Below, in pieces: positions 1 to 64,000 of a stretch of DNA of 64,000 nt. Source of the stretch: Bacteroidia bacterium (GTDB lineage Bacteria > Bacteroidota > Bacteroidia > AKYH767-A > 2013-40CM-41-45); the NCBI GenBank assembly GCA_038230515.1, contig JBBRND010000024.1, positions 845-64,844 on the forward strand, given 5' to 3'. Position numbers and translations under genes: made by a program. The stretch's first letter is position 1; every line of letters begins with the position of its first letter. The notes beneath the pieces are model-generated. The model had not been told where the DNA came from, did no database searches, and saw only the letters and a list, made by a program, of their open reading frames with translations.

Positions 1-1
1 T

Positions 2-3000
2 ACTCCTGGTTCAAAAATAGAAATTAATAAGGGAGTTTTTCTTGAACTAGATAATTGCACCATAGAAGCAGTAAATTATGGTAACTGTTATGCGATGTGG
101 AAAGGAATTCAAATTGATGATAAGGCAAGTCTATATATTCACTTTTCAAACATTTATGATGCGGAAAATGCCTTGATAGCAATGGATGGTTCAATGTACT
201 ATATCAATGGAGGAATTTTTGATAGGAACTATAATTGTATCAAGATTCCTGTGCAACCTGCATTGGCTAACACATATTATGCTATAAGTAGTTTTGTCAG
301 CAATACTCATTTTAGTGGAGTTACTCCTTTAATTCCTGCATACCCGGGACAATTAGAATATGATTTTCATCCTAATGCAGGAATAGTTGCAAACAAAACC
401 ACCAGTTTATGGATTGGTAATAATGGGAACCAGCGGAATATTTTCTTTGACCATCTTAACTATGGTATTATTGCTGATAAGTCAACTGTTATAATAGACC
501 ATTCGGAATTTACAGATATTGCCAAAACAAATTTGCTGACATATTTAGGATTACCTAGAGCTGGAATAGGAGTTTATGGCGGCTCTGTGACTGGCAGCAC
601 AGGTTTGGTTACAATATATGGAAACAGCGTTGCTAATTCCTTTTTGCGCTGTGACTATGGCGTATTTATTAATCGCTGTTCCGCAAGCATAGATTACAAT
701 TTAATGGTTGACGTAGGAACAGGTATTCGCATTCAAAATAACTATCTTCATCCAACGGTTTTAATTCAAAACAATGCCATCTATGCAAACTTTCGAGGCG
801 TAGATTGCTGGAATAATCCACATGCACTTACAGAAATTTACTCTAATAAAATTTACATGGGAGATGTTACCCATTCCACAGCTACTTCATATCCATCACT
901 TGTCGGTATCGATTTAACAGAAGTCATTACTGTTTTTTCACAGTATAAAGTTGATAACGACAATTATATTTATCTTTATCATCCTATACCATCATCCGTT
1001 ACTGGCATTTTTCTTTACAATGTTTTACATGCTTTAGTAAGAACAAATAATATACAACTAAACGATGTTGGCCAGACAGGAATACGCCTTACAGGCGGTT
1101 CCCTAAATACCCTTCAGTGCAATACACTTCGCAGTAGTACTGCGGCAGGGCCAATATATGGCTTAAATAATGGAATAGCTCAATTTGGAAGTAGATTTAA
1201 TGAAATGACCTGCAATCATTTGGATTATACCTATAGAGGTTTCCGTTTTGGAGGTAATGACAATAATACTGCGTTACTTGGTAATGAAATCAATAACCAT
1301 CATTTTGGCCTGGAACTTTTTCAGGCAGCTATTATGGGTGTACAGGGAAATCCACTACCTATTATCAACTTCAGCAATGGAAATCAATGGCTCTTTAATC
1401 CCTATCTTGGAGGTAATTTAGGGGTTAACTTGGCCGCAGGTACCCTGCTGCCTCCTAACCAAATTTATTATCCAGATCCTACTTCTGGTTGTGGAACCCA
1501 ATACTTCACAAATAGCTATAATATATTCTTCTCTCTTGCTCCCAATACATCATGTACAAATATTTACTATTGCAATTCAGCGGGTTGTAGTGCACCCCAA
1601 CCTTTTCGTTTAATGGATAGCTTGGCGCTTGACCATGGTGATACTTTGACGATACTTGATTCACTTTCTTTCCCTGATGAGTATAGCGACCAAATGCAAT
1701 GGGCTACAAGGAAAAATCTTTATGAAAAATTAGAGTTGAATACTGCCCTTCTGAGTGATAGTGCATTTATTGACTTCCATGATTCTATGCAAAGTACTAC
1801 CATAGGCGACTTTAAGTCGTTGCAGGATTCCATGCTGGCACTTGTTGAATCACTTTCGATGTACGAACCTGATTTGGATGAAAATGATTCAATAAAAAAT
1901 GTATTACTTCAGTATGCACTTTACAATGATAGTGTGATCAGTTCCAGTCTCGATTCAGCAGATATTGATTCGCTTTTAGCAGTTAATTTTCTGATTGATT
2001 CTCTAATCAGTGTTTCCTCAGCTGCAAATGACAGTATTCTCGCATTGATTACTGAGCAAAATGAGATCAAAGTTGACGCATTGCAGGAGTTGAATTCCGG
2101 AATTAGCGCATCTGCCGATTACGAGAATAACCTACAAACAGTTTATGATATTTATTTCAGTACTTTAGCCAAAGGCCGGTATACACTTGACTCTTCCCAA
2201 CAAAGTCAGCTCTTTACAATAGCCAACACTTGTCCTAATATAGGAGGGGAAGCCGTGCCAATTGCACGGGCATTTTATTATATGATCAATGATGCACTTG
2301 ACTATAATGATGATACTCTTTGCATAAGCGATTACAACGCTACAGATACGTGTCATTTCCCTTCTAACGTTGGAGCTATATCAGGACCGGAAGTAGGTCA
2401 ATGTGGACAATCCGATGTGAGCTATTCCATTACTCCTGTTAGTGGAGCTACAAGCTATACCTGGTTTGTAAGTGATACAAATTATTGTTCAACTATAACG
2501 CCAATAAATTTGAGTTCCGTCTCCGTTGATTTTGCCGATTCTCTTTCCATTGCAGTTATTTATGTTGCCGCAAATAATGCCTGTGGAAGTAGTTCGCCAG
2601 CGCACATAATCGTGTCAGGAAAACCAAATGTACCTGATACTATTGAAGGTAAAGATGCTGCATGTTCAGGAGGGGTTGAATATTATACAACAGGCGGGTC
2701 AACCGGAGCAACTTCTTACAATTGGTCAGTTACCCCCGATGATGCCACATTGCTTTCATCAAATGGAAGCAGTTCAATGCTTGTGTTGTGGGGCTCAAAT
2801 AATGGTGCAATTAGCGTGACCGCTTCAAATGACTGTGGTGAATCAGTACCGTATTCAATTGATGTAACGATAATTTCCTGTCGTAAATCTAAAACATACA
2901 GCACGGAGGCCGGATTGCAGGCGTACCCGAATCCAACAAAAGGAACTGTAACAATTAAGTTCAACAGTTGTGAAAACTGTACCTATTCTTTAGAAATTTT

Positions 3001-3157
3001 AGATCTCACGGGAAGGATTTTAAAGACAACAGAAGAGAAGTCGGTAAAAGGAGTGACCTTGAAAGAATTCGATTTAAGTAGCTTTGCAAAAGGAATTTAC
3101 TTTGTCAAGCTGAACTCTTCAACTATGAACGAGATCATTCGGATTACAGTAGAATAA
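2..3157 (+). CDS. Large secreted surface protein, 5'-partial (reading frame is open back to the window start): right-handed beta-helix repeats, PKD/Ig-like repeats, T9SS C-terminal sorting domain
   Basis: No stop codon in frame between nt 2 and the first ATG at 95. Repeated beta-helix-like NxxIxxN segments. Repeated '..SGATSYTW..' Ig/PKD-like units. C-terminus 'YPNPTKGTVTIKF...GIYFVKL' is a typical Por/T9SS sorting tail. Confidence 0.7.
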   Translation, partial: TPGSKIEINKGVFLELDNCTIEAVNYGNCYAMWKGIQIDDKASLYIHFSNIYDAENALIAMDGSMYYINGGIFDRNYNCIKIPVQPALANTYYAISSFVSNTHFSGVTPLIPAYPGQLEYDFHPNAGIVANKTTSLWIGNNGNQRNIFFDHLNYGIIADKSTVIIDHSEFTDIAKTNLLTYLGLPRAGIGVYGGSVTGSTGLVTIYGNSVANSFLRCDYGVFINRCSASIDYNLMVDVGTGIRIQNNYLHPTVLIQNNAIYANFRGVDCWNNPHALTEIYSNKIYMGDVTHSTATSYPSLVGIDLTEVITVFSQYKVDNDNYIYLYHPIPSSVTGIFLYNVLHALVRTNNIQLNDVGQTGIRLTGGSLNTLQCNTLRSSTAAGPIYGLNNGIAQFGSRFNEMTCNHLDYTYRGFRFGGNDNNTALLGNEINNHHFGLELFQAAIMGVQGNPLPIINFSNGNQWLFNPYLGGNLGVNLAAGTLLPPNQIYYPDPTSGCGTQYFTNSYNIFFSLAPNTSCTNIYYCNSAGCSAPQPFRLMDSLALDHGDTLTILDSLSFPDEYSDQMQWATRKNLYEKLELNTALLSDSAFIDFHDSMQSTTIGDFKSLQDSMLALVESLSMYEPDLDENDSIKNVLLQYALYNDSVISSSLDSADIDSLLAVNFLIDSLISVSSAANDSILALITEQNEIKVDALQELNSGISASADYENNLQTVYDIYFSTLAKGRYTLDSSQQSQLFTIANTCPNIGGEAVPIARAFYYMINDALDYNDDTLCISDYNATDTCHFPSNVGAISGPEVGQCGQSDVSYSITPVSGATSYTWFVSDTNYCSTITPINLSSVSVDFADSLSIAVIYVAANNACGSSSPAHIIVSGKPNVPDTIEGKDAACSGGVEYYTTGGSTGATSYNWSVTPDDATLLSSNGSSSMLVLWGSNNGAISVTASNDCGESVPYSIDVTIISCRKSKTYSTEAGLQAYPNPTKGTVTIKFNSCENCTYSLEILDLTGRILKTTEEKSVKGVTLKEFDLSSFAKGIYFVKLNSSTMNEIIRITVE

Positions 3158-3175
3158 ACGAAAAAAAGACGGGAG

Positions 3176-4690
3176 TTGCTTTTAATCGGCAACTTCCGTA
3201 TCTTTACATTTGTGAAAAATATTTTTCTTCTCGCTTTAACATTGCTAAACTGTGGTCTCAGTCAAGCGCAAAAGGAAGATTATGTGTGGCATGTTGGCTA
3301 TTCTTCCTTTATGGATTTTAATAGTGGAGCCGCAACAACTTTTTTTGCTAATGGTCCGATTGCACTGGATTATACAAATGCTAGTATTTGTGATAGTGCA
3401 GGCAACCTAATTATTTATACAAATGGTGTGACCCTTTGCAATAATGTAAATGATACATTATTAAACGGTACTAATCTTAATCCATGCTCATTTACTTCAA
3501 CGTGGGCGGGAGCAGGATTACCAATATCGCAAGCTGATATTATCATTCAGAGACCCGATCATCCTAACTATTATTATTTATTTCATGAAACATGCGATAA
3601 TCCTTTTGGTGGATATTTTATGACTAATGTTCTTTATTTAAGTGTGATTGATATGAGTTTAGATAGTGGGCGAGGCGGTGTAACTAATATAAAAAATTTT
3701 CACCTTTATCAAAATGATACATTGCATATAGGGAATCTATCAGCAGTAAAACATGCCAATGGCAGAGATTGGTGGCTACTAACAAAAAAACTCATTTCAC
3801 CAATTTTTTACAAATGGTTAATAATGCCAGACACGATTATAGGGCCTATTATTCAATCGAATCAAATAGGTTCAGCCTATAACCCAGGACCGGGTTTTGG
3901 TCAATCAGTATTTTCACCCCAAGGAGACAAGTACGGAGTAATTTATAATAATAAAAATTTCTACCTCTATGATTTTAATCGATGTACTGGTGAATTAAAT
4001 TATTTATTCCAGGAGTACTACAATGACAGCTCATTATTCGGTAGTGGCTGTGCCTTTTCTGCTTCAGGAAGATATTTGTATGTGAGTACTGAGAAATTGA
4101 TTTATCAATATGATATGAATGCTGGAAACATTCAGGCTTCGAAAGTTGTTGTTGCTGTTTATGATGGATTTATGTTACCGGTAGCTACTCATTTCAATCA
4201 AATGCGACTTGCGCCAGATGAAAAAATATATATTAGCACAGACAATGGTGTATATGTATTTCACGTAATTGAATATCCCGACTCAGCGGGCTTGGCATGT
4301 AATGTGATGCAGCATTCGTTTTATTTGCCCGGACCACCAAGCGCATCAGTTCCTAACATTCCTGATTATAAACTTGGACCATTAAATGATAGTGGATGCG
4401 ATACAATACTCAATATTTGGTATCTTGAAAAAAATAATTTTTCAATTCTGGCTTATCCGAACCCCTCAAAAGGTGACTTTACACTTAAATTCAATTGTGC
4501 CAATGAAACTCACTATTCATTATCTGTAAAGGATATTTTAGGTCGCTTGCTTGTAAATGTCAATGACAAAGCTATTAAAGGAATAAACATTAAGACTATG
4601 GATTTAACTTTGGCAGAGGGTATTTACTTCATAAATGTGAAATCATTCAATATGAATGAGACCATTCGGATCGCAGTCGAGAATCATTAA
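3176..4690 (+). CDS. T9SS C-terminal-domain secreted protein (function unknown)
   Basis: N-terminal hydrophobic signal-like segment ending in '...SQAQ'. C-terminal 'AYPNPSKGDFTLKF...GIYFINV' T9SS sorting domain. Confidence 0.65.
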   Translation: MLLIGNFRIFTFVKNIFLLALTLLNCGLSQAQKEDYVWHVGYSSFMDFNSGAATTFFANGPIALDYTNASICDSAGNLIIYTNGVTLCNNVNDTLLNGTNLNPCSFTSTWAGAGLPISQADIIIQRPDHPNYYYLFHETCDNPFGGYFMTNVLYLSVIDMSLDSGRGGVTNIKNFHLYQNDTLHIGNLSAVKHANGRDWWLLTKKLISPIFYKWLIMPDTIIGPIIQSNQIGSAYNPGPGFGQSVFSPQGDKYGVIYNNKNFYLYDFNRCTGELNYLFQEYYNDSSLFGSGCAFSASGRYLYVSTEKLIYQYDMNAGNIQASKVVVAVYDGFMLPVATHFNQMRLAPDEKIYISTDNGVYVFHVIEYPDSAGLACNVMQHSFYLPGPPSASVPNIPDYKLGPLNDSGCDTILNIWYLEKNNFSILAYPNPSKGDFTLKFNCANETHYSLSVKDILGRLLVNVNDKAIKGINIKTMDLTLAEGIYFINVKSFNMNETIRIAVENH

Positions 4691-4712
4691 AGATATGTAT
4701 TTTCATAGGGGT

Positions 4713-4778
4713 TCGGGGAAATGTGTTCCCCGCAAGATAGCGTGTTGACGAGTATTTACCGTCAACACGCTATCTTGC
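4713..4778 (+). terminator. Two adjacent stem-loops after the T9SS gene (GGGGAA-atgtg-TTCCCC and 19-bp perfect stem GCAAGATAGCGTGTTGACG/CGTCAACACGCTATCTTGC)
   Basis: Perfect inverted repeats read directly in the sequence immediately after the stop codon at 4690. No obvious U-tract follows. Confidence 0.45.
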
Positions 4779-4846
4779 AGCAGCAGCACAACTTAATAAA
4801 AAAACTGCCTCAAATTGAAGCAGTCCATTCTAACATAGGATTAGTC

Positions 4847-4995
4847 CTTTAAATGTTTAAGGAAAAGGCAAAAAAAAGTCGTAGATGCCATTATTCCAAG
4901 ACCTGATGCAGCTTTGCCTGTTTGACTAAAAACAGCAAGTCCAATAGAAAGTGCACAGAGAATAATAGCTAGGTTAATTAAGTTGGGTGTCTTCA
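4847..4995 (-). CDS. Possible small hydrophobic protein (~49 aa, MKTPNLINLAIILCALSIGLAVFSQ...)
   Basis: Short minus-strand ORF with an ATG start and a TM-like segment. Below the length cut-off of the ORF track. Weak. Confidence 0.2.
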
Positions 4996-5116
4996 TTTTA
5001 AATAATTTAATTTAAAATAATTGTATCACAATAAACAAACCTGTCAAGTGTATCCTGACGAATTCTCATTTGAATTGCTGTTTTTTCTATATTTGTAATA
5101 AGTTTTAAGAAATAGA

Positions 5117-5599
5117 ATGGATCCCAGCCCTGGAAAGAAGCCCTTTAATTGGACCAAGAGCGCAACTATTGCCACTTGGCTATTTGGAATATTAGGAGTA
5201 ATCTCCTCTGTTGTTTCTTGGTTACAAACGAAGTCTGTTTCCGATAACGGTAATTTGAAGCATCCAGATGGAAACGAAGTGGTCCGTTATGCGGTACCAA
5301 AGGTCGAATCTCCTAAAGAGCAAACAGGAAAACCTGACGTAAAAAAACCGATTGAAGGAGCCAATTTAGAGCCGCCAAATTCATTAAAGCCAATTGTATT
5401 AATTGACGAATCTATTGATATTGGAGATTATGAAATAAAAGATATTGATAGCATTTTTACCTATGAAGGTACCAAGGTAAGAGTTTTGTATATTGTAAAA
5501 GGAATTCTTGATGTGGCTATTCCCAAAAAAACGAAAAAAATTTACATTAACTTTTTAGATGGAAAACAAATCACGCACGAAGTACGCGCTCAAAATTAG
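5117..5599 (+). CDS. Hypothetical membrane-anchored protein
   Basis: 160-aa ORF with an N-terminal TM helix (ATIATWLFGILGVISSVVSWL). Overlaps the next ORF by ~40 nt. Confidence 0.4.
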   Translation: MDPSPGKKPFNWTKSATIATWLFGILGVISSVVSWLQTKSVSDNGNLKHPDGNEVVRYAVPKVESPKEQTGKPDVKKPIEGANLEPPNSLKPIVLIDESIDIGDYEIKDIDSIFTYEGTKVRVLYIVKGILDVAIPKKTKKIYINFLDGKQITHEVRAQN

Positions 5600-7457
5600 C
5601 AATATTTTAATAGTACTACTGCTTTTACAAGTTACAAATTTAAAGTGTTATGCATTGAAGGAAAAATGGGTTTTGGTAGACCCTGTTATTGTTAAAAATC
5701 AAAACGATGATCAAAAATTATCTATTACGTTTTCAAAAGCATTTAAAAACTATACTGATTCCCTTCATATTTTAAGGTCACCAAATTCAATCACACTTGA
5801 TAGTTTGGCAATGCTCAAGCATATCGATCGTGAATTTTTGAGTAGTGCAGATGAATTGGGAACAGGAATTTTGGCTGCATTTCTAGTTGGCCCAAATGAA
5901 ATTGAGGCCAACCTTTTTAAATACTCTCTAGATTCCAACAAACTAATTGGTTATTCAAAAAATTATTTACCAAAGCAGAATCCTAATTCAGAGCACGAGT
6001 TATTGAAGAATGTGATTGTTGAAATAAAAAAAATGGATATTTCGTCTGAAATATCGTTTGAGGCAGAGAGTCAATTTGAAAGCCTGCTTGCTGAGTCCGA
6101 AAGCAGGATTATTGAAAATGAAAATAAGAAAAGGCAGAATGAAATTAAGTTCAAAGATTATGATAAAAATAAGATTCATAACTCCAATGAGTTAAAATTT
6201 GCAATAGAAAGAATTGACTATTATTTGACGACATTAGAAAAAGAGTATCCTTTCAAAAAATATCCTAACAATATTTCACTACCCCTTATAGATGACAAGG
6301 TTTATTTGAAAGGGTTACAGGAAGAATTTCCACATACTTATTCGCTCTTACTCGCCACGAATGCACTGAACGATTACCTCCACCTAAAGTATCAAAAAAC
6401 AAAGCCTTCGGATCTACAAATACGAAAAGATTCCTTGGATCGAATGGTGGAGAAACTGGATTCCATTTTTGACAATAAATTGGTCTCCGCAGCTGAGCAG
6501 AGTATATGGAAAGGATTAAATAAATCTATGATTGTTGAAGTATTTGCCTTGGTTAAAATTATAAAGAAAGAAGTGGAAGCATGCAATGATTTTATTATGC
6601 AGCAGGGACAAGTTTTGTTGAATTCTGATGTAACTCTAAGAATTAGGCATACTCTACGACTTTTACGAGAGCGGTGTGGTTCTTCATCAAGTAAGGATGT
6701 TGCAACGCAGATAAATGAAAAATATCATAATTGGTTCGCAGCAATGCTCAGATTAGATACTATAACTAAGTTTCGATTGGAATATCTAAAATTAGCCAAT
6801 GATAACCATATTGACTTGTGGATGTTAAAGCCTGATATAAAAAAAACAGAATTAGTAACGAAGGAAAGAATAGAAAAGTACCTATCCAATAATATTGAAA
6901 AGTATATGAAAAATGCAGAGAATGAACTCAGTATCATATATCATGTTTCAATTCAAGATAAAACGCTAGAGGTTAGTTTTGAGATAAAGAAAAATACAGG
7001 TAAATTTGCCTCTGCATTAAAATGCTTTCCCTTGGGAGAAAGTACATTTTTAGGTATTGAAAATTATTATGAATTTGTCTCTCAGTCTTTGATGGACCTA
7101 CAGCGCTTATTAAGAATCAAACTCGAGGCTGTCGCTATAATTGGGGGTTCCGATGCAGCCCCTTTTTCATCAAACTATGAATTAAAAATTGAAAGTGAAA
7201 TTATGTATCAAGAAAATTTTGAAGTGTTGCCACAAGCAAATTTAATAGATCTAAAAAAACTTGATCTAAAAAGGAATAGTGATGACAAAAACATCGCACT
7301 TGCATTTAAGAGAGGATTCTATCTGAAAGATTATCTAATAAAAAATGGGGTTTCAAAACACGCATTCGAACCAATCAAGGTCGCATTTTTTTCAGAAGGA
7401 GGCACTAACAGTTCATTTAGGAAGTGTGACATAAGAATTAGCTTTCATTTAAATTAA
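5559..7457 (+). CDS. Hypothetical signal/TM-anchored coiled-coil protein with a possible OmpA/MotB-like C-terminal domain
   Basis: N-terminal hydrophobic segment. Long charged coiled-coil-like middle. C-terminus 'IALAFKRGFYLKDYLIKNGV...FRKCDIRISF' weakly resembles the OmpA_C peptidoglycan-binding fold. Confidence 0.4.
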   Translation: MENKSRTKYALKISNILIVLLLLQVTNLKCYALKEKWVLVDPVIVKNQNDDQKLSITFSKAFKNYTDSLHILRSPNSITLDSLAMLKHIDREFLSSADELGTGILAAFLVGPNEIEANLFKYSLDSNKLIGYSKNYLPKQNPNSEHELLKNVIVEIKKMDISSEISFEAESQFESLLAESESRIIENENKKRQNEIKFKDYDKNKIHNSNELKFAIERIDYYLTTLEKEYPFKKYPNNISLPLIDDKVYLKGLQEEFPHTYSLLLATNALNDYLHLKYQKTKPSDLQIRKDSLDRMVEKLDSIFDNKLVSAAEQSIWKGLNKSMIVEVFALVKIIKKEVEACNDFIMQQGQVLLNSDVTLRIRHTLRLLRERCGSSSSKDVATQINEKYHNWFAAMLRLDTITKFRLEYLKLANDNHIDLWMLKPDIKKTELVTKERIEKYLSNNIEKYMKNAENELSIIYHVSIQDKTLEVSFEIKKNTGKFASALKCFPLGESTFLGIENYYEFVSQSLMDLQRLLRIKLEAVAIIGGSDAAPFSSNYELKIESEIMYQENFEVLPQANLIDLKKLDLKRNSDDKNIALAFKRGFYLKDYLIKNGVSKHAFEPIKVAFFSEGGTNSSFRKCDIRISFHLN

Positions 7458-7792
7458 AAAAATCTTTTGTTTTATCCAGAGGGACGACTCCTTTGAGTTA
7501 TTGTCGGTTAATGTAATCAATTTTATAGATTGAAGCTAAAAAAGCACAACTCACTTATTACTCACCCAATCCTATCGCCTCCTCAACCTTTTTTATTACA
7601 AAAAGCAGGGCTTTCAATTACTTCCACTTGCTTCTAAGTTGATCGTTAAATAATTTTCAGCAGTCTCATTCTTGCTTTTAAGCAGATTCTTCCATTTTGA
7701 TTCTCAGCTATCAATTCAACTATCAATTTCGTTTGGCTGTGCGTCAAACATTTTTGAAAGTATTTTATGTCTCACAATTTATTTTGATTTTA

Positions 7793-8740
7793 CTATTTCA
7801 GAAAATGACTTGCAAGAATAGACCCCCAAATGTGCCATATTTCAGTAGTGTGAGCAACAGCGGTTAAAATTTCTTGGCAAGAATTCAATATTGTTTTAAT
7901 TACAGGTTTAGCAGCTCTTTGTTCCAGTGGTTTCATAGCTTCTTGACTAAGAAAATTTATGTGTTCTAAATATTCTTGTTGTTGCTCCTGACTTATTACA
8001 ACGGAATCTTTCACAGCCTCAGCTAATTTCTCAAATGCCTTCGCAATATCATTCAGGCCCTCATTGTTAAGCGTCGCATTATTCTTTATAATATTATCTT
8101 GAATATTTCTCATGCTGAAAACATTGCCGTGACCTTGAATTGAAATGTTGTAATTATTTGTCGTAATTGAGTGCCCGCTGTAAGAATAAGAATCCTCTTC
8201 AACATATTCTATTCCCACCGTGGTTATGGATCCCATTGCATCATCGTGTTTCCCCAAAAATTGCACCATGCCATCTCCTTCTAATTTTTTCCCTAAAGAA
8301 AACACTTCATCAAAGTTTACTTCAACTCCATTGTTTTGAAGAATCCAAGTCAGTGAATAATACTTTCCGTCATGCTTGAATTCGTAAAGACCTTTTAGAA
8401 TCAGGTCAAGTTTTTCGGATTGTTTCATAGCTCTATTTGAATTTCCATTTCGTTCTTTTTGTTGCCGATATTTGTGTAATCCAATCTCTGCCGCCTTCCA
8501 ACCCTCTTGCGTAAGTTTAACCCTATACTTCTCATCTCCCCACCACGCTACAAGACCTTCATCAATTAGGTTATCTCTCATTAAAGTGTAATCAAACCAT
8601 TCATATTTTTTTTCTTCTGTAAAAAAATATGATTGCTGGTCTGTGTTCAAAGTGCCTTTATGTTCTGATAGAAGCATCAAAAGCAACTCTGCCATTTCGG
8701 TTTCAACTTCATTCATCTTTTTCCCTTCAGCTAAGTTCAT
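7793..8740 (-). CDS. Hypothetical protein, last gene of the DUF2188/AbiGi-like operon (possible AbiGii-like partner)
   Basis: 315-aa ORF 26 nt downstream of the AbiGi-like gene on the same strand. No recognisable motif. Confidence 0.4.
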   Translation of the reverse strand: MNLAEGKKMNEVETEMAELLLMLLSEHKGTLNTDQQSYFFTEEKKYEWFDYTLMRDNLIDEGLVAWWGDEKYRVKLTQEGWKAAEIGLHKYRQQKERNGNSNRAMKQSEKLDLILKGLYEFKHDGKYYSLTWILQNNGVEVNFDEVFSLGKKLEGDGMVQFLGKHDDAMGSITTVGIEYVEEDSYSYSGHSITTNNYNISIQGHGNVFSMRNIQDNIIKNNATLNNEGLNDIAKAFEKLAEAVKDSVVISQEQQQEYLEHINFLSQEAMKPLEQRAAKPVIKTILNSCQEILTAVAHTTEIWHIWGSILASHFLK

Positions 8741-8766
8741 TTTTTCCTTTTTGCAAATATCAAGAA

Positions 8767-9510
8767 TTACATGTCATCTCTGATTTGTTCAACGCTAATC
8801 AGTTTTGACACCAACAATTTTACTTCCGGTTTCGTAAAATTCTTCTTAAGATTCCTTTCAATAAAATCTACGAACTCTGGTATTTCTTCTTCGTCTTTTA
8901 CGATTATGTATTTAATATCCTTTGCCTTGAAAATAAGCTTCTCATTTTTTTGCATCAAGCCATTTTGCTTTTTCAAAAATTCATCGGTTACTTGTTTTTC
9001 CAAATACACACGAAATTTCTTTGGCGAATAACGCCATTCCCTTTCATCATAAAATGGCTTGAACTCCATTTTCTTACTTCGCTTATTTTGTCCAAGTCCT
9101 TCATATGCTTTAATGTATTTGTAAAAATCAGGGATTTGTTTTTCTAATACTTCCTTTTCACTTGAAGTTGTCAATGTTCTAAGTTGCATCCTGATTTCAT
9201 GAATCAAAGTAGCTGACATTGCATCTTTGGGAACATAGATGATTGGACTTATTCCATTCTGAATACCCCACCCTTTTTTACTCAAGCCAATTCCATAATC
9301 TCCATAAAAATCAATATGAGGAATAATTTGAGAAAATATCAAATCACAGAAACAAACCATTGGAACATGAGCAGTAAAATTTTTGTTGTCAGGAATAACA
9401 TTCCCCAAATCTTCCAAACTGTAACTTGGATAGAAATAGTTTTTCAGAACCCCTTTCAGGTTTTCTTTCCTGTCTGTAAAATGAAAAAGAGTATTTGCGC
9501 TTACGTTCAT
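8767..9510 (-). CDS. AbiGi-like abortive-infection protein (putative)
   Basis: 247 aa. N-terminal 'SANTLFHFT' motif and a length near the ~248-aa lactococcal AbiGi. Call is from recollection of the PF10899 family. Confidence 0.45.
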   Translation of the reverse strand: MNVSANTLFHFTDRKENLKGVLKNYFYPSYSLEDLGNVIPDNKNFTAHVPMVCFCDLIFSQIIPHIDFYGDYGIGLSKKGWGIQNGISPIIYVPKDAMSATLIHEIRMQLRTLTTSSEKEVLEKQIPDFYKYIKAYEGLGQNKRSKKMEFKPFYDEREWRYSPKKFRVYLEKQVTDEFLKKQNGLMQKNEKLIFKAKDIKYIIVKDEEEIPEFVDFIERNLKKNFTKPEVKLLVSKLISVEQIRDDM

Positions 9511-9512
9511 CG

Positions 9513-10052
9513 TTAAAAATTCTTGAAATAATTTAACAGGTGAACGACAGCTTCCTTGTATATTTTTTTTGCCTGCGACAACTTTCTTGATTCAATAGCT
9601 TCACAGGCAAGATTTATTTTCCTAAAAATTTCTTGAAATAATTTTTCTTTTCGCTTATCAACTTTCAAAAGTTCAACCAAACGAGGAGCTTTTGAATAAT
9701 ATTCTTGAATGAGGATTTTATTTTGAGCTGATTCGGACAAATATCCATCTCTGAACTTTCTTAGTGTTTGCAATTGGTAGCAATCATCTTTCAGTCCGTA
9801 ATATTTCACGCACGCAGTAGTCAGAAAGCAATTGCCATCTGGTTCACCTTCTTCGGGATTCCATGTTCTCTGAATCTTTCCATCTTTCCCATGAACAGCA
9901 ACGGTTAAGTTTTGATTTATTGCAATTGTTCGTGCAGCTTTCAATGCTTCAGCTTTTGTATTCTTAACCGCTGATGCCTTTTCATGACCATCTTTTTTTA
10001 CAACCCAAACATTCCCGTCCGGGTAAACCCTTATTGTTCTATATGCCATCAA
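9513..10052 (-). CDS. DUF2188-domain protein with a Cys-containing C-terminal extension
   Basis: N-terminal 'YRTIRVYPDGNVWVVKKDGHEKASAVKNTKAEALKAARTIAINQNLTVAVHGKDGKIQ' matches the DUF2188 pattern. Its start lies 3 nt from the AbiGi-like stop, so the two are likely an operon. Confidence 0.55.
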   Translation of the reverse strand: MMAYRTIRVYPDGNVWVVKKDGHEKASAVKNTKAEALKAARTIAINQNLTVAVHGKDGKIQRTWNPEEGEPDGNCFLTTACVKYYGLKDDCYQLQTLRKFRDGYLSESAQNKILIQEYYSKAPRLVELLKVDKRKEKLFQEIFRKINLACEAIESRKLSQAKKIYKEAVVHLLNYFKNF

Positions 10053-10445
10053 TCTTTTTTTTGTTCATACATTTTTACCAGTAGTAATCTGCTTCCAGAA
10101 ATTTCAAATGTAGCAGTATTAAATGACATGTAAAACGCACAACAGTAACATCACCAAGCGGATGCTCCACCTTTTGTCTCCGGAAATATTCTGATTTTCA
10201 TTTGGTTTTTTTAAATTCTTTTACTCCAGGAATAATGTATCGTCAACAAATTTATCCATCAATTGGAGATCGGGGGTATATTTTTTACTTAAAGTGAAAT
10301 TTTTAAAAACATCGAAAATCACCCGATTTCTTCTTTTATTAACTACTTCAACAATATTCAGAATATGAAGTGAAAATTTGCTTGACAAATAAATTCAGTT
10401 GGGATACACTGTTTCTGCTATAGCATTAACAATTTAATTACGAGA

Positions 10446-10620
10446 ACCGTTGCCCTTTAATGGGACATCCCGCCTTGCGGGATTGGAACGAACAACGGTC
10501 AGGCCAATCCTTTCATTGCTTTACTTTTTGATAAGCGTATGTTAGCTTAGCATTGGTTCTAATGCGATTTGATCAAATCTTTGCTTTTAGAACCATGTGT
10601 ACTACTCGCAAGAATAGTAC
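10446..10620. promoter_or_regulatory. Cluster of nested inverted repeats, including the perfect 14-bp palindrome GATTTGATCAAATC flanked by a 9-bp inverted repeat TGGTTCTAA/TTAGAACCA; candidate recombination or regulatory site upstream of the tyrosine recombinase
   Basis: Read directly in the sequence. The pairs are ACCGTTG/CAACGGT, ATCCCGC/GCGGGAT, TGGTTCTAA/TTAGAACCA, GATTTGA/TCAAATC and GTACTA/TAGTAC. Confidence 0.35.
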
Positions 10621-10665
10621 CGATTAGGCCCGCCCGGTTCGTTCCAGGCGGGTCTTATTCGTTGT

Positions 10666-11544
10666 ATGAATAAAATCATAAAAGAGTATTTAGAGTGGAA
10701 GGGGACTTACGCACCGAGAGCCAGTGTGAATTATAAAATTTGGCTTGACAGATTTGTAGAAGAGTGTGGTGAGAAACAACTTGACAGGTATGATGTATCT
10801 GACCTAGTAAAGTATCGCAATTGGGTGGAAGATCACTATAGTCCTTGCACAACTTCGCTGGCAATGGTTGTGATCAAAAATTTTCTTCAATTTTGTAAAA
10901 CACAAAATTACACCTGTCTCTCACCAACACTTGTCCGGCTGCCAAGAATAATTGCAAAATCTCATCGTGCTGTAACAGAGGACGAATTTCATAGAATCAT
11001 TTCTGTAATTCCTCAAAGTGAATTCATGTCGCTTCGAGATTTGCTCTTGATTCGCATGTTATGGGACACAGGAGTCCGTGTTTCGGAGCTTTGCGACCTA
11101 GATTTGTCTCAGATCAACGAAAATAAAAGATCAGCAGTTATTCAAACAAAAAAGACAGGAAAGAAACGAATTATTGTATGGTCTGAAGAGACACACAAAC
11201 TTCTTATGAAGTATGTACCAATGCGATTGGAGTTACACAAATTCAATCGTGCAAACGCACTCTTTATCGGATGGCGGAAGGGAAGGGGATGGAGTCTCCG
11301 GCTTACCACAAAAAGTGTACAAAGGACAATCAGATATTTTGTAGACCGAGCTGGCATCAAAGAAAAAATTACACCTCATAGTTTCAGGCATGGTTGGGCG
11401 CACAAGCGCAGAGATCAGAATGCTCCTCTTGCTTTTATTCAAAGGGGATTGGGTCACATAAATCCTATCTCAACTTTTGTCTACGAGCAATACAATGACT
11501 TGGAGTTTGAGAGAAATGCAAATACCTACTTAAAAGTAGCTTAA
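10666..11544 (+). CDS. Tyrosine site-specific recombinase (XerC/XerD-like small integrase)
   Basis: 292 aa. N-terminal SAM-like DNA-binding region. C-terminal catalytic motifs '...HSFRHGWAHKRRDQNAPLAFIQRGLGHINPISTFVYEQY' contain the R..H..R..Y residues. Confidence 0.8.
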   Translation: MNKIIKEYLEWKGTYAPRASVNYKIWLDRFVEECGEKQLDRYDVSDLVKYRNWVEDHYSPCTTSLAMVVIKNFLQFCKTQNYTCLSPTLVRLPRIIAKSHRAVTEDEFHRIISVIPQSEFMSLRDLLLIRMLWDTGVRVSELCDLDLSQINENKRSAVIQTKKTGKKRIIVWSEETHKLLMKYVPMRLELHKFNRANALFIGWRKGRGWSLRLTTKSVQRTIRYFVDRAGIKEKITPHSFRHGWAHKRRDQNAPLAFIQRGLGHINPISTFVYEQYNDLEFERNANTYLKVA

Positions 11545-11628
11545 TATTCCCAGCATATTCAATACTTTCGAACGGCATTTAAATAAAATGCCGTTTGCTT
11601 GTTTTTAATAACATAGGAACACTAGCCA

Positions 11629-14600
11629 TTATCGTGGTATTACTTTATACTTTGTGTCTCTTGTATCAAATGCTTCATAAGTTCCTTCCAAAATATCTAC
11701 CACTGTTTTATTGATAGTTGGATTTTCTAAGGCACCTGAATTGATTATTACTTTGTTCTTGTTGTGCTTCTCAATTTTAACATGAATGATTTGGTCTGCA
11801 TCACAAACAACGGCTAAGTTAGGGTTATGAGTCACAATAATGATTTGTCTTTTGTCCTTTGCTTTCTTGATAAACTGAGCAAGCAATTTGAAAACACTTT
11901 GGTTGTCCAAATTCTCTTCGGGTTGGTCAATCACTAGTGGAATATTGTTTTGGTCAAGTGCCAGATAAAAAATAAGAAGTAAAGCCCCTCGTTCTCCGGG
12001 GGACAATTCCGAAATATTTTTGTTGTTGAGTTTGAGTTTGTATGTCGGTTCTAAATATTCAAGCCCAAATAAAAAATCATAAAGTTCTTCCACTGAAAAA
12101 TCACTTTTCAACTGCTTTTCAATTTCTCTTTTTGGTCTGCCTAAACCTTCTCTCGTATCGTTTTTAAGATTATCAACTATGTCATCAAGCAAAGCAGTGA
12201 TTCCTTCTGCTGTTTTCCACTCATGCTGATTTAAAATTGAATTTAGTTTTTCTCTTCCCTCGGTAATTCCTATGAAACTGCCTTTTGCTCCTGCACTTAT
12301 TGGAGCAAAAAATCTATCTTCAAAAGCAGCCATTTTATTTTCAATGTCAAGTTTGATTTCATACTGTTCAAGAACTCCTCCGTAGCTTTCAATGAAGTCC
12401 GTTATCGGTTTGTAAAATGTTTTGTAAATATTCAGAATGTCATTTTTCTTTCCGAAAAGTTTTATCAGAATATCTTTTCTAAGAGTGGTTGCTTCTGAAA
12501 GGTCCGTCTTTAATTGTGTTTCAATGTATTTTAATTCTCCCTCGTAGTATTTCAAAGTTCCATATTGTTCTTCATCTCCTGTGATTGATTTTTCTATTGT
12601 TGTCCATTCAGCCAAATCATTTAAGTATTTCTGGAATTGCTTTGAAGGTTCATCTAATGTATTTTGAAGTATAGCTAACTGCTCTTTTAAAACCGATAAT
12701 TTTTTCGGCAAACTTTCTGTGTTGTTTAAATCTAAAAGTGTATTTATAGAAGTAAGTTCGCCTCTCAACTCTGTAATTTTTGAATTGATTTTATCACGGG
12801 TAATTTCAAACTTAATTACATCTTCAATATTTATTTCGTTTGCTGTTAGGGTTGGAGTAATTTCTCCTTTGATTTTTTGATACTGTGTTTCAAGTAAACT
12901 CAATGAACCTAAAATTTTTTCGAGCGAAGCGACAGAAACGTTAATCGCTTTCTGCTTGCCTGAACTTTCTGCAATTAATTTTTCTAAATCTGCCTGTTGT
13001 TTTCGTTTGGCTTCAATTTGAGCAGATACTTCTTTATTCTTCTCAACTATTTTAGGGTCACTTGGCGCTTCCTTTGCAGGAGTTTTGATTTGATTGTGTG
13101 CAAGCAAATCTTTTTTCTTCTGTTCCAAATTGCTTGCAAGTAGGTTCTTGTAAGAATCCGTATCTTTTTTTTCCAACTCAACAACTATTGCATTGGTCTG
13201 TTTTAAATCAAGCAATGTTTGGTCAATATCGTTCTGAATTGTATCTGTTCTGAACTTTGCTAACTCTTCTAAATTGTTCTTGCCAAATTTTTCTGCATCA
13301 GGAATGTGAGTGAAAATCACATTCCTTAATTCATCTTCAAAGTTCTCATGATTTTCATTGCACAATTTTTCAAGAAAACCTTGCGGAATGTATTTTACTT
13401 TTTCAATAGAAGTTGGATGAGGGTCGTTTGCTAAGTATTGTTCATCAGTTGTATTTGTTTCCCAAGTCAGATATGCATTGAAACTCTCTGCTCTGTTTGG
13501 TCTTGGTGCTCTGAATTTTGTTTTTCCCAGAAATGAAAAATCTCCACAATTTTGAGTGTTGCCAACTAAGCCAATGCAATCTGTCAATGCACTTTTTCCA
13601 TTTCCTTTGTTTCCGATTATTGCAACCAGTCCTGAATTGATTTCAACTTCTACATTTTCAAACCAAATTTCGTCAAGTCGTGAATCAGAAAGTTTTTGGA
13701 ACGAAAGTTTCTTGATGTATCGGTTGGGATTTTCATGCACTCGTTTTTTTAGTGGTGGCAAATCACCAACAAAAATTCTTGTGCTTTCATTTGCAACTTG
13801 TTTTAAGCCTTCAAAAGTTGTGTTTGCTTTTAGCCATGTAGAGCAATTACCAATTCTGTCTTTGTCTGCACTGTCAGAAAAATAATGTGCATCGCTGCAA
13901 TCAAGTAATTTATCATTTACATTTTGTTCGGTGAGTTTTTGTTTCTGCCTTTCATAACTGTCTGCACTTTCAAGTGCAGAGAAAACAAAATTTGCTTTGT
14001 TGATTACAGTTCGCTTTGTTCCTGGTGAACCGTCCCACCTCATTGTGTCCCACTCTGATTTTCCAACTGCTGTAAGAAACTTGTCCTTGAAAGTTGTTGC
14101 TTCTAGTTTTTGAAACAGAATTTCAAAATTGAAGGTTAAACTGTTGAAACCTGTTTTCAAATCTGAATCGCTGATTGACTTTGCAGATTTTTCTTTTACT
14201 TTTTTTCCAAGTTGAATAAGTGTGTCCGCTGTGACTATTTCATTAAAATCTTCTTCTGAACCATCAACATCAAACTTTAGTTTGTGTTGAACTGCATTCA
14301 AAAAATTTCTCTCAATTACATTTGCTGCAAGGGTGTCTGAAAAGATGATATGAAAATTTACTTTCTTCCAAGGGTCTTCTGAACCAAGTGAAGCAAATTT
14401 GTCAAGTCGTAATTCGATAACGGGAAGAATTAAATCAATGTTTTGCAATCTTCCTTTCAGTCTATACTCTAAAACTTTTCGATAGCCATCTAAAAATATA
14501 TAATCATTAATGCCAATCGCTTTAAATGTTGGCGGTAATTTTTCCAAATCAGTAATGAACTTTTCCCAAGCTGTTTCTGTGTCGCCACCATAACCTTGAA

Positions 14601-14676
14601 TAATCGAGCAAGGAGTATGAACATGCAAATCCCACTTACACCATTCTGACCCACGATGAAAATTTCTTTCGCTCAT
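11629..14676 (-). CDS. PHP-domain phosphoesterase fused to an SMC/ABC-type ATPase (Ppl-like single-gene defence candidate)
   Basis: N-terminal 'WDLHVHTPCS' and a later 'DCSDAHYF' His cluster, both PHP hallmarks. Walker A 'GNKGNGKS'. Long coiled-coil middle. ABC signature 'LSPGERGALL', Walker B 'LVIDQPEENLD' and His-switch 'VTHNP' at the C-terminus. Confidence 0.75.
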   Translation of the reverse strand: MSERNFHRGSEWCKWDLHVHTPCSIIQGYGGDTETAWEKFITDLEKLPPTFKAIGINDYIFLDGYRKVLEYRLKGRLQNIDLILPVIELRLDKFASLGSEDPWKKVNFHIIFSDTLAANVIERNFLNAVQHKLKFDVDGSEEDFNEIVTADTLIQLGKKVKEKSAKSISDSDLKTGFNSLTFNFEILFQKLEATTFKDKFLTAVGKSEWDTMRWDGSPGTKRTVINKANFVFSALESADSYERQKQKLTEQNVNDKLLDCSDAHYFSDSADKDRIGNCSTWLKANTTFEGLKQVANESTRIFVGDLPPLKKRVHENPNRYIKKLSFQKLSDSRLDEIWFENVEVEINSGLVAIIGNKGNGKSALTDCIGLVGNTQNCGDFSFLGKTKFRAPRPNRAESFNAYLTWETNTTDEQYLANDPHPTSIEKVKYIPQGFLEKLCNENHENFEDELRNVIFTHIPDAEKFGKNNLEELAKFRTDTIQNDIDQTLLDLKQTNAIVVELEKKDTDSYKNLLASNLEQKKKDLLAHNQIKTPAKEAPSDPKIVEKNKEVSAQIEAKRKQQADLEKLIAESSGKQKAINVSVASLEKILGSLSLLETQYQKIKGEITPTLTANEINIEDVIKFEITRDKINSKITELRGELTSINTLLDLNNTESLPKKLSVLKEQLAILQNTLDEPSKQFQKYLNDLAEWTTIEKSITGDEEQYGTLKYYEGELKYIETQLKTDLSEATTLRKDILIKLFGKKNDILNIYKTFYKPITDFIESYGGVLEQYEIKLDIENKMAAFEDRFFAPISAGAKGSFIGITEGREKLNSILNQHEWKTAEGITALLDDIVDNLKNDTREGLGRPKREIEKQLKSDFSVEELYDFLFGLEYLEPTYKLKLNNKNISELSPGERGALLLIFYLALDQNNIPLVIDQPEENLDNQSVFKLLAQFIKKAKDKRQIIIVTHNPNLAVVCDADQIIHVKIEKHNKNKVIINSGALENPTINKTVVDILEGTYEAFDTRDTKYKVIPR

Positions 14677-14769
14677 TTTGTACTGGTTTAAAATTAATTT
14701 CTTAAATTATTATTCGCACAATTTACACAAACTTAGATTTTAAAAATATATTTAGACTTTTATTTTAGC

Positions 14770-15114
14770 TTATAAAAGCTGAGAAATCTCTAGTCCATAT
14801 TTTCTGATCTCCGACATGAGAGGGGATTCAAGTTCAGCATATTCTGAAAGGGAAGCAGGGAAGGGCTCAATACGGGTATCAACTTTTCTTCGCTGCTTGA
14901 AAAGGTATTGCATTTCGTCAACGTTGTCGCTCCCGAACTTTGGTGAAACCACGCACACATCAATATCACTGGTTCCTGTTGCTTTATTTTTTGCATGAGA
15001 ACCAAAGACCACAAGCTTGCTGATAGGGATACCGCTGCGCTGTAAAAGCCTCCCGAATTGGAGAACCTTTTCCTGTACACCTTTATTCAATATGAACTCT
15101 GTTTTTTTATCCAT
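14770..15114 (-). CDS. Nucleotidyltransferase (MNT / MntA-like, Pol-beta superfamily)
   Basis: Motif 'VVFGSHAKNKATGTSDIDVCVV' (GS...D.D). Overlaps the HEPN gene by 28 nt. Confidence 0.75.
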   Translation of the reverse strand: MDKKTEFILNKGVQEKVLQFGRLLQRSGIPISKLVVFGSHAKNKATGTSDIDVCVVSPKFGSDNVDEMQYLFKQRRKVDTRIEPFPASLSEYAELESPLMSEIRKYGLEISQLL

Positions 15115-15479
15115 AAATATAAATTTGTTGTTTCACTGAAATATTTTTCAGTATAGGCCTCGGTTGCTTTCTTAAAAAACTTGAATTTGTAATCGTCATA
15201 CCGCGCTTTGATATTAAATGTATTGATCTCATCCATTAAATCAAGTTGCTCTTTTGAAAATGGAATTCCCGTCAACCCACTAAGCACAGATAAATTATGT
15301 TCATAGGGCGCCTGCTCTCCGGTTTTTTGCACTACTGCCGCTTTGAGAATTTTCTCAATCATCAGGTGGCAAAAGAAAAGAGAGTGTGAGAATCGTTTTG
15401 AAGAGAAAAGGGATTGAGCGGTTTTATAATCTTCTTCGGCACTTACGAGCCAATATTCAATTACATGACTTGCTTTCAC
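15087..15479 (-). CDS. HEPN-domain protein (HepT-like toxin partner of the MNT)
   Basis: 130-aa alpha-helical ORF with the 'AEEDYKTAQSL...HLMIEKILKAA' HEPN pattern, immediately upstream of and overlapping the nucleotidyltransferase gene. Confidence 0.65.
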   Translation of the reverse strand: MKASHVIEYWLVSAEEDYKTAQSLFSSKRFSHSLFFCHLMIEKILKAAVVQKTGEQAPYEHNLSVLSGLTGIPFSKEQLDLMDEINTFNIKARYDDYKFKFFKKATEAYTEKYFSETTNLYLWIKKQSSY

Positions 15480-16164
15480 ATGCTCATTGTAACACAGAGG
15501 ATAGGGGGAGGCAAGCGATCATTTCCACAGATGGGAATGCTTGCATCCGTTTTGGACTATGTTATACTCATGTCAGAAAGATTTTCTCAATGGGTTGAAA
15601 TATTGTGCAAATAGAAAGTATGCAATCCAATTTAATGTCGCACAATATATCTTAGGGAAAGTCAAGTTTGTTGAAAAATAAGGATGGAATCACTCGAAAT
15701 AGCCGTTGTGATTACATTTTCTTGTGTGTAGCGATCTGTGGAGTACAGGCAGCGATTTTCAGGATTCATTTAGGAAAGATTGGCATTGCCCGAAAGGGAC
15801 TCTCCGAGGCATCGGAGATGGAACGAACAATGCGAATTAAGTTAGACAACGGTTTGCGCAGCAGTGCAAGCCCGGCTCCATAGGTCGCTGTGCATAACAG
15901 CGGTCGTCATTATCAGCCAAACACACATTCAAGGAAACATGCAACTATTCAACATTTGCACAAAGAAGGACTATGAAAAAAACGGGGAACAAAAAACAAA
16001 GTGGTACAAAGTCGGAGTCATGAAGATAGCGGATAGCGGAAAAAAGTACATCAAACTTTTTCAGCAGCCGTCAACGGAATTCTTCGTCTTCGACAAAGAA
16101 GAAAATCCACAACAGGCAGAAGCGGGGAAGTAAAGCAACCCCTTATCAACCTAACAAAAACTGT

Positions 16165-16650
16165 ATGCAGCAATCGGGAACGACACCTGTACCCAATGTT
16201 CTTTTTGATTCCTGCCTGAAAGAATTAAAGTGCGCTGAACTCAAAGTGCTGCTTGTCATCATCCGGCAAACGCTTGGCTGGGCAGACAAACAAAGTGCTC
16301 TCGGTCGAAAGGAAATGGATTGGATTTCGGGGAGCCAGTTGAAAGTGAAAACCGGAAGTTCATCCCGCGCCATTTCAGCAGCAATCGAAGTGCTGATTAA
16401 AAAGGCACTCATTGAAGTTCTGGATGGACATGGAAATTTGCTTCATGATCCAACCATTCGTAAAGGAAGACAGCGCCTGTATTTCCGCCCTGCTTCAGTA
16501 CTTATCACACCTGTGGATAACGTGGGTATAAGCAGTGCATATCCCCTGCATTCAGAAAAAGCTTCTGCAAAAATTGCAGAGGGCTTCAGCAAAAAAATAA
16601 CTGGGCTTGCGCAAAAAATGCACATAACAAAAGAAACTCTACAAAAATAA
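16165..16650 (+). CDS. Phage/plasmid replication-initiator-like winged-helix protein (putative)
   Basis: 'LKELKCAELKVLLVIIRQTLGW...ISGSQLKVKTGSSSRAISAAIEVLIKKALI' resembles replisome-organiser / Rep N-terminal HTH domains. It sits directly upstream of a methylase/antirestriction module. Confidence 0.35.
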   Translation: MQQSGTTPVPNVLFDSCLKELKCAELKVLLVIIRQTLGWADKQSALGRKEMDWISGSQLKVKTGSSSRAISAAIEVLIKKALIEVLDGHGNLLHDPTIRKGRQRLYFRPASVLITPVDNVGISSAYPLHSEKASAKIAEGFSKKITGLAQKMHITKETLQK

Positions 16651-16762
16651 CTCTACAAAATTAGTAAGAATAAAAAAAAGAAAAATTCTTTTGCCTTTTG
16701 TCTTTGTCTTCATGAACACAAAAACTCGACACCTCTTTTTTCTTTTTGTTGTTTAACAATCC

Positions 16763-17107
16763 ATGAATTCAACTCGAAAATTATCAATCAACATGAAACA
16801 CAAAAACGCAACACCAAAAAATAATGATGACGAAACATTCCCCTTCACTTCCATCCACCTTGCAAAATTCAAGCGTGAATTGAAAGAAGCCGGAAGCTTC
16901 TTCAACCTCATGATTCAGAAAAAAGCACTCAGTAAAAAAATGGGAATGAAATACATTTCCCTGTACTACAATGCTGAAAAGTATAAACAGAAATTCCTGA
17001 CAAGAGAATATAAATCACTTCGTCCCATGTACGATACAGACATGCCGTACATCTTCTGGAGCGCGTTGCATGAAGCGCTCTTAAAAACCGAACCTGAAAG
17101 CGTATGA
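16763..17107 (+). CDS. Hypothetical protein translationally coupled (ATGA) to the Dam methylase; has a paralog fragment at 21490..21687
   Basis: The 4-nt overlap with the next start is read from the sequence. The C-terminal half aligns with the ORF at 21490. Confidence 0.45.
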   Translation: MNSTRKLSINMKHKNATPKNNDDETFPFTSIHLAKFKRELKEAGSFFNLMIQKKALSKKMGMKYISLYYNAEKYKQKFLTREYKSLRPMYDTDMPYIFWSALHEALLKTEPESV

Positions 17108-17889
17108 AGCCACCCCTGACCTACTACGGGGGAAAGCAAAAACTGTCGCAACTTATTCTGTCACTCATACCAAAGCACAACCTCTATTGTGAACCATTTT
17201 TTGGAGGCGGTGCAGTATTCTTTGCCAAAAGCCCTTCACAGATTGAGGTAATTAACGATACCAACGGAGACCTCATTACTTTTTACCGAGTAGTAAAAAA
17301 CAACTTCAAAAAACTACAGAAGGAAATACAGCCCACGCTGCACAGCAGGGAACACCACCAAGCGGCAAAGATTGTACTGGGCTATCCACGCCTCTTTGAT
17401 GAAATAAAGCGCGCCTGGGCGATCTGGACGCTTGCAAATGAAAGCTACGGCTCACGCCTTGATAACTCATGGGGCTATGACAGGAAGAAAAACACCTCGG
17501 CAAAACGGCTGCACCGCAAACGGGATAATTTCATTACGGATTACTCAAAACGATTAGAAGAAACAGAAATTGAAAATACCGATGCACTCAAAGTGATTGA
17601 GACTAGAGATAGCAAAGACAGTTTCTTCTACTGCGACCCACCGTACTTCAATTCTTCCAAAGGGCACTACCGGAATTACTCAGAAGAAGATTTTGAAAGT
17701 CTCCTGAAGTCGCTCTCCTCCATCAAAGGGAAATTTTTACTCAGCTCATATCCATCAGCTATTCTTCGCAAGTACATTCGAAAAAACCACTGGCATACCA
17801 AAGAAATTGAAATGTCGGTTGATATGACTGCGAAGTATCAATCGAACAAAAGAAAAACAGAAGTGCTGACTGCAAACTATCGGATGTGA
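17104..17889 (+). CDS. dam: DNA adenine methyltransferase (Dam-like N6-adenine MTase, D12 class; orphan)
   Basis: N-terminal 'YYGGKQKL...YCEPFFGGGAVFF...NDTNGDLITFY' and catalytic 'FFYCDPPY' motifs. Confidence 0.85.
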   Translation: MKPPLTYYGGKQKLSQLILSLIPKHNLYCEPFFGGGAVFFAKSPSQIEVINDTNGDLITFYRVVKNNFKKLQKEIQPTLHSREHHQAAKIVLGYPRLFDEIKRAWAIWTLANESYGSRLDNSWGYDRKKNTSAKRLHRKRDNFITDYSKRLEETEIENTDALKVIETRDSKDSFFYCDPPYFNSSKGHYRNYSEEDFESLLKSLSSIKGKFLLSSYPSAILRKYIRKNHWHTKEIEMSVDMTAKYQSNKRKTEVLTANYRM

Positions 17890-17981
17890 TAGTCGCAATC
17901 AAACGTTGATTTTTTTTACTGCAATTTTTTTCCGAAAAGATTTTTCATAACAGTTCTTTAAACAATTAAATCAAACTAAAT

Positions 17982-18881
17982 ATGGAAAATGCAAATCAAA
18001 CCGTTCAAACGCGTGATGTCTACGACATGGTCACTGAGCGCGTAATCACTCTTCTTGAAAAAGGAGTCGTGCCGTGGAAACAAACCTGGACTGAATCCGG
18101 TCTTCCGCAAAACCTCATTACCGGAAAGCCATACCGGGGAATCAATGTCTGGCTGCTCCTATCACTTGACTATCCGAAAAACTTCTTCCTCACATTTGCA
18201 CAAGCGAAAGAGTTAGGAGGGAATGTCAAGAAAAATGAGAAGGGACACCTGATTGTTTTCTGGAAGTGGATCGAGAAGGAAAACAAAGTCAGTCATGGGA
18301 TGGAGAAGATTCCTTTGCTGCGTTACTACAAAGTGTTTAACGTTGCGCAGTGTGAGGGTCTTCCTGAAAAAAAGATTCCCGAGACAACAAAACCCAATGA
18401 TCCGATTGGTGAATGTGAAAAGATCGTTGAACTCATGCCGAAGTGTCCTGAGATCAAGTTTACAGGCAGTCAGCCCTATTACAATCCAGTGCTTGACTTC
18501 ATCAACATGCCTAAGATAAAAGATTTCCAGAGTAGCGAAACCTACTACGAAACTCTTTTTCATGAGTTGGTACACAGTACCGGACATCAGAGCAGGTTGA
18601 ACCGAAAGGAGGTGACAGATTCCCGCTTTGGTAGCGCTCTGTATTCCATAGAGGAATTGACGGCTGAACTCGGTTGCTGCTACCTGAAGTCCTGTGCCGG
18701 TTTGAAAGAAGTTGTGCGGGATAACAACGTGGCATATTTGCAAGGGTGGCTGAAGAGACTACGTAGTGACAAGAAGTTCATTGTGTATGCAAGCGCACAG
18801 GCGCAACGTGCTGTTGATTTTATTCTGAATGTCATTCCTCGCAGCACTGATGAACCAATGGTAGAGGAGGTGTTATCATGA
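17982..18881 (+). CDS. ardC: ArdC-like antirestriction protein (ArdC-N ssDNA-binding domain + HExxH zincin domain)
   Basis: N-terminal 'VVPWKQTW...GKPYRGINVWLL' ArdC-N pattern. 'FHELVHSTGH' metallopeptidase motif. Confidence 0.75.
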   Translation: MENANQTVQTRDVYDMVTERVITLLEKGVVPWKQTWTESGLPQNLITGKPYRGINVWLLLSLDYPKNFFLTFAQAKELGGNVKKNEKGHLIVFWKWIEKENKVSHGMEKIPLLRYYKVFNVAQCEGLPEKKIPETTKPNDPIGECEKIVELMPKCPEIKFTGSQPYYNPVLDFINMPKIKDFQSSETYYETLFHELVHSTGHQSRLNRKEVTDSRFGSALYSIEELTAELGCCYLKSCAGLKEVVRDNNVAYLQGWLKRLRSDKKFIVYASAQAQRAVDFILNVIPRSTDEPMVEEVLS

Positions 18882-19099
18882 ATAATACATCAAGGAGTTC
18901 AACCGTATCAAAACGACTTTTGAAAGTGTATCGCGGACATTTCTGTTTGCGATTCGGTCACGTGTACAAATCGCATCCTGTAATTCGTCTCGGAGGAATT
19001 TATCTTTCCGCGCTTGATTTTCAGATTGGAGATGAGATTGAAGTTTATGCAGAGCGTGGCATGATTTTAATTACGAAGGTGGGTTCAGAAAGTGTTTGA
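18878..19099 (+). CDS. SymE-like (AbrB/SpoVT-fold) toxin family small protein
   Basis: 73 aa. 'PVIRLGGIYLSALDFQIGDEIEVYAERGMILITKV' matches the SymE/swapped-hairpin pattern. Overlaps the ardC stop (ATGA). Confidence 0.5.
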   Translation: MNNTSRSSTVSKRLLKVYRGHFCLRFGHVYKSHPVIRLGGIYLSALDFQIGDEIEVYAERGMILITKVGSESV

Positions 19100-19158
19100 A
19101 AAGTAAAGCCCGAGCAGTCGGGCTTTTTTAATACAATAAATCACAAAGGTCAAATACT

Positions 19159-19947
19159 CTAGTTTTTTTTCAGATTGAATTGGTAGTTGAGGTTTATATT
19201 GCAAATTTCCGTTGCGAGTATAACTAAGTAAAACCCGGGTACTGAATAGAAAATTGTTTTGTCACCATATCTATCTCTTATATCAGTACTATCATTAAAT
19301 TTTCGCCTAGTTACGTTTGATATGGATATTGATTCAAGAGTACCTTCCTTAAGAGCATATGATCTTAAAAATCCCCTATAGATAACATTCTCATTTTCTG
19401 ACTTTACCATTACATCAAGGAAAACAGCATCAATTTCAGGAATGTCCCTAAAGGTCACTTTTTTTTGAGTAAAATCTCTTCTATTCTCCTTAAAAAAAAC
19501 CGTTTGTCCGGTAAGTGTATAAAACCACGGATTTGCGAAACGAATTGACTTGAACTGTAAGTCTAAATTACATTCTCTAATCAGAACTCTAGAAAGCAAA
19601 CCACCGAATACTCCTACCAAACAAGTCAAGGAATTATACAGTATTATTTTTCCGAAACTTAATTTGATAGCATCCGAAATTTTATCATAGTTATTATTGC
19701 TCGGAGATGACCAAAGTAAGTTTATGACGTACTTAAAATTTATTTCACAAGAGGGGACGAGACTGTTTATGAAAAAAATAAATATTGAGTGTATAAAAAT
19801 TGAAACACCGACTATTTCACCAAGCTCTTGGAGTGCTGATTTCTTTAAGGATGAACGATCAAAATCTCCTGAGAAAAAAACAAAACTGAAAAGAAATCCA
19901 GGAAGGATTATTAAAAGGATTAGAAGAGTTGATGTTGCTAATGTCAT
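19159..19947 (-). CDS. Hypothetical multi-pass membrane protein
   Basis: 262 aa with several hydrophobic helices in the first ~120 aa. Coupled (ATGA) to the upstream 81-aa ORF. Confidence 0.45.
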   Translation of the reverse strand: MTLATSTLLILLIILPGFLFSFVFFSGDFDRSSLKKSALQELGEIVGVSIFIHSIFIFFINSLVPSCEINFKYVINLLWSSPSNNNYDKISDAIKLSFGKIILYNSLTCLVGVFGGLLSRVLIRECNLDLQFKSIRFANPWFYTLTGQTVFFKENRRDFTQKKVTFRDIPEIDAVFLDVMVKSENENVIYRGFLRSYALKEGTLESISISNVTRRKFNDSTDIRDRYGDKTIFYSVPGFYLVILATEICNINLNYQFNLKKN

Positions 19948-20189
19948 TGCGCGTGTTCAAGAACACGCGGGGGAGATTGCTTTTTTTTCCCTACTATTTT
20001 TTCTCCCTTTTCATTAATTGGAAAACCCTCCCTATCAACCTCATAGATGTCCATTGTATCATCGTCAATCTCCACAAGAAAAATGACATTATCCTTTTTC
20101 TCAGGATTAGACATATACTCAGTGAGCAGTTTTGCTTTGTAAGGATTGGATAACAACTTTACCACCCGATGACTGATAGGGTTCTTCAT
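19944..20189 (-). CDS. Hypothetical small acidic protein, first gene of a two-gene operon with the membrane protein
   Basis: 81-aa ORF with a 4-nt overlap with the downstream gene. Confidence 0.35.
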   Translation of the reverse strand: MKNPISHRVVKLLSNPYKAKLLTEYMSNPEKKDNVIFLVEIDDDTMDIYEVDREGFPINEKGEKIVGKKKQSPPRVLEHAQ

Positions 20190-20455
20190 ATTTTATACTA
20201 AAGAATAGAAAGCAAAATCTGGTCCAAATGAAATTTAAATCTCGGTTTAAAGGAGTAAGTTTTAGAAATAGACGTGTTGTTTTTTACAATTTCGGGTAAA
20301 TATAGTTTCGCAAAATCCAATTGTCAAGCCCTCAAATATCATGCAAATACAGAATTGATCCCAAATCATTGTAAATAAACGTAAAAACTTAATTTTTGTT
20401 TTAGAATTCTGGTAAGACCTTGAGAAATTACAGAATTCTGACTATTCAGGGTAGT

Positions 20456-20773
20456 TTACTTAGATTTCGATATTAAATATTTAGCCCTGACCAGAACCCA
20501 ATGATTCTGCCCAAATTTTTCTTTGATGTGCGACAATAATTTCTTTTGCAAAGTAAAGGCCAAGACCGGAGCCCCGGTATTAACTTTTCTTCCAGATCCC
20601 CGAGAAAATTTTTCGAATAGTTTAGGAATGTTCTCCTTGGAAATACCAATTCCGCTGTCGGAGATCGCGACCCAAATCTTCCCATTATTATAATGAGAAA
20701 GTTCAACTTTAATAAATCCTCTTTCTATGTACTTTATTGAATTGTCAATGAAGTTCAATAGGACCTGCCTCAT
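20456..20773 (-). pseudogene. Histidine-kinase HATPase_c fragment (gene remnant)
   Basis: 'ISDSGIGISKENIPKLFEKFSRG' G1/G2-box-like motifs with no upstream HisKA/sensor region. Only 105 aa. Confidence 0.45.
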
Positions 20774-20774
20774 T

Positions 20775-21218
20775 TTAACGGAGTCGGCACATTGATAAAA
20801 TAATGAACTCCTGATTTTTTGGAAGCAGAAAAAACTTCGTTATCCGGGGAAAGACATACCCGTAGAAATCCGCTCCTGCAAGTGCAGTATCCAAAAAATA
20901 AAACCGTGGTTTAGCAGGATCAGTCACGTCAAGTAGGAACGCTGACGGAGTAAACCCGTTCTCAAATAAAGATTCACTTTTCTTCGGCATCGGTATCAGG
21001 AATGTCTGCTGTCCGAAAAGAGTTCTGCAATTATCGAGTACCAGTTTCTCCATCTCCTTTGCTGATCGAAATTTCTCTTCGATAGGAGCATTGGAATGAG
21101 AATACTCTGTTGACAGTTGATGAAGTGTATTTCCTGAGAGGAGATACGATTGTCCTAAAATTACTTTCTCTGAAGAAAGCACTTGGCTGGTATCAGCCGT
21201 TGATTGCTCTTTTTTCAT
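20775..21218 (-). pseudogene. N-terminal fragment (147 aa) of a paralog of the 363-aa gene at 31688..32779, with the same conserved promoter region
   Basis: Protein aligns with residues 1-135 of the 31688..32779 product (MKKEQ...LDNCRTLFGQQT...RFYFLDT). The upstream DNA at 21219-21300 is homologous to 32780-32860. Confidence 0.5.
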
Positions 21219-21489
21219 AATAAATAGATTTTAAATTTTGAAGAAATTATCTTCAAAGATTTTATTCCATTTGTAAAAAATGCCAAGAGCAAAAATCAGT
21301 CTGAAGTATATTTAAAATTTTGTCCAGTGGAGGTGAAGGGAAGTGAACAAATAAAGCGATTGAAGCAAAAAAGTCGGATCATGTTAATCTGTGCCCAATA
21401 AAGTAGATTCGATTTAAATCTTACGGGCAATTAAACAATTCAGAAAACTACGATTTGAAATTACTGATGCAGGCAGCTTCCATAATCTC

Positions 21490-21687
21490 ATGATAAGCAA
21501 GCACGCTCTTGAAATGAAAAATGGCATGAAATATATCCTGCATTACTACGATACAAAAGGATACAAGAAAAAATATCTGGTCGGATTGTACACGCCGCTT
21601 CGTGATTTTTATAAGACTGACATTCTATTTCTCTTCTGGGATGAAATGCTGAGTGTCCTCGAAAAGATGGAAGCAGAACAAGTATGA
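21490..21687 (+). pseudogene. Fragment paralogous to the C-terminal half of the 16763..17107 ORF
   Basis: 'NLMISKHALEMKNGMKYILHYYDTKGYKKKYL...' aligns with 'NLMIQKKALSKKMGMKYISLYYNAEKYKQKFL...'. Confidence 0.4.
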
Positions 21688-22488
21688 AGCCACCCCTCAC
21701 GTACTACGGGGGAAAGCAAAAGCTAGCTAAATATATTTTACCACTCATATCTAAGCATAAGCTTTACTGCGAGCCGTTCTTTGGAGGAGGTGTTATCTTC
21801 TTCGCAAAGGAGCCATATGAAATTGAAGTTATCAATGACACCAATGGCGACCTGATCAATTTTTACAGTGTAGTCAAGAATCGTTTTAATGCCCTCAAGA
21901 AAGAAGTTAGGGTGACACTTCCGAGCAGAGAGCACCATCACACGGCAAAGCTTGTTATAGGTTATCCTACGCTCTTTAATGATGTGAAGCGCGCGTGGGG
22001 CAATCTGGACACTAGCGAATCAGAGCTATGCGTCTCGACTTGCTAACTCATCGGGCTTTGACCGGAAAAGAAATACTTCTGCAAAACGCCACTACCATAA
22101 GCATAAGAACTTCATTCGTGACTACTAAAAAAGGCTTGAACAGACCGAAATAGAAAACAGTGATGCAATACATGTCATCACCTCACGCGACAGCAAGAAC
22201 AGTTTTGTCTATTGTGATCCTCCCTACATCAATACGGACATGGGACATTATAAAAAGTATTCGAAACAGGATTTCGAAATCCTGCTACACACCTTGTCTT
22301 CAATCAAAGGAAAATTTTTGTTGAGTTCGTTTCATTCTCCATTACTCGCACGATTCACACAAAAAAATAAATGGAACACAAAGAAAATTGATATGCCTCT
22401 TAACGTGACAGCCAAATACAAAAGGCATAGCCGCAAGCAGGAAGTCATCACAACAAATTACCGACAGCCGGCTCGTTTGCAAAATTAA
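21684..22488 (+). pseudogene. Dam-like adenine methyltransferase pseudogene (frameshift near 22030 and TCA>TAA nonsense at 22127-22129)
   Basis: The first 120 aa are ~80% identical to the 17104 Dam. The reading frame is then lost. The downstream frame still encodes 'VYCDPPYINTDMGHYKK...', interrupted by 'DY*KRLE'. Confidence 0.7.
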
Positions 22489-23393
22489 CTGTAAAAGAGT
22501 TGTAGATTTCCTGATTTTCTCTTTGCAACATAGCAGGGAAAAGGATCAACATATCCAAAAGCAAACGTTTCCTTTGCTTCATCGCTACAATATGAATACA
22601 CTGTGACCTTTGAAACAGCAAACTGGAATTCCTGAATTTGCCCGTCAGTTAATTGAAAAGTGGAGTCCAGATGCAGTGTTAATTGTTCTTTTGGAATAGC
22701 ATCAGGACCCCCGACTGTGCGCACAGATAAATGTCCCGAGACTAATTGCCCGTCATACAGCTTCAGCCGCATATCATGCAAATTGCAATAAAAGCATAAT
22801 AAGATTTCATCACTATATTCTAATATTTTCGCACTATAGACGTCCTCAATATTTAGCTTTTTAGAGATTTCCCGCACTGTTAGAAAAAGGTCTGCAATAA
22901 GATTATCCTGCGTTAAGGCGGGTTTCGGGACTTTTGAAGTCATGGCCGCGATAAATAATTTTTCGAGCGTCAGTGCTTCGGCTAGATTCTGCAATTGGAA
23001 GATCGCGTCTGTTTGAGCGTATGCTGTCTTGATGAAGGCGATACCTTCATTCGAGGTCATACCGGTAACCATTTGAACTCGTAACGAATCAGATTCTGCA
23101 ACGGTGGACAACATAACCTCATAAACCTTTTTATTTATTTTATCTAAACTGATTACATTAAAAGCAACTTGTAATTGAATGTAAAACCTATCTATAAATT
23201 CCAATGAAATACCCCTATCCCTTTTATCTGGATGCGCCAGAAAGTTTGCGACTTCATAAAGTTCAATTCTGTGCCGACAGTATTGCCGAATATCAATCAG
23301 AAATAATCTTATATTTTCATCTTCGAATGTACGATCTCTGATTCGATTCAAGTTCCGAATAATCGACTCCGATAATTTTTTAGGGATATCCAT
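22485..23393 (-). CDS. Hypothetical protein (302 aa)
   Basis: Long clean ORF with no recognisable motif. It occupies the position where the first module copy carries ardC. Confidence 0.4.
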   Translation of the reverse strand: MDIPKKLSESIIRNLNRIRDRTFEDENIRLFLIDIRQYCRHRIELYEVANFLAHPDKRDRGISLEFIDRFYIQLQVAFNVISLDKINKKVYEVMLSTVAESDSLRVQMVTGMTSNEGIAFIKTAYAQTDAIFQLQNLAEALTLEKLFIAAMTSKVPKPALTQDNLIADLFLTVREISKKLNIEDVYSAKILEYSDEILLCFYCNLHDMRLKLYDGQLVSGHLSVRTVGGPDAIPKEQLTLHLDSTFQLTDGQIQEFQFAVSKVTVYSYCSDEAKETFAFGYVDPFPCYVAKRKSGNLQLFYS

Positions 23394-23478
23394 TTCATAA
23401 ATTTAAAAATTGCTCCAATGTAAGTCATTACTTTCTATTTCCATACTCAGTTCTTCAAACAATTAAATCAAACTCATT

Positions 23479-23694
23479 ATGGAAAATTCAAAACAGACTG
23501 CATCTCGCAGGCAGATGAAAGTGTATCGAGGACATTTCGTTTTAAAATACGGACGCGTATTCAAAGCGCATCCTGTCATTCGTTTGGGAGGCATCTATTT
23601 GTCTGCACTGGATTTTCAAATCTGAGATGAAATTGAAGTGAGTACATTGAGAGGAATAATTCTCATCACGAAAGTTCAGAGAAATTATGTCTGA
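23479..23694 (+). pseudogene. SymE-like gene remnant fused to the first codons of ardC (MENxxQT...) with an in-frame TGA at 23623-23625
   Basis: 'MENSKQTASRRQMKVYRGHFVLKYGRVFKAHPVIRLGGIYLSALDFQI*DEIEV' compared with the copy-1 'MENANQTVQ...' (ArdC start) and 'KVYRGHFCLRFGHVYKSHPVIRLGGIYLSALDFQIGDEIEV' (SymE). Confidence 0.5.
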
Positions 23695-23895
23695 TTTATA
23701 AAACAATGATATAGCTCGGTGAATCGTATTTATAAGTGGACATGTTATGTGTCCACTTTTTAGTTTTCCGTAGCTTTACTTATTAACATATCGAAAAATA
23801 ACGTAATGAACTTTAGATAGTTGGATTTGTTGATAAAAAAATTTGGTAAACGATAAATGATATTCGTACTTTTGTACACAAACAAACTAATGTAA

Positions 23896-24966
23896 ATGAG
23901 CAGTTTATTTTATAAAAAATTATCTACAGCAAGAAAGATGTCAGGACTTTCTCTGCAAGAATTAGCTGATAGAACTGGAGTATCAAAAAGCGCAATTTTC
24001 AAATATGAAAATAATGAAATGATGCCCGACAGCGCGTCCTTGATCCGGCTTTCTGAGATACTGGATGTAAACATGGGATATTTTTTTAACGATGAATTAT
24101 CTGGCAATATAGAATTAATCGATATTGAATACAGAGAAGAATTCAAGTTGGGTGATACCGAAATTGATACCATAAAAAAAAATGTGGAAAATTACCTTGA
24201 GCGTCTTTTCGAGTTAGAGAAAGTTGCGGATGTTGCTCCTGAAAGATTTAAAAATCCAGTCGAGGGAATACGAATAAAATCTGTGAGTGATGTGACAAAA
24301 GCAGTGAAGGTACTGAGAAGAAAATGGCAGATAGCAACCACAGCTATTTCTAATGTAATTGGTTTGATTGAAAGTAAAGGTATAAAAGTTTATCAAATTC
24401 TTCAGTCGGAAAAATTCGAAGGATTTTCTGCCTGGGCGGGTGAAGTGCCGGTAATTGTTGTCAATGGAAATATCCAAGAAGTAACTCGAGTGCGCTTCAC
24501 AGCACTTCATGAACTTGGGCATATTGTATTGTGCGTTGAAGATGATTTATCAGATGAGAAGATTGAAAGGATCTGTGATGCTTTTGCTGGTGCGATGTTA
24601 TTTCCAGATGACTTGGTTGTTGCTGAACTCGGGAGTAATAGAAAAAAAATTTCACTCGAAGAATTAAAGTTAGTAAAGGAGAAATACGGAATATCCATTC
24701 AGGCAATTATGGTAAGGGCAGCAAATGTTTCAATAATAAGCTGGGATACATACAATAAATGGAAACAATATTATTTATCGCTGACAGGAACTAATCAAGA
24801 TTTTGGAAAATTTAGTTCTGATGAATCCCCAAAAAGATTTAGTCAAATGTTGTTTAATTGTATTGCGGAGGAAAAAATTTCAATTGCCCGTGCTGCAGTG
24901 CTATCGGATAAAAAAATTAGCACTCTTAAAAAAGAAAAAATAATACATGAATGCTTCTACAATTAG
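23896..24966 (+). CDS. XRE-family HTH fused to an ImmA/IrrE-type zinc metallopeptidase (COG2856-like)
   Basis: N-terminal 'LSLQELADRTGVSKSAIFKYENNEMMP' HTH. 'ALHELGHIVL' HExxH motif in the C-terminal domain. Confidence 0.7.
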   Translation: MSSLFYKKLSTARKMSGLSLQELADRTGVSKSAIFKYENNEMMPDSASLIRLSEILDVNMGYFFNDELSGNIELIDIEYREEFKLGDTEIDTIKKNVENYLERLFELEKVADVAPERFKNPVEGIRIKSVSDVTKAVKVLRRKWQIATTAISNVIGLIESKGIKVYQILQSEKFEGFSAWAGEVPVIVVNGNIQEVTRVRFTALHELGHIVLCVEDDLSDEKIERICDAFAGAMLFPDDLVVAELGSNRKKISLEELKLVKEKYGISIQAIMVRAANVSIISWDTYNKWKQYYLSLTGTNQDFGKFSSDESPKRFSQMLFNCIAEEKISIARAAVLSDKKISTLKKEKIIHECFYN

Positions 24967-24972
24967 AAATAT

Positions 24973-25359
24973 ATGATTGCTATCTTTAATGACCCCGATG
25001 ACATAAGCCTTTTCCGCGCTTCCATCAGAAAAAATGATGGGAGTGAACTTGATTTTTTTGTTTCGGATTTGACACTACATGAACATGGGAAATCCTTTTT
25101 TCTCAACCTAAAAATTGAGTTCGTTAAGGAGGTTTCATTTAACGGAGGTGAGATGAAGAGCATCGTAAATTTGTACCATGAGAACAACAAAAATTATTCA
25201 ATCGGTAATTGCTCGAATTTATTTTTTGCCCAGCAACATCATGCCCTTATAATAACAAACGATGCGATAATTGTGGCTATTGCAAGAAAGTATCGTTTAG
25301 AAGCCATCTCCACAAAGTATCTCAAAAAAACTCTCAGATTAATTTCAATAAAACAATAA
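24973..25359 (+). CDS. Hypothetical protein downstream of ImmA/IrrE (possible PIN-like/DUF4411-type partner)
   Basis: 128 aa with 'HALIITNDAIIVAIARKYRLEAIS' near the C-terminus. Only weak resemblance to PIN-like folds. Confidence 0.3.
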   Translation: MIAIFNDPDDISLFRASIRKNDGSELDFFVSDLTLHEHGKSFFLNLKIEFVKEVSFNGGEMKSIVNLYHENNKNYSIGNCSNLFFAQQHHALIITNDAIIVAIARKYRLEAISTKYLKKTLRLISIKQ

Positions 25360-25663
25360 AAATAAAAAATATGAAATAAAAAACCGGCCCGAAGACCGGC
25401 TGTAATTTTGATCGTAAGTCTGAATTCAGAACTTTAGGAAGGTCACTGAATTCTGATGCAAAGAAAAGTATTCTTTCTTTACCAAACAAATCTTTTCAGC
25501 TTCATCGCCCGGGAAATCTCCCAAACCTGAATTCACCATTTGGCGTGAGCCAAATCTGTGGCTATAATTCATGTGCCCAAAATTATTTCTGTGAAAAGTT
25601 TCTGACGCTTGTAGCCTGCATTGAAATATTTCACTTTGTTTCAAATCAAAATTATTATTAAAA

Positions 25664-26107
25664 ATGAAAAATAATACAATTAAATTTATAATTAACGACA
25701 AGCATTTTGAATCCGATGAACAGTACATTCTAGGTGCTAAAGTTCGGGCAATAGGAAACATATCGAAGGATGATGAAATCTTCCTTGCTATCAAACGCCC
25801 GTGGGAAGACGAGTCAATTGCTGATGATACGAAAGTTGATTTAGCGCGTCCCGGTATTGAACATTTCTTCTCCAAAAAACATGGCGAAGAGAAGTTGGTT
25901 TCAATTTATGTTGACAACATCGAAAAGAAAATCTCACGTGGTAAACACTCCGTTGCTGAGATAAAAAAAATCGGTGGTGTTCCTGCTTCATATGAATTGG
26001 AAGAGGTAATTGATGGAAAGCTCACACCGCTTGATGACAACGCAGTAGTGCTAATTAAAGGGGGTGAAAAGTTTTTCGGTCATGTTCGCGATGGTTCCTC
26101 ATCTTAA
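25664..26107 (+). CDS. Multiubiquitin-domain protein (ubiquitin-like modifier of a Bil-like / 6E-type conjugation system)
   Basis: 147 aa, predicted beta-grasp-rich, ends in '...KGGEKFFGHVRDGSSS'. Directly followed by E2-like and JAB-E1 genes. Confidence 0.5.
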   Translation: MKNNTIKFIINDKHFESDEQYILGAKVRAIGNISKDDEIFLAIKRPWEDESIADDTKVDLARPGIEHFFSKKHGEEKLVSIYVDNIEKKISRGKHSVAEIKKIGGVPASYELEEVIDGKLTPLDDNAVVLIKGGEKFFGHVRDGSSS

Positions 26108-26115
26108 TTTCAGCT

Positions 26116-26451
26116 ATGAACTTTGACGAGAATCAAATTGCCGAGTTAAAGCAGATAACCCCTGACCTGAGTTGTGCTCAGGAAGGGGGTTATAACTACA
26201 TCTTAATAAAAGATCTTCGCTTGCCTGATAATTGCAAGCCCGAAGTGGTTGATGCATTGCTGTGTTCAACACCAAGAGATGGTTACGAGTCAAGATTATT
26301 TTTTTCTGCACTGATTACCGGATGCCACCAAAGGAATTGGAATGGAAACATTCGAGTGTTAGAAGGAAACTGGTATGCAGTTTCTTGGAAGGTTCCGGGC
26401 GGGCTGAAGCTTGCTGAGATATTAATGGTCCATCTTAAAGCATTACGATGA
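26116..26451 (+). CDS. Prokaryotic E2-like (UBC-fold) protein, putative
   Basis: 111-aa ORF with conserved Cys candidates ('LLCSTPRDGY', 'ITGCHQRNW'). Its stop overlaps the JAB-E1 start (ATGA). Confidence 0.45.
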   Translation: MNFDENQIAELKQITPDLSCAQEGGYNYILIKDLRLPDNCKPEVVDALLCSTPRDGYESRLFFSALITGCHQRNWNGNIRVLEGNWYAVSWKVPGGLKLAEILMVHLKALR

Positions 26452-27783
26452 ATGAGAAATAAATACAAAGTATGGTTCAAAATACCAAAGCAAATTCATT
26501 TGAAGATGCTTGGTGATTTAAGAAGATCTCATTCGTTCGCTTACGAAAGAGTGGGTTTTTTATTTACGACTTCGAAGTTACTTTCAGATAACACCATTCT
26601 TGTTTTGGCAAAAGATTATTCTCCAGTCGATGATAAAAATTACATTGATGACAATAAAGTTGGTGCAAAAATAAACTCAACTGCTATTCGGAACGCAATG
26701 CAAAGAGTCATGGAAAATAACGAGGGGTGTTTTCATGTTCATTTGCACAATCATACAGGTGCTACCTATCCAAGCCGCACTGACGAAGTAGGATTACCAC
26801 CAGTAGCAAAAAGTTTCGCTAACGTTTCTCCGAATCAGGCGAGCGGAATTTTAATATTAAGCGAAGATTCTTTTTACGCATCAGTAATTTGTCCAAACGA
26901 AAAAAAATTTATTACTCCTGAATTGATTTCAGTTGTCGGTTATCCTCTTAATCTATGTTTCCCGGGAGCAAAAATGAATGCAAGAAGAAAATCACTCGAC
27001 AGGCAATCATTCCTCGGAGTAAAGTCTCAGCATGTTTTTGAAAACATAAAAGTTGGAATTATTGGATATGGAGGAGGGGGTTCTCACATTGGTCAGCAAC
27101 TCGCACATCTGGGGGTAAAGAACATTTTAATTTTTGATGACGACAAAGTTGAAGAAACTAATCTTAACCGTTTAATAGGTGCATGGTTTAGTGATGTAAA
27201 AAAAGCTGTCTTAAAAATAAATGTAGCCAAGCGAATTATTAAAAAAATTCTTCCTTCAGTTCAGATAGTTTGTATAAATAAAAGATGGCAGGAAAAAGCT
27301 GAACTTTTACAACTCTGCGATGTAGTTTTCGGAAGTGCTGATACTTATGCAGAACGTCAGCAATTAGAAGCTGAGTGTAGACGCTATCTGATACCTTTAA
27401 TTGATATCGGAATGGATGTGCATATATTGGATAATGCGTATGAAATGTCTGGACAAATAATTCTCTCAATGCCGGGTTCACCGTGCATGAAATGTTTTGG
27501 TTTTCTAACCGACAAAAAGCTGGCGTTAGAAGCAGCAAAGTACGGAGATGTCGGGGGAAGACCACAAGTTGTCTGGGCAAACGGTGTGTTAGCGTCTACG
27601 GCTGTCGGAGCATTTGTGGATTTAGCCACTGGCTGGACAAAGACAGAGGACAAACTTATTTATCTGTCATATGGTGGAAATAAAGGAACACTGGGTAACC
27701 ACATTCGATTGGAATATGCTGAAAAAATTTGTACTCACTATACATTTGATCAGTTAGGGGTACCTGTTTTTAAAAAATTCTAA
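26452..27783 (+). CDS. JAB/MPN deubiquitinase-like domain fused to an E1-like (ThiF/MoeB) adenylyltransferase
   Basis: JAMM motif 'HVHLHNHTGATYPSRTDE' in the N-terminal half. Rossmann 'VGIIGYGGGGSHIGQQLAHLGVKNILIFDDDKVEETNLNRL' E1 motif in the C-terminal half. Confidence 0.75.
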   Translation: MRNKYKVWFKIPKQIHLKMLGDLRRSHSFAYERVGFLFTTSKLLSDNTILVLAKDYSPVDDKNYIDDNKVGAKINSTAIRNAMQRVMENNEGCFHVHLHNHTGATYPSRTDEVGLPPVAKSFANVSPNQASGILILSEDSFYASVICPNEKKFITPELISVVGYPLNLCFPGAKMNARRKSLDRQSFLGVKSQHVFENIKVGIIGYGGGGSHIGQQLAHLGVKNILIFDDDKVEETNLNRLIGAWFSDVKKAVLKINVAKRIIKKILPSVQIVCINKRWQEKAELLQLCDVVFGSADTYAERQQLEAECRRYLIPLIDIGMDVHILDNAYEMSGQIILSMPGSPCMKCFGFLTDKKLALEAAKYGDVGGRPQVVWANGVLASTAVGAFVDLATGWTKTEDKLIYLSYGGNKGTLGNHIRLEYAEKICTHYTFDQLGVPVFKKF

Positions 27784-27825
27784 AATTTATTATTATTATT
27801 ATTATTCCATCTTATACAATAAAAA

Positions 27826-27852
27826 AAGCCACCCTGTTACGGATGGCTCTCT
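27826..27852 (-). terminator. Hairpin + A/T tract terminator remnant at the 3' end of the truncated paralog
   Basis: 'aaaaaaagccaccctgttacggatggctc' is an imperfect version of the perfect hairpin at 31646-31676. Confidence 0.4.
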
Positions 27853-27862
27853 GTAGCATGAC

Positions 27863-28105
27863 TCACTTGTTCGCTATCATTTTCCTGAGCATGCCGATCA
27901 CTTCTTGTAAGTGAACAGAATTTTCAATAATCACCGAGCAACTTTCACCACCCCAGAATTTCTGAATGGACTCTTTCAAATTCTGCACTTTAAGATGCAT
28001 GATAATCTTTCGCGTGTCTTTTTCTGAGTGCATGATGACAAGATCAATTTTGCTCGTGCGCACAGGAAAGGAGGCATCATGGGAAGACAGAGGTGGCCAC
28101 AACAC
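27863..28105 (-). pseudogene. C-terminal fragment (80 aa) of a paralog of the 31688..32779 gene
   Basis: The last 37 aa are identical to the 363-aa protein ('KESIQKFWGGESCSVIIENSVHLQEVIGMLRKMIANK'). About 90 nt are 100% identical at the DNA level, with identity decaying upstream. Confidence 0.55.
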
Positions 28106-28216
28106 ATTTTTAGCTTGATGATGAATTAAACGGTAAGTGTTGAATTTTAATTTCTACATAAGTTTTCCGGACAGATTTCAATCGTAATTTGTGAACTCAA
28201 TCCGTCTAACATTCAA

Positions 28217-29167
28217 ATGAAAAAAATCATTTTTATCAGCTATTCGACATTGGATAATGACAAGGTGGAGATATTAATATCTGAATTAAGCGCAACTGAA
28301 AATTTAACTCCTCTAGTGATCGCAGCAAATCGAGAAGCATTGAAGCCCCTGGCAAATAAAGTTGCTGAAGGAATTAATGGCTCTTGGGTCATCGTTCCTG
28401 TAATTACAAAAAAATCAATGTCAACTCAATGGCTCAATCAGGAAATTGGGTATGCTCAAGCGCGCGGAGTAAAAATTATGCCTATTGTTGAGAAGGGAGT
28501 GATCAACGACTTAAAAGGATTTATACATAAACAAATTGATCTCCCTTACACCTTCCTTTTATCTGATTCCGATCATAATAATGACAACTTTCGGGCTGCG
28601 ATAAAAACATTGATTAATGATCTGGAAAAACATTTGCCTATAGTACCTAAAGTTGAACCTGTCAAAACTCCATTTGAAAAAAGTCTTGACTTGGCGGACA
28701 TCGTAGAAAAGGAACAGAGTTATAAAAAGGAGAAAGAAAAATTTCTTGGTTCTCACACCGCATTTGAAATGGCCCAGCAGGAGGTTCTCACAAATATGTT
28801 CAAAGAAATAAGAGAAAAGATCAACGCGCTTCATACTAGGAAAATGTTTTGCGGTACCGAGGAAGATAATCTGCAGTTTTTGTTTATGGTCAACTGTGAG
28901 GGCTTCAACTTGGTTATTCAATTCTATTTACCTTATTTTAATTCCCTCCAGGAGTCCATACTTTACGTAAAATACATGAGTTCTTACGCTCAACCAAAAG
29001 AGGTTAAAAACATGCAATTCATTTTCGATAAAAACGAAGCGGGGCAAATAGGCTGGTTAAATCTAAAGCAGCGCAAACTTTATCTCTCGCAGCAAATCGT
29101 TGATGATGGCTTCGCCTGGATAGTCGAACAAGTCTCATTGAAAAGAAAGGGAATAACGGAACTTTAA
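28217..29167 (+). CDS. TIR-domain protein (N-terminal TIR/TIR-like ~140 aa + C-terminal domain of unknown function)
   Basis: 'KIIFISYSTLDNDKVEILISEL' first strand and 'VIVPVITKKSMSTQWLNQEIGYAQ' (S..W...E, putative catalytic Glu) match TIR/DUF1863 patterns. Confidence 0.6.
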   Translation: MKKIIFISYSTLDNDKVEILISELSATENLTPLVIAANREALKPLANKVAEGINGSWVIVPVITKKSMSTQWLNQEIGYAQARGVKIMPIVEKGVINDLKGFIHKQIDLPYTFLLSDSDHNNDNFRAAIKTLINDLEKHLPIVPKVEPVKTPFEKSLDLADIVEKEQSYKKEKEKFLGSHTAFEMAQQEVLTNMFKEIREKINALHTRKMFCGTEEDNLQFLFMVNCEGFNLVIQFYLPYFNSLQESILYVKYMSSYAQPKEVKNMQFIFDKNEAGQIGWLNLKQRKLYLSQQIVDDGFAWIVEQVSLKRKGITEL

Positions 29168-29185
29168 CAATATTGATCTGAAAAA

Positions 29186-30586
29186 ATGGAGGCCACCTTC
29201 TTTTTAAAAATAAAGATTAAACCCGAGTTTAGTTCAATTCAGGAAATTTGGAATGTGCTTTTTGATGCAATTTTATATGTCACAAAAACAGACATTCGAT
29301 TTACGCTAAGGATAAATACGCCAAAACGAATTTTTGGTCCCCAGGAATCTTTCCAGACTTCGTACAGGTTATTTTTTGATGTCATTTCTTTCACTCCCGA
29401 TGCAAATTATACGATAGTCAAAAAAATTATTTTCAGTGAGGAAAGTATCAGAGGACACTCAACCACTGATTCAGGTAGTTCCATCGACATCAAATTCAAT
29501 TCGATAGAATTTGAAATCGAAAATCAGTATTCAACTGAAGATGAAATTTTCTGCATGTATTACGGTAACGTAATTTCCTATAATGATTTTTACAAAGAGT
29601 ATCATCTTGATCCAACGCTTAAACCAACTTTTAAATTAGAGCGCAGAACTGAACCCTTTCATGTCCTCAATTCAAAAATTTCCATCAGACCCGAAATATA
29701 TGTGAACATAAAGGATAAAACGAAAGAGACCGTTTTCGGAAAAGAATCATTTATTAATATCAAGTGCGACTTGGATGTAGACGCAACCATTCACTGTGTA
29801 AACGTACTTGATTTAATTTTCTCATTCTATTACCGAAAAATGATTCAGTGCAATTTCATTAAATACCTAGTAAACAGAAAAGGCAAGATAGTTTACAAAA
29901 TATCTGACAACGTAGAAAATGAGCGATGCCCGACATATCATTTGGGAATGCAAAATAAGTTCATGCTTTTGTACAATATCAACTTTGAGATCATACAGAG
30001 TAATTATGAAACATTTTTTGACATTATAAACCTATACATCAACGCTTCCTACTCAAAAGATAACAAATCAAAATTTATTCTCCATTTTTTGGCGCTTGAA
30101 TTGTTGAAAGCAAAATTCGGGAACGAAGAGCGAAGCAATTTTATTTTCAAAAATATTAACTTGAAAAATCGAATCAGAACGTTTCTTATTGACTTGGCTA
30201 ATTATCTATCATTACAAGAAAAAGAAAGTAAAACACTTAATGAAAAACAGAGAGAAGATAATTTGACAACTGAAAAGGAAATGCTAACATGCCCCTCTAA
30301 AGTGGGCTATCTTGAGGACACAATAATTTTAAAGGCTATGAGCCATCAGTTTAAGCGATTGATGGATATCTATCCTATGGATCTGTCCAAATATGGGGTT
30401 GATTTACGGATATTAACAAAATTGCGTGGGAAAATATTTCATGGAAGCACATTAAAACCCATAGACGAAACAAATTTAAAAGAAATATGCGTTCGTGAAC
30501 GTCTTCCAAAGTTCATTACGGAATTGATTGTAAGGGTTATGGGTGGAAATCCTGAAAATTACAATCGAAATATTTATGACGGATAA
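29186..30586 (+). CDS. Hypothetical protein (466 aa), middle gene of the TIR / AlbA_2 cassette
   Basis: Clean ORF, 18 nt after the TIR gene stop. No recognisable motif. Confidence 0.5.
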   Translation: MEATFFLKIKIKPEFSSIQEIWNVLFDAILYVTKTDIRFTLRINTPKRIFGPQESFQTSYRLFFDVISFTPDANYTIVKKIIFSEESIRGHSTTDSGSSIDIKFNSIEFEIENQYSTEDEIFCMYYGNVISYNDFYKEYHLDPTLKPTFKLERRTEPFHVLNSKISIRPEIYVNIKDKTKETVFGKESFINIKCDLDVDATIHCVNVLDLIFSFYYRKMIQCNFIKYLVNRKGKIVYKISDNVENERCPTYHLGMQNKFMLLYNINFEIIQSNYETFFDIINLYINASYSKDNKSKFILHFLALELLKAKFGNEERSNFIFKNINLKNRIRTFLIDLANYLSLQEKESKTLNEKQREDNLTTEKEMLTCPSKVGYLEDTIILKAMSHQFKRLMDIYPMDLSKYGVDLRILTKLRGKIFHGSTLKPIDETNLKEICVRERLPKFITELIVRVMGGNPENYNRNIYDG

Positions 30587-30655
30587 GTTATTTAAGTTAA
30601 CATATCGATATATGAATAAATGATTTTAACTAAACCTCGCTGAAAATAATTTATC

Positions 30656-31618
30656 ATGGAAGATTACACCTCACGGATCTATACTCTTAAGGACATTCAG
30701 AATTTTATTGCGACTAAAGCTGAGGAAACTACTTACCTCGAATTCAAGGCGGCAGGAGGATTAAGTACTATGCCTTCGGTTAAGGACGAAATTACAAGAG
30801 ATGTTTCCTCGTTCGCAAATTCGGACGGTGGTCTTATTATATATGGTTTAATGGAAGCGAATCATATAGCTGATAGTCTTGACTTCGTGGACGGAAAGGT
30901 TTACACAAAGGAATGGTTGGAACAGATCATTGGGCGAATTCAAAGAAAAATACAGGGTGTTGCGATATACCCGATACGAGTCAACAATAATTTTAAAAAA
31001 TCAATTTACGTTGTAGAAATTCCACGAAGTGTTGATGCACCGCACAGAGCAGCTGACGGTAAATTCTATAGAAGAAGCAACTTTGTACGTACCATAATGG
31101 AGGAATACGAGATTCGAGACATGTATAGTCGGACAATTAAAACGGAGTTGGAAATTCTTGAACCAAAGGTAAATTCAAGAGGTGAAAGTTACTCTCAGGG
31201 GACGCTTGATAAATATCAAGTAAGTATGGACATTGAAATACAAAATATCGGTAAAGCGATAGAAAAAATGTATAAAGTAGAGGTTATAGTTCCAACCCAT
31301 CTTGTGAATACAACAGGCCTAATTTACACAACCCCCTTTTTTTCAAAGTTCTCTCGTACAGAAGGGGATTATGGAATTTATACTTTCCCTCACCAATCTG
31401 AGCTTTACCAAAGTGAGATATTCGCTGTGCCTAGTGCAAACTTTTTTATGACTCAACAGACATTTAATTTGTTGCAAACGCTGCCTATAATAATCAAACT
31501 CTATTTTTCTGGTGGGCAAAGAGAAAAAAATCTGTATCTCACAGAAAACCTGAAGCATAAGCCAAAGAGTGGTGGTATCGAGCACGATTTAAAAGAAGAA
31601 TGTTTCATGAAAGAATGA
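30656..31618 (+). CDS. AlbA_2 (Schlafen-like, 'divergent AAA') DNA/RNA-binding domain protein
   Basis: 'TYLEFKAAGG...VSSFANSDGGLIIYGL' and 'IYVVEIPRSVDAPHRAADGKFYRRSNFVRTIMEEYEIRDMY' closely match the AlbA_2 consensus. Confidence 0.7.
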   Translation: MEDYTSRIYTLKDIQNFIATKAEETTYLEFKAAGGLSTMPSVKDEITRDVSSFANSDGGLIIYGLMEANHIADSLDFVDGKVYTKEWLEQIIGRIQRKIQGVAIYPIRVNNNFKKSIYVVEIPRSVDAPHRAADGKFYRRSNFVRTIMEEYEIRDMYSRTIKTELEILEPKVNSRGESYSQGTLDKYQVSMDIEIQNIGKAIEKMYKVEVIVPTHLVNTTGLIYTTPFFSKFSRTEGDYGIYTFPHQSELYQSEIFAVPSANFFMTQQTFNLLQTLPIIIKLYFSGGQREKNLYLTENLKHKPKSGGIEHDLKEECFMKE

Positions 31619-31645
31619 GGCAGATCATAAAATCAGATTGGCACT

Positions 31646-31676
31646 AAAAAAAGCCACCCTGTGATGGGTGGCTCTC
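31646..31676 (-). terminator. Rho-independent terminator of the 31688..32779 gene (perfect hairpin AGCCACCC-tgtgat-GGGTGGCT followed by an A7 / U-tract on the minus strand)
   Basis: Perfect 8-bp stem read in the sequence. The T-run lies on the transcribed strand. Confidence 0.6.
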
Positions 31677-31687
31677 TGTAGCATGAC

Positions 31688-32779
31688 TCACTTGTTCGCT
31701 ATCATTTTCCTGAGCATGCCGATCACTTCTTGTAAGTGAACAGAATTTTCAATAATCACTGAACAGCTTTCGCCTCCCCAGAATTTCTGAATGCTCTCCT
31801 TCAGGGTTTTCACTACATGATGCTTCAGCAGCTTGCGAGAGTCCTTTTCGGGATGTTTAACCACAAGATCAATTTTGTTTTTCCTGAAATGAAAGAAGGC
31901 AAGGTTCCTATCTTTCTTTAGTGCGATGTAATACCGCTGTGGATTAAACTGAAGATGGCTATCGAACTTCAAAAGATCATCCTTAATGATTCGATACACA
32001 TTTTTAATTTCATCCGATACGCCCTCAAAGTGGGATGCCTCAGTTGCCGGTATTTTTTCTTTGACAACTTTTTCTTTGACCACCTTTTCCTTTTGATGGA
32101 GTTCAGTGTACGCAGGGGACAGAGTGCAAAAAGTATCTCCGTTACTGGAGTACCTTTTCAACGTAAGAGAATGCACGACCCGCCACGGTTGCGGATACAA
32201 CTGCTTAATACCATTTAGTTCTGGAAGTTCACTTTCAGAAAGCACCAGAATTGAGGTGTTGCTGACAATGATTTGTTTGATGAATTCAAAAATGTCAACA
32301 CCTTGGAGTCTTGCTTCCAACTCTTTCTTCGCTTCCTTGCAAATATATTTAGACAGTTCTTCGAGACTTTCCATCTCAATCAGGAAAAGGAAGAACCGTG
32401 TGAAGCGAGGAAAGATGTCCTTAAAAAAATCTTGGTCTGGCGTAACTGTATCTAAAAAATAAAACCTTGGTGTGTCCTCCATGTCGAGCATTACATTGTC
32501 CGGCAGGAAGTTGTTCTTGAATAAATTCTTACTCTTAGTCGGCAATGGAATAAGAATAGTCTGTTGACCGAAAAGAGTTCTGCAATTGTCCAGTACCAGT
32601 TTCTCGATCTCCTTTACTGATCGAAATTTCTTTTCGACAGGAGGGGTTGAGTAGCGATAATCTGTGGACAATGGGTGCAATGTGTTTCCCTTAAGTAAAT
32701 AGGAATTGCGTAAGTGATTTGTTTCTTTCTCAAAGGAAAGCTGCTGGCTGGTTTCAGCCAATGGTTGTTCTTTTTTCAT
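31688..32779 (-). CDS. Hypothetical protein (363 aa); the intact member of a locally repeated gene family
   Basis: Full-length ORF. The fragments at 20775..21218 (N-terminal part) and 27863..28105 (C-terminal part) are paralogous. Contains a 'KEKVVKEKVVKE' internal repeat. Confidence 0.55.
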   Translation of the reverse strand: MKKEQPLAETSQQLSFEKETNHLRNSYLLKGNTLHPLSTDYRYSTPPVEKKFRSVKEIEKLVLDNCRTLFGQQTILIPLPTKSKNLFKNNFLPDNVMLDMEDTPRFYFLDTVTPDQDFFKDIFPRFTRFFLFLIEMESLEELSKYICKEAKKELEARLQGVDIFEFIKQIIVSNTSILVLSESELPELNGIKQLYPQPWRVVHSLTLKRYSSNGDTFCTLSPAYTELHQKEKVVKEKVVKEKIPATEASHFEGVSDEIKNVYRIIKDDLLKFDSHLQFNPQRYYIALKKDRNLAFFHFRKNKIDLVVKHPEKDSRKLLKHHVVKTLKESIQKFWGGESCSVIIENSVHLQEVIGMLRKMIANK

Positions 32780-32965
32780 AATAAATGGATTTTAAATTTT
32801 TGAAGAAATTATCTTCAAAGATTTTATCCAACAATGAAAAAATTGTCAAGAGTAAATTGTAATATAATATGTAAAATGATATTTGTCCATTCCTTCTGAG
32901 AAAAGGCCTCTAAATAAAAAATGCCTGTGCTTGTCGCACGGGCATTTCATTGCTATGTTTCTCTA

Positions 32966-33421
32966 TTAGAATGGCGGTTTGGGAACCGCCATAAGTTCTT
33001 TGAGGTAAATAAGATATGTTCTTGCAATCTTAGCATAACTTCCACTCATTTCTTTTCGATTACTCGCGAACTGCTTTCGATATTTTACGACTGAATGATT
33101 ATTGCTCAAGAAAGAAAGGGATGCACGATTGTTTACCGATAATATTAGGCATCCTTCATCATTGTAATTCTGATCTGTCTTGAAATACAATCCAGTTACA
33201 GTTGATGGAAAATCTATGCGTACCAAGTTTCCGTAATCAAGTGATAGTAATTCTTCCGTTCCTTTATGGAAGACGCTGGCGAGGTTATAGGGGTTTTCTA
33301 CGAACATTTTGTTTTTGAATGGAGCAGTTAAAAGTTTTATCCATTCTTTCAGGTTCTCAGCATTGTCCTGGCTATTCAGCAATAGCTGAATCTCCTTTGA
33401 TGGTTTATTGATTTTTTTCAT
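32966..33421 (-). CDS. Hypothetical protein (151 aa)
   Basis: ORF only. Confidence 0.35.
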   Translation of the reverse strand: MKKINKPSKEIQLLLNSQDNAENLKEWIKLLTAPFKNKMFVENPYNLASVFHKGTEELLSLDYGNLVRIDFPSTVTGLYFKTDQNYNDEGCLILSVNNRASLSFLSNNHSVVKYRKQFASNRKEMSGSYAKIARTYLIYLKELMAVPKPPF

Positions 33422-33701
33422 TTTGTATAAATTTAGGGTAGAACGTTAGTGAACTATCTTAACCCTCAAAAAAGGCTTAGAAAGTCCACCAACACCTAAG
33501 ATACAAAGCTTAAAAACAATCTACCCTAAGTATAGCTTACATATAACTGATTGTCAAGCATTTAATTATTTTTCATTCTGAAGCAAAAGGTTGAAGCAAA
33601 CACTTAAATGACTCTAATGAACGTTAGAGATTACTTCAGATTACTCAATGGCACGCGATCTTTGCATTGCTTTGTTTCTTAAACGTAAAAACGTAATTAC
33701 A

Positions 33702-34499
33702 ATGAAATTGTTTTTGGATGATTTGGAAATAGGAAAATCAAATTTAACAGAGAGTATAAGAAAAGTAACTCTTGAATTGCAAAATCACCCTCTTTATAGA
33801 TCAGTCAAGACACTGGAAGATGTCAAAACCTATATGGAGTACCAAGTATGGTGTGTCTGGGATTTCATGGCGCTGCTTAAGTCGTTGCAAAGAGGATTAC
33901 TCAATAATGATATTGAATGGCTTCCACCGTTTGACGGGAGTATTGGAGCTTTCATTTATGAGATTCTTTTAACTGAAGAGACAGACATAACAGATGTTGG
34001 ACGGGGACATGCAAGTCATTTTGAAACCTATGTAAAAGCTATGCGGCAAGCAGAGGCAAACACAAAGCCGATTGACATTTTTATTGAAAATCTTCAATCA
34101 GGTAAAAAGTTCGATAAAGCTATTGAGGGAACTGAAATTCCGTCTCCTGCACTTGAGTTTGTGCAAAACACTTTGAAATATGCTCATTCAGAATTGCATA
34201 AGGCGGTGTCTGTTTTTTGCTTAAGCAGGGAAGGTATAATTCCAGGAATGTTTAAAACATTCTTGGAAAATTTCAAATTAGAAAATAATCTTTCAACCTT
34301 TCTTTGGTATTTAGAACGTCATATTGACGTTGATTCAGAAAGTCATGGACCTTTAAGTGTAAAATTGTTCTCTAAAGTCGTAGGTACTGAAAAACATAAA
34401 CTCGATGCAGCACTAGAGGCTGCTTTGGACGCCCTTCATGCACGATTGAAATTTCTTGATTCCATTCTTTATAATATAGAGCAAAATAAAAATAAATAA
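33702..34499 (+). CDS. DUF3050-like (heme-oxygenase-like fold, MgoB-like) protein
   Basis: 'YQVWCVWDFMALLKSLQ' and overall all-helical composition. Start placed at the internal Met (MKLFLDD) rather than at the ORF-track start 33648. Confidence 0.4.
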   Translation: MKLFLDDLEIGKSNLTESIRKVTLELQNHPLYRSVKTLEDVKTYMEYQVWCVWDFMALLKSLQRGLLNNDIEWLPPFDGSIGAFIYEILLTEETDITDVGRGHASHFETYVKAMRQAEANTKPIDIFIENLQSGKKFDKAIEGTEIPSPALEFVQNTLKYAHSELHKAVSVFCLSREGIIPGMFKTFLENFKLENNLSTFLWYLERHIDVDSESHGPLSVKLFSKVVGTEKHKLDAALEAALDALHARLKFLDSILYNIEQNKNK

Positions 34500-34500
34500 A

Positions 34501-35373
34501 ATGAAAAAAATAAAATTAATATCGTTAGGCATTGTTATACTTATAAGTTATCTTTTCGCAGGATGCAGGGATGGAAATGAGCCACTGGTTAAGACGCAGA
34601 GCAATCTTTCAGTTTATGATCGAGTTTTAAAAGATTCTGTCATCCGATGTGGCTATACGATCTATCCTCCTGGCTGCTTGAAGGACTCTTCTGGTAAATT
34701 AGCAGGTGTGTTTGTTGAAACACTTGAAAAAGCCGCAGCTGATTTAGGATTAAAAGTGCGGTGGGCAGAGGAGGTTGGATGGGAAACGCAAATTCAGGGA
34801 CTTGAAAATGATCGATACGATATGATCGGCAGTTCAGTTTGGGCAAATCCGAAAAGAGCGAAACTCACAACTCTGACAATTCCACTCTATTTTAGTCCCA
34901 TTGACATTTATGTTCGTAGTGATGATAACCGTTTCAATGATGTGAGGGATTGGAGTATTTTGAATAATGAGCAATATAAGATTTCTGTTGTTGACGGTGG
35001 TACAGGTAATGTAATTCGCAAAAACCGTTTTCCTAAAGCAACGGCAGTTTCACTGCCAGAAAATACTGACTTCGGAACTTCTTTTCTTGATGTGGTGAAT
35101 AAGAAAGCCGACTTTCTTTTAATGGAACCCTTTCAAGCAAGCAAGTTTATCCAGAACAATGGTTATAAAGTAAAAAATGTATCGGAAAGAAAACCTCTCT
35201 ACATTTTCGGCAACAGCTATATGCTCAAACGGAATCAATCCGAATTTGAACATATGTTGAATACGGAATTACAAAACCTGATTAACAATGGTTTTGTAGA
35301 CGATTTGCTTGCTAAGTACGAAAAATTTCCAAATAGTTTTTTGCGTTCGCAAAAACCTTACGCTATAAAATAG
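34501..35373 (+). CDS. Polar amino-acid ABC transporter substrate-binding lipoprotein (SBP family 3)
   Basis: Lipoprotein signal 'LISYLFAGC'. SBP_bac_3-like length and composition. Followed by permease and ATPase genes. Confidence 0.65.
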   Translation: MKKIKLISLGIVILISYLFAGCRDGNEPLVKTQSNLSVYDRVLKDSVIRCGYTIYPPGCLKDSSGKLAGVFVETLEKAAADLGLKVRWAEEVGWETQIQGLENDRYDMIGSSVWANPKRAKLTTLTIPLYFSPIDIYVRSDDNRFNDVRDWSILNNEQYKISVVDGGTGNVIRKNRFPKATAVSLPENTDFGTSFLDVVNKKADFLLMEPFQASKFIQNNGYKVKNVSERKPLYIFGNSYMLKRNQSEFEHMLNTELQNLINNGFVDDLLAKYEKFPNSFLRSQKPYAIK

Positions 35374-35377
35374 ATAC

Positions 35378-36043
35378 ATGAGTGTATTTGAAATACTTTC
35401 CAATCACCACAAAGAGCTCTGGTCAGGGCTGAAGGTTACCCTTCTCCTTTGTGGTTTTGTATATCCTATTGGAATTATCTTAGGTGCGCTTATTGGAATA
35501 GCAAGGTATAAGTGGAAAATATTTGTCGGCATTCCCGGTTTTATTTTTTCGCTCATTATGTCATCAACTCCAATTTTGGTTTTACTTTTTTGGTTGCATT
35601 ACCCGTTGCAATTCATGTTGCAGATTGTAGTTGACCCGTTCATCACTTCGGTTGTTGCGTTGAGTGTGATAATGACTGTGATTGTATCGGATCAGGTAAA
35701 AAATGCACTTAATGATTTTCCAGTACAATACTTGCTTTCTGCAAGAGCATGCGGTCTATCGAATAAGCAAATCGTAAATAAAATTCAATTGCCGATGATA
35801 TTTCGACAAATGCTTCCGAATTTATTATTTGCGATGATTACGGTATTGCAGGCAACACTTTTCACGAGCATGATAGGAGTGAATGAAATTTTCAGAGTTG
35901 CTCAGCAAATCAACAGCGACATTTATCAGCCAGTTCAAATTTACACGGCACTTGCAATATTTTTTATCGGTGTGTGCGTAGTGCTGAATATTTTGGCATT
36001 CTGGTTAAAGTCACAATTAAGATGGAGTTTTTCCGAAGTATGA
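35378..36043 (+). CDS. Amino-acid ABC transporter permease
   Basis: Multiple TM segments. EAA-like loop 'SARACGLSNKQIVNKIQLPMIFRQMLPN'. Confidence 0.7.
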   Translation: MSVFEILSNHHKELWSGLKVTLLLCGFVYPIGIILGALIGIARYKWKIFVGIPGFIFSLIMSSTPILVLLFWLHYPLQFMLQIVVDPFITSVVALSVIMTVIVSDQVKNALNDFPVQYLLSARACGLSNKQIVNKIQLPMIFRQMLPNLLFAMITVLQATLFTSMIGVNEIFRVAQQINSDIYQPVQIYTALAIFFIGVCVVLNILAFWLKSQLRWSFSEV

Positions 36044-36049
36044 TAACGG

Positions 36050-36778
36050 ATGTTAATGGGTAAAAACATATCAAAATCTATTGCAGGAAGAAAAATTCTT
36101 TTATCAATTGACGTTGACTTAATCCCGGGAGAGGTAGTTGCTCTTGTAGGTTCCAGTGGAGGAGGCAAAAGCACATTAATACGCAATCTTGCTTTGCTTG
36201 AGAAACCAGATGCTGGTAAAATCATGATTGATGAAATGCAGTTTGATTTTCCGATGACCGGAAGGCCATTGCCCAACCACATTCACCCATTAGTTTCTGT
36301 AGTATTTCAACAATTTCATTTGTGGCCACACTTAAAAATCATTGATAACTTACTGATGCCATTAAAGCAGCAGCACATATTTATTAATCAGATCGAATTT
36401 GATGAACTTACAAATTACTTCGAAATAGATCATTTGCTCAATCGATACCCGCACCAAGTAAGCATGGGACAGAAGCAACGTATTGCATTTATCCGTGCAG
36501 TTTTATTGAAGCCAAAATATCTTTTACTTGATGAAATTACCAGCGCTCTTGACATCCAACATATCGGTAAAATGATGAGATTCATAAAGCGGCTTGCTGA
36601 AAAAAATACAGGAATTCTCATTGCTACCCACCTAATAGGGTTCGCTGCGAACATAGCTGATGAAATTATTTTTTTAAACGATGGAAAAATTGTTGAGCGC
36701 GGTGATAAAGTAATTTTAAGACAGCCGCGAACAGAGTTGTTTGCTAAATTTTTAAATTATCTTGAATATGAAAGCTAA
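36050..36778 (+). CDS. ABC transporter ATP-binding protein
   Basis: Walker A 'GSSGGGKST'. Q-loop. ABC signature-like 'MGQKQR'. Walker B 'LLLDEITSALD'. Confidence 0.85.
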   Translation: MLMGKNISKSIAGRKILLSIDVDLIPGEVVALVGSSGGGKSTLIRNLALLEKPDAGKIMIDEMQFDFPMTGRPLPNHIHPLVSVVFQQFHLWPHLKIIDNLLMPLKQQHIFINQIEFDELTNYFEIDHLLNRYPHQVSMGQKQRIAFIRAVLLKPKYLLLDEITSALDIQHIGKMMRFIKRLAEKNTGILIATHLIGFAANIADEIIFLNDGKIVERGDKVILRQPRTELFAKFLNYLEYES

Positions 36779-38678
36779 AGGTTATCACTTACCAAGATTA
36801 GATGCCAAAGTGGAAGAACAAATATTAGGAATTCTTCACGAAGGTTCTGAAAAGGTTATTGAAATTCTGCATGAGCATTCAAGAGATTATATTGAAGAAG
36901 ATAACGAAAAATATTTTGAAAAAGCGCTTGTTCAAATTGGAAAAACAGTTAGCAAAGTTGCCTCCTTACCTGAATTTAATTATGACCACACCAAGAAAAG
37001 AAGAATAGCCTTTCTACCTGGGTACACTACTAAAAAAAATAATCGCATTACCCATAAAATAAAATACAAAAAATGGCGAATTCCTTCTGATATCTCTTAT
37101 GACATTATAGGCAAAAACGATGTAGAACCTGTTAAAGAAGCCTACACTAACCAAGCATTGCTTTACTATTATCTCTTAGAGAATCATAAAGACAATTTTA
37201 GAAATGGCGGGACTCATCAGTTCCTTTTGGCAAATGCAATGACCTTAAAAGTCAATGGTGGATATAATTTAGACCTCCTTCAGGTTTATACAGGAAAGAA
37301 AAAATCAGATCACTTTGAGGAGCTTACTTTTTTAACTATCCAGGTTGACTTCGAAAAAATGGATACGGTTGAAAAGCTCTTTAACCATTTTAATAAAGTC
37401 TTGAATGAGGGCAGTCCAGTGGAACGTTGGCCACTGAGTGCAGAAGATAAAAAGGGAGACTTCACAAGAAATGCTGCTACATACAAAATGCGAGGTTATC
37501 TTATTTCGCTTTGGTATAAATTACTTCATGATACAAAGAAAGACAATATTGATAAGTGGTTTGAGGATTGTGGTGGACTGGCACAGGAATTGAAATTTGC
37601 AAAATTAAAGGAACGATTAGAGAAATTACAAAAGGAAATAAAACGGGATAATGGAGAGCATTATTCTTTTTGGTATAGTTTGGTATTTGAAGCATTGCCC
37701 GATTTTACGGTACCCGACAAGAGACGTATTGAAAGTTTGGGATCAGCAATGCTTATGACTGATTTCGAGCTGAAACCATATTTTTTCTGTTGGATACAAC
37801 CTTGGGTAAATCGAATGTATCGGCATGTAAGGGATTTTGAAAATATAGGAAAGGCAATTGCGGATACTCAGGCTAAGTTGCGTAATGTCTACACGGGCGA
37901 TGAGAAATATTTACCTAAAAAGGTCATGGGTGATCGGCTTTACAGTGTTAAATCTGGAAACAAGCATGTGCTAGAACTTATTTTTTATTATCAGGAATTG
38001 TTTGGAAAACATCAAGATGAATATTTAGAGAAAATTGCTCCTGTTGCAAATGACATACTAAACTCAATCAACACTTTACATCTTATTCAAAGAACTTTAC
38101 CTAAGAGCATTGAGAAAAATAAAAAGTCTCTTGCAAAGAAAACTATTGAAATTATTGAATGCTCTGACTTTGCTACAGTAGCTCCAAATGCCATAGAGAG
38201 GATTGAATCAATCGAAGAAGTGATTATTAGGAATCTCCCTAACCCAAAGTTTGGATTTAACTCTGACTTACTAAATTGCGAAAATCGCTTAACCTTACCA
38301 CGTTTTTATTTTAGGATGGTAGGACGACTGGTAGCATTAACACTGTACACAAAATGCAATTACACAATTAATCAAATCCAATCTTTTTTGACTAGAAAAG
38401 TTTTGATTTATAAGAATTCAGACTCCTCCAATGATAGCGATTTTCGCGTTTGCCGAATAAATTTTTTTATCGAAGGTTTGGTGAGTTCTGATGATGAACA
38501 TAGTAGAAGGATAGCCATAAGCGAAATTCAAAAACATTTATCTGAATTTGAAAAGGAATTTTTAGAAATGTGGTATAAAGATTTTTCCGCAAACACGCTA
38601 AATGAAGAAGTCCTTGCAATCTGTAAAAATGATCGACTAAAGGAAATCTTGAGGAACGATTACAAGTTCCGATTCTAA
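36762..38678 (+). CDS. Hypothetical protein (638 aa), overlaps the ABC ATPase stop by 17 nt
   Basis: Long clean ORF with no recognisable motif. Confidence 0.45.
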   Translation: MNMKAKGYHLPRLDAKVEEQILGILHEGSEKVIEILHEHSRDYIEEDNEKYFEKALVQIGKTVSKVASLPEFNYDHTKKRRIAFLPGYTTKKNNRITHKIKYKKWRIPSDISYDIIGKNDVEPVKEAYTNQALLYYYLLENHKDNFRNGGTHQFLLANAMTLKVNGGYNLDLLQVYTGKKKSDHFEELTFLTIQVDFEKMDTVEKLFNHFNKVLNEGSPVERWPLSAEDKKGDFTRNAATYKMRGYLISLWYKLLHDTKKDNIDKWFEDCGGLAQELKFAKLKERLEKLQKEIKRDNGEHYSFWYSLVFEALPDFTVPDKRRIESLGSAMLMTDFELKPYFFCWIQPWVNRMYRHVRDFENIGKAIADTQAKLRNVYTGDEKYLPKKVMGDRLYSVKSGNKHVLELIFYYQELFGKHQDEYLEKIAPVANDILNSINTLHLIQRTLPKSIEKNKKSLAKKTIEIIECSDFATVAPNAIERIESIEEVIIRNLPNPKFGFNSDLLNCENRLTLPRFYFRMVGRLVALTLYTKCNYTINQIQSFLTRKVLIYKNSDSSNDSDFRVCRINFFIEGLVSSDDEHSRRIAISEIQKHLSEFEKEFLEMWYKDFSANTLNEEVLAICKNDRLKEILRNDYKFRF

Positions 38679-38817
38679 ACTCTGAGAGTTATTATTTTAA
38701 TAAAATTACGACAGGTTACTGAAAAACTTACAGGGGAGATGTATCCTAAAATTAACCCCACTTGCATCAACTAACTACCACCAGTTGTAGTTTTCATGCC
38801 ATGTAGATAGGCGTTTT

Positions 38818-39108
38818 TTGTTCCATCAAAATATAGATCTGATGGACGCCAACAAAAATCAACTTTCCACTTCACAGTTTTTACAAATCGCAGAGCAACG
38901 CTTGCCCATGCTCACTGAACTCTTAGTACGTCAAGACGATCCGTATAGAATAAATTGGGTTGGCGGTTTGCTCTCTGTTTCAATTAAAAGAATGGAAATG
39001 GAATTAAAGAAAAATAATTTTTCACAAGGACAAACTCAACAGGCGACTAACACACTTGAAGGATACCGTTCCGCGCTTTTATCATTTAAGAAAAACAATC
39101 AATACTAA
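38818..39108 (+). CDS. Hypothetical small protein (96 aa)
   Basis: ORF only. Confidence 0.3.
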   Translation: MFHQNIDLMDANKNQLSTSQFLQIAEQRLPMLTELLVRQDDPYRINWVGGLLSVSIKRMEMELKKNNFSQGQTQQATNTLEGYRSALLSFKKNNQY

Positions 39109-39119
39109 AAACAAAAATC

Positions 39120-39695
39120 ATGATTACACTTTATAGCTCCGTTACAACTGCTGAGTTTTCCAATATCATGTTCCAACAAAAAAGTGCTGGAACGTCATAT
39201 AATATTTCTCTAGTTAAGGGAAATTGGGCATTTATTGATATGCAAAATCTATATAAAGGAGTGAGGGAGAGAGGATGGAAAATCAACTGGAAGCGTTTTA
39301 GGGAGTATCTCGCGACACATTATAATATTACTCGTGCAATTGTATTCATGGGATACATTAGAAAATATGAATGTTTGTATTCTGTTATTAGGAGCGCCGG
39401 TTTTGAAATAGAATTTCGTGAGGTAAATGAATTATGTGACGGAACGATTGATGGCGGAAACGTGGATGCGGATCTAGCCTATTACGTGATGGACAATAAG
39501 GCGCATTACAATCGTGCGCTCGTAGTTGCAGATGATGGAGATTACAGCAAAATGCTTCAAAGTCTCCTCAGACAGGATAAGTTGGAACTTGTGATCAGTT
39601 CTCATTCCATAAAACAGACATCAGAATTCATTAAAGCTGTACTGCCCAGGCATTTGCTTCTCAGTATAAATAGTATAAGGAATATCATAGAATAA
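39120..39695 (+). CDS. NYN-domain (PIN-like, LabA/NYN) putative nuclease
   Basis: 'GNWAFIDMQNLYKG' near the N-terminus and 'VDADLAYYVMD...ALVVADDGDY' later match NYN-domain acidic motifs. Confidence 0.6.
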   Translation: MITLYSSVTTAEFSNIMFQQKSAGTSYNISLVKGNWAFIDMQNLYKGVRERGWKINWKRFREYLATHYNITRAIVFMGYIRKYECLYSVIRSAGFEIEFREVNELCDGTIDGGNVDADLAYYVMDNKAHYNRALVVADDGDYSKMLQSLLRQDKLELVISSHSIKQTSEFIKAVLPRHLLLSINSIRNIIE

Positions 39696-39708
39696 AATAC
39701 AAATAAAT

Positions 39709-40056
39709 ATGGGACCAATAATTACAATGAGCGAAGCCGCTAAACTACTTTCAAGAAAAGATGCTCGAAGCGTTCAACGGTGGTGCGATAAAAATAACGT
39801 AAAAATATTTTCAGAGGATGGAACTAATCATAAGTACTTATTACGGTTTGAATTTGACCATGCGCGACTGAAAAAAATTATAGAATATCTTAAAGAGAAA
39901 TATAAAGAGAATTGGCTACAAGCATTTGCTGTGTACAAGAGCATGAATATTCCTGATGTTGCAGAAATGGAAGAGGTGGGTAAACGATTTATCTCACCAC
40001 AAAAGGAGAAACTTTCAGAAAATGAAAAACAAATACTGTCAAGATTGACTTCATAA
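39709..40056 (+). CDS. Small HTH DNA-binding protein (excisionase/Xis-like) adjacent to the integrase
   Basis: 115 aa. 'TMSEAAKLLSRKDARSVQRWCDKN' HTH-like segment. Position immediately 5' of the integrase. Confidence 0.4.
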   Translation: MGPIITMSEAAKLLSRKDARSVQRWCDKNNVKIFSEDGTNHKYLLRFEFDHARLKKIIEYLKEKYKENWLQAFAVYKSMNIPDVAEMEEVGKRFISPQKEKLSENEKQILSRLTS

Positions 40057-40069
40057 AAACCACTGAGTT

Positions 40070-41485
40070 ATGATACGCCCTGCGATGGAAAAAGTACTGT
40101 TCATACCGCCCTCTAAAAAAGTGACTGGATTAAAAGTTTACTGTCGAGTCTGTAGCACAAATGTTGGAGCAACATGTAAGAAAAATGGAAAAATCATTCA
40201 GAAGTGTCCTCACCCTGAAGCACTACATTTTAAAATTTATGCACATGAACCAGGAACTAAGAATGTCAGAAGGACGAAAAATTTAGGAACGAGAGCGCTT
40301 GAGGAGGCGCGATTCGAGGCACTGCAATTTCGAAAAGAAGTTAAGTCAATTGGCAATAAGGATAAAACTGTTATAGAGTCATCGAATGAAAAACCGCAAA
40401 CAGCAAACTCTTCATTTCTACTTTCGCATGCTTTGGCAAAACATGTATCGTGGCTTGGTGGGAACAATGTGCCGGCACACCGTAAAAAGTTCAGAAGCCA
40501 ATCACATTTGAATGACATCGAAAGGGCTTACCGCGTATTCATAAAGTGTTTAGATGAAAATGGGCGAGACACAACCAAGCTAACTGTACATGAGCTAAAC
40601 GATGACGCGGTCGGGGAAGTCTATGATTATTTATTAAAGAATAAGAAGTTTTCAAACAGGAGTTTTAATAAGTACATCGGGTATTTCACATCCTTCATAA
40701 AATGGTATTCAGAGGAGTTTGATATTCCGATAAAGAACTGGTTCGAAAAAGTGGAGCGAAAAAAAGTTGTGTACAACCCTGAGGCAATCACAAAAAAAGA
40801 ATTTGATGATCTTCTTGAACAGCTATCAAAAGCGAATGGCAAATTAAAATATCCCCATGAAGATGACGCGCGGTATTTATATCGTTCATATTTACGCCCT
40901 GCTTTTCTTTTCGCGTTGCATAGCGGCAGAAGACGTGAGGAAGTCATTCAGGCAAAGTTCTCGGACATTATTGAGGAGAGTGATGGGAGTGCCTGCATAA
41001 AGATCGCTGACATTAAAGTGAACAGAATAAAGGGTTCATCATCCGAAGCGGAAAAGAAATACATCTACGTTCCAGTAACAAGAGCGCTGAGAGAATTATT
41101 GAATGAAACGGGATATGAAAAGTATAAGGGAACGGATCGATTCCTAATAGGGCCAGAAATTGAAAGAGACAGGAATAGGGTAATGAGTGATAATCTTTCC
41201 CGAGCGTTTAGTCATTACTTTAATCAGGTTTCAGATAGAAAACTGACTTTTAAAAGTTTGAGAAAAACGTATGTCACCGCTGCTCATATTTTTACAGGAG
41301 GAAATGCAAAAGCTCTGTCGGGCCATAGTGGAAATGCGGTCGTGGAGAAAAATTATCTGGCGCAAAAAGTTTTGGCACAAGCAGCGGTGAATTTCGAAGT
41401 CTTTCCTGCGGAAATGGAACGTAAGGATGAACTTGAAAAATTAAGAGAAGATTCAAAACAAAATAAAATAGAAATAGAAAAATGA
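40070..41485 (+). CDS. int: Tyrosine integrase (Bacteroidota phage-integrase family)
   Basis: 471 aa. C-terminal catalytic region '...ALHSGRRREEV...LRKTYVTAAH...GHSGNAVVEKNY'. Lies 170 bp from the 3' end of tRNA-Leu. Confidence 0.8.
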   Translation: MIRPAMEKVLFIPPSKKVTGLKVYCRVCSTNVGATCKKNGKIIQKCPHPEALHFKIYAHEPGTKNVRRTKNLGTRALEEARFEALQFRKEVKSIGNKDKTVIESSNEKPQTANSSFLLSHALAKHVSWLGGNNVPAHRKKFRSQSHLNDIERAYRVFIKCLDENGRDTTKLTVHELNDDAVGEVYDYLLKNKKFSNRSFNKYIGYFTSFIKWYSEEFDIPIKNWFEKVERKKVVYNPEAITKKEFDDLLEQLSKANGKLKYPHEDDARYLYRSYLRPAFLFALHSGRRREEVIQAKFSDIIEESDGSACIKIADIKVNRIKGSSSEAEKKYIYVPVTRALRELLNETGYEKYKGTDRFLIGPEIERDRNRVMSDNLSRAFSHYFNQVSDRKLTFKSLRKTYVTAAHIFTGGNAKALSGHSGNAVVEKNYLAQKVLAQAAVNFEVFPAEMERKDELEKLREDSKQNKIEIEK

Positions 41486-41540
41486 AAACAACTATTCGGG
41501 GTATTTATTCCGGTATCGTGGGGAACGCAAAGAAAAATTT

Positions 41541-41570
41541 CCGCACTCTGTTCCGCACTTTAGCCGCACT
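41541..41570 (+). repeat. Three direct CCGCACT repeats (11-12 bp spacing) between the integrase and tRNA-Leu; candidate arm-type integrase binding sites
   Basis: 'ttCCGCACTctg ttCCGCACTtta gCCGCACTttt' read in the sequence. Confidence 0.35.
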
Positions 41571-41656
41571 TTTTGAAGTATCGCTTCTGTTATTCTGGCT
41601 ACGGAATGAAATAAAAAAAGCCTCAATAGGGCTGCTATCAAGGCTTCCATCGTTTG

Positions 41657-41740
41657 TACCCGGGACGGGAATTGAACCCGTACGGCCTCGCGGCCACAGG
41701 ATTTTAAGTCCTGCGTGTCTACCAATTCCACCACCCAGGC
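41657..41740 (-). tRNA. tRNA-Leu (anticodon TAA), type II with a long variable arm
   Basis: Reverse complement folds as acceptor GCCTGGG, D-arm, anticodon loop CTTAAAA and a long extra arm. T-loop GGTTCAATTCC. Confidence 0.8.
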
Positions 41741-41812
41741 AGAAAAAAATTAATCGTTAATCGTTAATGGCAATTCCTATTAACTATTAACGATTAACAC
41801 TTTACTTTCAAA

Positions 41813-41886
41813 GAGCGGATGACCGGGCTCGAACCGGCCACCTCGACCTTGGCAAGGTCGCGCTCTACCAAATGAGCTACATCCGC
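41813..41886 (-). tRNA. tRNA-Gly (anticodon GCC)
   Basis: Reverse complement GCGGATGTAGCTCATTTGGTAGAGCGCGACCTTGCCAAGGTCGAGGTGGCCGGTTCGAGCCCGGTCATCCGCT is a canonical cloverleaf. Confidence 0.85.
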
Positions 41887-41952
41887 TTGTTTTTTGGGAC
41901 GGCAAATGTATGTAAAAATACAGATCAACAAAATCAGGTTTTTTGCCTGAAA

Positions 41953-44589
41953 TTATTTCCCGCCAATGATTTTTTTGATTTCGTTTAACTTTTGAAGTGC
42001 CTGGAGCGGAGTTAGATTATTGACATCCACTTTCAGAATTTCCTCTCGTATTTGCTCAAGCACGGGATCGTTCAATTGAAAAAAACTTAACTGCATTTCA
42101 TCTTTTGAAATCTTCTTTGCTGATCGCTCACGATGTGTGTTGCGGATTTGTTCCAATTGTTTCAGAATGTCATCAGCGCGATGAACAACTTTTGAAGGTA
42201 TGCCCGCCATCTTCGCCACATGAATACCAAAGCTGTGTTCACTGCCTCCCTTTGCAAGTTTGCGTAGAAATAAAACTTTATTCTCAATCTCTTTGATGGT
42301 AACGTGATAATTTTTTATGCGCTGCATCGTTTCTTCCATCTCATTCAATTCATGATAATGCGTAGCAAAAAGTGTTTTTGCCCGAAGTGAATGTTCGTGG
42401 ATGAATTCAGCAATAGCCCATGCAATGCTTATTCCATCGTACGTGCTGGTTCCTCTTCCGATTTCATCAAGAAGAATCAAACTGCGATCAGAAAGATTAT
42501 GCAAGATGCTTGCCGTTTCATTCATCTCCACCATGAAGGTTGATTCGCCCGAAGAAATATTATCAGATGCTCCAACGCGTGAAAATATTTTATCTGTAAT
42601 TCCAATTTGTGCAGCACCTGCAGGAACGAAGCAACCTGTTTGTGCAAGCAACACGATCAATGCTGTTTGCCGCAGCATCGCGGACTTCCCCGACATGTTC
42701 GGTCCTGTGATCATGAGTATCTGCTGTGTTTCGTTGTCGAGATAAATATCGTTGGCAATGTATTTTTCTCCGAGCTGCAATCGCTTTTCAATTACAGGAT
42801 GTCTTCCGTTTTTTATGTCAATCACAAAACTGTCGTTCACATGCGGCCGCACATATTCGTTCTCTGACGCAACCTGGGCAAAAGAAGAAAGGCAATCTAA
42901 TTTTGCCAGCAACGCTGCATTGTGCTGAACGGGTTTGATGTATTCGAAACATGACTGCACAAGTTCATTAAAGAGTTTTGTTTCGAGTGCAAGAATTTTT
43001 TCTTCGGAACCAAGAATCTTTTCTTCGTAATGTTTTAATTCTTCTGTAATGTATCGTTCAGCATTTGTTAGCGTTTGTTTACGTATCCATTCAGAAGGAA
43101 CTTTGTTCTTGTGAACATTCGTAACTTCAATATAATATCCATACACATTATTGAAGCCAACTTTCAATGAAGTAATTCCTGTAAGTTCTGACTCGCGTTT
43201 TTGTATCTGTAACAAATAATCTTTTCCGTGATATGCGATCTCGCGCAACTCGTCAAGTTCAGGAGACACACCCGCATTCATCGCCATTCCTTTCATGACC
43301 GTTGCAGGCGGATCGGGATGAATTTCTTTCAGAATTTTATCGCGAAGGATGGTACATGGATTCAATTGATCGGCAATAATTCGGACGGAAGAATTATCAC
43401 ATTCTCCGCATTCTGTTTTTAATTTTGAAATAACATCGAGGGAACGCTGCAATTGCTGAATATCCCGCGGACCGGCTTTGCCGAGTGCAACTCTTGAAAT
43501 CAACCGTTCAAGATCGCCAACCTGTTTGAGATTGTTTGAAATAGTTGTTCTAGTTTCCTGGTGATGCAAAAAATAATTTACTGTTTCTTGTCTCTCTTCA
43601 ATCGCATGAATGTCTTTCAACGGAAGCAACAGCCAGCGTTTCATTAACCGGCTTCCCATTGGAGTAACTGTTTTATCAATTACATCAAGAAGTGTTACTG
43701 CATTTTCATTTGCAGAAGAAACCAACTCCAGATTACGAATAGTGAAACGATCGAGCCACACATAATTTTCTTCCGCAATTCTTGAAATGGCGGTGATGTG
43801 TTTCAGTTGACCTTGTCTCGTATCACTTACATAGTGAAGCGCTGCACCCGCAGCAATGACGGCCGCATCGAGTTCGTCAATTCCAAATCCTTTTAAAGAA
43901 GAAACTTCAAAATGTTTGCACAGTTGTTCGCGGGCATAATCATTTTGAAATATCCATTCGTCAAGTGCGAAGTTGTAATAGGTACTTCCAAACTGTTCGT
44001 TGAATTCTTTCTTCCTGTTTTTCTGAAAAACAATTTCGTTGGGCTGAAAATTCTGTATGAGTTTATCTGCATGTTCTTTTGTTCCCTGCGAAACAAAAAA
44101 TTCTCCGGTGGAAATATCAATGAAAGCAACGCCACACTTTTTTCCGTCATCATAAAGGGAACATAGAAAATTATTTTTTCTATGTTCGAGAATTTTATCG
44201 TTGGATGAAACTCCGGGGGTTACCAATTCCGTAACTCCCCGTTTCACAATCTTCTTTGTCAGCTTTGGATCTTCCAACTGGTCGCAGATTGCAACTCGAT
44301 GTCCCGCTCGAACTAACTTTGGTAAATAAGTATCGAGTGAATGATACGGAAAGCCCGCCAGCTCAATGAAGGTTCCTTTCCCGTTTGCTCTTCGTGTAAG
44401 AACAATTCCCAAAACTTTTGAAGCGCGCACTGCATCTTCGCCAAACGTTTCATAAAAATCGCCCACGCGAAGCAGCAATAATGCATCAGGATATTTTTGC
44501 TTGATGCCATAGTACTGTTTCATCAAAGGAGTTTCTACTTCTTTTGCCTGAGTTATTTTTTCTTCTAATATTTCTATTTCCGATCCCAT
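41953..44589 (-). CDS. mutS: DNA mismatch repair protein MutS
   Basis: 878 aa. N-terminal '[34 protein letters not shown]' and Walker A 'GPNMSGKS' in the ATPase domain. Confidence 0.9.
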
Positions 44590-44654
44590 CGAATAACGAA
44601 TAATTTACGAAAGTACGAATTACGAATCGTCTCTATTGCTTTCTTTGCAAGATC

Positions 44655-45185
44655 ATGAAAAAAATTTCAAACGCTGATCTCGGCAGGAAGAATGTTGAGG
44701 AATTTAAGTCATCATCCAAAACTTCCGTCATTATTGTGCTTGACAATGTGCGGAGCTTGCACAATGTGGGCAGCGTATTTCGAACAGCTGATGCTTTTCT
44801 GTGCGAGGCAATTTATTTGTGCGCCATCACCGCCACACCGCCACACCGCGAAATTGAAAAGACAGCATTGGGTGCAACAGAATCTGTTCGGTGGAAATAT
44901 TTTAAAACTACTCTTGAAGCGATTAATGAATTATTATCAATGAAATATGAATTGATTGCTGTCGAGCAGGTAGAAGGAGGAATTGTAATCGAAAATTTTT
45001 TTCCGGGGAAAGAAAAAAAATACGCGATTATTTTCGGGCATGAGATGAATGGAGTGAGTGACGAGGTGATGGAAAAAGTAAAAACTGCAATCGAAATTCC
45101 TCAATACGGAATCAAACACTCGCTTAATATTTCAGTCTGTGTCGGAATTGTGATTCATGATTTCTTCGTTAAACTCAATAAATAA
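44655..45185 (+). CDS. SpoU/TrmH-family RNA 2'-O-methyltransferase
   Basis: 'VIIVLDNVRSLHNVGSVFRTADAF' SPOUT motif 1. 176 aa. Confidence 0.75.
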   Translation: MKKISNADLGRKNVEEFKSSSKTSVIIVLDNVRSLHNVGSVFRTADAFLCEAIYLCAITATPPHREIEKTALGATESVRWKYFKTTLEAINELLSMKYELIAVEQVEGGIVIENFFPGKEKKYAIIFGHEMNGVSDEVMEKVKTAIEIPQYGIKHSLNISVCVGIVIHDFFVKLNK

Positions 45186-45239
45186 ACCTCAGCCCCCCGA
45201 AGTTAGATTCGCGGCTGAGGTTTATGGGTGTGAATAAAA

Positions 45240-46709
45240 CTATTGAGTTACTTTAAAATCAACTCTGCGGTTCATCGAATGGTCCTGAGTTATCGGATCT
45301 TCCTTTCCTTTAGTTACTACATTCAGACGGGAAGCATCAATGTTGTATCGTTTTGTCAGGTGCTCTTTCACAGATTCTGCCCTCTTTTCCCCTAATGTCT
45401 TGTTATAATTTTCCGTTGCGCGAGTATCACAATTTCCAATTACATCGAACTTTATACTTGGATTGTTTTTCAAAACCAATGCGATGTCAGCAAGCTGTTC
45501 ATAAAATTTCGGAGTTACAACCGCACTATTCACATCAAAGAAAACCGAAGGAATATAACCCGTAACTACAGTCGAAGCAATGGCCCCCGGACCGGTAGTT
45601 GGAATGGTAATGCCAGTTCCGGTAACCAAAGTTCCCTTCGGAGTGTTTGGCTCCATATCACGGCTGTCAGGAATGCCATCACCATCAGCATCTAGTTCGC
45701 GACCTTGAGCGTCAACTTTTGCTCCCTTTGCAGAGAACGGCTCAGCGTCTAGATAATCTGGTACCCCATCACCGTCAGTATCAACGGCAGTTCCATCACC
45801 ATAAACTTTTACACCCTCTGGAGTTGAAGAATCTTTATCAAACATATCTGCAACCCCGTCTTTATCTTTATCACCACTCATCATGTCAACCTTGTCCTTA
45901 GTATCATACAAGTCTGTATAAATTGTTTGAAGCGGATTTACCCACTCAATGGTTTTTTCTTTCTTGCCGATGTGATATGTAACACCAAGGTTTATATAGC
46001 TGTAATCATCATCATTGGAAAGAATTCTCGTATATCCGTCTAATTTATCTGACCGAGTTGTTCGAAAAGAATATTCGAGACTCGCAGAAAATTTCTTTGC
46101 AAAGCGGTAGCGTACTCCGACTCCAAATGGAACGATCAATTCTGTTGCAGGAGTAAAATAGTGGGAGGTGTCAATACCCGAAGTTTGAACAAGAATATTA
46201 TAATTAAGAGATCTATCACCATTGCCTATCGTGTTCTTAGCAGTAAAATTTATAAGCCCAATTCCTACGTAGGCATAAAGACCAAAATTGGGTGAACGTT
46301 TTAAAAAACCGATATTACCGATGTGTGCAACTGCATTAATAGTAAAATCATAATTAACATCAGTTGTATAACCAAAATAAGGATTTATATTAGATTGACC
46401 TTTGAGCGTGGCGTGTATAAACTGAGCCTGAAGAGCAAAGTTGTGAGAAAAAAATTTAGAAACGTTCAATCCAAATCCTAGCTGGCTTTTGTACGTAGAA
46501 GAGTTTATATCGCTAGCCGCAATATCCGTATTTGGATAAGTCACTCCCAAATGCAAACCAACTTCCCAAGTATTGTAGTCTTTTGCTTTAGGAAGGCGGT
46601 CAACGCCAGAAACAGTAGTGGTTGTTTGGGTTGCGGTCTCTGTTTGTGCCAGCAAGTCGGCAGAAGAAGCGCTAAGAAGGAATGCAAATGCGACAGTAGA
46701 TAATCTCAT
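45240..46709 (-). CDS. OmpA-family outer-membrane protein with thrombospondin type-3 (Ca-binding) repeats
   Basis: Signal peptide. Beta-rich N-terminal region. 'DKDGVADMFDKD / DTDGDGVPDYLD / DADGDGIPDSRD' repeats. C-terminal OmpA_C domain '...NRRVDFKV'. Confidence 0.8.
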   Translation of the reverse strand: MRLSTVAFAFLLSASSADLLAQTETATQTTTTVSGVDRLPKAKDYNTWEVGLHLGVTYPNTDIAASDINSSTYKSQLGFGLNVSKFFSHNFALQAQFIHATLKGQSNINPYFGYTTDVNYDFTINAVAHIGNIGFLKRSPNFGLYAYVGIGLINFTAKNTIGNGDRSLNYNILVQTSGIDTSHYFTPATELIVPFGVGVRYRFAKKFSASLEYSFRTTRSDKLDGYTRILSNDDDYSYINLGVTYHIGKKEKTIEWVNPLQTIYTDLYDTKDKVDMMSGDKDKDGVADMFDKDSSTPEGVKVYGDGTAVDTDGDGVPDYLDAEPFSAKGAKVDAQGRELDADGDGIPDSRDMEPNTPKGTLVTGTGITIPTTGPGAIASTVVTGYIPSVFFDVNSAVVTPKFYEQLADIALVLKNNPSIKFDVIGNCDTRATENYNKTLGEKRAESVKEHLTKRYNIDASRLNVVTKGKEDPITQDHSMNRRVDFKVTQ

Positions 46710-46834
46710 AGGTTTCAGTTTTTATTCAGAGTTAGTTGAGTTTATTCGTTGGCAAAATTAGTAATCTAATAACATGATGCAAATCAAAATTCAATTTTGG
46801 AGGCAAACTGAATTTTAAATAAACGCTTAGGAAA

Positions 46835-47479
46835 TTATTTCAAGTCAAAACGGTGCAATCCATTTGAGAAATCGCTTCTCATTAACTCAATAATTTTCAC
46901 ATAATCATTTTCATTTGAAACAAAATCAAGATAATTAGAATCAACGACTACAATTTTCATGGCGGGTTGTGTTTTAAAAAATTCCCAGTATCCCTGCTCC
47001 AACTTTTCGAGATACTCGTCTTTGATATTTGCTTCATATTCGCGTCCGCGCTTTCGAATGTTTTGTTTCAACAAAGGAATATCTTTATGAAGATAAACGA
47101 GCAAATCTGGTTTTGGTAAGGTTGGATTAATAATGCTGAAAAGTTTCTGATACAAATCAAGTTCATCATCTTTGAGAGTAATACTTGCAAAGATGACAGA
47201 TTTGCTTAAGAGGTAATCCGAAACCGTTTGTTGGTGGAAGAGTTCCAGATTCGATAAATCATTTTTCAGTTGTGAATACCTGTCGGCAAGAAAAGAGAGC
47301 TCAAGAGGAAAAGCATAGCGTGGTTGATTTTCATAAAACTTCGGCAGGAATGGATTATCGGCAAATCGCTCGAGGATAAGGCGAGTGTTGTAATCACGCG
47401 CAATACGAGAAGCAAGAGAAGTTTTTCCGGTGCCGATGTTTCCTTCAATTACAATGTAATCGTACTTTAATTTATTCAT
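46835..47479 (-). CDS. Deoxynucleoside kinase
   Basis: 'YIVIEGNIGTGKTSLA' P-loop and 'ERFADNPFLPKFY' dNK-family motifs. Confidence 0.75.
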   Translation of the reverse strand: MNKLKYDYIVIEGNIGTGKTSLASRIARDYNTRLILERFADNPFLPKFYENQPRYAFPLELSFLADRYSQLKNDLSNLELFHQQTVSDYLLSKSVIFASITLKDDELDLYQKLFSIINPTLPKPDLLVYLHKDIPLLKQNIRKRGREYEANIKDEYLEKLEQGYWEFFKTQPAMKIVVVDSNYLDFVSNENDYVKIIELMRSDFSNGLHRFDLK

Positions 47480-47973
47480 TCGCGCGAAATTGTTCTTAGT
47501 TTTTCTACGGAAGATTGATCAATTACAAAGGAAAGGAGTTCAGCAACTTTTTTCTGAAATACAGGATGAACTTTTTGCGGAAGAATTTCTGCAAGAGGGA
47601 CAAGAACAAATTTTCTCTCGTGCAGATGCAGATGCGGAATGATTAAGTTTTCATCTTCAATTATTTCAGCATTAAAAAAAAGAATGTCAATGTCGATTAT
47701 GCGCGGCTCCCATTTTTGTTTTCGTTCGCGTCCCATTTTTTTTTCGATAGAAAGAATTTCATTCATCATTTTATCAGAAGGGAAATCCGTTGCCACTTCA
47801 ATTACCTGATTGTAAAAAGCAGGTTGATTTGCGTTTCCCCACGGTTCTGTTAGGTAAACGGATGATCGCTGAAGTATCACGCAGCCGATTGATTGCAATT
47901 CTTCCAGTACACGATTCAGGTTTTCTTCGCATTTTCCAATGTTACTTCCCAATGACAAGACAATTGTATTCAT
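47476..47973 (-). CDS. folK: 2-amino-4-hydroxy-6-hydroxymethyldihydropteridine pyrophosphokinase (HPPK)
   Basis: 'IVLSLGSNIG...LTEPWGNANQPAFYNQV...EPRIIDIDILFF'. Confidence 0.85.
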   Translation of the reverse strand: MNTIVLSLGSNIGKCEENLNRVLEELQSIGCVILQRSSVYLTEPWGNANQPAFYNQVIEVATDFPSDKMMNEILSIEKKMGRERKQKWEPRIIDIDILFFNAEIIEDENLIIPHLHLHERKFVLVPLAEILPQKVHPVFQKKVAELLSFVIDQSSVEKLRTISRE

Positions 47974-48114
47974 CTAAATATTTCTTTCAAATTGAGGACA
48001 AAGAAATAAAAATTAAAGACGCAATACTTGAAACAGACAACACTTTCCAATTTGTATATTCGCGCCTCAATTACGAGGTGAATTTTCAACCCAAACCTCA
48101 AACCGAAAACCTCA

Positions 48115-49878
48115 ATGAAACAATTCTTCAAATTTATGTTTGCCTCCATGTTAGGAATGATTCTCGCATGGGTACTTGTTTTTTTTCTTGGCATCTTTAT
48201 TATTTCCGGAATCATTTCTTCGGCAAGCGATAAAGAAGTGATAGTTGCCGATCATTCAGTGCTGGAAATCTCTCTTGAAAATCCACTGAAGGAACGCACG
48301 TCTAAAAATCCGTTTGATGATTTGAATTTCAATTTTTCTAAAAAGCGCGATCTCGGTTTGAACGACATTCTGAAAAATATTGACAAAGCGAAATCAGATA
48401 ATCACATCAAAGGAATTTTTCTAAATCTTTCTTCCGTTTCTGCCGGCTTGGCGCAGTTGGAAGAAATACATAATGCGTTAAATGACTTTAAATCTTCAAA
48501 GAAATTTATTTACGCTTACAGTGAAGATTACAATCAGGCAAGTTATTACCTCGCTTCAGTCGCAGATTCAATATATCTGAATCCGCAGGGAAGCTTCGAC
48601 TGGCATGGATTGCGTTCCGAAGTGATGTTTCTAAAAGGGGCGTTAGAGAAATTGGAAATAGAACCCGAAGTAATCCGGCATGGAAAATTTAAAAGCGCTG
48701 TTGAGCCATTCATTAATGATAAAATGAGTCCGGAGAATCGCGCCCAGATTTCTCAACTCATTCACGCCATCTGGAATTATTACGTGGCGCAGGTTGCGGA
48801 AAGCCGTCATCTTGATGAACAAACTATTCAGGATGCGGCTTTCAATATGATCGTTCGTACTCCTGAAAAAGCAGTTGAATTAAAATTGGTTGACAAACTT
48901 GCGTACGATGATGAAGTACAAAGTGCACTGAAGAAAGCAAGTGGAATAGGGGAGAAGGACAAAGTAAAATTTATGGCACTCAAGAAATATGACAAAGCAT
49001 TTGGAGCATCAAAACCTTTTTCAAATAAAAAGATTGCGGTCATTTATGCAATAGGAGAAATTCACGGAGGTGATGGCGATGAAAACACAATTGGTTCAGA
49101 TAAAATTTCTGCAACTATACGCAAAGCACGACTTGATACAAGCATTAAAGCCATTGTGCTCCGCGTAAATTCTCCTGGCGGTAGCGCGCTTGCATCAGAT
49201 GTTATCTGGCGCGAAATGTTGTTGGCGAAAAAAGCCAAACCTGTTATTGTTTCCATGAGTGATGTTGCAGCTTCAGGCGGATATTACATTTCATGCGCTG
49301 CTGATACTATCGTGTGTGAACCAAATACAATTACAGGAAGCATTGGCGTTTTTGGTTTGATGTTCAATGCGGAGAAATTATTGAACAACAAACTCGGAAT
49401 TACTTTTGATACGGTAAAAACCGGACGTTTTGGAGGAATTGGTTCTATTACGCACCCGCTTACTGCCGAAGAGCGCGACATTGTTCAGCAGGAAGTAGAA
49501 CGGATTTATGACACGTTCATCACTCACGTTTCTGAAGGAAGAAATATTTCCAAAGCAGAAGTTGACAGCATTGGTCAAGGCAGAGTGTGGAGCGGTGTGG
49601 ATGCAAAACGCCTTGGGCTTGTTGATGTACTCGGAGGAATAAACACTGCGATTGAAATTGCAGCGAAGAAAGCGCATCTCGATAACTACCGGACTGTTTC
49701 CTTACCGGAACCTGAAGATGTTTTTAAAAAACTTTTGGAGGATTTTTCTGACGATGCAAGTATTAAATCAGCAAAGAAAAATTTTGGTGAGATTTATTCT
49801 TACTACGAGCAGGTACATTCTCTTCTTGGTCAGCAGGGAGTTTTGGCAAGGATGCCTTTTGAAATAAGTGTTCATTGA
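48115..49878 (+). CDS. sppA: Signal peptide peptidase SppA (protease IV, 67K type)
   Basis: 587 aa. Tandem S49 domains with 'SMSDVAASGGYYISCAAD' and 'GGSALASD'. Confidence 0.85.
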   Translation: MKQFFKFMFASMLGMILAWVLVFFLGIFIISGIISSASDKEVIVADHSVLEISLENPLKERTSKNPFDDLNFNFSKKRDLGLNDILKNIDKAKSDNHIKGIFLNLSSVSAGLAQLEEIHNALNDFKSSKKFIYAYSEDYNQASYYLASVADSIYLNPQGSFDWHGLRSEVMFLKGALEKLEIEPEVIRHGKFKSAVEPFINDKMSPENRAQISQLIHAIWNYYVAQVAESRHLDEQTIQDAAFNMIVRTPEKAVELKLVDKLAYDDEVQSALKKASGIGEKDKVKFMALKKYDKAFGASKPFSNKKIAVIYAIGEIHGGDGDENTIGSDKISATIRKARLDTSIKAIVLRVNSPGGSALASDVIWREMLLAKKAKPVIVSMSDVAASGGYYISCAADTIVCEPNTITGSIGVFGLMFNAEKLLNNKLGITFDTVKTGRFGGIGSITHPLTAEERDIVQQEVERIYDTFITHVSEGRNISKAEVDSIGQGRVWSGVDAKRLGLVDVLGGINTAIEIAAKKAHLDNYRTVSLPEPEDVFKKLLEDFSDDASIKSAKKNFGEIYSYYEQVHSLLGQQGVLARMPFEISVH

Positions 49879-49896
49879 TTAACATCAATACTTGCG

Positions 49897-50802
49897 ATGA
49901 ATTCTGAAGTTGAAAATACGTTACCACAAAATGCGAGAGCTGGAAATGCTTCTGTAAGTATTCTTGATGAATCTCTTTTTACTGGTGAGAAGAAGCAATA
50001 CAATCTTTTTTGTTCCGTTGATGCAGAGTTTATCAGCATTGCAGCGGTTGATGCTGCTCAGATGAAGTTCGTGGGCTTTGAAGGTTTTCATTTTCCGAAA
50101 GGATTGAGTGATGAGCAACTCTCTGCTAAAATAACTTCGCTTGCCGAGCAAAGCTCCATTCTAAAGAAAGTTGACTTCAGAAATGTATCTGTTCAGGTTT
50201 CTAATTCACTTTTTACTTTTATTCCGAAAGCATTATTTAAAAAGGAAGACGCAGAGCAATATTATTATTTCAATCATCAATCTGTTGATGGAATTCAGAT
50301 TCATCATGAATTGATTCGCGCGTATGATATGGTGAATATTTTTTCGGTTCCAGAAAAAATAAATGTAGGAGTGAAAAAATTATTTGAGCAGTTTACTTTT
50401 CACCATCATCTTTCCTCCTTACTTGAGGCAGCAAAGTTTCATACGCAAAAGCAAGTGGGAAAAGTGTTGTTTGTTCACATCCATTCTTCAAGTATTGATG
50501 TTGTTGTGACTGAAGAGCGAAAACTCCTTTTAGCTAATTCATTTTCTTTTAAGAGTGTGGAAGACGCATTGTATTTTGTGTTGATGGTGTGCGAGCACCT
50601 AGCTCTCAATCCTGAGAAAATTCCTGTTGTTCTTTCGGGAGAAATCGAAAAAGCTTCTGCGTTGAGTAATCTCCTGCACAAATACATTCGCAACATTGAG
50701 TTGAGCGAGCGAATCAAGACGGTGGAATTCACGTATGGTTTTGATCAACTGCCCGCGCATTTTTATCATTCAGCATTCAGTCACATTCTGTGCGAATTAT
50801 AA
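49897..50802 (+). CDS. Hypothetical protein (DUF3822-like, conserved upstream of rsmD in Bacteroidota)
   Basis: 301-aa ORF overlapping the rsmD start. Confidence 0.4.
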   Translation: MNSEVENTLPQNARAGNASVSILDESLFTGEKKQYNLFCSVDAEFISIAAVDAAQMKFVGFEGFHFPKGLSDEQLSAKITSLAEQSSILKKVDFRNVSVQVSNSLFTFIPKALFKKEDAEQYYYFNHQSVDGIQIHHELIRAYDMVNIFSVPEKINVGVKKLFEQFTFHHHLSSLLEAAKFHTQKQVGKVLFVHIHSSSIDVVVTEERKLLLANSFSFKSVEDALYFVLMVCEHLALNPEKIPVVLSGEIEKASALSNLLHKYIRNIELSERIKTVEFTYGFDQLPAHFYHSAFSHILCEL

Positions 50803-51320
50803 GCGGCATCTTTGGCGGAAGGAATATTTCAACTCCGGAAAATCTTCCGGTTCGTCCGACAACTGATTTTGCAAAATCCGGATTATTCAACATTCTTAAT
50901 AACTACATTGATTTTGAAAGCATCTCAGTTCTCGATTTGTTTTGCGGAACAGGAAATATCAGCTTTGAATTTGCTTCACGCGGAGCGAAAGAAATTATTT
51001 GCGTGGATGAGCATGCAGGATGTTTGAAATTCATCAAAGAATTTTCGGAGAAATTATCCATCTCAGGAATTTCGACAATGAAGTCAGATGCATTCAAATT
51101 TGTGGAGCATTGCGAGCGGAAGTTCGATCTCATCTTTGCCGACCCTCCGTTTGATTCAACAGAAACAGATCGTCTTCTGGAGATGATTCTTGAAAAGAAA
51201 ATGTTGAATGAAGACGGATGGCTGATTGTGGAGCATCAATCAAAACGTATACTGAAAGCTGAAGTGCATCCGTGGCAGATCAGGAAATATGGAAATTGTT
51301 CATTCAGTATCTACAAATAG
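50790..51320 (+). CDS. rsmD: 16S rRNA (guanine966-N2)-methyltransferase RsmD
   Basis: 'RIISGIFGGRNI...LDLFCGTGNISFE...IFADPPF'. Confidence 0.8.
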   Translation: MRIISGIFGGRNISTPENLPVRPTTDFAKSGLFNILNNYIDFESISVLDLFCGTGNISFEFASRGAKEIICVDEHAGCLKFIKEFSEKLSISGISTMKSDAFKFVEHCERKFDLIFADPPFDSTETDRLLEMILEKKMLNEDGWLIVEHQSKRILKAEVHPWQIRKYGNCSFSIYK

Positions 51321-51401
51321 TTTGTACTAATCTCACAATTCGTATATTCGTAAAAGATTAGTTATTCGATGGGGTAATTCCTCCGTCATAAATAAATTCA
51401 C

Positions 51402-51860
51402 ATGAGCAACATTGCGGTATTCCCCGGCTCTTTCGATCCCATTACCAAAGGGCATGAAAGCATTGTAAGGCGTGCGCTTCCTATCTTCGATGAAATTGTA
51501 ATCGGCATCGGTTACAACACAAACAAAAATTATTTTTTTTCGCAAGAGCGCAGAGAACATTTCATCAAAAAAACTTTTGCTGACGAAAAGAAAATAAAAG
51601 TAGCCCTCTATAGTGGACTTACAGTAAACTACTGCAAAGAGATCGGAGCGCGCTATATCCTTCGCGGACTGCGCACGTCAGCGGACTATGAATTTGAACG
51701 GGCAATCGCTCAAATGAACAAAGCAATGAATCCTGATGTGGAAACAATTTTCCTGGTTTCTGATCCTGCACTCAGTCACATATCTTCCACGATTGTGCGC
51801 GACATCCTTTTGTATCAGGGAGATATTTCTCCGTTTGTACCGGAGGGAGTTACGATTTAA
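51402..51860 (+). CDS. coaD: Phosphopantetheine adenylyltransferase
   Basis: 'IAVFPGSFDPITKGHESIV...GLRTSADYEFE...ISSTIVRDI'. Confidence 0.9.
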   Translation: MSNIAVFPGSFDPITKGHESIVRRALPIFDEIVIGIGYNTNKNYFFSQERREHFIKKTFADEKKIKVALYSGLTVNYCKEIGARYILRGLRTSADYEFERAIAQMNKAMNPDVETIFLVSDPALSHISSTIVRDILLYQGDISPFVPEGVTI

Positions 51861-52473
51861 GCTTCAAAATGTTCTGAAGGAGTTCTCCGATAGAAGAATA
51901 TGTATTCTTCACTACCACATTTTTTATTTGCTGTTCAGTCATCCATTCTGCTTTCGTAATGTCTTCTTCCATTTGAGGGATTAGCTTCTGAGATTTTGTT
52001 TTCATCAAATACCAATGTGTCTTTTTTAAAATTCGTTTTCCTTTTTCTGAATAGGTATGAAAAGTTTTATTGAGTGGTTTACTGATTTCTAGATTACTTA
52101 TTCCACATTCTTCTTCCACTTCGCGTATGCCCGCCTGTTCCGGAGTTTCATCATAGTCGAGTTTGCCTTTTGGTAAATCCCATTTTCCTTTTCTGAAGAT
52201 GAGTAGGTATTCATTCTTTTCATTCATCACCAATCCGCCTGATGCTTCTATCAACGTGCAGTAGGAAATAAAAAGCTGCCATGATACATCGGGACTTGCG
52301 GTGAGATAAATAAATCCCGGATGGTTTTTTGTTTCTTCCAATTCGATTATGGCATCTTTCACACTCATTTCTTTTTCAGCGATGAAAATACTTTGAGTGT
52401 TTCCTTTCCATTCATCTGCTTCATAAGCATTAACGAATCGGAAGGGTTTATCTTTTACAAAAACGAAATGCAT
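51850..52473 (-). CDS. NUDIX hydrolase
   Basis: Nudix box 'GKLDYDETPEQAGIREVEEECGI'. Confidence 0.75.
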   Translation of the reverse strand: MHFVFVKDKPFRFVNAYEADEWKGNTQSIFIAEKEMSVKDAIIELEETKNHPGFIYLTASPDVSWQLFISYCTLIEASGGLVMNEKNEYLLIFRKGKWDLPKGKLDYDETPEQAGIREVEEECGISNLEISKPLNKTFHTYSEKGKRILKKTHWYLMKTKSQKLIPQMEEDITKAEWMTEQQIKNVVVKNTYSSIGELLQNILKLKS

Positions 52474-52577
52474 AGAAGTTTGAGATTTTAGTTTTTGGTT
52501 ACAATGGGCAACAAAGTTACTTCGACTTTTTTATTCCCTATTACTTCTTCCTTATTACTTCTTCTTACTTTCGCCTC

Positions 52578-53222
52578 ATGCCGATACGAAACGACACAGC
52601 CGATAAAATTGCCGAAAGACTTTTAGAAATTAAAGCCATCAAACTTCAGCCAAACAAACCTTTCACGTGGGCTTCGGGTTGGAAGAGTCCTATTTATTGT
52701 GACAACCGGATTTCTCTTTCGCATCCGAAAGTGAGAACATACATTCGTCAATCACTTGTAGAAGCTATTGAAGATAAATTCGGAAAGCCCGATGCAATTG
52801 CAGGCGTTGCTACTGCTGCAATTGCGCAGGGAGCATTGGTTGCGGAAGCTATGGGTTTACCGTTTGTGTATGTGCGTTCTTCTCCGAAAGATCACGGGAG
52901 AGAAAACTTAATTGAAGGGGAAGTAAGAAAAGGACAAAGCATTGTGGTGATTGAAGATTTGATTTCTACAGGAGGAAGTTCTCTCAAAGCAGTGAAGGCA
53001 CTACGCGATGCGGGCTGTAAAGTAAACGGAATGATTTCAGTTTTTACTTACGGATTTAAAGTAGCGGAAGATAATTTCAAAAAAGAGAAGTGCCGGGTTA
53101 TTTCTCTTTGCGATTATGATACGTTGATTGCAAAAGCAGTTGATTCAAAATACGTCAGAGCTTCTGATCTTGAAACGCTGAAGGCGTGGAAAGAAAAACC
53201 GGAAGCATGGAGCGGAAAATAA
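52578..53222 (+). CDS. pyrE: Orotate phosphoribosyltransferase
   Basis: 'FTWASGWKSPIYCDNR' and PRPP-binding 'IVVIEDLISTGGS'. Confidence 0.85.
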   Translation: MPIRNDTADKIAERLLEIKAIKLQPNKPFTWASGWKSPIYCDNRISLSHPKVRTYIRQSLVEAIEDKFGKPDAIAGVATAAIAQGALVAEAMGLPFVYVRSSPKDHGRENLIEGEVRKGQSIVVIEDLISTGGSSLKAVKALRDAGCKVNGMISVFTYGFKVAEDNFKKEKCRVISLCDYDTLIAKAVDSKYVRASDLETLKAWKEKPEAWSGK

Positions 53223-53309
53223 ATTTGAAAATTTGAAAAGGTGATGACTTGAAAATGAAACAGCCGGTTGCAAGTGATACAGAACAAGAAACAAAAAACA
53301 ATTTAAGAT

Positions 53310-53702
53310 ATGACACGATTAGAAAGCGATAAAGTAACCGTAAACAAAACATCAAAGGAAGTTTTTGATTTTCTTTCTGACTTCAATAACTATGAACGTT
53401 TGATGCCGGAGCAGGTGACTGATTGGAAAAGTACTGTTGATGAATGTAGCTTCACCATTAAGGGAATGGCATCACTCGGAATGAAGATGAAAGAAAAAAC
53501 TCCGAACTCTTCCATTGTAATTGAGAAAAATGGAAAAGCGCCTTTTGATTTTTTTCTATTGTGCAACATCGAAGACAAACAAGCTCAAAGCGAAGTGCAA
53601 TTAATTTTTGATGCCGATCTTAATGTTATGCTAAAGATGATGGCAAGTAAGCCGCTTACCAATTTTTTAAATTTATTGGCTTCTAAGTTGAAGGAAATTT
53701 AG
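53310..53702 (+). CDS. SRPBCC-family (START/polyketide-cyclase-like) protein
   Basis: 130 aa. 'VTVNKTSKEVFDFLSDFNNYERLMPE' typical N-terminus. Confidence 0.45.
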   Translation: MTRLESDKVTVNKTSKEVFDFLSDFNNYERLMPEQVTDWKSTVDECSFTIKGMASLGMKMKEKTPNSSIVIEKNGKAPFDFFLLCNIEDKQAQSEVQLIFDADLNVMLKMMASKPLTNFLNLLASKLKEI

Positions 53703-53727
53703 AGAACAGAAAATAATAAGAAGTAAG

Positions 53728-53979
53728 TTATTTGAAAAAGTGCAATGTGTGACCAAAATGAAATTTGCTTGCAACAATAAGAATAACTGCTACAAGTAAC
53801 ATCATTGCAAGAATAGATTTCGGATTTGCAAAATTTATTGTCCATCCAAGGTATGTCCTCTTTGGAGGAAAGATGCGCTTGTCTTTTTTGTTATAATAAA
53901 AAACTCCGAGCTTCCAATTAGCTGGATCATCATGCCATTGGCGGTAGGTTTCTTTGTTTGGTTCGGTTTCCATCCTCAA
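53728..53979 (-). CDS. Small membrane protein (83 aa)
   Basis: C-terminal TM helix. 'WHDDPANWKLGVFYYNKKD' conserved-looking N-terminus. Confidence 0.4.
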   Translation of the reverse strand: MRMETEPNKETYRQWHDDPANWKLGVFYYNKKDKRIFPPKRTYLGWTINFANPKSILAMMLLVAVILIVASKFHFGHTLHFFK

Positions 53980-54134
53980 ATGATTCAGTAAAGATTGTAC
54001 TTAATCCTGTAGTTGCAAAATCAACCCTCGGACTTTTTAAATTTATTTGCTTCGAGCCCAAAAGAAATATAGTTTCGGCTTGTGGAAATGAGATGACTTA
54101 ATCATCATCTCTTTGAACTTAAACCATCACCACC

Positions 54135-56354
54135 ATGAGGAGGTTCATAACAACAAGCACGATTGCCGAAATTCTTTTAGTTATTCTTTTCATTTCTCTT
54201 TCTTCTTTGAAAGCGAAGGCCGAAAACCGCTATGCCCTTTTAATCGGTATCAATAAATACATTAAGCCGGATGCCGATGTGCCGAAGAATCTATTGTCAC
54301 GGGCGGAAATGTTTAAAGATCTGAATGGCTGCATCAACGATGTGGATGCAATTTCTGATGTGCTGAAACTTCGCTTTGGCTTTTCTGAGGGAAATATTTC
54401 CACTCTTTTTGACGGACAAGCAACTCGCGAGGGAATTCTTTCATCGCTTGAAGCGCTGAGGAATAAATGTAACAAAGGCGATGTGGCTTTTATTTTTTAT
54501 TCGGGACATGGCTCGCAGTATCCGAACAGACTATCTCCGGAAGCGGATAAATTAGATGAAACCATCGTTCCTGCTGACGGAATTTTTATCGGGAAGGATA
54601 TTCGCGATAAAGAGATTGCTTCCGTATTTCAAAAGTTTATTGACAAAGGAATTATTCTTACTGCCGTGATGGATGCCTGCCACAGCGGAAGCATTGCGCG
54701 TGGGTTGGACATTGAATACAAAATGGTGAAGCCATCAACCGATACTATCAGCGATGGAAAAAATTATCCGCAGCCGGAAAAAAACGGTGCGTTAATATTG
54801 AGCGCTTCGCAAGATTTTCAAACGGAGAGTGCACGCACGTATGCTGATAATAAATGGATGAGCAATCTCACCAAAGCATTTATTGATGTATTGAAATTAA
54901 ACAAAGCCGATCTTCCAGCTTCTGAATTCAAGGATGCAATTGAAGCGCGGATGCGCTGCCTTGGATTTCCGCAGGTGCCGGTGCTTGCAGCAAATGATTT
55001 GCGCAGAAAACAAAATCTTCTCGGCACGGCTTCTTTTAAGGATGAAGGAATGATGGCAATGCTCGAAAAAGTTTTGCCCGATCAATCTCTGCTGATGGAA
55101 GGCGGCATGGCTTCTGGCATTGAAGAAGGAAGTGAACTTGTTGACAAAACCGGAAAATTTAAAATAGAAATTACAGAAACCACCGGACTCAATCAGTCAA
55201 AGGCAAAAATTATTTCAGGAAATGTTGCTGAATTGAAAGCCGGAATTCCTTTCAAGGTAAAAAAATTTGCGTACGCTCCTAAGCATAAGTTGCAGGTTGC
55301 ATTGCCCGTCATCAATCTTAACCGTGTGCAGTATTTTTCTTTGTTGAATGATCTTTCAAAAATTATTCAGCAGAAAAATATTCAAATTATTTCTGACATC
55401 AAACAAAAACCTTTTTATACTCTTTACTTCAATAAAGAAAAATGGTATTTGCATTTCAATGACAGCGATGTGGCAATGGATGCCCCGTTGAAAGAATTGT
55501 CTTCGCATCTCCTGGAAAATAAATCCATTCTTCTTCAACTTCCTTTTTACAAAGAGATGTATGCATCGGTAAGTAAACTGATTGCCGATCAATATTCCTG
55601 CGTGGCGCAAACCGATTACGGCAATGCCGATTATTTTGTAAGTGGAACTTTTGATCAGAACAAATTGAGTTATTCTGTAGTGAAAACATTGGCCGATGTT
55701 TCCGGTGAATCCGATTATCCTTTGCGAAGTGATCCGTTCGAGGTGGATACTGCATCAGAAAAAAATACTTCTGTAAAACTTTGCGATGTTTTTTACAAAC
55801 TCGGAAAAATAAAAACATGGCTCACGCTGGAGAGTGCAGTTGGAAATACAAATTTCCCTTATCATCTTTCCTTGAAAAACAAATCCACCAACGAAATAAT
55901 GCAGAACGGAACGGTAACTGACGGAGAAAAATTTCAACTCATCCTGGTGAAAGATAAATCGGCTTTTACAACAGATTCAATTTCCAAAAGATGGGTGTAT
56001 GTTTTTTACATTAGCGAAAAAGGAGACATTGATGTTTTATTTCCCATATCAAATGACAACATTGAAAACAGATACCCCATGAAAGAGTCGGCTGCCGAAG
56101 AACTGTTATCGGGTTCTGAAATAACTGTAGGCGCGCCATTCGGCATTGACCACATACTTATGCTTACTACTGAAGAACCGCTGGCCGATTTCAATAAACT
56201 GAAACAAGAAGGAATTGCCACCCGCGCCATTTCTTCTAACCCGCTTGATGATTTAATAAACCAAAGCAACTGCCGCACCCGCGGAATAAATACAGTGAAA
56301 ACACCCGACACCTGGAGCTTGCAAAAAATTAGGTTTAAAAGTGTGCCTAAATAA
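54135..56354 (+). CDS. Caspase-family (peptidase C14) protein with a large C-terminal extension
   Basis: Signal peptide. 'YALLIGINKY...FIFYSGHGSQ...AVMDACHSGS' His/Cys catalytic dyad motifs. Confidence 0.75.
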   Translation: MRRFITTSTIAEILLVILFISLSSLKAKAENRYALLIGINKYIKPDADVPKNLLSRAEMFKDLNGCINDVDAISDVLKLRFGFSEGNISTLFDGQATREGILSSLEALRNKCNKGDVAFIFYSGHGSQYPNRLSPEADKLDETIVPADGIFIGKDIRDKEIASVFQKFIDKGIILTAVMDACHSGSIARGLDIEYKMVKPSTDTISDGKNYPQPEKNGALILSASQDFQTESARTYADNKWMSNLTKAFIDVLKLNKADLPASEFKDAIEARMRCLGFPQVPVLAANDLRRKQNLLGTASFKDEGMMAMLEKVLPDQSLLMEGGMASGIEEGSELVDKTGKFKIEITETTGLNQSKAKIISGNVAELKAGIPFKVKKFAYAPKHKLQVALPVINLNRVQYFSLLNDLSKIIQQKNIQIISDIKQKPFYTLYFNKEKWYLHFNDSDVAMDAPLKELSSHLLENKSILLQLPFYKEMYASVSKLIADQYSCVAQTDYGNADYFVSGTFDQNKLSYSVVKTLADVSGESDYPLRSDPFEVDTASEKNTSVKLCDVFYKLGKIKTWLTLESAVGNTNFPYHLSLKNKSTNEIMQNGTVTDGEKFQLILVKDKSAFTTDSISKRWVYVFYISEKGDIDVLFPISNDNIENRYPMKESAAEELLSGSEITVGAPFGIDHILMLTTEEPLADFNKLKQEGIATRAISSNPLDDLINQSNCRTRGINTVKTPDTWSLQKIRFKSVPK

Positions 56355-56360
56355 GCCAAA

Positions 56361-58784
56361 ATGAATAAAAACATGCTTTTCAACGAAATTTCTTCTAAAG
56401 CGAACGCTTCTTTTAAAGAAGTGAACCATTTTTCAGCTAAAGTGAATGCTTCTTTAAAAGAAGGAAACACTTCTTTATCTAAAGTGAATGCTTCTTTTAA
56501 AGAAGTGAGCCCTTTTTCCACTAAAGTGAACGCTTCTTCCACTAAAGCGAACCCTTCATATGGAGAAGTGAACACTTCATATGGAAAAGCGAACACTTTA
56601 TATGGAGAAGTGAACCCTTCATATGGAAAAGCGAACCCTTCATATGGAAAAGTGAACACTTCATATGGAAAAGCGAACACTTCATATGGAATAACGAAGG
56701 AATGTTTGGCAAAAAACGACAGAATTCGCATAAATAAGCTCGAAATCATCAAACTCTTTCTTTTTCTCTTTCTTTTTTGCACTCTCTGCCTGAAAACTCC
56801 TTATGCCCAAACTCCCAAAGGGTTCTCTGTTATAAAACAGGAAGAGAAAAAAGTAGAAGGGAAAACGTATGCGTTGATAATAGGAATCTCCACTTACAAA
56901 AACCCAGCAATACCTGCTCTGCAATTTGCAGATAAAGATGCCATTGCTTTCTCTAATTATTTAGTTGCAACAGGAGTTGATTCAAACAACATCACACTTC
57001 TTATTAATGAGAAAGCAACTAACGGAGAATTTTGGGCAAGCATAAATTACCTTACTGATATTACAAAACAGGGCGATAAAGTTTTTATTTATTTCAGCGG
57101 ACATGGTGATGTAGAAAATAAAACCGTTGTGAAAGATGCTTACCTGCTTCCATACGATGCACCCAAATGTGTGTATCCTTCGGGAGCCATCGGAATTTAT
57201 TATCTGAAGAACTGGATTGCCACACTTTCATCAAAAGGAATTCAGGTTGTATTTATTGCAGACGCCTGCCGGAGTGGAAACCTTGCCGGTGGAAGAGAAG
57301 GAATGGAAGCGGCAGCGGAAGTTTTAAAAGATAAATGGGTGGATGAAATAAAAATTCTCAGTTGTCAGCCGGGCGAACTTTCTGTTGAAGGAAAGCAGTG
57401 GGGCAACGGCAGAGGATTGTTTTCTTTCGAGCTTGTGAACGGCATTTCGGGACTTGCTGATAAAAACAAGGACGGGAAAGTTTCACTGCGCGAGCTAAAC
57501 CTTTATCTCATGGAAAAAGTTCCGGAGGAAAATCCTCTCCCGCAAAACCCAATGGTGGAGGGAAACATGGAAGCAACGATAGCAACGATAAACCCGAAAC
57601 TTCTTGCTGAAATTTCTTTGCGACAAAGCACTTCTTCATTTGCTTCTATTGATACAAGGGGCTTTGACGAAACGCTATTGAAAAACCTGCATGACAGTAT
57701 AAAAGTAAATTATCATTTGTTCAAAACGTATTTAGACAGCGGTATTCTCATCCGCAAAGATCCAAGTCCCTCTGCCAATCTTTATTATAACAGGGTTCCT
57801 GATAATAACTCAACAAAACTTCTTCGTGCGTTGATGAAAAGAAATTTTTCGGCAGCACTACTCGAAAGATTAAATGAAGTTAAATCCCTTTTGATGAACA
57901 GTAATAGCAGCCAGGTATTCTATGTGGATGAAATTGAAAAAACAGGAAAATTAGTGAGAGAGATTTTAGGAGATGTAAAATTAAAATCAATGGGTGCTCT
58001 TCCCGGAATACTTGCGGCTGAAGCTTCATCTGCATCTGCCACAAAGGATCCTGAAAACATAAAAGAGGGATTAAGCAAACTTGACAGCAGCATTATGCTG
58101 GAATCACATTCGGCTATGCTTTATTTTCTAAGGGCTTTAGCCAAGTTGAATGCCAGTGATATGACAGCTGTTGCCGATCTGAATAAGGCCATCGAACTTT
58201 CTCCGAAATTCTTTTTTGCCTATCAGGTTTTAGTATCTCTTTATGATCGCATGTCCCAATTTCATCCGGCAGTTGAAATGGGCTACAGGATGTTAAAAGC
58301 AGACTCCAGTTTCACTTACACATTCCTTGCTTACAAAGTATTGGCCCGGGCTTATTTTAATCTTGGTAAAATAGATTCTGCAGGGTATTACGTTAATAAA
58401 ACAGTGGGCATGATTAATAGTGATCCTCAGAATAAAGGAATTATGGCCGAAGATTTGGGTGCGATTGGAGGTTATTATTCCGACACTAAAAACTATCCTA
58501 AAGCGATTGAATTTTATTTAAAAGGAATGAACTATGTTTCGGAGAATAAAGAATTCCATGATTTGGTTGCGGACAGTGCGTTTGCTTACTACAACATTTC
58601 ATGCTGCTATTCTCTTATGACTGATAAATCCAATGCTTTAAAATATTTTGAACTTTCTCTTCAAAATGGATTTAAGGATTTTAGACATATCGGTGAAGAC
58701 ACAGATTTGGATAACATCCGCTCAAGTGCGGAATTCACCGCCATCATGAAAAAATACTTCCCCGATCAAACCAAACAAAAATGA
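56361..58784 (+). CDS. Caspase-family (peptidase C14) protein with an N-terminal 8-aa tandem-repeat extension, internal hydrophobic anchor and C-terminal TPR region
   Basis: 'YALIIGISTYKN...IYFSGHGD...FIADACRSGN' dyad. ~13 copies of (K/E)(A/V)N(T/P/A)S(Y/F)G(K/E). TPR-like helices in the last ~250 aa. Confidence 0.7.
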   Translation: MNKNMLFNEISSKANASFKEVNHFSAKVNASLKEGNTSLSKVNASFKEVSPFSTKVNASSTKANPSYGEVNTSYGKANTLYGEVNPSYGKANPSYGKVNTSYGKANTSYGITKECLAKNDRIRINKLEIIKLFLFLFLFCTLCLKTPYAQTPKGFSVIKQEEKKVEGKTYALIIGISTYKNPAIPALQFADKDAIAFSNYLVATGVDSNNITLLINEKATNGEFWASINYLTDITKQGDKVFIYFSGHGDVENKTVVKDAYLLPYDAPKCVYPSGAIGIYYLKNWIATLSSKGIQVVFIADACRSGNLAGGREGMEAAAEVLKDKWVDEIKILSCQPGELSVEGKQWGNGRGLFSFELVNGISGLADKNKDGKVSLRELNLYLMEKVPEENPLPQNPMVEGNMEATIATINPKLLAEISLRQSTSSFASIDTRGFDETLLKNLHDSIKVNYHLFKTYLDSGILIRKDPSPSANLYYNRVPDNNSTKLLRALMKRNFSAALLERLNEVKSLLMNSNSSQVFYVDEIEKTGKLVREILGDVKLKSMGALPGILAAEASSASATKDPENIKEGLSKLDSSIMLESHSAMLYFLRALAKLNASDMTAVADLNKAIELSPKFFFAYQVLVSLYDRMSQFHPAVEMGYRMLKADSSFTYTFLAYKVLARAYFNLGKIDSAGYYVNKTVGMINSDPQNKGIMAEDLGAIGGYYSDTKNYPKAIEFYLKGMNYVSENKEFHDLVADSAFAYYNISCCYSLMTDKSNALKYFELSLQNGFKDFRHIGEDTDLDNIRSSAEFTAIMKKYFPDQTKQK
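56395..56700 (+). repeat. Tandem 24-bp repeat array (~13 units, e.g. gtgaacacttcatatggaaaagcg), in frame inside the 5' end of the caspase ORF
   Basis: Read directly in the sequence. 3'-proximal units are nearly identical and 5'-proximal ones more diverged. Confidence 0.8.
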
Positions 58785-58912
58785 AACACAAATGTTATTG
58801 CCGCCTGTTTACATACGCAATCTGTAGAATGATTTTCCGCTCTCAGATTAAGTTACTATTTTTGGAGTGAAGATTTATCCATTCGTTTTTGAGAACCTAA
58901 TTCCTTACCACA

Positions 58913-59581
58913 ATGGCACAACTTACTGAAGACGCTGCAAAACGCATGACAATGGGATATGAGAATTACATTGATCATCTTTATCTTGATGGAGAAGGGC
59001 ATCTTACTGTTGGTTATGGAACCAAATTTGAGCGGGGAGAAGAAGATTCGGTTGCTTACACCGTGCGGTTTTTTAAGGATGAAGACAAAAAATCCATTGC
59101 ATCTATTGAGGATGTAGTTCATGAAATAAGCCATCTCAGAAATAAATATGCCGGAAATGTTCAGGCAAGTTATTACAGCAGAAATAAGATTGTAAAACTT
59201 CGTGCTGAAGATTACACTCTTCAACGTCTGTTTCAGGATAGGTATGCCAATGCAAAGCGGCTGGCTGCTGAATGGTACAATGAGCGTGCTGATGGCGAAC
59301 AGGTGGTGGGGGGAGCAAAAATTGTGAACCCTGATTTTAATTCGTTGCATCCTAACATAAGATATGCTCTTACTGATATGGCATACCAGATGAATGGCGG
59401 TAGAAAGGTGAATCCAAGAAAAGGGCTGATAAAATTTAAAAGTCTAAAGAAGGCATTGAAGATTGGCGATTATGAAACCGCTGCAAGAGAATCCATTCGC
59501 CCACAGGCACAAGGGGACCGAAACTTAATGACACACGAACTTATTTTATCACCAAAGCATGATTCGGTCAAGATAAGGTGA
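58913..59581 (+). CDS. T4-lysozyme-like (GH24) muramidase, putative
   Basis: 'MGYENYIDHLYLDGEGHLTVGYGT' reproduces the T4L E-9-D-6-T catalytic spacing (E17, D26, T32). Confidence 0.5.
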   Translation: MAQLTEDAAKRMTMGYENYIDHLYLDGEGHLTVGYGTKFERGEEDSVAYTVRFFKDEDKKSIASIEDVVHEISHLRNKYAGNVQASYYSRNKIVKLRAEDYTLQRLFQDRYANAKRLAAEWYNERADGEQVVGGAKIVNPDFNSLHPNIRYALTDMAYQMNGGRKVNPRKGLIKFKSLKKALKIGDYETAARESIRPQAQGDRNLMTHELILSPKHDSVKIR

Positions 59582-59604
59582 AAAAAAATTAGTTGAAATT
59601 TAAG

Positions 59605-59676
59605 TACCCCCACCAGGAATCGAACCTGGATTTAAAGTTTAGGAAACTTCCGTTCTATCCATTGAACTACAGGGGC
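59605..59676 (-). tRNA. tRNA-Arg (anticodon CCT)
   Basis: Reverse complement GCCCCTGTAGTTCAATGGATAGAACGGAAGTTTCCTAAACTTTAAATCCAGGTTCGATTCCTGGTGGGGGTA folds as a cloverleaf with three G-U pairs in the acceptor stem. Confidence 0.65.
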
Positions 59677-59694
59677 AGGAATTTAGCCGCGAAG

Positions 59695-61338
59695 CTACTC
59701 TTTCACAAATTTCCTGAAAAAGATTTTTTCTCCGGAGGTTATTTTCAGGAAATAAATTCCACTCAGAAGGTTCGAGGCGGACAGTTCACAGTTGACAGAA
59801 GAAAATTCTTTCGCGAAAATTTCCCTTCCCATTGTGTCGAACAATTTCAGTTGACAGCGATTTCCTTGGAATTGTGAATCGTGAATAATGAGCTTATCTT
59901 TTACAGGATTTGGAAATACTTCAAACTCTCCTCCTTCAATTTCATTGACATTGCTGAACACCGAGTCGTTTACATAAACAGGAACCGAAACAGAAGAGTG
60001 CGAAGGGTCATCAGTGTTGAAATTTAGAAAGGCATGAATGGAATCATTGTTCTGCGCGAGTAACTTTAGGTCAAGTGTAAGCGCTTCGCCTGCTGCAAGG
60101 GTACTATTTGCTCCTCCTGATTGAAAACTTAACTCGGGTTGCGACAAGGTGAAATTGGAAAACTGCACATCTGTATTTCCATTGTTCACGATTACAAAAT
60201 GAAAAACGGCTGGAGTGCCTTGCTGAACGAAACCATAAATTATTGTATCCTGTGTTAAATCAATTGACTTAATAGTGGGAGCAACAGAAGTTGAAGAAAT
60301 CGAGTTGATACGTTCAATAAACTGCGGGTAATCCACAAACGGATTTCTATTATGCTGAACAAGACCAATATCATTATTCCTTTTTTGTTCAATCGTATCA
60401 GGAGGAAAATCGTGATGCCATGTGCGAAGAATACTTTCCTGCGGAGTAAAGAAGTTGCTGTAGTTCTGATAGCGTAAAACAAAATACATTAATGCACGTG
60501 CAGCTTTTCCTTTCTGTTCATCACGAGGTTCGAACAAAGTAGTAGTTGCTTTAGAGCCACCAACTGACCATGTGGGAGAAGTAACTATTCCAAAAGGATT
60601 ATCAGCGCGGTAATTGTTCGCTGCATCATCTGTAGGAAAGAGATGATGCAGATCAGATTTCATCGGCTCAGCAGACGCAAAAAAAGATTGCGGGAAAGTA
60701 TGTTCCGTATTAAAAGAAAAATTTGTCTGGCAATCTGTTCGGTCAATGTAGCCAACTGCTTCTCTTCCCGTGTAAATACACTCTATTGTATTTACAGTAT
60801 CTCCTTGTCCGTTTACTTTTTTATTGTCAATGGACATAAACATGCTGTCGCGCCCGGGGTTGTACGTGAGAGAAACATAACCAGTGCCGGTGATGTTATG
60901 CAAAACTGTTTTCAGATTTTCTTCAGAAAGATTTTCAGTAGAGTCATAATACGAATTTGAATACACTCCCTGTCCGTTCAAATCTACATTCGTGTATCCA
61001 CGTAAGCCATCATTCATAATCACCATTTCCGAATTGTGAAAAATATTATGACGAGGAGAAAATTTAACCCAGATGTTGTAAGAGGAAGAAGAAGTAATTA
61101 TAAAGTTTTGTTCACTTGCAGAGAATGCAGGAACTCCATATGTATCATAAAATCTAATTTCATTTACGCTTACATCCCTGTTCAGAGAATTTGAAATAGT
61201 AAGTTGTAAACTGTCGGGTGCGTTTTCAAAAGCAGTTCCAAAGTTCAGTTGAGGAGAGCTAACTGTAAGTGCCTGCGAAAAGATTTGAGCAACATGAAAA
61301 ACTAATATTGCAGATAAAAAGATGAATTTGTTTTTCAA
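59695..61338 (-). CDS. Extracellular endonuclease I-family nuclease with T9SS C-terminal sorting domain
   Basis: Signal peptide. 'NFSFNTEHTFPQS...HHLFPTDDAANNYRADNPFG...NPFVDYPQFIERI' Endonuclease_1-like motifs. C-terminal 'FEVFPNPVKDKLII...GIYFLKI'. Confidence 0.7.
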   Translation of the reverse strand: MKNKFIFLSAILVFHVAQIFSQALTVSSPQLNFGTAFENAPDSLQLTISNSLNRDVSVNEIRFYDTYGVPAFSASEQNFIITSSSSYNIWVKFSPRHNIFHNSEMVIMNDGLRGYTNVDLNGQGVYSNSYYDSTENLSEENLKTVLHNITGTGYVSLTYNPGRDSMFMSIDNKKVNGQGDTVNTIECIYTGREAVGYIDRTDCQTNFSFNTEHTFPQSFFASAEPMKSDLHHLFPTDDAANNYRADNPFGIVTSPTWSVGGSKATTTLFEPRDEQKGKAARALMYFVLRYQNYSNFFTPQESILRTWHHDFPPDTIEQKRNNDIGLVQHNRNPFVDYPQFIERINSISSTSVAPTIKSIDLTQDTIIYGFVQQGTPAVFHFVIVNNGNTDVQFSNFTLSQPELSFQSGGANSTLAAGEALTLDLKLLAQNNDSIHAFLNFNTDDPSHSSVSVPVYVNDSVFSNVNEIEGGEFEVFPNPVKDKLIIHDSQFQGNRCQLKLFDTMGREIFAKEFSSVNCELSASNLLSGIYFLKITSGEKIFFRKFVKE

Positions 61339-61355
61339 TTAGTACTTATTAAATA

Positions 61356-63467
61356 TTACTTCACGTTGCTTCCGTTGTTTGTTTTTTCCGATGGCATTAC
61401 GAACTTCAATTTGCCTTCTGAATCTTCAGCCATTAAAATCATTCCTCTCGATTCAATACCTTTTATTTTTCGCGGAGCGAGGTTGGCAATTATGGTTACC
61501 TGCTGACCAATAATTTTTTCCGGCTCGTAGCAATGCGCAATGCCGCTTACAATGGTGCGTTGCTCATAGCCAAGATCAATTTTCAGTTTCAGAAGTTTGT
61601 CTGTCTTTGGTACGCGCTCTGCTTCCAGAATGGTGGCAATGCGTAAATCCATTTGGGCAAATCCTTCATAACTGACTTCTGCTTTTGCAATTTCTGATTT
61701 GGGATTAGTGATTGCGGATTGAACAGCCGATCCGTCTGTAGATTGCTGATTCATCTTTGTAGATTGCAATTTCTGAATTTGTTTTTCAATCACATCATCT
61801 TCAATTTTATCAAACAATAATTCTGCTGTGCCGAGTTGATGTCCGGGTTTCAGAATTTGTCCGGTTGCCTTTTTCCAATCTACTTTTTCAAGATTCAGCA
61901 TCTTGTAAAGTTTTGAAGAAGTGTTTGGAAGAAACGGCTCCATCAGCAGAGCAAGATAAGTTGTTACTTCAAGAGCGATGTAAAGAATGGTTGCAGTTTG
62001 CGCTTCATCGGTCTTGATTGTTTTCCATGGTTCTGTATCTGCAAGATATTTATTTCCTGCACGGGCTAGATCCATTAATGCAGTTTGCGCTTCGCGGAAT
62101 TTATACTTTTCAATATTTTCCGAGATCAGCTTTTTTGCATGCTGCATGGAAGCGATACAAACTTTGTCACGGTCATTCGGCTTTCCGTGTTGCGGAACTT
62201 TTCCTTCAAAATAATTTTGAGTGAGAACCAACGTTCTGTTTACAAAGTTCCCGAGTATCGCAACCAACTCACTGTTGTTCCGCGCCTGGAAATCTTTCCA
62301 TGTAAAATCATTATCTTTATTTTCCGGAAACGTAGAACACAAAACATAACGAAGCACATCCTGCTTGTCAGGAAATTCTTCGAGGTATTCATTCAGCCAC
62401 ACCGCCCAGTTGCGCGAAGTGGAAATTTTTTCTCCTTCTAAATTCAGAAATTCATTTGCCGGAACATTTTCAGGAAGAATAAATTCGCCATGTGCTTTCA
62501 GCATTGCCGGAAAAATGATGCAATGAAAAACAATGTTGTCTTTGCCAATGAAGTGAATAAGCTTTGAATCTTTATCGCACCAGTAATCTTTCCACGACCC
62601 GGATTTCGGCTCTTGACTGCCAACTTGTTCAAAGTATGCTTTCGTAGATGAGATGTAACCAATCGGTGCATCGAACCATACGTACAAAACTTTTCCTTCC
62701 GTGTTTGGCAACGGAACTTTCACGCCCCAATCCAAATCTCTTGTAACAGCGCGCGGCTGCAAACCCTGATCGAGCCACGACTTGCACTGACCGAATACGT
62801 TTGATTTCCATTCATCTTTCCTGGAGAGAATCCATTGCTCCAGCCATTCCTTCTGCATCTTATCAAGAGGAAGATACCAGTGCTTTGTTCTTTTCATCAC
62901 CGGTGGTTTGCCGCTGAGTTGAGAATGTGGATTGATCAGTTCGCGAGGAGATAAACTCTTTCCGCATTTCTCGCACTGATCTCCGTAGGCATTCGGGTTT
63001 GCACAATTCGGGCATGTGCCGGTGATGTAACGATCGGCAAGAAACATGTTTGCTTCTTCATCGAAATACTGTTCGCTCTCTTCTTCAACAAAAACCTTTT
63101 TATCGTAAAGTGTTTTGAAAAAATCAGAAGCAGTTTTATGATGAAGCGGGTCGCTGGTGCGGTGATAGAAATCAAAAGAGATGCCGAACTTTTCAAAACT
63201 TTTCTTCACAATCGTATGATACTTGTTTACCAACTGCTGCGGAGTAATTCCTTCTTTGCGTGCGCGCAATGTAATCGGAACACCATGTTCATCAGAGCCG
63301 CAAATGAAAAGTATGTCTTCACCTTTTGCTCTCATGTAGCGCACGAAAATATCGGCAGGCAGATACGCACCTGCAAGATGTCCGATGTGTACAGGACCAT
63401 TTACGTAAGGCAAAGCGGAAGTAACAAGGTATCGCATATCTCTTAAAAGGGACGCAAAAATAGACAA
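61356..63467 (-). CDS. metG: Methionyl-tRNA synthetase
   Basis: '[20 protein letters not shown]' HIGH motif, Zn knuckle 'CPNC...CEKCG', 'KMSKS'-like region and C-terminal EMAP-like tRNA-binding domain. Confidence 0.9.
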
Positions 63468-63494
63468 ATAAAGTTGGGGCGGGAAGCGAAAGTG

Positions 63495-64000
63495 TTACCT
63501 GATGATGGTGAATTTCAGAGAGGAAAAATGTTCTCTCTCATCATTAATCCTCAGGAAGTAAATTCCTTCCGGAAGTTTAGAAACGTTTAAAGGTAATTCA
63601 TTAATACTGTTTGTTTGAAGTGACAAAATTTTTTCTCCAATCACATTATTAATTTCAATTGAGGCTCTTGAATTTGATAAACCGGAAATCATTAAAATTT
63701 CTTTGGTTGGGTTCGGATAAATTCTGAATCGACTTGTAGAAAATTCTTCGGTTCCAGAATATGGGAAGACAATATTATTGGCAAGGAAAAATGAATCCGT
63801 GTCACATTGATTATACACGATGTGATACACCGGAAAATAGTGACTGTATGTATACTGATGCACAGGATTAGGATCAGAAGAAGTGGTTGAATCGCCAAAG
63901 TTCCAGATGTGAGTAAAAGTAGAATTGCTAAACTGACTGAAGTAAACCGGTCCTGCTCCTCCAATTTGATGCCATCTAAATTCAGCCCATGGTTCGTTAA
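63495..64000 (-). CDS. T9SS C-terminal-domain protein, 5' end beyond the window (possible frame discontinuity near 63860)
   Basis: C-terminal 'RIYPNPTKEILMI...GIYFLRI' sorting domain. Two overlapping minus-strand ORFs (63495..63863 and 63692..63964) suggest one longer gene. Confidence 0.45.
   Translation of the reverse strand, partial: NEPWAEFRWHQIGGAGPVYFSQFSNSTFTHIWNFGDSTTSSDPNPVHQYTYSHYFPVYHIVYNQCDTDSFFLANNIVFPYSGTEEFSTSRFRIYPNPTKEILMISGLSNSRASIEINNVIGEKILSLQTNSINELPLNVSKLPEGIYFLRINDEREHFSSLKFTIIR

Follow-up and report, generated by a model that had tools for sequence, protein, structure and literature searches.

The window, which is the whole stretch of 64,000 nucleotides that we analyzed, hosts three consecutive genes on the + strand. 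They encode a TIR protein (gene 1), a 466-aa protein that we refer to as X (gene 2) and a Schlafen/AlbA_2 protein (gene 3). The two copies of a direct repeat bound this block, and each copy overlaps the 3' end of a gene of the DUF5655/PDC-S18 type. From left to right, the features of the locus are:

27817-28076, no strand assigned: left repeat copy, composed of a terminator hairpin (27823-27852) and the 3' remnant of a DUF5655/PDC-S18 paralogue
27863-28105, - strand: remnant of the DUF5655/PDC-S18 paralogue, an 80-aa ORF representing the 3' end of the gene
28217-29167, + strand: TIR gene (gene 1), 316-aa ORF
28430-28444, + strand: W72-x3-E76, candidate NADase catalytic Glu motif of the TIR protein (translation WLNQE)
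29186-30586, + strand: X gene (gene 2), 466-aa ORF
30425-30442, + strand: R414-x4-H419, predicted HEPN RNase active-site motif of X (translation RGKIFH)
30656-31618, + strand: Schlafen/AlbA_2 gene (gene 3), 320-aa ORF
30725-30748, + strand: E24-x4-E29-x-K31, Schlafen catalytic motif Ex4(E/D)xK of gene 3 (translation ETTYLEFK)
31642-31901, no strand assigned: right repeat copy, composed of a hairpin (31654-31667) and the 3' end of a full-length DUF5655/PDC-S18 gene
31688-32779, - strand: full-length DUF5655/PDC-S18 gene (PADLOC PDC-S18, 1.1e-14; Pfam DUF5655, 3.8e-5)

Gene arrangement, flanking repeats and defence island

The TIR and X genes are separated by 18 nt, and the X and Schlafen genes by 69 nt. 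The ORF calls therefore agree with an earlier sequence-only reading, which had described three co-oriented and tightly spaced genes at 28217-31618. Each ORF can be aligned over its full length with the members of its family, and hence none of the trio genes is a pseudogene; the alignments were done on locus L002, whose genes are 100% identical to those of the window. A terminator scan returned no + strand terminator between the genes. Because the gaps are also short, co-transcription is possible, and the trio may be expressed as one transcript. When we scanned the region for sigma-70 promoters, the result was no better than that obtained with shuffled sequence, and no + strand site within 27749-31700 matched the Bacteroidota -7 motif TAnnTTTG exactly. 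Shared transcription or transfer of the three genes does not, however, imply that they form one functional system.

The repeat search aligned the two flanking copies over 260 nt at 82% identity. Within this alignment, a block of 91 nt is 100% identical and the identity decays to approximately 70% beyond it, while the copies of the terminator hairpin differ by compensated changes only. The hairpin at 31654-31667 is the predicted - strand terminator of the full-length DUF5655 gene, and it also lies just downstream of the Schlafen gene. Recombination at the conserved 3' end and terminator of DUF5655 genes probably brought in the trio block or rearranged it. Since a single pair of direct repeats encloses the block, its three genes may have been transferred together. 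The flanking repeat illustrates how these conserved gene ends, with their terminators, may act as recombination sites at which defence cargo is swapped.

The surroundings of the trio are rich in defence genes, including AbiGi, an SMC-like ATPase, an RmrA-like protein, a multiubiquitin/E1 operon and PDC-S18. Both the dense defence island and the near-identical flanking copies (about 90 nt at 100%, then about 70%) that the sequence-only reading had reported are therefore confirmed. An integrase and ArdC also lie around the trio, which identify the region as an integrative or conjugative element.

Domains and catalytic motifs of the three proteins

Each of the three proteins carries a complete catalytic motif, which is supported by the fold or by profile matches. 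No domain is shared among the three families, as assessed by hhalign comparisons. Their domains are arranged as follows:

TIR protein: TIR domain (approximately aa 1-138), helical hairpin (aa 152-207) and C-terminal frataxin-like alpha/beta sandwich (aa 212-310)
X: beta-rich N-terminal half (Hcp-like, with low model confidence) and C-terminal helical HEPN domain (approximately aa 258-455)
Schlafen protein: SLFN_AlbA_2 domain (aa 24-141) and unannotated C-terminal region of approximately 170 aa, the presumed sensor

The TIR-like domain that had been recognized in gene 1 from the letters is matched by Pfam TIR_2 above the cutoff (E = 1.3e-8; 35.8 bits versus a cutoff of 28). The proposed 'S..W...E' motif with its candidate catalytic Glu was also a good prediction, since W72 and E76 are invariant in 33 members of the TIR family, as are Q71, N74, Q75, I77 and G78. 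The W72-x3-E76 motif lines up with the W..E segment of the TIR domain of TLR2, and we take E76 to be the equivalent of SARM1 E642 and AbTir E208. No solved TIR structure gave a significant match at the sequence level (best E = 0.048). The ThsB models of PADLOC match 29 of the 33 family members, with a best value of 9.7e-10; the TIR of the window reaches only 2e-4, and its match to Pfam ThsB_TIR (18.6 bits) lies below the cutoff of 21.2.

Gene 3 does contain the AlbA_2 (Schlafen-like) domain that had been assigned to it, as Pfam SLFN_AlbA_2 matches well above the cutoff (E = 2.2e-11; 44.7 bits versus 25.3). The associated role of a nucleic-acid-binding sensor does not hold, because the Schlafen RNase motif Ex4ExK is intact and places the protein in the prokaryotic Schlafen (pSlfn) class. 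Among 34 homologues, E24 and K31 never vary, and position 29 holds either E or D. The motif of gene 3 matches 'ESASIEFK' of chain 5yd0 residue for residue, and the profile of the family matches Schlafen RNase structures (5yd0, 1.2e-6; SLFN5, 3e-6; also SLFN12, SLFN14 and SLFN11). On these sequence grounds, gene 3 is predicted to be a pSlfn RNase, and not a mere binder. The C-terminal extension of approximately 170 aa is kept across the family.

X had been described as a protein with no recognizable motif, and it has indeed no significant match in Pfam, PADLOC or NCBIfam, its sole Pfam match being insignificant and unrelated to HEPN. The description nevertheless needs to be revised, because X combines an invariant Rx4H motif with a HEPN fold. 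R414, F418, H419 and G420 are invariant across 7 of 7 members of the X family, which are 19-51% identical to X. The protein has both the helical bundle and the Rx4-6H motif by which HEPN domains are recognized, and no named Pfam HEPN family is significant for it. The relatives of X show sub-threshold Pfam matches only (HEPN_Swt1, 0.0093; HEPN_Apea, 0.028; HEPN_MAE_28990, 0.14). The Foldseek comparison of X with the PDB produced no significant matches and did not recover HEPN structures; Hcp alone had a probability of at least 0.9. Matches to pentameric channels in the same comparison were discarded as topology artefacts (TM approximately 0.09).

Genomic distribution of the three families

An HMM search covering 69 loci found the trio together only in L002, a Logan contig that is identical to the window. 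Neither X nor the AlbA_2 family occurs near the TIR family in any of 11 full-length loci, and neither the TIR family nor X occurs near the AlbA_2 family in any of 14 loci. Similarly, for the five X relatives whose neighbours could be recovered, no window-type TIR or AlbA_2 gene lies nearby. The three families are therefore distributed independently of one another. The sequence-only reading had proposed that the genes form one undescribed three-gene system, and the lack of co-occurrence in other genomes, which that reading itself had named as a refutation, leaves this proposal unsupported. Its observation that the trio corresponds to no named multi-gene system is instead correct. CBASS and Pycsar were considered and rejected, as there is no CD-NTase or PycC cyclase among the trio and its immediate neighbours (Pfam, PADLOC and NCBIfam searches).

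The TIR family is composed of approximately 100 full-length relatives, mainly from Bacteroidota, and has no conserved neighbour in the 11 other full-length loci. One neighbour is common to two loci only (L008 and L011). We dismissed this apparent recurring upstream partner, since it is DnaK and reflects synteny rather than function. We also dismissed a supposed X relative downstream of the closest TIR homologue (L035), because that gene is an integrase. The family of gene 3 has 204 matches, mainly in Bacteroidota-named records and unlabelled metagenome contigs. None of its neighbours recurs in the 14 loci, and its members are often lone genes between genes on the opposite strand.

Association between TIR and AlbA_2 genes was detectable elsewhere in a looser form. 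L068 and L069 are near-identical copies of a single locus, in which a TIR gene is immediately followed by an AlbA_2 gene of a different subfamily (392 aa), the pair being embedded in a type I R-M operon. In L022, a TIR gene is 3.5 kb from an AlbA_2 gene. We did not retain the L068/L069 pair as strong support for a TIR-Schlafen system because it involves different subfamilies and lies inside a type I R-M operon.

The X family is far smaller. A metagenome locus search with an alignment of three X members returned L036 only, which lies on the same contig as L001, and a scan of viral contigs found no X. The contexts available are few, namely the window and five relatives with recoverable neighbours (as DNA or gene lists, two of them without DNA). 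In 6 of the 6 contexts with a known upstream region, the X-family gene starts -20 to +20 nt from the end of a gene on the same strand. The identified upstream partners are the TIR protein in the window, two HEPN-type proteins (HEPN_Cthe2314 and DUF5677) and a protein with a weak HNH-like match, and they are unrelated to one another and to the TIR protein. The four partners with full length measure 316-333 aa, those of P0002 and P0124 being approximately 333 aa long. The downstream neighbours of the X relatives are HEPN_LA2681 or EVE/Mrr. No terminator or recognizable promoter lies directly upstream of X. The constant presence of a same-strand upstream gene hints that X depends on a partner. 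The tight spacing is not specific to X, because all genes of the L037 island have equally short gaps.

Three single-gene modules or one system

We consider it likely that the trio represents three autonomous single-gene defence modules, which neighbour one another in a defence island carried by a mobile element. Every module would combine an effector and a presumed sensor domain in one protein. In the TIR protein, the invariant Glu of W-x3-E would hydrolyse NAD+, and the C-terminal helical hairpin and frataxin-like domain would either detect infection or drive oligomerisation. In X, the C-terminal HEPN RNase (Rx4H) would cleave RNA once activated, and is preceded by the beta-rich half. The Schlafen protein (Ex4ExK) would cleave tRNA upon sensing a phage protein via its C-terminal region, as does RorSlfn5 (PMC13056530). 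The presumed outcome of these putative activities and triggers is abortive infection.

Some features count against autonomy. One is the short gaps without terminator, together with the repeat boundary shared by the whole trio block. Another is the same-strand gene that precedes X in all six contexts with a known upstream region. In addition, ThsB models are the best PADLOC match of the TIR domain, which may therefore have a signalling role.

Among the other explanations, the one that survives best, though we regard it as unlikely, is that the first two genes, TIR and X, make up a two-gene system independent of the Schlafen gene, with X acting as a modular HEPN partner to an exchangeable effector or sensor gene that precedes it. 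In one version, which resembles Thoeris, an ADPR-derived signal made by the TIR protein would bind the N-terminal domain of X and switch on the HEPN RNase. Thoeris consists of a ThsB TIR and a ThsA-type effector, is known in types I-XI with 29 predicted configurations, and its TIR clusters swap effectors, including RNases (bioRxiv 10.64898/2025.12.03.692087). The window TIR family is ThsB-like according to the PADLOC HMMs, though only weakly so in the case of the window protein itself, and an RNase-type gene follows immediately downstream; the same-strand gene found ahead of X in 6 of 6 contexts and the lack of an upstream terminator or recognizable promoter of its own point in the same direction. 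However, neither X nor any conserved partner occurs in the 11 other full-length loci of the TIR family, and no effector gene recurs beside this family. Moreover, the upstream partners of X are related neither to each other nor to TIR, the tight spacing is common to every gene of the L037 island, and no SLOG, Macro, CARF or SAVED signal-binding domain was recognized in X or in the Schlafen protein. The words Schlafen, AlbA and HEPN are absent from the main text of the Thoeris survey (bioRxiv 10.64898/2025.12.03.692087).

It is rather doubtful that X represents, beyond this locus, a very rare and undescribed HEPN family of promoterless 'piggy-back' partners, always coupled, at the level of transcription or translation, to a varying upstream effector-type gene to form modular two-gene systems. 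If this were true, the pair in the window would be a new TIR-HEPN system, with TIR-to-HEPN signalling possibly passing through the Hcp-like N-terminal domain of X.

A lack of any defence role appears improbable. The genes would then either be relics without activity or serve as addiction modules of the toxin type, which keep the mobile element stable. The integrase and ArdC, which place the region on an integrative or conjugative element, agree with this explanation, and so does the gene remnant beside the trio, a sign of ongoing decay or recombination at the locus. On the other hand, the three ORFs are full length with intact and family-invariant catalytic residues, the trio families occupy defence islands elsewhere, and relatives of two of the proteins are experimentally validated defences. 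Least likely of all is a genuine three-gene system with TIR, X and the Schlafen-like protein as sensor, adaptor and effector: co-orientation, tight spacing without internal terminator, the single block bracketed by direct repeats and the loose TIR-Schlafen proximity recurring in L068/L069 and L022 would fit it, but the trio is present in this one sequence only among the collections searched, an effector active site in each protein is atypical for such a division of labour, the TIR and AlbA_2 families each stand on their own in other loci, and the L068/L069 genes belong to other subfamilies in a type I R-M operon, as fits the packing of an island.

With three autonomous modules as the preferred reading, a plausible 'new three-gene system' resolves into known kinds of single-gene sensor-effector immunity, and recasting the trio as single genes spares cloning effort on the wrong unit. 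Precedents exist for two of the three. The pSlfn class, with its Ex4(E/D)xK motif, single-gene defence and 55 architectures, was published in 2026 (PMC13056530), and single-gene Schlafen defence has been validated twice (PMC13056530; PMC13552941). Like the pSlfn proteins RorSlfn5 and EcoSlfn7 (PMC13056530) and the Enterococcus lactis Schlafen (PMC13552941), gene 3 has SLFN_AlbA_2 and Ex4ExK, bears an accessory domain fused at its C-terminus, belongs to a family that stands alone in its other loci, and lies in a defence island. It differs in that its C-terminal 170 or so residues have no annotation; the sensor of pSlfn5 is Ig-like. Gene 3 is a candidate for a Bacteroidota branch of the newly recognized Schlafen tRNase defence.

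Single-protein TIR systems have been validated in E. coli (PMC11350192), and stand-alone TIRs are treated as non-signalling in the Thoeris survey (bioRxiv 10.64898/2025.12.03.692087). Gene 1 shares with the single-protein TIRs (E. coli TIR-II, V, VI and IX, PMC11350192; B. subtilis SpbK, PDB 9phb) the TIR fold, the conserved candidate catalytic Glu, the lack of a conserved partner gene and the location in a defence island. It differs from them by the helical hairpin and frataxin-like C-terminal module, which we did not find described in the literature consulted, and it has no TPR, TM or AAA domain. The TIR family with the frataxin-like C-terminal domain, mainly from Bacteroidota, is a second candidate defence and a target for experiments.

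Finally, X can be compared with known HEPN RNases (HEPN-MNT toxins 8xdj and 7ae2, AbiV 9bj5, the AbiA HEPN 8oz7 and Csm6/Csx1). It lacks a partner domain of the MNT, CARF or reverse-transcriptase type, and none of the HEPN matches comes with a beta-rich N-terminal half like that of X, which measures approximately 250 aa and is Hcp-like with low confidence. A HEPN-MNT toxin-antitoxin pair was rejected because no MNT nucleotidyltransferase occurs in any X context and X in the window adjoins the TIR and Schlafen genes. As a candidate new and extremely rare HEPN family, X is a third target, and its constant association with upstream effector genes of different kinds could point to a rule of modular pairing.

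Gene order and products of the cassette

The three open reading frames of the cassette lie exactly where the sequence-only reading had placed them, all on the + strand and separated by 18 nt (TIR-X) and 69 nt (X-Schlafen). HMM searches returned the TIR and AlbA_2 domains it had proposed, both above Pfam cutoffs, and no match for X in Pfam, PADLOC or NCBIfam.

28217-29167, +, gene 1, TIR protein, 316 aa (Pfam TIR_2, E = 1.3e-8)
29186-30586, +, gene 2, X, 466 aa (open reading frame)
30656-31618, +, gene 3, Schlafen protein, 320 aa (Pfam SLFN_AlbA_2, E = 2.2e-11)

A terminator scan found no + strand terminator between these genes, so that their co-transcription is possible. The first hairpin past them (31654-31667), just 3' of the Schlafen gene, is called as the - strand terminator of the DUF5655 gene.

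The product of gene 3 had been described by its Schlafen-like nucleic-acid-binding domain; it carries a Schlafen RNase motif, E24-TTYL-E29-F-K31. Among its homologues (n = 34), E24 and K31 never vary and position 29 holds E or D, and the family profile matches structures of Schlafen RNases (5yd0, E = 1.2e-6), the motifs aligning position by position. In prokaryotic Schlafen nucleases (pSlfn) the catalytic motif is defined as Ex4(E/D)xK; they are single-gene defences in which an RNase is fused to varied sensor domains, and one of them, RorSlfn5, cleaves tRNA once its Ig-like domain senses the T5 tail assembly chaperone (2026; PMC13056530). In a second, independent study, a Schlafen protein whose C-terminus is unannotated was validated as acting in abortive-infection defence (PMC13552941). 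Given the conserved motif, the profile matches and these precedents, the gene 3 product is predicted to be an RNase effector that carries a presumed sensor of its own at the C-terminus, rather than a nucleic-acid-binding sensor for the TIR protein, and is a new putative pSlfn member.

X had been described as motif-less. A word-indexed search of 5.8 billion proteins retrieved only X itself and two relatives (48-50% identity), and an exhaustive HMMER search over 1.84 billion representatives yielded a further four (24-26%). R414-x4-H419 followed by G420 is invariant in all seven family members, contrary to that description; codons 30425-30442 translate to RGKIFH. We regard X as the founder of a new, very rare family within the HEPN superfamily.

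The TIR protein we consider a new variant of single-protein TIR defence; no description of its C-terminal domain was found in the literature examined. PADLOC reports the TIR domain as ThsB-like in 29 of 33 family members, a resemblance that leaves room for a signalling role. The same highly conserved domain (40-53% identity over aa 1-140) is joined to different C-terminal regions in proteins of 147-287 aa from Fibrobacterota, Spirochaetota, Leptospira and other Bacteroidota (genome loci L013-L025), which suggests swapping of sensor domains on a fixed TIR core.

No domain shared among the three proteins was found. Each has its own complete effector active site, a pattern that three sensor-effector fusions fit better than a chain of sensor, adaptor and effector. 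We hold with moderate confidence that the region comprises three autonomous abortive-infection-type modules. Their domains, motifs and distribution are observed; activities, triggers and outcome would follow those of validated relatives. The hairpin and frataxin-like domain of the TIR protein would sense a phage cue or drive oligomerisation, with NAD+ depletion through E76; X would be activated through its N-terminal beta domain and cleave RNA at the HEPN Rx4H site; the C-terminal domain of the Schlafen protein would sense a phage protein, with tRNA cleavage at the Ex4ExK site.

Neighbourhoods of the three families

In all six contexts in which the region upstream of an X-family gene is known, a same-strand gene lies at -20 to +20 nt.

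Spacing and upstream genes of the X family (L, fetched loci; P, relatives known from gene lists)
Window: gap 18 nt; TIR protein
L001: 1-nt overlap; Cthe_2314-type HEPN (E = 3.8e-7)
P0002: 4-nt overlap; 333-aa protein
P0124: gap 20 nt; 332-aa protein
L037: gap 5 nt; 326-aa protein with a Cys-rich HNH-type motif (weak HNH_5 match, E = 0.0041, 17.5 bits, below the Pfam cutoff of 27.5)
L070: 20-nt overlap; DUF5677 (E = 1.8e-6)

This spacing suggests that the expression of X, and perhaps its function, is tied to whatever gene lies upstream; a constant coupling to variable upstream effector genes would, if true, be a new modular pairing rule. We consider it unlikely. Against it, the partners are unrelated to one another, X is missing near the TIR family in all 11 other full-length loci examined, and the island genes of L037 are all equally tightly packed. 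The X relatives thus have neighbours other than those in the window; downstream of them lie HEPN_LA2681, or EVE and Mrr-type proteins. The long co-directional island of L037 (JGI metagenome contig, 2457-11683), with nearly all gaps below 35 nt, runs: MmeI-type R-M gene, 333 aa, 271 aa, HNH-like 326 aa (weak, sub-threshold), X relative, 328 aa with an EVE domain, 392-aa Mrr_cat-like, serine recombinase.

Linkage of the trio as one undescribed system, conserved as a neighbourhood in other genomes, is not supported on present data: although no + strand terminator separates the genes and one repeat pair bounds the block, HMMs of the three families, run on all ORFs of 69 of the fetched loci, placed the three together in L002 alone, a Logan contig with the same sequence as the window.

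No neighbour recurs across the 14 Schlafen-family loci, in many of which the gene stands alone on the + strand with - strand genes on either side, or across the 11 loci with full-length TIR-family members (L035 and ten loci of GTDB species genomes), where the genes to either side often lie on the other strand or at a distance of over 100 nt. The sole neighbour shared within the TIR family is DnaK: in two related Bacteroidota MAGs (L008, 7056-8045; L011, 8001-8954) the TIR-family gene lies directly 3' of dnaK, 66-78 nt from it, a housekeeping setting that is unusual for a gene presumed to act in defence.

As had been proposed, the trio matches no named multi-gene system. Thoeris differs in that no conserved effector accompanies the TIR family; the Thoeris survey discards stand-alone TIRs, and its main text does not mention Schlafen, AlbA or HEPN. 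CBASS and Pycsar were rejected for lack of a cyclase, and HEPN-MNT for lack of an MNT.

TIR genes near AlbA_2 genes recur loosely elsewhere (L068/L069, 10 nt apart; L022, 3.5 kb apart; L043). These are different subfamilies embedded in R-M operons, or genes on opposite strands, and we read the recurrence as island packing. In L068 and L069 (IMG/VR contigs, 5950-7642), the gene of a short TIR protein (152-167 aa, TIR_2 3e-12) ends 10 nt before that of a 392-aa AlbA_2 protein from another subfamily, and the pair interrupts a type I R-M operon between hsdS and hsdR; members of this ~392-aa subfamily stand alone in L060, L061 and L062. In L022 (Spirochaetota MAG, 7995-13419), a 395-aa AlbA_2 gene overlaps the stop codon of a 1,056-aa MmeI-type R-M gene, and a 250-aa protein with the window-type TIR domain and another C-terminus lies 3.5 kb upstream. 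AlbA_2 genes seem repeatedly associated with R-M genes. In L043-L045 (4410-6936), PLDc_2, short TIR_2 and FRG-domain genes lie on the opposite strand beside a stand-alone AlbA_2 family gene; the first two may be a separate TIR-PLD pair of the same island.

The flanking repeat and the surrounding island

The near-identical repeat reported to flank the cassette is present, as 260 nt at 82% identity (27817-28076 and 31642-31901) with a 91-nt block at 100% and a terminator hairpin whose two copies differ by compensated changes only; beyond these, identity decays to ~70%. The truncated paralogue remnant and the sharp identity step point to probable homologous recombination or gene conversion at the conserved DUF5655 3' end. 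Gain of the cassette, for instance through Campbell-type integration of a circular intermediate, agrees with this, and with a single repeat pair at its borders the block may have been gained as one unit.

The surroundings are, as had also been recognised, a dense defence island, here on a mobile element:

Within 7793-14676, AbiGi (PADLOC 5.3e-48)
10666-11544, tyrosine integrase
11629-14676, SMC-like (SMC/AAA) ATPase, 1,015 aa (Ppl 2e-20, mads_3 5e-17)
17982-18881, ArdC
Within 23896-25359, RmrA-like HTH + M78 peptidase (PADLOC RmrA 2.1e-45)
Within 25664-27783, Multi_ubiq protein, 147 aa (PF14452 6e-10)
Within 25664-27783, 443-aa protein with a C-terminal ThiF/E1 domain (PF00899 1e-30)
27817-28076, left repeat copy: 80-aa 3' remnant of a DUF5655/PDC-S18 paralogue
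31688-32779, -, full-length DUF5655/PDC-S18 gene

AbiGi, the integrase, the ATPase and ArdC together point to an integrative or conjugative element as the carrier of the island. A 315-aa gene adjoining AbiGi may be AbiGii. The RmrA-like gene and an unannotated 128-aa ORF 6 nt downstream are candidates for a toxin-antitoxin defence pair of the RosmerTA type. Immediately upstream of the cassette, the ubiquitin-like conjugation operon (25664-27783) includes a 111-aa ORF at the expected E2 position that has no match; in the CBASS Cap2-like E1-E2 models of PADLOC, the operon matches the E1 part alone. It resembles a conflict system of the '6E'/Bub type.
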